The position numbers and the translations under genes were made by a program. A stretch of DNA of 31,586 bases from a virus (Duplodnaviria > Caudoviricetes): IMG/VR virus record IMGVR_UViG_3300014160_000011, positions 1-31,586 of that record; one strand, given 5' to 3'. Shown piece by piece: positions 1 to 31,586 of the stretch. Position 1 is the stretch's first letter, and every line of letters starts with the position of its first letter. The notes below the pieces were generated by a model that saw nothing but the letters and a program-made list of their open reading frames with translations, made no database searches and was not told the DNA's origin.

Positions 1-59
1 GGGGAAAACCATATTGGCGGTTCCGACGAAATGGTCGGTCCCTGCCTAACCGAAGAACC

Positions 60-3000
60 ATGAAGCGATTCCTGTTACTGCTGGCGGCGCTCCCGCTGTT
101 CTCCGCGACCACCACGGTGACTCAATCCGTCGTTGGTCCGGACGGAAACCCGGCCGGCGGTCAGGCGCTCATCCGGATATCCGCGGCTTGCGGCTCCGGG
201 ACTTCGTACGTTGGCGAGCGGACCCTCGCGGTCACGTTCACCGCCGCGACGCCAGCTGGCCAGGCGAATAACTTCTCCGTCTCCCTGATCCCCAACGATG
301 CCGGCGGCTGCGCTGGGACCAGTTACTCCGTAAGCTGGACGATCACCAGTGGAAGGACCTGGAGCGAGACGTGGGTCGTGCCCACCAGCGCGACGCCGCT
401 GCTGGTGAGTTCCGTCGTGGTCACGAATCCCGTCCTGCCCACCTGGTTGGTGCAGTGGCAGCAGGTCGCGCAGAACGGCGCCACCATAGGCGAGTGCCCG
501 GTCTGGTCCGGCACGTCCTGGATACCCGCTCCTTGCGCCTCCGCGGCGACGATGATCTGGCCGACGGCGCCCGGCATCGCGGTCTATGGCGGCAGCAGCA
601 GCGCGTGGGGGACGTCCATCTCTCCCGGCACGAGTGACCAGTACATGCGGGGCGACTTCACACTGGCGTCCTTCCCGGCCTTCCAGACTCCGCTCACCGC
701 GTACGAGACGATCTCGGCGCTCAGCGGGTACCCATCCGCATTCCCGCCGATTACCTCCGGCGATTGGTCCGGAACCTGGCAGAGCTTCGCGCCGAGCCAT
801 TTTCAAGCGGCCATCTCCGGCGCGCCGGGAAGCTGGCCGGCGACCTGGGCTTGGGCTTCGCTGTCGGGCGTGCCGGCAACCTTCCCGCCGACGAACACGG
901 GCGATTGGGCGGGCACCTGGCAGTCGCATTCGCCCTCTTACTTCCAAACTCTCATCTCCGGCGCGCCCGGAACCTGGCCGACCACGTGGCCATGGGGTTC
1001 GCTCTCTGGCGTTCCCGCCCTCACCAATACGGTGTTCGGCCGCAGCGGGACAGTGGCGGCGACGTCGGGCGATTACAACACGGGCCAGGTCACCGAGGGT
1101 TCGAATCTCTATTTCACCAACGCGCGGGCGGTGGCCGCGCTGAACGGCCTGTACCAGACGCCGATTACGACTGGCACGACGGCGCAGTATCTGCGGGGCG
1201 ATCTAAGCCTGGCCACGTTTCCGACCAGTCTCTCCGCGTTCAGCAATGGCCCTGGCTATCTCACAGCCAACCAGTCGATCACCTTATCGAGTGACTGTTC
1301 GGGAACGGGCGCGACGTCCATCGCCGCGATCTGTACCAAGAGTAACGGCGTCGCCTTTGGCAGCGCGGCATTCCAAAACACCGCGGCTTTCCAAGCGCCG
1401 ATCTCCGGTGCGCCGGGCGCGTGGCCATCCTTTGGCGCATTGGCGCTCGCCGGCTATCCCGCCGCCGGCCTGGTGAAATCGACGGGATCCGCGTGGACGG
1501 CGGCCACCTACTCCGATGTCTCTGCGCTAGCCGGCTACCCTGCGACCTTCCCACCCACAACCTCTGGCGATTGGACCGGAACCTGGCAAACCTTCTCGCC
1601 CTCCTATTTCCAGACCGCCATCTCGGGGGCGCCGGGAACCTGGCCGACGCTGGGGACGGCATCGAGTCACGCCGCCACGGATTTTCAGGCGGCGCTCGCC
1701 AACTACTCGACCATCTCCGCTCTGACCGGTTACCCCGCGACCTTCCCGCCAACGACCTCCGGAAACTGGTCCGGGACGTGGCAGGGCAACGCGCCCGCCG
1801 CTTTCCAGACGGCGATCTCCGGCGCGCCCGGAACTTGGCCCACAACCTTTCCGCCGGTCACGAGCGGAAACTGGACGGGCACTTGGCAGGGCTACGCGCC
1901 GAGCGCCTTCGAACCGGCCCTCGGCAATCCAAGCGTTAGCGGATACCTGCTCTCCTCAACCGCGGCTGGAGTGCGGTCTTGGATTGCCGTCGGCGGCGCG
2001 ATGTCCTGGCCGGCAGGCTCGGGCATCCCCGTGGTGGTCAGCGGAGCATCGTGGGGGACCACAGTGGCCGCGCCGGCTGGCGCCATCGTCGGGACGACCG
2101 ACACCCAGGCGCTCACGAATAAGACCCTCGATGGCGTGACAGCCGCCACGATGGGGTATCTTGATGCGACGTCGAGCATCCAGACGCAGTTGAACGGGAA
2201 GCAAGCCACCATCGCAGCAGGGACCACCGCTCAATACCTGCGCGGCGACTTCTCGCTCGCGACGTTCCCCACCAGCCTCTCCGCTTTCACGAACGGGCCG
2301 GGCTACCTGACGGCCAACCAGACCATCACGGCCGGGAGCGATTGCTCGGGGTCCGGTACGACGTCGCTAGAGTTGATCTGCACCAAGAGCAACGGCGTGG
2401 CGTTCGGTACCGCCGCCTTCCAGAACACCTCCGCGTTCCAGGCTCCAATCGCGGGCGCGCCGGGAAGCTGGCCTTCGTTTGGGGCGCTCGCGCTCGCAGC
2501 ATACCCTTCGGCTGGCCTGGTCAAATCGAGCGGCTCGGCATGGACCGCGCCCGCGTATTCGGACGTCGCTGCGCTGACCGGCTACCCTACGAGCTTCACC
2601 CCATCGGCGCACGCGGCGACGCATGCGGCCGCGGGGTCGGACCCGCTCAGCCTGAGCGCGTCGCAGATCGGCAGCGGCTACCCGTATGCATCGCTGTCGG
2701 GCGCGCCCTCCATTCCAACCGCCTCGAGCGCGACGCCCGTCATGGATGGCGTCGGCGCTGCCGGATCTTCGGCTAACTTCGCGCGCGCCGATCACGTGCA
2801 CCCAAGCGACACAAGCAGGGAGCCGGCGCTTGGCAATCCATTGATCACCGGGTACTTGCTCTCTTCCACATCGGCTGGTGTGCGCTCCTGGGTTGTGCCG
2901 CCCGCAGCTATGGCGTATCCATCGGGGTCTGGCATCGCCATCGTGACTGCCGGCGCGTGGGGCACGACCGTGGCCGCGCCGGCAGGGGCCGTGGTGGGGA

Positions 3001-4667
3001 CCACCGACACGCAGACGCTTACCAACAAGACCCTGGATGGCGTGACGCCCACGATCATGGGGTATCTGGACGCCACGTCGTCGATTCAGACGCAGATCAA
3101 CGGCAAGCAGGCCTCTGGCAGCTATGTGACGGTTGGCGGCACGCTGGGCACGCCATCGAGCGGAACGCTAACGAACGCTACGGGGCTGCCGCTCTCCACG
3201 GGCGTGACGGGCACGCTCCCGCTCGCCGATGGCGGCTGCAACACATCGCTTGCTGCGACTGGCCCAGGCTTCCTGCAGCAAGCATCGAGCGGTGCTAACT
3301 GCACGGTGGCCGCTTTGACCTCCGGCCAGGTCACCACAGCGCTCGGACTAACGCCCTTCGCCAACCCCATGACGACGCTGGGGGACCTGCTCTACGGTGG
3401 CGCGTCGGGCGCCGCTACGCGATTGGGCGGCAACACGGCTGCCACGGACCAGGTCCTGGTAAGCCACGGGTCCGGCGCTGCGGCGGCCGCGCCCACGCTC
3501 AGCAACGCGCCCGCGTTGAGCATGGCGAGTATGACCGGGCTTACGGCCGCTCAGGTCCCGGCCGCGCTTTCATCCACCACGAGCGTCAACGGAACCACCG
3601 TCCCGTCCTCGTCCACGTTGCTGGTATCGGGCGGCGCGCTGGGCACGCCCTCCGGCGGCAGCATGGCCAACCTGACCGGTTTGACGGCCGCACAGGTTCC
3701 CGCCGCGCTCTCGGCGACCACCAGCGTCAACGGCACTTCGATTCCTTCTTCGTCCACGCTGATGACCACCGGCACCTCCCTGGTTGCCGGGCAGGAGCCA
3801 GCGCACACGGGCGATGTCACCAACACCGCCGGTTCGCTGGCGATGACGGTCGGGGCCATCGGCGGCAAGACGGTGTCGCTGGGCGGCAACCTGGCTGTTA
3901 CCGGCGCGTTCAATCCCACCTTCGCCATCCCGTCGTCGTCCACCTGGAGTTTCCCGAGCGGCGGCGGCACGCTGCTGGTGTCCGGCGGCGCACTCGGCAC
4001 CCCGTCCAGTGGATCGATGGCCAACCTCACCGGCTTAACTGCTGGCCAGGTTCCGGCCGCTCTAAGCTCGACCACCAGCGTGAACGGCACGAGCATTCCG
4101 TCCTCTGCCACGCTGCTCACCTCCGGCGGCGCGTTGGGCACGCCCTCGAGCGGATCCATGGCCAACCTGACGGGACTCACCGCCGCCCAGGTTCCGGCGG
4201 CGTTGAGCAGCACGACGAGCGTCAACGGCTCGTCCATCCCGGCATCGTCCACGCTCCTGGTGTCGGGCGGCGCGCTCGGTACGCCCTCGAGCGGCAGCAT
4301 GGCGAATCTCACCGGCCTCACCGCCGCGCAGATCCCCGCCGCGCTGCATATCGTGAACAGCGGATCTATCACCGGATTGACGGGCGCGGCGGGCTATATC
4401 ACCTGCACCAGCACCTGCTCGGTTCCGATTCCAGCGCCGGTGGTTGGATCGCAGTGGTGCGTGCGCAACGCGCCCGGCGCGTCGACCGTGATTACGCTGA
4501 ACGCGCTCGGCAGCGGGGATTACTACGAGTTGACGGCGCACACCGGCTGGGGCACCGCCAATCACACGCTGGCGTCGGGCGGCGCAATCGGCGATCAGAT
4601 CTGCCTGGTCGGATACGACACCGCCCATTACGAGGTGTTCAGCTCGAGCGGAACATGGACGGATTGA
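60..4667 (+). CDS. Large Gly/Ser/Thr/Ala-rich tail-fibre-like or adhesin-like repeat protein with N-terminal signal peptide (1535 aa)
   Basis: [17 protein letters not shown]-terminus; fibre-type motifs [68 protein letters not shown]; several internal repeat families. Confidence 0.75.
741..1910 (+). repeat. Five dispersed Trp-rich coding repeats FPPxxxG(D/N)WxGTWQxxxPxxF(QxxISGAPGxWP)
   Basis: Copies start at about 741, 882, 1548, 1743 and 1848. Confidence 0.85.
1170..3113 (+). repeat. Two interleaved block duplications inside the fibre-like gene (about 1170-1540 vs 2220-2590; about 1911-2206 vs 2820-3113)
   Basis: [10 protein letters not shown]...YSDVxALxGYP and EPALGNP...QTQxNGKQA each occur twice, with mainly synonymous divergence. 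Confidence 0.85.
3519..4347 (+). repeat. Five copies of a 141 bp (47 aa) coding repeat [47 protein letters not shown], arranged 2+3
   Basis: Met codons of the unit at 3522, 3663, 4017, 4158 and 4299 (141 bp period within each group); last copy partial. Confidence 0.9.
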
Positions 4668-4673
4668 AAACCC

Positions 4674-5285
4674 ATGAAAACGATCCTTGCAATTTTACTT
4701 CTGGCCGTCGCGGCGGCCGCGCAAAATAACGTGGTGTACACCTGGACCGTCCAGGCCAGCCCCACCGACACGCCGGCCAGCATGAACGTGACGCAGGACG
4801 CCGCCACCGCTGGCCCCAACGAGCTTTTCCAGACTCTTGGCGTTGCGGCGCCGACGACGGTGACCGCAGCAGAGACCGCTACGGCGACCACTTTGCCCTT
4901 GGCGAACATCACCGGCATCGTGCCGGGCAACGGCATCTGCATCGCGACGACAGTGGTCCCTTGCGCGATCACTATGTCCCCGAGCATGGTGCTCTCCCCC
5001 GGCGAGGTCGCCCTCGTCACTGCAGTAACTCCAGGGACGGCGCCGGCTGGCACTGTCACCGTGAAGAGAGGGGCCATCGGCACGGCGGCGGCGATCACTC
5101 TGAGCCAGCCGGTGTCGATCCTCCGGTCGGGCAGTTACAGCGAATACGCGGCCAACATCCTGCGCGACCATTACGCTTTGACGATTGCGAATCCCGCCTT
5201 TGGCTCGGCCTCAGCCATCGCTGCGGCGGTGGCCATCGCGGCCGCCCAGGCAGCGTTGAACGGCAACGCGGCGCTTCCTCACTAG
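4674..5285 (+). CDS. Hypothetical secreted protein (203 aa)
   Basis: MKTILAILLLAVAAAA-QN signal-peptide pattern; starts 6 nt after upstream stop. Confidence 0.8.
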   Translation: MKTILAILLLAVAAAAQNNVVYTWTVQASPTDTPASMNVTQDAATAGPNELFQTLGVAAPTTVTAAETATATTLPLANITGIVPGNGICIATTVVPCAITMSPSMVLSPGEVALVTAVTPGTAPAGTVTVKRGAIGTAAAITLSQPVSILRSGSYSEYAANILRDHYALTIANPAFGSASAIAAAVAIAAAQAALNGNAALPH

Positions 5286-5288
5286 AGC

Positions 5289-6050
5289 GTGAAACGTCTC
5301 TCGATCTGCGTCGCAATCTACCTGTTGATCGTGCTCTGCCCCGGCTCGCGGGTGGTGCATTCGCAACTGCTGAAGGGCATCGTCGGTGCTGGCGGGTGCG
5401 TCCATGGTTCGGTAACATATACTTCCCCGGGGACCGGCACTTGGAGCGTTCCGCCTGGCTGCACCGGGATAATCACTGTCGAAGCGTGGGGCGCTGGGGG
5501 CGGCGCTTCCAACACTTCGGGCGGTTATTCGAGCGGCGGCGGAGGCGGCGGGACTTACGCGAAGTCTTTGGAAACGATCCCGCCGGGAACGGTTCTTACC
5601 TACACCGTCGGCGCGGGCGGCAACTTTGCTTCTGACGACCCAGGCGCCAGTGGAGGAACGAGCGGCGTTACGGACACCATCAGCCCATACAGCGTCGCGG
5701 AGGCCTACGGAGGAACCGGCGCGTACGACAACTACGAAACCCCATGGGGAGGGACTTCCTCAACTCTAAATAACATTACCCGCGGGGGAGGAGTTACCTA
5801 CGTCGGGGGCGCGGGTGGAAACTCTTTCGGCGGGTTATACGGCGGCGGCGGGGGCGGCGGCGCAACTTCGTCTGGCGCGGGCACGGCTGGCGGCGATGAC
5901 GGCGGCGGGGGCGGCTCCTACGGGGGCGGCTCGGGAGGCACGGGCTTCTCGGCGGGCATCGCTCTATCCCCAGGCGGGGGCGCTGGCGGAAACAGCGCTA
6001 CCGGCACCGCCTATACCGCCGGCAACGGTCAGGTGCGAATCACCTGGTGA
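5289..6050 (+). CDS. Glycine-rich domain protein of the type found in tail fibres, with probable signal peptide (253 aa)
   Basis: TYTSPGTGTWSVPPGCTGIITVEAWGAGGG...GGGGGTYAK...YTVGAGG...GNGQVRITW pattern; GTG start 3 nt after upstream stop. Confidence 0.8.
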   Translation: MKRLSICVAIYLLIVLCPGSRVVHSQLLKGIVGAGGCVHGSVTYTSPGTGTWSVPPGCTGIITVEAWGAGGGASNTSGGYSSGGGGGGTYAKSLETIPPGTVLTYTVGAGGNFASDDPGASGGTSGVTDTISPYSVAEAYGGTGAYDNYETPWGGTSSTLNNITRGGGVTYVGGAGGNSFGGLYGGGGGGGATSSGAGTAGGDDGGGGGSYGGGSGGTGFSAGIALSPGGGAGGNSATGTAYTAGNGQVRITW

Positions 6051-6052
6051 CG

Positions 6053-6083
6053 AAAAAAGCCGCCAACCTCGCGGCTGGCGGCT
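6053..6083 (-). terminator. Rho-independent terminator closing the minus-strand gene array
   Basis: Minus strand reads AGCCGCCAGCC-GCGA-GGTTGGCGGCT-TTTTT: long stem, GNRA loop and U tract, about 22 nt after the stop at 6106. Confidence 0.85.
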
Positions 6084-6105
6084 CGGCAAATCCGATGCTC
6101 AATCC

Positions 6106-6753
6106 TTACTCGGTGGTGGTGCGGTACGCGTGCTCGCCGTTAGCGCGCTTGAAGGACTCGGTGGCGATGCCGGCCTTCTTGAGCGTGCCGGCGATGAATC
6201 CGCGGACCGTGTGCGGCTGCCAGCCCATGGCTTCCTGCAGCTCCGGGTTGCTCGCGCCGTTCTTCCGGCTGAGCATCTTGATCGCCTGCGCCTTCTTGGT
6301 GCCCTCGCGCGGAGCCTTCGGCTCGGCGGCGGGTTCGGCGGCCTTGGCCGGCTTGGCGGCTGCGGCCGCCTTGGGGGCCTTCTTGCCGGCGGTGGCCTTG
6401 GTGGTCGGCTCCGGCTCGGCGGGCGCGTCAAACGGCGTCTCTGGCGCGGGGGTGGCCTCCGTGGCGGCTGCGCCGTTGGTGGGAGCCAGCGTCTGGATCG
6501 CGGCCCAGATGCGCGCGGTGGCCTTGGCGCGGTTTTCAAACTTCTTGACCGGCTTGAGCTTGTCGAAGCCAGGCGTGCCGGCGAGATCGTTCCAGATATC
6601 TACGAAGCGGCTGATGGGCCACTCCGCGGTGACCTTGCCAAACTCCTTCTCGCTGGCGAAGGCCTGCGCGCCGGCGCCAATGGAAGCTTCGGCGTGGTCC
6701 GGGGTCGGGAAAGCTGCGATTGCGTTGTCGGTGTTGATCGTAAAAGTCGTCAT
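6106..6753 (-). CDS. DUF3489 domain-containing protein (215 aa)
   Basis: C-terminal PREGTKKAQAIKMLSRKNGAS..EL..AMGWQPHTVRGFIAG motif; Ala/Lys/Pro linker; AAGGAG RBS; this family is commonly found antisense near phage methylase/terminase genes. Confidence 0.88.
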   Translation of the reverse strand: MTTFTINTDNAIAAFPTPDHAEASIGAGAQAFASEKEFGKVTAEWPISRFVDIWNDLAGTPGFDKLKPVKKFENRAKATARIWAAIQTLAPTNGAAATEATPAPETPFDAPAEPEPTTKATAGKKAPKAAAAAKPAKAAEPAAEPKAPREGTKKAQAIKMLSRKNGASNPELQEAMGWQPHTVRGFIAGTLKKAGIATESFKRANGEHAYRTTTE

Positions 6754-6778
6754 TGTCGTTGCTCCTTGTTCGAGTAAT

Positions 6779-7078
6779 CTACTTGCGGCGGCCGTCGATG
6801 GCCACCGGGATCTTCAGAAATCGTCCATCTACTCCGCGCGCCCATACTACGAAGCGGTCGCGCGGCATCATGCCCTGGCCGGTGCGGTGCATCCGGTCGG
6901 CAGCCAGTTCCTGCGCCTCGTTGACGCTGCACACGCCGCCGATGGGTTCGTATCCGCCGGCCTGCAATTCCAGGATCAGCATCCCGTCGCCCCGGAGGTC
7001 GGTGTCTGGTCCGATCTCGATTGCGAATCCGTGCCAGGCTTTCCAGGCGTTCTTCTTGGTGCTCTTGGTGGCTGCCAT
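6779..7078 (-). CDS. Hypothetical protein (99 aa), paralog of 7235..7594
   Basis: Start reassigned to ATG at 7078 behind TAAGGAGA RBS of repeat A1. Confidence 0.8.
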   Translation of the reverse strand: MAATKSTKKNAWKAWHGFAIEIGPDTDLRGDGMLILELQAGGYEPIGGVCSVNEAQELAADRMHRTGQGMMPRDRFVVWARGVDGRFLKIPVAIDGRRK

Positions 7079-7084
7079 GCTTGT

Positions 7085-7176
7085 TCTCCTTACGTCACCA
7101 TTCATCACTCCGCTGGCGGAGACGATCAAGCGGAATCTGCGCCGGTCGCGAAGATAAACCCGATGAAAAGGCGATG
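7085..7176 (-). promoter_or_regulatory. Repeat A copy 1: putative promoter/operator plus RBS module
   Basis: CATCGCCTTTTCATCGGGTTTATCTT...TTG-N21-ATGAATGGTGACGTAAGGAGA-N6-ATG; one of four copies with identical spacing. Confidence 0.8.
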
Positions 7177-7220
7177 CTCCTTCACGTCCGCAAGCCCGCC
7201 GATACCGGGCGGGCGCGGGC
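7177..7220 (-). repeat. Repeat B copy 1: GC hairpin plus GAAGGAG RBS, not followed by a gene
   Basis: + strand CTCCTTCACGTCCGCAAGCCCGCC-GATACCG-GGCGGGCGCGGGC; directly abuts repeat A1. Confidence 0.85.
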
Positions 7221-7234
7221 GGGAGTGCGGGCGG

Positions 7235-7594
7235 CTAGACGTCGATGGCGGGAATGGCGGCGGCGATGCGGTACTCCCCGCCGAGTCCTTGGGCCCAGAC
7301 CTTGTATTCGTAGGGGCAGAACGGCGCGCCGCCATGTTCCAGGTCGTCGCGCCGGCGGCGCATATCGCCGGCAGCGATCTCGCGCGCCTCGTTGATGCTG
7401 CCGACCACCCCTACGGGTTCGGTGTGGCCTTCTTCATCCTCCGCGATCAGCATCGCGAGTCCGAGTGGCGTGTCCCGCCTGATCGCAATCGCGAAGCCAG
7501 GCGTCGCGACGCACGCGGTCAACCCATGAAAGGGCTGGCCGCAGTTGGAGCACCGGTAGTCAGCCGGCTTGGCGTTGCGGCTGCGGCGGGCCAT
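7235..7594 (-). CDS. Hypothetical protein with N-terminal CxxC (119 aa)
   Basis: YRCSNCGQ motif; TAGATG coupling to upstream gene; similar to 6779..7078. Confidence 0.85.
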   Translation of the reverse strand: MARRSRNAKPADYRCSNCGQPFHGLTACVATPGFAIAIRRDTPLGLAMLIAEDEEGHTEPVGVVGSINEAREIAAGDMRRRRDDLEHGGAPFCPYEYKVWAQGLGGEYRIAAAIPAIDV

Positions 7595-7957
7595 CTACTT
7601 GACCCCCGTGGTGCGCGCGCGGAGAATCGCGCCGTCGTTGAGTTTCAATCCTTCGGCGGTCCTGGCTTGCCGCAGGCCATCGAGCCAGGTTCCGACTCCA
7701 AACGACTCGTGCGCCAAGGCGACCGCCTCGGCGCGCGGCAGTTCGCGACGCTCTCCCTGCCGGTCCCAGTAGAACGCCAGCGGCTCCACCTTTTTCCGCA
7801 GGCGCGCCGCGCCGCGGATTCGGACCTCGTGGTTGGTGGCGGTGTTGATGGCGTTCCAACCGCCGTGCTGGCTCTCGTTGATGATCCGGACAGTGGTCAG
7901 CTTGCCGCTTACCTTGGCCACGTACGTCCCGCCGATCTCGATTTCCGCCTTGCGCAT
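7595..7957 (-). CDS. Hypothetical protein, small beta-rich N-terminal domain (120 aa)
   Basis: EIEIGGTYVAKVSGKLTTVRI...HGGWNAINTATNHEVRIRGAARLR resembles a recurring prophage small-protein motif; GGAGG RBS. Confidence 0.85.
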   Translation of the reverse strand: MRKAEIEIGGTYVAKVSGKLTTVRIINESQHGGWNAINTATNHEVRIRGAARLRKKVEPLAFYWDRQGERRELPRAEAVALAHESFGVGTWLDGLRQARTAEGLKLNDGAILRARTTGVK

Positions 7958-8365
7958 CTACTTGACCTCCGGAGTCTCTGGCGCCGGCGCCAGGACGTCG
8001 ACCTTGGTCCGCGCGACCAGCATCTCGCGGATGGCGCTGTCGGCGCGGTCGAGCGAGCTGGAGATGTTGGCGTTGGCCCAGGCCATGTCGTGGCGGATGT
8101 GGTAGAGCACTTGCTCGAGCGTGTTGGTCTCGCGCTGGGCCTCGCGCTCGATCTCGTCGAGCATGCTGTGGAGTCGCGCCAGCGCCTCGTCGATGGCCTC
8201 CCTGGCGTCCCTGGCTTTGTAGTCGCGAATGTAGGTGGCGATCTCGATCTCCCTGGCGCGCTTCTCGCTTTCGGTGGGCGGCGTCTTGGCGGCCTGGGCG
8301 TCGGCGCGCGCGGCCGCGAAGCCTTCATCGGCTGGCGTTGTCTGGTTGCGTTTGGCTCGTTGCAT
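7958..8365 (-). CDS. Hypothetical helical/coiled-coil protein (135 aa)
   Basis: ATG behind the GAAGGAG RBS of repeat B2; charged helical composition. Confidence 0.8.
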   Translation of the reverse strand: MQRAKRNQTTPADEGFAAARADAQAAKTPPTESEKRAREIEIATYIRDYKARDAREAIDEALARLHSMLDEIEREAQRETNTLEQVLYHIRHDMAWANANISSSLDRADSAIREMLVARTKVDVLAPAPETPEVK

Positions 8366-8370
8366 CGTGT

Positions 8371-8414
8371 CTCCTTCACGTCCGCAAGCCCGCCAGTTTC
8401 GGGCGGGCGCGGGC
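8371..8414 (-). repeat. Repeat B copy 2: GC hairpin plus RBS
   Basis: Identical to B1 except the loop (AGTTTCG vs GATACCG). Confidence 0.85.
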
Positions 8415-8431
8415 GGTGCGGGCCGGCTGGT

Positions 8432-8674
8432 CTACCTGGCGTCGGCGACTCTTCGGGTATTGCGCGCTACGTTGGCGTTGACCGTGGCCCAGGCCGCTTC
8501 CGCGCCGGCTTTGTAAGCAGCTTCGAGGGCGGCCTTAATCCGCCAAACCGCCAGGTCGTGGAAGTCGAGTTCGTCGGAGGATCTAGTCTCCATGGTCTCG
8601 ATGTACAGGCTGTCCTTGGCGATCTTCGCCAGCGTGGCGTCCATCCTCTTGGCGGCTTGTTTTGTGCTCTGCAT
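8432..8674 (-). CDS. DUF6900-like small protein (80 aa)
   Basis: LAKIAKDSLYIETMETRSSDELDFHDLAVWRIKAALEAAYKAG matches the IETLETRNSDxLDFHDVxVWxxxxALEAAY family pattern; start set at ATG behind repeat A2 RBS. Confidence 0.8.
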   Translation of the reverse strand: MQSTKQAAKRMDATLAKIAKDSLYIETMETRSSDELDFHDLAVWRIKAALEAAYKAGAEAAWATVNANVARNTRRVADAR

Positions 8675-8680
8675 CGTCCG

Positions 8681-8772
8681 TCTCCTTACATGACCATTCA
8701 TCACTCCGCTTACGAACACGAGCAAGAGAAAAGTGCATCGCTGGCGAAAATAAACCCGATGAAAAGGCGATG
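8681..8772 (-). promoter_or_regulatory. Repeat A copy 2
   Basis: CATCGCCTTTTCATCGGGTTTATTTT...TTG-N21-ATGAATGGTCATGTAAGGAGA-N6-ATG. Confidence 0.8.
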
Positions 8773-8776
8773 GCGC

Positions 8777-8998
8777 CTACTTGGTTGGACCGAGCCAGAT
8801 CTCGCCCACGCGCCAATCAATGCTCGCCGGCAGTTCGGTGAGACGGGAGAAAGCGGCGGCGTATTCCGCGGTCCGGCCGCTCCAGTTGGGATCGGCGAGG
8901 TTGGCGACGCGGATGCGGTCGCCCACCACGGTGGCGGCGTAATCGTTGCTGCGCCTGTCAATGGCGGCGGCCAAACTCTGCAGCTTGCTGGTGGTCAT
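8777..8998 (-). CDS. Hypothetical protein (73 aa)
   Basis: Fills the gap between neighbouring array genes; starts 12 nt after upstream stop. Confidence 0.7.
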   Translation of the reverse strand: MTTSKLQSLAAAIDRRSNDYAATVVGDRIRVANLADPNWSGRTAEYAAAFSRLTELPASIDWRVGEIWLGPTK

Positions 8999-9010
8999 TG
9001 TCTCGCTTTC

Positions 9011-9244
9011 CTACATCGTGTCCAGAAGGCGCATGGCATCCATGAGAGAGGTGCAATCAATAGAGCCGCTCCAATTTGCGCCGTCGACCCACCAGTCGCG
9101 GCTGGTTCCGCCCGCGTGTTTGCCCCCCTCGATCTGGTATTCGACGCCGTGTCGAGTCGCTACCCATCGACTCTTGGAAACGCGGCGCAGCGCCTCTACG
9201 TGATCGAAGAATCTCAGACGCCCGTTTACCTTAATCATCGCCAC
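9011..9244 (-). CDS. Hypothetical protein (77 aa)
   Basis: GTG start behind the RBS of repeat B3; protein-like composition. Confidence 0.78.
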   Translation of the reverse strand: MAMIKVNGRLRFFDHVEALRRVSKSRWVATRHGVEYQIEGGKHAGGTSRDWWVDGANWSGSIDCTSLMDAMRLLDTM

Positions 9245-9252
9245 CTGACTAT

Positions 9253-9297
9253 CTCCTTCACGCCGGCAAGCCCGCCGATACCGGGCGGGCTGCGGGC
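9253..9297 (-). repeat. Repeat B copy 3: GC hairpin plus RBS
   Basis: + strand CTCCTTCACGCCGGCAAGCCCGCC-GATACCG-GGCGGGCTGCGGGC. Confidence 0.85.
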
Positions 9298-9313
9298 GAG
9301 CGCCTCCGGCGTC

Positions 9314-9631
9314 TCAGCCGACCTGCACGATGCGCTTGCTGACCAGGTCGTACCAGCCGTGCCGGCGCGTGACTCCCTTCGATCCGAGGCAGTCGAAGTC
9401 GAAGTATCGCGTCTGCTCGACCGGAGGCTCGCTCTCCACGAAGTAGGGCAGCACCAAGCTATAGCTGTCGCCGAGGTAGCAGCTCCCGTAGACCGCATCG
9501 CACTTGGCGCAGCGGTAGACCTGGGTGAATCCCTGGACCGGGGTGGCGAGGCGATGGCTGCAGGCGGGGCAGCCGGCTCCTTCGGGCCGGCGCGTGCGTC
9601 TCTCGGTGCGTTGTTCGTTCGCGGTGGGCAT
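9314..9631 (-). CDS. Zinc-ribbon-like small protein (105 aa)
   Basis: CPAC...YRCAKC pair; TAGATG coupling with GGAG RBS. Confidence 0.82.
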   Translation of the reverse strand: MPTANEQRTERRTRRPEGAGCPACSHRLATPVQGFTQVYRCAKCDAVYGSCYLGDSYSLVLPYFVESEPPVEQTRYFDFDCLGSKGVTRRHGWYDLVSKRIVQVG

Positions 9632-9832
9632 CTACTTGATCTCCTTTTCGTTGACGCTCGAGGGAGGGGCTGCTACGAGGCCGGCGTGCTGGATGATGGC
9701 GGTCTTCAATACGCCGTATGGCGCGGCCACGAAGCTGAAGGGGCGTTTTCCGTTCTCCAGGAAGAGTCTAGCCGCCTCGGCGTAAGTAATCGGCGCCAGA
9801 TTCGTGGTCTCCGGGGTGTATCTGCTCTGCAT
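9632..9832 (-). CDS. Hypothetical protein (66 aa)
   Basis: Start set at ATG 9832 behind repeat A3 RBS. Confidence 0.72.
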   Translation of the reverse strand: MQSRYTPETTNLAPITYAEAARLFLENGKRPFSFVAAPYGVLKTAIIQHAGLVAAPPSSVNEKEIK

Positions 9833-9838
9833 CGTCGT

Positions 9839-9931
9839 TCTCCTTACGTCACCATTCATCACTCTGCTTACGACCCCCAGCAAGGGGAATCTGCATCGCC
9901 GGCAAAGATAAACCCGATGGTGTGGCGAATG
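9839..9931 (-). promoter_or_regulatory. Repeat A copy 3 (diverged distal box)
   Basis: CATTCGCCACACCATCGGGTTTATCTT...TTG-N21-ATGAATGGTGACGTAAGGAGA-N6-ATG. Confidence 0.8.
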
Positions 9932-9934
9932 CGC

Positions 9935-10186
9935 CTATGCCGGGCGCGTGAGATCGCAGACGATGAAAGGATTGCATTCGCGGATGCAGAGGCAGTAACG
10001 GTCGTAATCGTGCCGAAACTCGGCGGGACGCGTCGCCGGCAGCAGCGTGTCCTTGGTGTCGGCCCAGACCTCGCGGATGAACCCGTAGGCCTGATCGGCG
10101 CTCACGAATTCTCCGAATGCATCCCAGGTCGCGATGGCGGCTTCTCTGGCGGCTTGGTCAATGGCGCTTCTGGTGGCGGCGTTCAT
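9935..10186 (-). CDS. Hypothetical protein (83 aa)
   Basis: TAAGGAG RBS overlapping the upstream stop. Confidence 0.75.
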   Translation of the reverse strand: MNAATRSAIDQAAREAAIATWDAFGEFVSADQAYGFIREVWADTKDTLLPATRPAEFRHDYDRYCLCIRECNPFIVCDLTRPA

Positions 10187-10196
10187 GGCGTGCTCC

Positions 10197-10403
10197 TTAG
10201 CGGGGAACCGATACGATGGTCACTCCGTAGCGGCCTGTTACAATGCCGTACCCAACCGCGTGGTTGCCGGCTGGCAAATCAAACCAGCGCCCGTTCTTGG
10301 CGAGCGTGCCGCCCATCTGTTCGGACAGGCGCGCGAGTTTCCGGATTGCGCTTTGCATCGTCGCTTCGTTCGCTTTCTGCTGGCTGGTTCGTTTGGCCGC
10401 CAT
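10197..10403 (-). CDS. Hypothetical basic protein (68 aa), first gene of the array
   Basis: Start set at ATG 10403 behind repeat A4 RBS. Confidence 0.72.
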   Translation of the reverse strand: MAAKRTSQQKANEATMQSAIRKLARLSEQMGGTLAKNGRWFDLPAGNHAVGYGIVTGRYGVTIVSVPR

Positions 10404-10409
10404 CGTCGT

Positions 10410-10501
10410 TCTCCTTACATGACCATTCATTGATTACAACGCCGCCGAAGGCAAGTCTAATCGCGCGCCGGCCGCAAAATAAACCCGATGAAAAGGCGAT
10501 G
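10410..10501 (-). promoter_or_regulatory. Repeat A copy 4, divergent from the methyltransferase gene
   Basis: CATCGCCTTTTCATCGGGTTTATTTT...TTG-N21-ATGAATGGTCATGTAAGGAGA-N6-ATG. Confidence 0.8.
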
Positions 10502-10518
10502 ACGCCGGGAGGCCTCGC

Positions 10519-11550
10519 GTGGACCTGAGCTATGGCGTGGCCTGCTGCGACTGCCGCGACGCCGGAGCCGTGGCGCGCCTGCTCGACGGGCGCAAGGTCA
10601 ACCTGGCGATTACGTCCCCGCCGTACGCCAGCCAGCGGGCATACGACGAGACCAGCGGCTTCCGGCCAATCCGCCCGGAGGATTATGTCGCCTGGTACAA
10701 GGACGTCGCGGCGGTCGTCGAGCAGATCCTGGCGCCCGATGGCTCCTACCTTCTGAACATCAAGGAGCACGCCGACGAGGGCGAGCGCAGCCTGTACGTC
10801 AAGGACCTGGTGCTCGCGCATAAGCGCCAATGGGGCTGGCGATTCGTGGACGAGTTCTGCTGGCGCAAGACGAGCGATGGCGTGCCGGGCGGCTGGGGAA
10901 ACCGCTTCAAGAATGCGTGGGAGCCAGTCTTCCACTTCTGCCGCCAGCCGGAGATCAAGTTCCGGCCGCACGCGGTCGGTCACATCTCCCAGGATTGTTT
11001 CGACTACTCGCCGGACAATCCGAAGTCGACCTCGGGCAGCGGGCTGCTGGGCACCGGACCGCGGGGCGCGGCCGCCGACCGTGGCAAGAACGGCGAGGCC
11101 TGGCAGCGCAGCCGCCGAAACCTCAGTAAGAGCAGAACCACTGCCGGCCAGCCATCGGAGGGCGGCGGGGACTGGGGACACATGCGCCGCAAGCTCATGG
11201 AGGGCCGCTTCGAGGGCGTGGCGCGGCCGAGCAACGTGATCGAGACTATCGCGGAGACCACCCAGGGATCGCACGCCGCGCCGTTCCCGCGCGCGCTGGT
11301 GGAGTTCTTCATCAAGGCTTTCACCGAGCCTGGGGACGTGGTCTTCGATCCGTTCCTGGGGTCGGGCACCACCATGGCGTCGGCCTTCGCGCTGGGCCGG
11401 TCCGCATTCGGATGCGAGATCTCGCCGGCATACTGCGACGTGATCGTGCGGCGCGTCGAGAACCTTTCGAGCCAGGCCTTCCGGCTGGCCGGCGATGGCA
11501 GGACCTTCGGCCAGGTCGCGGAGACGCGGGGAGTGGCGGTGGCGGCATGA
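10519..11550 (+). CDS. Site-specific DNA methyltransferase (N4-C/N6-A, beta-class motif order)
   Basis: Catalytic TSPPY before SAM-binding DPFLGSGTT; HAAPFP and GCEISPAYCDVIVRR motifs; GGAGG RBS before GTG. Confidence 0.93.
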   Translation: MDLSYGVACCDCRDAGAVARLLDGRKVNLAITSPPYASQRAYDETSGFRPIRPEDYVAWYKDVAAVVEQILAPDGSYLLNIKEHADEGERSLYVKDLVLAHKRQWGWRFVDEFCWRKTSDGVPGGWGNRFKNAWEPVFHFCRQPEIKFRPHAVGHISQDCFDYSPDNPKSTSGSGLLGTGPRGAAADRGKNGEAWQRSRRNLSKSRTTAGQPSEGGGDWGHMRRKLMEGRFEGVARPSNVIETIAETTQGSHAAPFPRALVEFFIKAFTEPGDVVFDPFLGSGTTMASAFALGRSAFGCEISPAYCDVIVRRVENLSSQAFRLAGDGRTFGQVAETRGVAVAA

Positions 11551-12092
11551 TCCTGACCACGAAGCAACTGGCGGACGAGCTGGGCATCAGCGTAAGCCGC
11601 ATCAACGAGATGGGCCGGGAGGGCAAGATCCCCCGCGAAGCCAATGGGCGGTGGGACCTGGCGAAAGTGCGCGCATCCGTCGAGGGCAATCTGGACACGC
11701 ACAAGGCCAGCCCGGCGCGCGGCGATCCGCCGCCGGCATCGCGCGGCATGGGCCCCGGCATGGGCGCAGCGCAGTTTACGCAGCAGCCGCGGCCTCCGGA
11801 ACGGGGCACGATGGCCTATGCGCAGTTGCAACACGAACTGGCGAAGGCCACCAAGGCGGCGCTCGAGGCGCAGCGCATGGAGGGGAAGCTGATCGACCGG
11901 CAGCTGGTCCAGGCGGAGTGGACCGGCATCGCCGCGAGCATTCGCAGCGCAGTCCTGGCGATCCCGATGCGAGTCCTGAACCGGCTGCCGGCGGAAGACC
12001 GCCGCCGCGTGCTGCCGGTTATCGAAGAAGAGTGCCGCGCCGCGCTGAGCGCCTTGAGCGATGAGATCCGCAACGATTCAAAGGCTGCATGA
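11547..12092 (+). CDS. terS: Terminase small subunit (Nu1-like, N-terminal HTH; 181 aa)
   Basis: ATGA overlap with the methylase stop; TKQLADELGISVSRINEM HTH; C-terminal helical region (EGKLIDRQLV); immediately before large terminase. Confidence 0.8.
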   Translation: MILTTKQLADELGISVSRINEMGREGKIPREANGRWDLAKVRASVEGNLDTHKASPARGDPPPASRGMGPGMGAAQFTQQPRPPERGTMAYAQLQHELAKATKAALEAQRMEGKLIDRQLVQAEWTGIAASIRSAVLAIPMRVLNRLPAEDRRRVLPVIEEECRAALSALSDEIRNDSKAA

Positions 12093-14028
12093 TGACGTCG
12101 CAGACGTGCTCGTTCCTCCTCCGGCGCTGTTGCTCTCGGATTGGGCGCGGCAGCACTTCACCCTAAGCTCAGATTACTCGGGGACCACCGGAAAGTTCCA
12201 ACCGTATCCGTACCAGATCGAGCCGCTCAACGTTCTTAGCCCCTCGCACCCTTGCGAAACGATGTGCCTCATGTGCGCAGCGCAGATGACAAAGACGATT
12301 CTACTGATGATCCTGTTGGCGTACGTCATCGACGCCGAGCCAGGTCCGGTGCTGATCGTCCAGCCGAATGAGCAGGACGCCAAGACGTTCTCCGCCGAGC
12401 GCGTGGGGCCCATGCTGCGCGACGTGCCGTGCCTCCAGGGAAAGGTCCACGAAGCCAAGTCGCGGGACGCCGGCAACACGATCCTGCAGAAGCGCTTTGC
12501 AGGAGGCAGCGTGGCGCTCACTGGCGCCGTTTCGCCGCGCGGCCTGCGCCGCCGGTCGGTGCGGTACCTGCTGCTCGACGAAATCGACGGGTACGAAGAG
12601 ACGAGCGACGGCGACCCGATCGCGCTCGCGGCCGCCCGCACCAGCAAGTTCTGGAACCGCAAGATCATCAAATGCTCGACGCCCACGGTCGAGGGCCACA
12701 GCCGCATCGCCGCGGCGTTCGAACTTTCCGACCAGCGCGTCTACTTCGTGCCCTGCCCGCTATGCGGCGAGTTCCAGACGCTCGAGTGGGGTAACGTCCG
12801 CTGGGGCGACGTGGACGGCCAGCACATACCGCCTGAGCAAGCGGTCTACCGCTGCGCCGGCTGCGAGGGGCTGATCCCGCACCACCGCAAGCTCGACATG
12901 CTGCGGGCCGGCGAGTGGCGGTCCACCAATCCCAATGGCAAGTATCCCGGCTTCCGGATCTCGCGGCTGTATTCCCCGGACTGGTCCTGGGGCCAAGTCG
13001 TCACGGATCCGGACGAAGGATGGCTCGCGGCGCAAGGCAAGCCGGAGCGGCTCAAGGTCTTCGCCAACAACATGCTGTCGGAAACCTGGCGCGAAGCCGG
13101 CGAGTCCCCGCCCGATTATGAGAAGCTTATGGCGCGCACTGAGGAATACTACCTCGGCCAGGCGCCCGCTGGCGCGCTGTTCCTGACAGCCGGCGTGGAC
13201 GTCCAGAAGACCTGGATTGAGGGGTACGTATGGGGCTGGGGCCGCCAGCGCAACCGTTGGGTGGTCGATTGGTTCCGCATCGAGCAGTCGCCCTTCGAAG
13301 CCGCCGCATGGGAGGCGCTGGAGGAGAGGCTGCTGAAGGTTTACCGCCACCCGAAGGGCGCGGACCTTCCCATTGTGCGGATGTGCATCGACTCGGGCTT
13401 CGCCGGCAACGAGGTGTACGCCTTCGCGCGCCGGCACCGGGCGGGCGGCCGCGTGATGGCTGTCGACGGCAGGTCGAGCGGCAGGGCCATTGTCGATCCT
13501 CCGAGCCTGGTCGACCTGACCATCGGCGGGCGCAAGATCAAGCGGGGCTGCAAGCTGTGGCCGGTGAACGTGTCGATGTGCAAGGAGGAACTCTATTCGC
13601 AGCTCAACCGCGAGCGACCGGCGGCAGACAAGCCGTGGCCACCCGGGTGGGTGCACTTCGCCGCGGACCTGCCGGACGAGTTTTATCGCCAGCTCACATC
13701 GGAAGAACGCCGCTTGTCGATTCGCAGAGGCGGCGTCCGCAAGATGCAGTGGGAAGGCATCGAGAACCGCCGGCATGAAAGCCTGGACTGCGCCAACTAT
13801 GCGCGCGCCGGCGCATTCTCCGTGGGCATCGACCGGTTCGAGGAGGAGCACTGGGCGCACTTCGAATCCATGCTCAACATCAAGACCACCGCGGCAGCGC
13901 CGCCGACGCCGGCAGCGGCCGCGCCGCCTCCCGAACCACAGCAGCCCCAGGCGGCAGCAGAGCAGCCGCGCCCGCAGCAGCAACCGCATTACATAGGGCG
14001 GTTTGACGTCACGAACTGGTTGAGGTAA
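12061..14028 (+). CDS. terL: Terminase large subunit, lambda GpA family
   Basis: PYQ motif, AQMTKT Walker A variant, LLLDEID Walker B, STPT, VPCPLCG...YRCAGC, TAGVDVQ, CIDSG, HESLDCANYA. Confidence 0.96.
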   Translation: MRSATIQRLHDDVADVLVPPPALLLSDWARQHFTLSSDYSGTTGKFQPYPYQIEPLNVLSPSHPCETMCLMCAAQMTKTILLMILLAYVIDAEPGPVLIVQPNEQDAKTFSAERVGPMLRDVPCLQGKVHEAKSRDAGNTILQKRFAGGSVALTGAVSPRGLRRRSVRYLLLDEIDGYEETSDGDPIALAAARTSKFWNRKIIKCSTPTVEGHSRIAAAFELSDQRVYFVPCPLCGEFQTLEWGNVRWGDVDGQHIPPEQAVYRCAGCEGLIPHHRKLDMLRAGEWRSTNPNGKYPGFRISRLYSPDWSWGQVVTDPDEGWLAAQGKPERLKVFANNMLSETWREAGESPPDYEKLMARTEEYYLGQAPAGALFLTAGVDVQKTWIEGYVWGWGRQRNRWVVDWFRIEQSPFEAAAWEALEERLLKVYRHPKGADLPIVRMCIDSGFAGNEVYAFARRHRAGGRVMAVDGRSSGRAIVDPPSLVDLTIGGRKIKRGCKLWPVNVSMCKEELYSQLNRERPAADKPWPPGWVHFAADLPDEFYRQLTSEERRLSIRRGGVRKMQWEGIENRRHESLDCANYARAGAFSVGIDRFEEEHWAHFESMLNIKTTAAAPPTPAAAAPPPEPQQPQAAAEQPRPQQQPHYIGRFDVTNWLR

Positions 14029-14034
14029 CCCGCG

Positions 14035-14313
14035 ATGAGTCCGCAAGGTCCGACACTGGCGCAGTTGCAAGCAGACCTCGCCGCCATTAACGCGGCGCTG
14101 GCCGATCCCGTCTTGCGATGCCACTATCCCGATGGGCGCGACGTGACATTCCGCAGCACGCAGGAGTTGCTTCTGGCGAAGGCGGACAAAGAGGATGAGA
14201 TCCGATGCTTCGGCGGTGCGCGCGCCAGCAAGTCGACGCTCGCCGAGCATCGCCGCGGCGACGGACCGTACGGACCCGGGTTCCCCGGACCTCCCGGTTG
14301 GGGGTGGTGGTAG
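14035..14313 (+). CDS. Head-tail joining protein, gpW-like
   Basis: Position between terminase and portal; helix-DGRDVTFRS-helix pattern. Confidence 0.75.
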   Translation: MSPQGPTLAQLQADLAAINAALADPVLRCHYPDGRDVTFRSTQELLLAKADKEDEIRCFGGARASKSTLAEHRRGDGPYGPGFPGPPGWGWW

Positions 14314-14523
14314 ATGACCATCGATCCTGCGGTCATCAAGTGCGATTGCGGCTGGCCGGTCACGGTGCTCGACCGCAGCAAGGGCACATTTACGTGCGTG
14401 AACCGCGCGTGCAAGAACGTAGGCAAGGTCTTCCGGGCAAAGGGACTGGGCGTCCGCGTGGAGCGAGTGCTGCAGCCGGCCTGGAAGCCGGGCATGCCGG
14501 AATCCCACGGCCACACGATATGA
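14314..14523 (+). CDS. Small Cys-rich (zinc-ribbon-like) hypothetical protein
   Basis: CDCG...TCVNRAC; coupled upstream (TAGATG) and downstream (ATGA). Confidence 0.65.
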   Translation: MTIDPAVIKCDCGWPVTVLDRSKGTFTCVNRACKNVGKVFRAKGLGVRVERVLQPAWKPGMPESHGHTI

Positions 14524-16262
14524 ACTTCCTGGACCGCGCTATCGGCACGGTGGCTCCGAGATTCGCATTGAAGCGGGAGATTGCGCGGGCGACCCTTGAG
14601 CTTGCTCGTCCGCTCCTGAAGCGCCAGAGCGAACAGTTATCTTACGAGGGCGCGTCGGCTGGCCGGCGGACCGCGGGCTGGTATGCCCCGGCGACCGACG
14701 CAAACGTCGAGTTGATGGGGTCGCTCGTCTGGCTGCGCAGCAGAAGCCGCGAGCTGATGCGAAACAATCCGTACGCGAACAAGGCGGTTGAGGAACTGGT
14801 GGGCAACGCCGTCGGCACCGGCATCGTTCCCCAGGCGAAGACCGGCCAGGTGAGTCTCGACAAGGTGATCGACGCCGAGTGGCCATTCTTCGTCGAGGCT
14901 TGCGACACGCCGCAACGCCTGGACTTCTATGGGATGCAGGCGCTCAACCTGCGGTCGATGGCGGAGAGCGGCGAGTCACTCGTGCGCTTCCGGCCGCGCC
15001 TGGCGCAGGATAACTTGCGCGTCCCGCTGCAACTCCAATTACTCGAATCGGACTTCCTGGACCACGCGCGCACCATGGGCACGGTCAACGGCCACGTGAT
15101 GCAGGGCGTGCAGTTCGACATGCTGGGCCGGCGCGTGGCGTATTGGATTTACACCTACCACCCGGGCGGCGTGCTGATCCTCAATCCGCGCGGCGGCATC
15201 ATCAGCGTGCCGGTGCCGGCGGACCAGATCCTGCACAGCTATCGGGTACTCCGGCCCGGCCAGGTGCGCGGCGTGCCATGGCTTGCGCCGGTGATGCTGG
15301 CAATGCGCGACCTCGACGATTACGCCGACGCCGAACGCCTGCGCAAGAAGATCGAGGCGTGCATCGTCGGCCTCATTACGCAGCCGGAGGGCGCCGACGG
15401 ATCGCTGCTCGGGTTCCCCACGAACGACCCGCTGACCAGGCGCCCGGTGGAGCAATTCCAGCCGGGGATGTACTCCTACCTCAAGCCCGGCGAAGACGTC
15501 AAGTTCAACACGCCCACCCCGATCAGCGGATACCGCGAGTACAAGACCACCGAGCTTGAGCAGATCGCGGCGGGCATCGGCCTTCCGTACGAGTTGATGA
15601 CCGGCGACATGAGCAAGGTGAACTTCTCCTCCTGGCGCGGCGGCATGCTCGGGTTCCGCAACACCATCGAAAACTACCGGTGGCTAACCCTGATTCCGAT
15701 GTTTTGCATGCCGGTCCGCCGTCGTTTCATCGACACGTTGTTGCTGCTCGGGAAGATTCCCGCGAGCGCGGCCGCGAGCGATTCCGTTAACCTCTACGGA
15801 ACGCAATGGACCGCGCCCCGCTTTGAGTCCGTCGACCCGGTAAAGGACGCGGAGGCGGCGCTTAAGGATATCCGCATGGGCCGCATGACCTGGTTCGAGG
15901 CCGTGCTCGCGAACGGCTTCGATCCCAACCTGCAGCTTCAGCAGATCGCGCTCTTCAACAAGCTGCTCGACAAATACGAAATCATTCTCGACTGCGATCC
16001 GCGCAACACCACGCTGCGCGGCCAGGAGCAGCCGGCGGCCACCGAGGAGCGCACGCCGACCAGCAAGGCTGCCCCGGCGGCGGGCACGGGACCTGCGCCG
16101 GCGCCCGCCAGGCCGAAGGGCAAGGCGGCCAAGGCTGCGGCGGCGGCGTTTCTGTCGGATGAGGATCTCGGCATGGTGCGCGAGCTGCTGCTGGCGGGCG
16201 GCGAGGCGCGCGCGAGCGCGGTGCGCGGATGGGCCGACTGTACCAGGAGCTATCTGACCTAA
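14520..16262 (+). CDS. Portal protein, lambda family (580 aa)
   Basis: Start reassigned to ATG 14520; YEGAS.GRR, LRSRSRELMRNNPYA, RPGQVRGVPWLAP, YELMTGDMSKVNFSS, VDPVKD motifs. Confidence 0.96.
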   Translation: MNFLDRAIGTVAPRFALKREIARATLELARPLLKRQSEQLSYEGASAGRRTAGWYAPATDANVELMGSLVWLRSRSRELMRNNPYANKAVEELVGNAVGTGIVPQAKTGQVSLDKVIDAEWPFFVEACDTPQRLDFYGMQALNLRSMAESGESLVRFRPRLAQDNLRVPLQLQLLESDFLDHARTMGTVNGHVMQGVQFDMLGRRVAYWIYTYHPGGVLILNPRGGIISVPVPADQILHSYRVLRPGQVRGVPWLAPVMLAMRDLDDYADAERLRKKIEACIVGLITQPEGADGSLLGFPTNDPLTRRPVEQFQPGMYSYLKPGEDVKFNTPTPISGYREYKTTELEQIAAGIGLPYELMTGDMSKVNFSSWRGGMLGFRNTIENYRWLTLIPMFCMPVRRRFIDTLLLLGKIPASAAASDSVNLYGTQWTAPRFESVDPVKDAEAALKDIRMGRMTWFEAVLANGFDPNLQLQQIALFNKLLDKYEIILDCDPRNTTLRGQEQPAATEERTPTSKAAPAAGTGPAPAPARPKGKAAKAAAAAFLSDEDLGMVRELLLAGGEARASAVRGWADCTRSYLT

Positions 16263-16276
16263 AGGGATAGACGGAC

Positions 16277-16390
16277 ATGCTCGATTTCTGGCGCACCTAC
16301 AAGCCGATCATCGTGGCGGCGCTTCTCGCTCTTGCGGTAACGGGGTTGTTGGTTTGGTACGACCCAACGCTGCTTCGCCCGTACCGATGA
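16277..16390 (+). CDS. Small single-pass membrane peptide (37 aa, MLDFWRTYKPIIVAALLALAVTGLLVWYDPTLLRPYR)
   Basis: Translated by hand; below the ORF-track cutoff; clear hydrophobic helix; fills the portal-protease gap. Confidence 0.5.
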   Translation: MLDFWRTYKPIIVAALLALAVTGLLVWYDPTLLRPYR

Positions 16391-16471
16391 AACGATATCC
16401 CGAAACCGAGAAGCTATCGACCGGAAGGGAACGCGACCCGAAATCTTCTGCGCAGGGAGGGCAACAACCCA

Positions 16472-17110
16472 ATGGAACCGATGAACGTGGACACTACGGG
16501 CGCCGGAGGCACTCCGCCCATCGCAACGGTAATCATTCAGACGACGACCAGCGCCACCGCAGGCGCGGCGCCGCCCGCGGCGAGTCCGCCCCGCACCGAA
16601 GTGTTCGCGTCCGCGGCCGACGATGAAATCTCGTTCGTCCCACAGACGCTCGATGCCAAGGCGCGCACCGTCGACGTGGTCTGGTACGGCGGCATGACCG
16701 TGCCCAGGGTCGATCAGGACACCGGCGACCCCTACATGCTGCGCCTCAACATGGCCGGCTGCCGCATGGAGCGCCTGAACGCGGGCGCGCCCTTCTTCGA
16801 CTGCCACATGAGCGGTCTCGATTTTAAATCTTACATGGCCAACCAGGCGGGCGCGAAGGCGCAGCGGGGATCGGTCGTGAAGGCGTGGGCCGATGGCGCA
16901 AAAGGCATGGCCACCGTGCAATTCGGAGTCGAGGGAGAGAACGCAGATACCGATCAACTCTGGTCCGGCATCGCATCGGGCCGGGTTCGCAATCTCTCTT
17001 TCGGAACATACGTGTACAGCAAGAAACCGGTAACCGACGTCCAGGGAAACGGCACCATGGCTCCCCACCCGAGCGGAAGCCAGGCGCCAGTATTCGAAGC
17101 CACAGATTGA
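16472..17110 (+). CDS. Prohead protease domain, apparently C-terminally truncated
   Basis: RTVDVVWYGG, RLNAGAPFFDCH, GSVVKAW, GRVRNLSFG motifs; ends at VFEATD before the expected WEPxExSxV strand. Confidence 0.8.
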   Translation: MEPMNVDTTGAGGTPPIATVIIQTTTSATAGAAPPAASPPRTEVFASAADDEISFVPQTLDAKARTVDVVWYGGMTVPRVDQDTGDPYMLRLNMAGCRMERLNAGAPFFDCHMSGLDFKSYMANQAGAKAQRGSVVKAWADGAKGMATVQFGVEGENADTDQLWSGIASGRVRNLSFGTYVYSKKPVTDVQGNGTMAPHPSGSQAPVFEATD

Positions 17111-18162
17111 TGGCTTTCGAGTTCACCGGATTGTCGCTCATCGAAATGGGCAGGGTGTTCCTCGAGTCGCGCGGCGTGAAGACCACCGGCTGGAACAAGA
17201 TGCGTCTCGCCGACGAACTCTTCCGGCGCGCCACGCCCCGTTCGAACTTCGAATTGTTCGAAGGCGGCGGCGCGGAGTCGACGAGCGACTTCCCGGCGAT
17301 TCTGGCGAACGTCGCGAACAAGACGCTGCGGCAGTCCTACCAGGCTTATCCGCAGACCTTCAAGCCGTTCTGCCGGCCCGTGACCGCGCCCGATTTCAAG
17401 CCGATCAACCGCGTGCAGCTCTCCGACGCTCCGGCGCTCGCGAAGCTCAATGAGAAGGGCGAGTACCACCACGCGAAATTGACCGACTCGAACATCAACT
17501 ATTCGCTCGGAACCTATGGCGAGATCGTCGCGCTCACCCGCAAGACGATCATCAACGACGATCTGAGTGCGTTCACCCGCATTCCCGGCCAACTCGGCGT
17601 GGCGGCCGCACGCCTGGAGTCCGACACCGTGTGGGGCATCATCACGTCGAATCCCATCGCGCAATACGCGGGGGATCCGGCTGCCGGCGTCGCGCTGTTT
17701 GCCGCCGCTCACAAGAACTACGCCGCGGGCGCGGCCCTGGCCATTGCCACGCTGGGTACGGGACGCACGAACTTCCGGCTGCAGACCGCTCCCCAGGGAA
17801 CCCCGTTAAACCTCCTGCCCCGGTACATCGTGCTGCCGGCGGCGCTTGAAACCACCGCTCTGCAGTTGATCTACCCGATGAACCTGGCGGTGACCGCCGC
17901 GACGGCGGGGATTCCGGAATGGGTCCGCAGCTTGATTCCGATCACCGAACCGCGTCTCGATGCCAACAGCCAGACCGGTTGGTACCTGATCGCCGACCCC
18001 GCGGACATCGACACCATTGAGTACTGCTACCTCGAGGGGCAGGAAGGCGTCTATTTCGAGACCCGCCAGGGCTTCGAGGTGGACGGCATGGAGATGAAGG
18101 CCCGCATGGACTTCGCCGCGGCGGCGATTGAATATCGCGGCATGGCCAAATACACCGCGTAG
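17110..18162 (+). CDS. Major capsid protein (Mu gpT-like domain usually fused to the protease; 350 aa from ATG 17110)
   Basis: STSDFPAILANVANKTL, DFK, NEKGEY, TYGEIVALTRKTIINDDL, EPRLD, TIEYCYLEGQEG, EYRG motifs; TGATG overlap with the protease stop. Confidence 0.92.
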   Translation: MAFEFTGLSLIEMGRVFLESRGVKTTGWNKMRLADELFRRATPRSNFELFEGGGAESTSDFPAILANVANKTLRQSYQAYPQTFKPFCRPVTAPDFKPINRVQLSDAPALAKLNEKGEYHHAKLTDSNINYSLGTYGEIVALTRKTIINDDLSAFTRIPGQLGVAAARLESDTVWGIITSNPIAQYAGDPAAGVALFAAAHKNYAAGAALAIATLGTGRTNFRLQTAPQGTPLNLLPRYIVLPAALETTALQLIYPMNLAVTAATAGIPEWVRSLIPITEPRLDANSQTGWYLIADPADIDTIEYCYLEGQEGVYFETRQGFEVDGMEMKARMDFAAAAIEYRGMAKYTA

Positions 18163-18186
18163 GGCGCGGATCGACAACGAACCCAA

Positions 18187-18214
18187 GCTGGCGAGGCGAG
18201 CGCGCTTCGCCAGC
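18187..18214 (+). other. Strong stem-loop after capsid gene (possible mRNA stabiliser or attenuator)
   Basis: GCTGGCGAGGCG-AGCG-CGCTTCGCCAGC; no U tract. Confidence 0.55.
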
Positions 18215-18241
18215 CCCAACCAAAGAGAGGAAACAACTCAC

Positions 18242-18982
18242 ATGATGAATTACGTGCAACGGGGGGACACCCTCACCATTACGGCGCCCTATGCTCTGAC
18301 TAGCGGCGGCGGCTGCCGCGTCGGAAACATCTTCGGCGTGGCGGTTAACAACCAGAATCCCGGCGACTCGTCCGAAATCGTAACCGAGGGCGTCTTTGAC
18401 CTCGCCAAGGATGGGAGCGCCTTCGCATCGGGGAACCCGGTGTTCTGGAACAACGTGACCATGCTGGCGACCAGCGTGGCCGGCAGCAACTTGTTTATTG
18501 GCTTCGCCGCACTCGATCAACCGAGCGGCGTGGCCGCGCCGGGCCAGAATGCCGGCGACGCGACGGTCCGGGTTAAGCTGTTCCCGGTGCCGCAGCCGGA
18601 GAGCACCGTCGGCGTTGCTCACTTCCTGTACAACGGCGCGACCGATGGCTATGTGAGTTGCACGCCGGCCATCAGCGACACCATCCCGGCGAACGCAGTA
18701 GTCTTCGGCGGGGCGATCAACCCGGTCGTCGCCGTCACGGCGGCCGGCGCGGCGACGGTTTCGCTCGGCACGACCGCAGGATCTTCCGCCACGTCGATCC
18801 TGACGGCTGCGGCCGGCGCGAAGGCTAACCTCACGCTCGACGCGGTCGTTGTGCCATCGTGCGTGGCCGCGCCATTCAAGATGAGCGCCGCCGGCCAAGT
18901 CGCAGTTGCGATTGGGACCGGTCCGCTCACCGCCGGCGCCATCGAAGGCTGGCTCCTGTACTTCCAGGCCAGCGAGGCGTAA
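18242..18982 (+). CDS. DUF2190-family capsid-associated protein with C-terminal extension (246 aa)
   Basis: MNYVQRGDTLTITAPY...GNIFGVA...TEGVFDLAK...GNPVFWN pattern; position after capsid; AGAGG RBS. Confidence 0.82.
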   Translation: MMNYVQRGDTLTITAPYALTSGGGCRVGNIFGVAVNNQNPGDSSEIVTEGVFDLAKDGSAFASGNPVFWNNVTMLATSVAGSNLFIGFAALDQPSGVAAPGQNAGDATVRVKLFPVPQPESTVGVAHFLYNGATDGYVSCTPAISDTIPANAVVFGGAINPVVAVTAAGAATVSLGTTAGSSATSILTAAAGAKANLTLDAVVVPSCVAAPFKMSAAGQVAVAIGTGPLTAGAIEGWLLYFQASEA

Positions 18983-19036
18983 GCGCTGTTTCGCTAGGGG
19001 GCCGGATTACCGCCCGGCCCCTCGGATTGTCCGGCC

Positions 19037-19348
19037 ATGCCTCCCGTCGACTTCACCCAATACAACTCCGTGTTCAGCGCGGGCGGCATCGCTGTGTCCT
19101 GGACGCCGCAGAACGGATCCGGCGTTCAGACCATCCAGGCCATGCCCGTGCCGCCGGCCATGCCGGAGGAACTGATGGGCGGCCAGGGCACTGCCGTCTT
19201 GCGGCTGTGGGTGGACTTCCAGTCCCTCGCTCCCGCGCCCGCCGAGGGCGATGTCTTTAGCGTGTCGGGCGTCTCCTACGTGCTCGGCCGCGTGGAAGCC
19301 GAGACGGAACTCACGGGCGGCGCTGTGCTCAAACTGCGCAAGCAATAA
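19037..19348 (+). CDS. Putative head-tail joining/closure protein
   Basis: Size, position, PAEGDVFSVSGVSYVL motif. Confidence 0.65.
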   Translation: MPPVDFTQYNSVFSAGGIAVSWTPQNGSGVQTIQAMPVPPAMPEELMGGQGTAVLRLWVDFQSLAPAPAEGDVFSVSGVSYVLGRVEAETELTGGAVLKLRKQ

Positions 19349-19355
19349 GAACTCC

Positions 19356-19841
19356 ATGCTCGACTGCTACGACATCACCGAAGCCCTCGCCGCCACGCTC
19401 GCGCTGATCCCCGACCTGGCCGCCGCGATGACGGTGACCGAGAACGGCAACACGGTCGTGCGGATCTCGGCGTTCCACTATCTGCTGGGCCAGGAACGGC
19501 AGTATCTGCGCGCCATCTACGAGATGCCCGCGCCGTCCATGCTGGTCGTCTGGCGCGGCGATGTCGGCGGCGAACAGATGACCCAGGTGCGGCATAAGTA
19601 CGAGATCCACTGCCGCATGGGAAATGCGGCGGGCCAGGAAGATCCCGTCGGCTACGAGCAGTTATGGAATCTGTTCTGCAACGCCGCGCCGACCGGCTTC
19701 CCGCGGAATATTCGGTACATCAACATCCTTCCCGGTCTCGAAATCATGGAGAACCTGCCAACGTGCGAGTTGCCCCAAGACCGGGACGAGATCGACAGGT
19801 TTGTAATCACTCTGGTTATCCCGGAGATCGGCGACGAGTAA
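19356..19841 (+). CDS. Putative tail terminator/completion protein (161 aa)
   Basis: Start reassigned to ATG 19356; position before tail tube; EMPAPSMLVVW strand. Confidence 0.55.
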   Translation: MLDCYDITEALAATLALIPDLAAAMTVTENGNTVVRISAFHYLLGQERQYLRAIYEMPAPSMLVVWRGDVGGEQMTQVRHKYEIHCRMGNAAGQEDPVGYEQLWNLFCNAAPTGFPRNIRYINILPGLEIMENLPTCELPQDRDEIDRFVITLVIPEIGDE

Positions 19842-19859
19842 TCGCCAAGAGGAGACGCT

Positions 19860-20090
19860 GTGGAACTGAAGCAAGAAATGGCCGACGTCGAGGCGGCTAT
19901 CGACCAACTCAAAGCGCAGCAGCCCGCGCCGGCCCCGCCTGCAGCTCAGGCGCCACCGACCGCCGGCGCCGAGAAGGTAACCATGCGGCATCCCCAAAAC
20001 CAGGATACCCAGGTCGTGGACGCCGTTCCCAGTCAACTCATACCCCTGATGCTTCAAGGGTATCGGCAGGTCAAAGAGGCGGTGAAATAG
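19860..20090 (+). CDS. Hypothetical protein (76 aa)
   Basis: AGGAG RBS, GTG start, ends 1 nt before tail tube start. Confidence 0.75.
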   Translation: MELKQEMADVEAAIDQLKAQQPAPAPPAAQAPPTAGAEKVTMRHPQNQDTQVVDAVPSQLIPLMLQGYRQVKEAVK

Positions 20091-20091
20091 C

Positions 20092-21096
20092 ATGTCTGCC
20101 CGCGTTCAACAACTAGTTCTCGGCCTGGGCAACGCACAGGCCAACATTACGACGCCGTCGACCAGCTTCCTGCGGTTCAAGAAACTCGACACGTCGCTCA
20201 CCACGCCCAAGCCCGTCTTTGAGACGGACGCGGCGGAAATCGGCAAGGGCAATGAGTTCGCGACCGCCACGTATCCGTCCCATTACGACGTCGCGAACCG
20301 CATCGAGAAATATGCCAGCGCAGAATTCGCCGCCTGGGCCATTGGGCTTGCCCTCGGCAACAGCGTGCAAACCGGGACTGCGCCGAACTACACCTACACC
20401 ATCGTGCCGCTGAACCCTGCCACAACGCTCGAGCTGCCTTACTTCACAGTCGTCGAGCAGGTCCCTGAGGGCGGCGGCAGCGCAATCGATAACATGCACA
20501 TTGGCTGCGCCATCGAGGACTTCACCTACCAGTTCACCTACGGGCCGGGACGCGCGTCATCGAAGCTGACCGTCAACTGGGTCGGCTCGGGCAAGCTCAA
20601 CTCGCCGAGCGGCGTCGTGGTCCCGGCGGTCACCGTCGAGAACAACATGCTGGCCGCGTCGATGGCGCTCACCGTCAACGGCATCGACCTGGTGGCGAGC
20701 AAACGGATTCTCTCCGGAAGCATCGGCTGGAAGAACAACCTGCTGCTCAACGCGGGGTTCTTCCCCGGCTCCGGCGAACAGAACGGCCTGCAGATCCGCG
20801 GCCGCATGGAAATCGGCGCGCGCGTTCCGACCTTCCAATTCACGGCGCGGCTGCTGGCGACTTCCACCGAATACGCGCTGCTCGTGGCGCAGACCGCCGG
20901 CAGCGCCGTGCTGAGCATCAATTACGACGCCAACCACTCCCTCACGTTCACTTTCCCGCAGCTCGCCTTCAGCATGGTCGAGAACACCGAGGTCGACGGG
21001 ATCGTGGCTGTCACGGTGACCGGAGTGCCCGAATACAACGCCGTTGGTGGGGTCCTGAGCGTCGTCGCGGCCTGCCAACTCGCGGGCGTCGCGTAA
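20092..21096 (+). CDS. Major tail (tube) protein
   Basis: 334 aa beta-rich protein upstream of chaperone and tape measure; followed by a terminator-like hairpin. Confidence 0.78.
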   Translation: MSARVQQLVLGLGNAQANITTPSTSFLRFKKLDTSLTTPKPVFETDAAEIGKGNEFATATYPSHYDVANRIEKYASAEFAAWAIGLALGNSVQTGTAPNYTYTIVPLNPATTLELPYFTVVEQVPEGGGSAIDNMHIGCAIEDFTYQFTYGPGRASSKLTVNWVGSGKLNSPSGVVVPAVTVENNMLAASMALTVNGIDLVASKRILSGSIGWKNNLLLNAGFFPGSGEQNGLQIRGRMEIGARVPTFQFTARLLATSTEYALLVAQTAGSAVLSINYDANHSLTFTFPQLAFSMVENTEVDGIVAVTVTGVPEYNAVGGVLSVVAACQLAGVA

Positions 21097-21131
21097 TACC
21101 GCACTCAACCCAGGGGTGGCCGATCAAGCCA

Positions 21132-21184
21132 GGGGCGGCCCGGAGACGTCCTCCGCGTCGATGATGGGCCGCCCCATTTCTTTT
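21132..21184 (+). terminator. Terminator-like hairpin after tail tube gene
   Basis: GGGGCGGCCC-N24-GGGCCGCCCC followed by ATTTCTTTT. Confidence 0.6.
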
Positions 21185-21240
21185 CAAAGGCAGGATCGGG
21201 TACTGTGGGCGCCGGCGTGACAGGCCGGATTGCCCGCAGG

Positions 21241-21414
21241 TCAGTGCGACTTCTTGTAAGAACAGTAGGCGGCTATCCAGCCCATGCCAACCATGAGGGC
21301 GATCTCAATCCTGGCCCCCCAATTTAGCCCGGCCTTCAGGATCGTCAACCCGAGTATGCAGATCGCAACCGCACTGATGCCGCCTGCAATGAACACACCC
21401 GTTGCGCGTGTCAT
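21241..21414 (-). CDS. Small two-TM membrane protein, moron-like (57 aa; alternative starts 21453/21462)
   Basis: GVFIAGGISAVAICILGLTIL and IEIALMVGMGWIAAYC helices; GAGG upstream of ATG 21414; antisense in a gap of the tail operon. Confidence 0.55.
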   Translation of the reverse strand: MTRATGVFIAGGISAVAICILGLTILKAGLNWGARIEIALMVGMGWIAAYCSYKKSH

Positions 21415-21534
21415 GCGGGCCTCTTGGCGGGTTGGAGCCGGTAGGGTCTTCATCCGTTTCATACTATCGCATGGTTGGCGTGCAGGCTGTGACCGAAAAC
21501 TATAGTTTCGCAAACAACAAACAAAGGAGAACCT

Positions 21535-22176
21535 GTGCTGTACGGAGATTTGCCCATCGTGAAGAGAGAGGGCGGCGACCTGCACGGCGTCACCGTCCGC
21601 AACCCCAACCCCCCGAAAACCGCTATCCTGCGCCTGCCCACCAACCAGGAGCTGCTCGAACGTCTCGACCTGCAGAAATCCATCCGGCGCACGATTGGCC
21701 GGCGCAAAGCGCAGACCGAGTTCGTCCCCAACCGCAAGGCGGACCTCGACCTGTTCAACAAGATCCGCGTTGATTCCGGCGGCGAGGAATTCGACGAATA
21801 CGAGGCGGCCAATGCCATCTCAAAGCTGACCTTTTGCGATGCGAGCGACTGCCAGCGCGAGGGCGACGCCTACCGGATCACGCTCGATACCCCGTTTGGA
21901 ACGACGTCGCACGTGGTGAACCTCCCGCTGCAGCGCGACGTCACCATCTACCGCCGCACGGTGGTCTCCGCCACGGAGCTGCCGCACGGCGTGGAAGAGT
22001 TGCGCTATCGCACCGAACCCGCCATGACGCTCTACGACTCGGTGGTCATCAAGATCGAGGGGTACTCCGCGTCCTTCAAACCCGCCGACGTGCCCCCGCA
22101 TCATAAGTCTTCGGTGGTGGTCGAGCTGATCCAGGCGCTCGAGGACCTGGATCCCGCCATCGACCCAAACTCGTAG
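21535..22176 (+). CDS. Tail assembly chaperone (gpG-like)
   Basis: AAAGGAGA RBS; lies between tube and tape measure; slippery site at 3' end. Confidence 0.75.
   Translation: MLYGDLPIVKREGGDLHGVTVRNPNPPKTAILRLPTNQELLERLDLQKSIRRTIGRRKAQTEFVPNRKADLDLFNKIRVDSGGEEFDEYEAANAISKLTFCDASDCQREGDAYRITLDTPFGTTSHVVNLPLQRDVTIYRRTVVSATELPHGVEELRYRTEPAMTLYDSVVIKIEGYSASFKPADVPPHHKSSVVVELIQALEDLDPAIDPNS
22164..22170 (+). other. Programmed -1 ribosomal frameshift site C CCA AAC
   Basis: In-phase X XXY YYZ heptamer just before TCG TAG; -1 frame is open and continuous with ORF 22212..22661. Confidence 0.8.
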
Positions 22177-22661
22177 CGCCGGATGAGTGGCCGACGCCTC
22201 TCCCTCTCCGGTTGCTGATCTATCGCGCCGTCCACCAGGGCGACCTTTGCGATGGAGGCGAAGATGGTCCCCGAAAGTGCCCCAGCGCCAATGACGTCAT
22301 CTGCGGCGCCTGCGGCTGCCGCCGTGAGGTCGAGGACACGACGGCGCCGGGGAAGTGTCCGCAGTGCGGCGACTGGAAGTTCACCGTCGACCGTTGCGGC
22401 CACTGTCACCTGCATGACCTCGATTACGCGCGCGAACATTCGAGCGCGGGCCGGCTGTTTGAACGGCTCCTGGAGCTGGAGTTCGACTCGCAACACTTCG
22501 CGATTCCCTGGAGCGACGTGACCGCGGAGGAAGTCCGCGGCCTGCAGATTCTGAAGTCGGAGCGCGACCGCTACCAGCGGGAGCAGCACGAGGAAGGCCG
22601 CATCAGCGCGGAAGAGGCGCGCTGGCTCCGACTGATGGAAAGGGCCAAGCAAGCGAAATGA
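22170..22661 (+). CDS. Frameshift extension (gpT-like) of the tail chaperone; fusion spans 21535..22661
   Basis: -1 frame reads LVAPDEWPTPLPLRLLIYRAVHQG...; no good RBS for an independent start; three CxxC motifs. Confidence 0.75.
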   Translation, partial: LVAPDEWPTPLPLRLLIYRAVHQGDLCDGGEDGPRKCPSANDVICGACGCRREVEDTTAPGKCPQCGDWKFTVDRCGHCHLHDLDYAREHSSAGRLFERLLELEFDSQHFAIPWSDVTAEEVRGLQILKSERDRYQREQHEEGRISAEEARWLRLMERAKQAK

Positions 22662-23089
22662 GTCAACGATTCGTATGGCGCCCGCTGAGCGAGGCGGTCA
22701 TGCGCGAGAACATCGGCGTTCCGGTGCTCGCGCACATCCAGGCCCGTCTTCACCAGGCGCACAATTTGAGCGATGCGCCAGCCCTGCCCCTGAAGCCGGG
22801 CAAGGACGGCCGCCGCGGCTATCCGGATTACAAGACGGCGCGGGGCCTGCAGGCGCTGCGCGATCTGTACTGGCGCGGTCTAACCCTGCGGTCGGCGCGG
22901 GTCATCGACGCCAGGCCGAACCAGGTGCGGATCGGCTTCGACAATCCGGAGGCGGCGCGGATCGCCGCCATCAACCAGGCGCGGGAGCCGATGTTCTGGT
23001 TCTCCCCCTCGGACAAGCAATTCATCCAGAACGTAGTTGCTGCGGCGCTTCGGGAGTCCCAGGTGGTGCAAATGAGGAAGGCGGCATAA
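22658..23089 (+). CDS. Hypothetical basic protein, possibly virion morphogenesis/tail completion type
   Basis: ATGA coupling; RDLYWRGLTLRS...VRIGF...AAINQAREPMFWFSPSD pattern. Confidence 0.7.
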   Translation: MSQRFVWRPLSEAVMRENIGVPVLAHIQARLHQAHNLSDAPALPLKPGKDGRRGYPDYKTARGLQALRDLYWRGLTLRSARVIDARPNQVRIGFDNPEAARIAAINQAREPMFWFSPSDKQFIQNVVAAALRESQVVQMRKAA

Positions 23090-23090
23090 C

Positions 23091-26000
23091 GTGGATCCCG
23101 GTCTGATGGCTGATGGCGTGATCTCGCTCGACGACCGTCCGGCACAGGCTGCCTTGGGCCGCGTGAACACGGGCCTCGATCAGCACGAGACCAAGGTCAG
23201 GACGGTTCTCGACCGCACCGGAAAGCAGTGGCAGGTATTCGGCGAGGGCGTCGTGCGCGTCAGTGACAACGGCAAGACCGCGCTTGACCGGCTGCTCGCC
23301 TCGATGGAGAAGCAGTCGCAGCTCGCCGGCAAGAGCGGCGCGGACAAGCTGATCGCCGAGCGCGACGTCCTGATCCGCAAGTGGGGCGAGGAAGAGCGCG
23401 CGGTCACCGCGATCAACGGCGCATACAACAAGATGATCTCCGCCGAGACGGGCGGCGGCATGCAGCAGATGGGCCAGAACCTCCAGAACTTCGTGCAGAG
23501 TCCGCTCAACGCCGCCAAGGACGCCGCCATGGGCCTGGTGGAGAAGATCGGCCCCATGGGGTTTGCGCTGGGCGGCGCGGCAACGGCAGTGGTCGCCATC
23601 GCTTCAGCCGGGTTCCAGGCGGCCAAAGCCCTCGGCGAGTTCGGCGTGCAAGTGCGCGACATCGAGTTGCGCACTGGCCTGTCTGCCAAGGAGGTCGGGC
23701 AGTTCGACATTGCGGCGCGCGCGGTTGGGCAGGACGTCTCGGTTGTGGAGCGGGCCATGCGCGGGTTGACGACGGCCGTGGAGGATGAAAGCAAGGCTGG
23801 AGAGAAGGGCCGGGTGTGGCTCCGGCAATTCGGCGTCGATTTACAGGGCGTGAGGGACGGCTCCGTTTCGACCGCGCAAGTTCTGCTGCAGGTTTCCGAT
23901 GGGCTAAACACCCTGCCCGTTGGGGTCGAGCGCGATAAGGCGGCCATGGACATCTTCAAGCGCGCGGGAATCGACCTGATTCCGTTCCTGAAGGAGCTGC
24001 GCGAGAACCTGCCTCACGGCGACGACTTCGGCTACAACGAGGCGGATATCGAGAAGTTCGAAAAGCTCAACAAAGACGTGGGCCAGATGGAGCGGAGTTG
24101 GGCGGACCTGAAACGCCAGTTCCAGGAGGGCCTGGTCATCGAGGTCAAGTGGGTGGGCGAGCACCTGGAGTGGCTGGGGAAACTCTTCGGGGGCGTCGTC
24201 GGCAACATGGGCGAACCGACGAAGGCGGGGACCTTGAGCGCCGAGGACAAGCTCTACCTGGAGATCCAGCAAGCGAACAAGGCAAAGGGCCACTGGGGCG
24301 CTCAGCCACTGAGCGGCATCCAGCTTTTAGAGCAGCAGCGCGAGCAGGCATTGCAGGACCTTCGGCCCACGGACGCATGGGTCAACCCCAAATACCGGAC
24401 CCCTGCGGCGCAAGCGGGGATTGCCAGGGCCGCCGACTTGCAGGCGCAGATGGACAGGATGGAGCAGGCCAGCGCTGCGGCGAAAGCATCTCCCGCTGCA
24501 GCGGCCGCCGCCGCGCCGGAGAATCGCCTGAAGATCGCGGAGGATTTGCTCAAGACCCTGGACAAGGGAACCGCCGCGTACGAGCGCCAGGAGGCGGTCG
24601 TCAAGACGCTCGAGAAGAGCGAGGCGGCACGCGTCGCCGCGATGGAGAAGCAAATGGAGACGGGCGGCTTCGGCGAGGGGCACACGCGCAATGTCGCTGC
24701 CAGCAACTACGGCTTCGGCGCGGGAGTTACTCGCGCGGTGGCGCCAGGCGACTCCGCTTTCATCGACTCCGGCTTCGGCGCGGGCCGCACCTGGGAACCG
24801 AGCAGCGCATCGCGCCAGGAGACTTCGAAGCAGGATGATCTCGCCCAGTACCGCAAGGACCAGCAAAAGCTCGCTCTTGCCGGCATCGCGGCCGAGACGG
24901 ATGCGACGATCAAACTCCTGGCGTTGCGCGGCGGTGAGGCGGACAACGCGCGCGCCGTGGCCGGGCTGCGGCAAAGCGCGCTCGACCAGGAATACGCCAT
25001 TACGGGAGACATCGTGAAGTGGCGCGAGGAGTCGCTGCACAACGAACTCGACATGCGCCTGAAGATCGCGCAGCAGGAGAAGGAGCAGGCCGACGAGGCG
25101 CAGAAGCAACTCGACCAGCAGGTCGCCACGTTGCAGCGCGCCATAGGCGGCCTATTCCACACGCTCCTTACGAAGCCGCAGGACTTCCGCAAGCAGCTCG
25201 CCGGGACGATGCGCGAGGCGGTCATCAAGCCGGTAAGCGAAGGCCTTGGCGGAATGGCCGCGAACGTATTGCATCCGATCATCTACGGCGCAGATGGCCG
25301 GGGCGGCATCTCCGGCGCGTTCAAGGGGCTGCTGGGCGGCGGCAAGAAGGACGTCGCACAGGTGACCGACGAGAACACGGTGGCCACCCGGCAGAACTCC
25401 GCGGCTGTGGCGGCACTAACCGCAGTCTTCGCGGGCGCGATGGGCGTCTCGGTGCCGGCAATTGCCGCGCCGGCCAGCGGAGGCGGGATTCTCTCCATTC
25501 CGGCGATATCCGCGCCGTCCATAGGCGGCGCGCCAGGCCTGCCGGCGGTCTTCGGGGTCGGCGCCGCCGGGTGGAGTAGTGGCGGCGGTGGCGGCGGCTG
25601 GGCATTGAGCGGCGGCGACGCTGCATCGACGACCTCCGCCGCGCCCGACATGTACAACCTGCCGATCAGCGGACATCCCGGCGCCGGCATAGACGCCCAG
25701 ATGGCCGGCATTCTGCGCGCCTCGCTCGGCGGCGGCGCCAAGGGCGGCAGCAAGCCATTCAACCTGGCGGCGCTGAAGGCCAACTGGGGAATCGGCGGGC
25801 CGGGCGGGACCTCGTTCAAGAGCGTCACGTCGAGCCAGGGAGCCAAGGCCGGCGAGATGGCCGGCGGCGCCATGTTAGCCGAGGCCGGACTGCTTGGGGA
25901 GCGCCGCGGAACCTGGGGCGGCGTGGCTGAGGGCGCGGCGGGCGGCGCCGCTATCGGAATGTCAATCGGCGGCCCGCTGGGCGCGGCCATCGGCGGAGTT

Positions 26001-26555
26001 GCGGGCTTCGGCATCGGCATCGGAGAGATGGCGGCGGGCGTTCAGTCTCCGGAGAACCAGGCGAAGAAGCTCGTCAAGCAGATTTACGGCATCAGCATCA
26101 GCGAAAACACCGCTAAGCAGATCGCCGGGATCGCGCAGCAGAAGTTCGCCGGCAACGTCGGCGCGGCGGTCCGCGACCCCGAAACGCGGAAGATGATCAT
26201 GCTCTATTCGGAAGCCACCGGCCAGCACATGCCTCTGTCCGCATCGACGCCGCAGGGAGGGAGCCTCGCGGAGCAGGGCGGCAACCTGTACCAGCAGGCG
26301 ACCTATCAGAACGGCGCGGCCTATACTTTCCAGAGCAGCCTGCCGGTGCTTGGCGGCCTCGGCGGCGGCACGTATCCCGCTGCGGGCGGCCCCAACACTG
26401 CTGGCGGCGCGGGGCCGGCGCTCGCGATCAACATCAACGGCCAGCCTATCACCCCTGAGTTCGTGGCGGACCAGTCCATGGCGGCCCAAGGGTCCAGTTA
26501 CGGCCGCACCCAGCAAGCGGCCAATATGCAGGTGCCGGGCCTGATGGTGGGCTGA
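23091..26555 (+). CDS. Tail tape measure protein (alternative start ATG 23106)
   Basis: 1154 aa Ala/Gly-rich helical protein after the chaperones; hydrophobic glycine-zipper segments (GGAAIGMSIGGPLGAAIGGVAGFGIGIG). Confidence 0.88.
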   Translation: MDPGLMADGVISLDDRPAQAALGRVNTGLDQHETKVRTVLDRTGKQWQVFGEGVVRVSDNGKTALDRLLASMEKQSQLAGKSGADKLIAERDVLIRKWGEEERAVTAINGAYNKMISAETGGGMQQMGQNLQNFVQSPLNAAKDAAMGLVEKIGPMGFALGGAATAVVAIASAGFQAAKALGEFGVQVRDIELRTGLSAKEVGQFDIAARAVGQDVSVVERAMRGLTTAVEDESKAGEKGRVWLRQFGVDLQGVRDGSVSTAQVLLQVSDGLNTLPVGVERDKAAMDIFKRAGIDLIPFLKELRENLPHGDDFGYNEADIEKFEKLNKDVGQMERSWADLKRQFQEGLVIEVKWVGEHLEWLGKLFGGVVGNMGEPTKAGTLSAEDKLYLEIQQANKAKGHWGAQPLSGIQLLEQQREQALQDLRPTDAWVNPKYRTPAAQAGIARAADLQAQMDRMEQASAAAKASPAAAAAAAPENRLKIAEDLLKTLDKGTAAYERQEAVVKTLEKSEAARVAAMEKQMETGGFGEGHTRNVAASNYGFGAGVTRAVAPGDSAFIDSGFGAGRTWEPSSASRQETSKQDDLAQYRKDQQKLALAGIAAETDATIKLLALRGGEADNARAVAGLRQSALDQEYAITGDIVKWREESLHNELDMRLKIAQQEKEQADEAQKQLDQQVATLQRAIGGLFHTLLTKPQDFRKQLAGTMREAVIKPVSEGLGGMAANVLHPIIYGADGRGGISGAFKGLLGGGKKDVAQVTDENTVATRQNSAAVAALTAVFAGAMGVSVPAIAAPASGGGILSIPAISAPSIGGAPGLPAVFGVGAAGWSSGGGGGGWALSGGDAASTTSAAPDMYNLPISGHPGAGIDAQMAGILRASLGGGAKGGSKPFNLAALKANWGIGGPGGTSFKSVTSSQGAKAGEMAGGAMLAEAGLLGERRGTWGGVAEGAAGGAAIGMSIGGPLGAAIGGVAGFGIGIGEMAAGVQSPENQAKKLVKQIYGISISENTAKQIAGIAQQKFAGNVGAAVRDPETRKMIMLYSEATGQHMPLSASTPQGGSLAEQGGNLYQQATYQNGAAYTFQSSLPVLGGLGGGTYPAAGGPNTAGGAGPALAININGQPITPEFVADQSMAAQGSSYGRTQQAANMQVPGLMVG

Positions 26556-26947
26556 TGCCAGGAAACATCGCTGCAGCCGTTGCGACCGTCGTGATGCCGT
26601 ATGCGCTGTGCAGCACGTTCAGCGAATCGCGCGCGTACGACGAGCTGCAGAACACCTACCACGATGGAACGCCACAGCGGTCGCAGCTCGCGCAGACCTC
26701 GCGCCACACCTTCAAGCTCTCACAGCGGCTGACTGCGGCCCAGGCCATCGCGCTGAAGGCGTTTTGGGATTCGCTGCTCGGCGCGGCGGCGCCGTTTCTC
26801 TTCTACAACCTGATCGAGGGCGCTTACGATGCCACGGGCGCGTCGGCCACCGGCAGATACACGGTGCGATGCGATGGCGCGTGGAGCCAGGTGACCGGGC
26901 TGGCGCGGACCGATATCCCGCAGATCCTATTGGTCGAGGTCGAGTAA
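26555..26947 (+). CDS. Distal tail protein (gpM/Dit-like)
   Basis: TGATG coupling to tape measure; ALKAFWDSLLGAAAPFLFYN pattern; 130 aa. Confidence 0.7.
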   Translation: MPGNIAAAVATVVMPYALCSTFSESRAYDELQNTYHDGTPQRSQLAQTSRHTFKLSQRLTAAQAIALKAFWDSLLGAAAPFLFYNLIEGAYDATGASATGRYTVRCDGAWSQVTGLARTDIPQILLVEVE

Positions 26948-26948
26948 C

Positions 26949-29900
26949 TTGTCTGACGTCATTGGCCGCGTTGCGGTCCCCGGCTTAGTCTCGTCGGGCC
27001 TCACTTTCCCGCTGATCTCCGACCAGAACTACGGCTTCACCCAGGAGCGCCCGGTCATCATCCACCGCTTCGGAAGCCTCGACGCGAAGCAGGAGCAGCG
27101 GTACGCCGCCGGCATCGGCCCGCGCAAATTCGCCTTTCGGCGCGACCACCTGAGCGTTGCCAACCGCACCACGCTCGCGGCCTTTTGGGAAGCGCTGCAG
27201 GGATCCTGGCAGTCGTTCATCTACAACGTCCCGAACGCGGATCAGAGCACCACGCCGACCACCGTGACGTGGGAGTACGCGCCCCTGTCTTTTCGATACC
27301 TGACTAACGCCTGCCAGGTCGGCTTCAACTTCGTCGAAGTCCCCGCCGCCGGAACGCCGGCATTTGTCAACGCGACCTGCCTGCGGTTCCCCTCGAGCGC
27401 GCTTTCCGCGGCGCTGCTTTCCGAAGTGCAGCAGATCGTTCCGCTCATCCACATTCGGCCGCGCGAAGGCGCGGTGCCGGACATCTGGCTGTCTGACCGC
27501 AGGATGACGTTGTCCGACGGCTCCGGCGGCGCGGTGCAGGCGACGATGGGCTGGGGCGCAAGTTCGCAGCTCTACCTGCCCAGGCTTCTCGGCATTGGCG
27601 AGCCAGGCTCCGACGTCCTGATCTCTCAGGACATCAAGGGCGCGTCCGATAACGTCCGATTCACGTTCGGGAACGCCGACCGCGTGATGACGGCCCTCGC
27701 GAACGACACCGACCTGAAGTACGCCAGCGTCGATTTGTGCCTCTTCCACGTCAACTCTGGCATTCTCATCCAGGTCTGGAAGGGCGTCATTCAGAGTTTC
27801 GTAAGCGATGGCACCGCGAACTTCCCGGTGACCTGCTCGGACGGGTTCTTCCAGATCATGAACCAGTACCCGGAGCGGCAGGTAAGCCGCCAGTGCTGGA
27901 AGATGTACGACGACGGCGTCAACTGCAAGTGGGCGACGCTCGGGGCCAGCGCGGCCGCGGTGATCGCCGCGGGCGGCGACCCGGGGAGTTGCGACTATTA
28001 CCTGGAATCGCCCAACGGCTGCCAGGTCCACGGCATGGCGCCATCCTTCGGCGGCTGCCAGTCGGACCCGCAAGGCGTCGTGATCAAAGACAACTCGACC
28101 GGCTTCCTGGGCTTCGCGCGCAACAAGGTCACCGCCACATCCATCGTCTCCGAGACAGCTTACGGCCTGGCGCTACCGGAAGTCTGGGCTAACAGCGGCG
28201 GCAACCCGTTCTTCGCCTTCATTGCGACCGCGCTAATGATGGCCTATCGTGATGAGTCGGGTTACGCCGATTCGCTCGGTATCGTGAGCGCCGGCCCCAT
28301 TGGCGGGTTCTCACCGTCGGCGGTCGTCGAGAACGCGGACGGTTACGAATACATCGTCGCGCCGATGGTCGACGGCTATCTCTGGCAGGGATTCAAGGTG
28401 AACGGCAGCATGCAGGTCACTACGGACACGCCCGGAATGGGGCTGCGCCAGGTGGCCGGCAGCGACCCCGTCGATCCCGCCACGGACTACTTCTCACTCG
28501 GCGCCGGCACTCCTCAGGTGTGGGAGGCGAACAACTACGCAGCGGGGGTGGCGTTCTGCGAGATCCGCATCGTCAAGTCCACCGCGCTCCAGCCGAGCAC
28601 GCCCGACCAGCACCAGATGACCGTGCCCATCGATTACGGGCTGTGGGGCTGGGTGTGGGACCAGTATGGCAACCGCTCGGCGGTCCCCGGACTCATCAAC
28701 CCGTTTTGGATCGCCGTGAATATGCTGCTGCGCGCGCTGGGCCTCTACGGCAGCCCGGCGACCGGCGTCGGGCCATCGTCCGCCACGCAGCTCGCCGCCT
28801 TTGCGCTGGCCTCGCTCATCGTGGGCGACGGCAGTGGCGCGGCCGAGATCGCCGGGGCCCATGTGACGCCCATCTTCTCGATGCCGGTTGGAACGAGCGT
28901 CGCGAGCGTCACGGTGACCTATGCCGGATCGCACTACACGGCGGGATCCGCCGCGGCTTATGCCTCGGGCGGCAACGGCTGCACTCTCACCGTGAACCTG
29001 GTGCCGGATGAACCTCCCGACGGCTACTATACGGTCGGGTCGATCACCATCAACAATCCGGGCTTCGGGTTCGGCGCCGTGGTGGATATTGTGATCACCG
29101 GAAGCTCGACAGGGGACGATGCGCAGGCGACCGCCACGCTCAACCCGCTGCCGACCACCGAGACGCAGTTCCAATTCCAGGGAGCCATCACCAGCCAGAA
29201 GCCATTCCGCGATTGGATGGCCGAGGTGCTCAACTGCTGCCTGGGCTTTTACGCCTGGGAGTTCGGTCGACTGAAGCTCGGCTGCCGCGTGAACGCGAGC
29301 TCCGTCGACGCATACACGCTTGCAAGCATCCTGTATCAGAGTCTCAGACTCACGCCGATTCCGTCCAGCTTCGAGCACCTGGTGCTCTCGTTCGCCGACG
29401 TCGCCTATCAGTACCAGGCGAACACCGGGGAGTATTGCGATAAGACCCACGCCGCCTATTACGGCCGCGCCGGCTCCCCGCTCACGAGCCAGATGCATTC
29501 GGTGGGCTGCTCGACGCTCAGCCAGGCGCTGCGGCTCGCGGCCACGCGGACGCGCGAAGAGCTGGGCGGCGTCACGCCAATGGAGTGGCGCAACGCGCGC
29601 GCCGCGCTCTGGCAGACCACGCTGCTCGGCCTGGGGAACGAGGTCGGCCAGGTCGTCTCGATGACCCACCCGGATATCCCTGGCGCGCGCGGGGTGTGCA
29701 ACGTAGCGGGCGCGACGCTCACCTGGGTGAGCGGCGATGCATGGACCTACGCGGGAACGGCAGGAGGAGATGTGAGTTTGATCAACAAAGTAATCTTAGT
29801 GGGCGTCGTCCAGGTAGTCATCACGGCAATGGCGGCGGACGGCTCGACGCTCACCACGTCGCCCGCGGCTCCTGCAGGCGCCGGCCAGAGCTTCCACGTA

Positions 29901-31274
29901 ATCACGATGGATTTTCGGATCACCAAGTGGAGCTTGAAGAAGGACTGGTCCGTGCAGATAGAGGGGCAGACGGTCACCAAATCGATGTACGACCTCGATG
30001 TCGGCCCCCAGCCGATGGACGTGGCGCCGGCGCCGCTCCCGTCGAATCTCGCGCTCGTTCCTGCTGCGACGGGACCTCTCCCGTGGGCTCCGGGCGGGGG
30101 CCTGTCCCTTCAAATACAGACGCCGGTGAATCGGGACAATTCTATCGCAGCGTCCATCCAGGTCCTGGGCGCGCCCACCACCAACACCCTGTCTCCTACT
30201 GCGCAGCCCCCGACGATTTACGCCACGACCGCGCCGACAGGCGGAGCCATTCCCGGCGGCGTGACCTACTATCTCTCGGTGACCGCGCTCGACGCTCTCG
30301 GCTTGACGAGCGCTGCGAGCTTCCCGGTAGAGGTGGCTGTTCCGGCCGGCACCAACACGAACGCCATCCACTTGGGACTCGTATGGGAGCCTGGTTCGGT
30401 CTCCGGCAACGTCTTCTTGGGCCTCTCAGAATACAGCATGACGTCGGCGATGGTGATCGCCAGCGCATCGGTCGCCAGCGTCGTGATTACCGCTCTTCCT
30501 GCCGCAATCGAACCAGGGCCGCCGGACGCTACGGTTCAGCAATACTCCATCGAGGCTGCGCAGGTCGACCTGGCCGGCTGTTACATGGGCACGGTCGCCA
30601 CGATAACCCCGAGCATCACCCTGGTGGGTCTCGACGGCACGACTCCCGCCTGGGCCGCGAACCAGTGGCAAAACTATGAAATCGATGTGTTGACCTCCGT
30701 GCTCGGGCGGTCCCCCGGCACTGGCGCCGTCGGCGTGATCTCCGGCAACGGCTCGAACACGTTGACCCTCGCTGCGTCACCGATTATGTCATCCCTCGGC
30801 GTTGGGGCCATCGTCGTCATCCGCATGCTGCCGTCAACGCACACGGCCACGATGTTAGGCGACGCGAACCTCGCGATGGGCCTGAACCAGTACATGGGTA
30901 AACTGCTCTTCATCTTCCGGGGGACCGGGGCGGGCCAATCGTCGTTGGTCGCGAGCAATACGGTCACGACGTTCTCGCTGGCCACGCCTCTTGCGGTCGC
31001 GCCCGACGCCACGAGCCGTTTCGTCATCCTGGAGCCGAACTGGCTGCCGCCGGTCATGACGGTGCCGCTATCTTACAGCGGCGGCTTCCTCCCCGCTGTA
31101 ATCGGATCTGTCTCGGTGCCGAACACGGCGGGTCAAGCCTGGCTGCTGCAGATCTTCACGGTCAACGCCGACGGAGAGGAATCGCCCGCGGAGTATAGCC
31201 CCACAGCGCAGATCTCCCTGCTCGGGGCTGGAACGGCGCAGCGCAAGCCGATCCACATCGGAAACCTGAACTAA
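26949..31274 (+). CDS. Large tail-tip/hub protein (Dit-like + Cys-cluster gpL-like + gpJ-like regions)
   Basis: 1441 aa after Dit-like gene; CWKMYDDGVNC...SCDY...NGC cluster; NPFWI, EVLNCCLG...GRLKL, EVGQVVSMTHP motifs; TTG start. Confidence 0.78.
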   Translation: MSDVIGRVAVPGLVSSGLTFPLISDQNYGFTQERPVIIHRFGSLDAKQEQRYAAGIGPRKFAFRRDHLSVANRTTLAAFWEALQGSWQSFIYNVPNADQSTTPTTVTWEYAPLSFRYLTNACQVGFNFVEVPAAGTPAFVNATCLRFPSSALSAALLSEVQQIVPLIHIRPREGAVPDIWLSDRRMTLSDGSGGAVQATMGWGASSQLYLPRLLGIGEPGSDVLISQDIKGASDNVRFTFGNADRVMTALANDTDLKYASVDLCLFHVNSGILIQVWKGVIQSFVSDGTANFPVTCSDGFFQIMNQYPERQVSRQCWKMYDDGVNCKWATLGASAAAVIAAGGDPGSCDYYLESPNGCQVHGMAPSFGGCQSDPQGVVIKDNSTGFLGFARNKVTATSIVSETAYGLALPEVWANSGGNPFFAFIATALMMAYRDESGYADSLGIVSAGPIGGFSPSAVVENADGYEYIVAPMVDGYLWQGFKVNGSMQVTTDTPGMGLRQVAGSDPVDPATDYFSLGAGTPQVWEANNYAAGVAFCEIRIVKSTALQPSTPDQHQMTVPIDYGLWGWVWDQYGNRSAVPGLINPFWIAVNMLLRALGLYGSPATGVGPSSATQLAAFALASLIVGDGSGAAEIAGAHVTPIFSMPVGTSVASVTVTYAGSHYTAGSAAAYASGGNGCTLTVNLVPDEPPDGYYTVGSITINNPGFGFGAVVDIVITGSSTGDDAQATATLNPLPTTETQFQFQGAITSQKPFRDWMAEVLNCCLGFYAWEFGRLKLGCRVNASSVDAYTLASILYQSLRLTPIPSSFEHLVLSFADVAYQYQANTGEYCDKTHAAYYGRAGSPLTSQMHSVGCSTLSQALRLAATRTREELGGVTPMEWRNARAALWQTTLLGLGNEVGQVVSMTHPDIPGARGVCNVAGATLTWVSGDAWTYAGTAGGDVSLINKVILVGVVQVVITAMAADGSTLTTSPAAPAGAGQSFHVITMDFRITKWSLKKDWSVQIEGQTVTKSMYDLDVGPQPMDVAPAPLPSNLALVPAATGPLPWAPGGGLSLQIQTPVNRDNSIAASIQVLGAPTTNTLSPTAQPPTIYATTAPTGGAIPGGVTYYLSVTALDALGLTSAASFPVEVAVPAGTNTNAIHLGLVWEPGSVSGNVFLGLSEYSMTSAMVIASASVASVVITALPAAIEPGPPDATVQQYSIEAAQVDLAGCYMGTVATITPSITLVGLDGTTPAWAANQWQNYEIDVLTSVLGRSPGTGAVGVISGNGSNTLTLAASPIMSSLGVGAIVVIRMLPSTHTATMLGDANLAMGLNQYMGKLLFIFRGTGAGQSSLVASNTVTTFSLATPLAVAPDATSRFVILEPNWLPPVMTVPLSYSGGFLPAVIGSVSVPNTAGQAWLLQIFTVNADGEESPAEYSPTAQISLLGAGTAQRKPIHIGNLN

Positions 31275-31284
31275 CCGCACCGCC

Positions 31285-31586
31285 ATGAGTAACTTCGCCT
31301 CAACCGGCTGGACATACGTCCAGGGCAAGTTCGGTTACGCCACCTCCGACACCGGGCCGAACGGCACTGGCGCGTTTTCGGTGTTCGATCTGAGCGTCCC
31401 GAGCGCGCCCGTGCTGCTCGGCCAGATCAACAGCGACGCCCGGCTATTCATGGCGGAGGGCGTTCAGGTCTGCGGGAGATATGCATTCGTCGCGGTTGGA
31501 GTGTACCAATCGAACAGCGCCATTCTGGTGATCGATGTAAGCGCGCCGACGGCGCCAGTCATCGTCGCGTCGCTCGTGGATCTCAC
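31285..31586 (+). CDS. LVIVD-repeat (beta-propeller) protein, partial at window end
   Basis: Hand translation MSNFASTGWTYVQGKFGYATSD...FSVFDLSVPSAPVLLG...GVQVCGRYAFVAVG...ILVIDVSAPTAPVIVASL. Confidence 0.8.
   Translation, partial: MSNFASTGWTYVQGKFGYATSDTGPNGTGAFSVFDLSVPSAPVLLGQINSDARLFMAEGVQVCGRYAFVAVGVYQSNSAILVIDVSAPTAPVIVASLVDL

Follow-up and report, generated by a model that had tools for sequence, protein, structure and literature searches.

What keeps a reading frame of 1493 codons open opposite twelve genes that are read in the other direction? The question arises from a 31,586-nt stretch of DNA from a phage of a soil bacterium (the window). One plus-strand frame of the window spans twelve small minus-strand genes, their spacers and a terminator and reaches the plus-strand genes on both sides (Table 1). 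At its 5′ end, the GTG at 6047 shares bases with the TGA (6048–6050) of the upstream gene (−4 overlap), and at its 3′ end, the TGA at 10526–10528 lies 10 nt inside the methylase gene, which begins with the GTG at 10519 (−10 overlap). The frame contains no stop from position 5900 onward, giving a stop-to-stop length of 1542 codons. Antisense genes are nested here between co-directional genes, an arrangement characteristic of noncontiguous operons.

Table 1. Features of the cassette region and its flanks. For minus-strand genes, the stop is the left and the start the right coordinate.
Feature	Position	Strand	Remarks
Upstream gene, glycine-rich tail-fibre-like protein	5289–6050	+	Pfam Gly_rich_2 above cut-off; PHROG tail matches
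Bridge ORF	6047–10528	+	1493 codons, GTG to TGA; without protein family or homologue
Intrinsic terminator-like hairpin at cassette end	6053–6084	−	U tract on minus strand only; minus-strand z −3.8
DUF3489 gene	6106–6753	−	PF11994; out of register, offset frame crossed
Cassette gene, 99 aa	6779–7078	−	In register; paralogue of 7235–7594
Repeat A copy	7079–7176	−	Putative promoter- and RBS-like element, judged from sequence
Repeat B copy	7177–7232	−	GC hairpin, then GAAGGAG
Cassette gene, 119 aa	7235–7594	−	In register; paralogue of 6779–7078
Cassette gene, 120 aa	7595–7957	−	In register; TAG-ATG abutment
Cassette gene, 135 aa	7958–8365	−	In register
Repeat B copy	8364–8429	−	66-nt spacer
DUF6900 gene	8432–8674	−	PF21841; in register
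Repeat A copy	8675–8776	−	102-nt spacer
Cassette gene, 73 aa	8777–8998	−	In register; no homologue among related loci compared
Cassette gene, 77 aa	9011–9244	−	In register; no homologue among related loci compared
Repeat B copy	9246–9311	−	69-nt spacer
Cassette gene, 105 aa, zinc-ribbon-like (weak match)	9314–9631	−	In register
Cassette gene, 66 aa	9632–9832	−	In register; no homologue among related loci compared
Repeat A copy	9833–9934	−	102-nt spacer
Cassette gene, 83 aa	9935–10186	−	In register
First cassette gene, 68 aa	10197–10403	−	Out of register, offset frame crossed
Divergent spacer with fourth repeat A	10404–10518		Bridge frame 0 stops; other two frames 3 and 3
N6/N4 DNA methyltransferase	10519–11550	+	PF01555; own GGAGG 7 nt upstream
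Terminase small subunit	11547–12092	+	phrog_57; ATGA overlap with methylase stop
GpA-type terminase large subunit	12061–14028	+	PF05876, PF20454; phrog_15

The initial annotation had described this ORF and had placed ten of the genes in one register, codon-aligned with the plus frame. Both are reproduced exactly, and the gene starts in Table 1 return the same nine gaps (156, 0, 0, 66, 102, 12, 69, 0 and 102 nt). Also confirmed are the overlaps with both flanking genes, the restriction of the terminator U tract to the minus strand (at 6057–6084), the 584-aa length of the next-longest shadow ORF in the window and the absence of TTA, CTA and TCA from the ten in-register genes (0 in 957 codons), which extends to all twelve cassette genes (0 in 1240 codons). 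The two outer genes (DUF3489 and the first cassette gene) are separated from the array by gaps of 25 and 10 nt and are crossed in offset frames. The four repeat A copies carry a conserved motif ahead of RBS-ATG and were not among the hits of a sigma-70 consensus scan. On the plus strand, one weak terminator-like match (9594–9611) folds no better than shuffles, and Rfam returned no match. Genes were called with our own simple caller, which missed the gene at 9011–9244; the gene upstream of the cassette in the window was placed manually.

A shadow ORF picked from a very large scan could have arisen through chance and inheritance from rare TTA, CTA and TCA codons at 65% GC, copied 102- and 66-nt spacers and TAG-ATG junctions. 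ORF length by itself is not decisive, because shadows of up to 1086 codons occur over the late genes of relatives; three genes are covered by just one of the 138 shadows of at least 400 codons. The ten aligned genes are open with a probability of 0.01–0.06, and the spacers are copies of two repeats (repeat B gaps usually measure 66–67 nt), both in keeping with chance. The first cassette gene is open in its offset frame with a probability of 0.03–0.09, and of 166 DUF3489 homologues, 19 have the offset frame corresponding to the bridge open. With phases fixed, the probability is 2–6 × 10−4 that all twelve genes are open and 1.8 × 10−3 that all ten spacers are. With phases randomised, the simulation that the initial annotation had called for never reached the observed 1542 codons, and the longest ORF in 3000 runs was 1152 codons.

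Among 88 Acidobacteriota prophage loci, a single open frame leads from the upstream stop to the downstream start across an antisense cassette in 8 (window included, strict start overlaps), against 0.08 expected. A wider start window gives 9 bridges (0.16 expected), relays raise the number to 12–13 (0.8–1.5 expected), and strong upstream genes only give 8 of 72 (0.10 expected). The bridged loci differ in flanking genes and cargo, with four kinds of downstream gene; their spans match one another partly (65–88%), and their bridge ORFs, over varied cargo, are 316 to 1493 codons long. The closest kin are phase-locked and open. In L004, where the cassette (gaps 13, 12, 0 and 99) lies between a methylase and a head-tail adaptor gene, a 711-codon ORF starts at an SD-led ATG overlapping the methylase stop and ends at a TGA that lies 10 nt inside the adaptor gene; in L021, the frame is open for at least 618 codons. 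Overlaps of −4 or −1 are found at both bridge ends in L275, L302, L304, L308 and L273, and L274 and L062 rely on a relay ORF of 7 codons whose two ends each carry an ATGA. ATGA or GTGA occurs at the upstream stop in six of seven fully open loci, compared with 25 of 72 loci overall.

The proposal that new cassettes are tolerated only in phase is not supported by this comparison as it was worded. The window's two outer genes and the L304 cassette (gene frames 1, 0, 1) are crossed out of phase, and most relatives have genes in differing phases and stops in every one of the three frames. A full bridge is missing in 75–80 of the 88 loci, about 85–90% of relatives, a point in favour of chance; under the loosest relay rule, by which 5.9 chance successes are expected, 71 are still without one. 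The long cassettes of L011, L282, L285 and L133 have mixed phases, and late expression is therefore not generally bridge-dependent. Among loci with at least four cassette genes, the longest same-frame run, of nine called genes, is the window's. The Pseudomonadota set (82 loci, reduced to 45 anchored cassettes and 12 non-redundant spacers, 11 with both flanks) gave a full bridge in 0 of 11 loci, and stops occur in all frames of the DUF3489 cassettes in AcaML1, a cultured phage, and in a Ralstonia phage record.

Stop codons in the divergent spacers are depleted in one frame. Relative to the downstream start, frames f0, f1 and f2 (f1 being the depleted, bridge-type frame) contain 135, 41 and 91 stops in 102 spacers, compared with 122, 115 and 107 in control tandem spacers. 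Smaller sets give 91/33/71 (n=69) and 64/23/57 (n=46, p=4 × 10−5), and removal of the 20 long-open loci leaves 63/32/55 (n=55, p=0.006); the p values here and below are too small because the loci are related. Pseudomonadota spacers follow the pattern (26/10/23, n=12, p=0.025), the adaptor-gene spacer group reverses it (9/6/1), and the terminator-side spacer has no f1 depletion (41/46/41). When triplets with more than 15 occurrences are ranked by f1 share, TAG is lowest, TAA second and TGA fourth. The genes themselves, window and L004 excluded, exhibit the same bias: TTA, CTA and TCA make up 17 of 1719 Leu and Ser codons in f1-aligned genes versus 69 of 2670 otherwise (p=1.3 × 10−4; p=0.013 without long-open loci), whereas other A-ending codons are used alike (0.080 versus 0.079). 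This codon signal is visible only when genes are sorted by the frame of the downstream gene; with that frame ignored, pooled in-phase and out-of-phase cassettes have equal rates (0.0032 versus 0.0033), and the offset frames of the first genes exhibit no depletion. We consider chance rather unlikely, as it accounts neither for a depletion that is specific to one frame and follows the downstream gene, nor for the 8 bridges in dissimilar cassettes, the openness of the offset frames across both outer genes or the overlaps at both ends. The bridge frame is more than a GC shadow. The initial suggestion of selection on an open frame stands to the extent that the plus frame is kept open and tied to its flanking genes.

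A long ORF with a start codon that is kept open could encode a functional overlapping protein. However, the bridge ORF matched nothing in Pfam, PHROGs, NCBIfam, Atlas or a search among shorter proteins, and the spread of bridge lengths across differing cargo does not suit a conserved product. Antisense identity lies below sense identity (0.66 versus 0.79, pooled), and four-fold sites are not constrained: when protein identity is matched, they diverge in bridged cassettes much as they do in unbridged ones (0.27 versus 0.29, 0.32 versus 0.37 and 0.53 versus 0.41). Of 70 substitutions in a strain variant whose contigs cover the cassette in pieces, the 40 listed fall in 32 codons and alter 28 residues encoded by the bridge frame, and none of them introduces a stop. 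These comparisons gave no sign that the antisense peptide is under purifying selection. An overlapping protein is very improbable and, judged by sequence comparison, the bridge frame is not a protein gene, because it matches no family or homologue and its codons vary freely from one relative to another.

The minus-strand register could alternatively reflect TAG read-through or recoding that fuses the ten genes into polyproteins. Nine of them end in TAG (9314–9631, ending in TGA, is the exception), the spacers contain no in-frame stop, TAG-ATG junctions with gaps of 0 occur, and TAG ends 268 of 616 cassette genes across the family versus 166 of 1089 plus-strand genes. Yet homologues stop at equivalent places with TAA or TGA, every gene has its own RBS, the window's late genes also end in TAG, the window contains no tRNA gene, and the plus-strand signals would go unexplained. 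Polyprotein fusion is hardly credible, and a TAG-recoded phage was ruled out by the alignment of TAG with the TAA and TGA ends of homologues and by the lack of a tRNA gene in the window.

The open frame is probably maintained by selection as a translation bridge, indifferent to the peptide, over which ribosomes on the late transcript cross the 4.5-kb twelve-gene cassette of a noncontiguous late operon. The upstream gene is the presumed ribosome donor and the methylase gene the presumed acceptor. Ribosomes leaving the upstream gene would reinitiate at the overlapping GTG, translate across the cassette, the terminator and the four promoter-like repeats and halt close to the methylase start, to be passed on to the methylase-terS-terL genes. 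RNA polymerase trailed by these ribosomes would escape Rho, which was found in 5 of 5 host-group genomes tested, and would win head-on encounters with cassette transcription. Phase-locking would be a cheap route to an open frame; because a codon-aligned antisense frame need avoid only TTA, CTA and TCA, 3n-nt spacers would be favoured, not obligatory. There is about an even chance that such elements form a distinct class in phages: peptide-indifferent ORFs coupled at both ends that let an operon absorb antisense cargo, limit the cargo's codons and spacers (3n) and have cassette promoters silenced by the ribosome-trailed late transcript, with the window as the extreme case.

The frame may instead be selected and translated for termination-reinitiation alone: it would supply the downstream start with ribosomes, with packaging genes on only under the long late transcript and neither Rho nor collisions involved. 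The depleted frame terminates at the downstream start or shortly behind it, and unbridged loci retain the depletion close to that start; the ATGA and GTGA overlaps of fully open loci and the 7-codon relays point the same way, as does the plus strand, where a C-rich (rut-like, C>G) skew was looked for and not found (C/G 0.78–1.11). That absence of skew also weighs against the bridge reading, as do the −10 overlap at the 3′ end and the short open f1 stretches, of which only 11 of 98 have an SD-led start; a conserved internal start was looked for in the short open frames and not found. Against coupling only stand the GGAGG ahead of the window's methylase, that same −10 overlap and the lower cost of a short SD-led ORF compared with 1493 codons; we regard it as unlikely.

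Parts of the proposed bridge have counterparts elsewhere. According to the sections consulted of PMC11087260, noncontiguous operons occur in Staphylococcus aureus, with ith-1/tha-1 in phage 80alpha. Like that case, the window has antisense genes inside a co-directional run of a temperate phage, here with promoter-like repeats that may serve as the nested genes' own promoters, and mutual exclusion by transcription is plausible. An open frame kept across the antisense gene is a feature of the window that those sections do not describe; in the window, a single coupled ORF runs across twelve genes. Stops are similarly avoided in the reverse ORF of Culex narnavirus 1, which has no homologues and for which the authors suggest, in the sections consulted, that the act of translation matters (PMC8316113); the window and its relatives likewise have no homologous product. 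The narnavirus is a eukaryotic RNA virus with one ORF opposite one gene and an experimentally demonstrated requirement, whereas the window belongs to a dsDNA phage (terminase, portal, capsid) whose frame crosses twelve genes and spacers and overlaps both flanks. Termination-reinitiation pairs commonly overlap by −4, −1 or −8 (PMC10666635, in part), as do the GTGA at the window's 5′ end and the ATGA, GTGA or TGATG at both ends in several relatives; unlike such pairs, the upstream partner is a spacer ORF without conserved product, and the 3′ overlap of the window is −10. In Escherichia coli, interference became stronger when an ORF was prolonged in antisense across a convergent gene as far as that gene's promoter, which keeps the polymerase coupled to ribosomes (10.1101/2020.09.23.310730, in part). 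That 'interfering ORF' belongs to an engineered two-gene construct with no downstream coupled gene, whereas the window is natural, multi-gene and apparently under selection. Lambda-like temperate phages have DUF3489/DUF6900 antisense cassettes beside methylase-terminase genes, with the same gene families, position and orientation; one example, AcaML1 gp27–32, has no full bridge.

No description of such a bridge was found in the literature searched, which contained few subscription papers; DUF3489 came up there in one paper. If the bridge is real, it would show that selection in DNA phages can preserve a reading frame purely for the sake of its translation, a tactic found in the printed sources consulted only for narnaviruses and the synthetic construct. 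Phage uptake of backward-facing accessory genes would follow a rule of spacer length modulo three and three avoided codons, and long 'shadow' ORFs discarded by annotation would become worth testing. Transcription of an operon through kilobases of antisense genes in a Rho-bearing host would become directly testable, because the bridge would be broken by a single base change that leaves the cassette proteins unaltered.

DUF3489 occurs in 1 of 301 Planctomycetota genomes. In L123 the sequence farther upstream holds the end of a methylase gene and a LuxR-like gene, not the window's end, and a circular contig was ruled out on this ground. A single contig at depth 5 joins position 9920 to 9254 with 11 letters between them, and the register is kept across this joint.

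The window has a GC content of 65.5%, and its + strand carries a methylase gene, terS, a GpA terminase, a lambda-type portal, and capsid and tail genes. Twelve small minus-strand genes, DUF3489 and DUF6900 among them, form a cassette between the glycine-rich tail-like gene and the methylase gene. The bridge, a 1493-codon + strand ORF antisense to this cassette, is an open frame with overlaps at both ends. Re-examination of the window sequence reproduced all coordinates of the initial annotation: the + frame is stop-free at 6047..10528, its GTG start overlaps the upstream TGA, its final TGA lies 10 nt into the methylase gene, and the U tract of the cassette terminator is confined to the minus strand. 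The proposed common register holds for ten cassette genes, which are codon-aligned with the bridge and separated by nine gaps that are all multiples of three, but the two outer genes lie off register, and the bridge passes over them in offset frames. Copies of repeats A and B make up the spacers, and three junctions are of the TCAAGTAGATG type; thus, only approximately six gap phases are independent.

Flanking genes and spacer repeats of the cassette
Feature	Position	Strand	Remark
Glycine-rich tail-like gene	5289..6050	+	Upstream flank of cassette
Methylase	10519..11550	+	Downstream flank of cassette
Repeat A	7079-7176, 8675-8776, 9833-9934, 10404-10505		Four copies; promoter-/RBS-like by sequence
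Repeat B	7177-7232, 8364-8429, 9246-9311		Three copies; hairpin and GAAGGAG

Repeats A and B recur with other cargo in related loci (L011, L133, L120 and others), which suggests cassette exchange through recombination between repeats. In one strain contig, the end of A is joined to the start of B with the register kept. Nine of the ten aligned window genes terminate with TAG, a stop used by 268 of 616 cassette genes across the relatives versus 166 of 1089 + strand genes. The closest DUF3489 relatives in genomes bear Bryobacteraceae or other Acidobacteriota titles, so the host would belong to the Bryobacteraceae/Acidobacteriota group.

Synonymous resampling kept the ten aligned genes open with a probability of 0.013-0.063 and all twelve cassette genes open with a probability of 2-6e-4; for the ten spacers, the probability is 1.8e-3. 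The possibility that simulation would often yield an ORF of this length was not borne out, as the longest + frame in 3000 runs with random phases had a median of 477 and a maximum of 1152 codons versus the 1542 codons observed from stop to stop. ORF length alone is little proof because shadow ORFs over the late genes of relatives reach 1086 codons. Three genes are covered by only one of 138 shadows of at least 400 codons.

Related cassette loci (L-handles; mostly Acidobacteriota prophage loci) were collected via the terminase, DUF3489, repeat patterns and a second cassette family, using queries that were all independent of the antisense frame. Gene calling relied on our own dicodon caller, which missed two window genes and misplaced some starts; the start errors leave the frames unaffected because frames depend on stops only. 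A single ORF linking the upstream stop with the downstream start, under strict start overlap, was found in eight of 88 loci (the window, L035, L304, L303, L273, L275, L308 and L302) versus 0.08 expected, with the window upstream gene set by hand in the complete-bridge tests. A wider start window added L004 (9/88 versus 0.16 expected), restriction to strong upstream genes left 8 of 72 (0.10 expected), and allowing relays gave 12-13 bridged loci (0.8-1.5 expected). L274 and L062 relay via a 7-codon ORF with ATGA at each end. Bridge length ranges from 316 to 1493 codons, and the mutual matches of the bridges are partial only. The majority of the loci tested have no bridge; none is present in the 11 Pseudomonadota-set loci, in AcaML1 or in a Ralstonia phage record. 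The L304 bridge crosses genes in frames 1, 0 and 1, so phase-locking is not required, and the proposal that new cassettes are tolerated only in phase is not supported as stated.

L306 6122 and L308 are close copies in one genome with a one-base spacer difference; the L308 bridge ends by ATGA, and its L306 counterpart reads on into the downstream gene without a frame change. A small conserved ORF (CRREIA...GHPDxQGLCLALxDWSAEL) directly follows the methylase stop in L275, L302, L303, L306, L035 and L274, in frame with the methylase TGA and with ATC or ATT as its first codon, and is given an ATG one base on in L252, L088 and L128. This ORF may start at a non-AUG codon, be reached by read-through of the TGA or be a gene in decay.

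Stop depletion was observed in f1, the frame one base past the downstream + start, which ends there via ATGA or TGATG, or else within a few further codons. Among the 125 thinned loci used for the frame comparison, f1 is open for at least 1200 nt in 17, f0 in none and f2 in one. Stops in f0/f1/f2 of divergent spacers number 135/41/91 (n=102), 91/33/71 (n=69) and 64/23/57 (n=46), versus 122/115/107 in 185 control tandem spacers. Ranked by lowest f1 share among triplets, TAG is first, TAA second and TGA fourth. Without the 20 long-open loci, the spacer stops are still 63/32/55 (p=0.006), and those of the Pseudomonadota set are 26/10/23 (n=12, p=0.025). By downstream gene, the depletion is seen with terS-like (49/14/33) and HTH-like (13/2/7) genes and is absent in the adaptor-gene group (9/6/1). 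Inside the cassettes, with the window and L004 excluded, TTA, CTA and TCA account for 17 of 1719 Leu and Ser codons in f1-aligned genes versus 69 of 2670 in other genes (p=1.3e-4); GC3 is equal in both groups, and other A-ending codons are equally used. Pooling cassettes by in-phase status alone gave no TTA/CTA/TCA signal, and stops are not depleted in the offset frames of the first cassette genes or in the terminator-side spacer. Distributed in this way across the loci, the signal follows the downstream gene and shows frame-specific selection against stops.

By sequence comparison, the closest kin, L004 and L021, repeat the window design in another setting. In L004, the cassette is flanked by genes for a methylase and a head-tail adaptor, and its gaps measure 13, 12, 0 and 99. 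The L004 + ORF spans 711 codons; its SD-led ATG overlaps the stop of the methylase gene, and its TGA falls 10 nt inside the adaptor gene. The window and L004 are 77.5% identical over 1562 aligned bases, and no stop interrupts the L021 + frame over a stretch of at least 618 codons. The expectation that homologous arrays keep phase and an open + frame thus holds for these kin but fails for many cassettes, including the long L011, L282, L285 and L133, which have mixed phases and stops in every frame. Among cassette junctions with gaps of 6-200 nt, 88 of 175 (40 of 82 strictly thinned) keep phase versus 75 of 245 for + strand genes, an excess inflated by the shared ancestry of the loci.

L254 (4913-6584) contains a methylase of the type in the window's clade, in-phase gaps of 13, 15 and 102, a GTGA overlap at the methylase, and two stops on the DUF3489 side that leave a broken or internally started bridge. 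Across the cassette and terminase, L002 and the window are near-identical, but in the 3' portion of the portal gene (window 15105-16222) they differ by ~35 mismatches and 15 gap positions. The genomes G346 and G349 each hold six or seven cassette-family gene copies, several of them in methylase-cassette-HTH elements.

The bridge was rejected as a protein gene, as it has no match in Pfam, PHROGs, NCBIfam, among shorter proteins or in the Atlas, and the cassette third positions, which are bridge first positions, diverge equally fast in bridged and unbridged cassettes; 35% of 159 such sites differ between the window and L004. The 40 listed substitutions of a strain variant fall in 32 bridge codons, of which 28 were changed and none became a stop, although this test is weak. 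These comparisons show no peptide constraint on the bridge.

The initial annotation proposed a selected, translated bridge guarding the late transcript from Rho polarity. The late transcript would cross the cassette translated end to end, and the most likely benefit would be polymerase processivity, comprising Rho escape and an edge in head-on encounters with cassette transcription, combined with passing ribosomes on to the gene that follows. In E. coli, an ORF engineered to run antisense across a convergent gene had a processivity-type effect (10.1101/2020.09.23.310730). Reinitiation requires overlaps or very short distances (PMC10666635); the 5' overlap of the bridge fits reinitiation, but the 3' overlap of -10 lies outside the overlaps common among the reinitiation pairs described there. 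Rho was found in five of five host-group genomes. Of the proposed steps, the one involving Rho has the least support because the + strand has no C-rich skew.

In its sequence, the window architecture is like that of the noncontiguous operon (PMC11087260). The logic is also similar to that of the narnavirus reverse ORF (PMC8316113), a class to which the bridge does not belong. The literature searched, which had incomplete coverage, yielded no account of phages with a coupled antisense bridge ORF. Comparative support is strong, and the feature is real and probably selected.

Elsewhere in the window, the PHROG family phrog_4523 is split, with its protease and its major capsid portion in two ORFs (16472..17110 and 17110..18162) that share a TGATG overlap. 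The large Thr/Ser/Pro-rich ORFs 60..4667 and 4674..5285, which have signal-peptide-like N-termini and no family match, are placed between the cassette and a methylase that lies upstream in L123.
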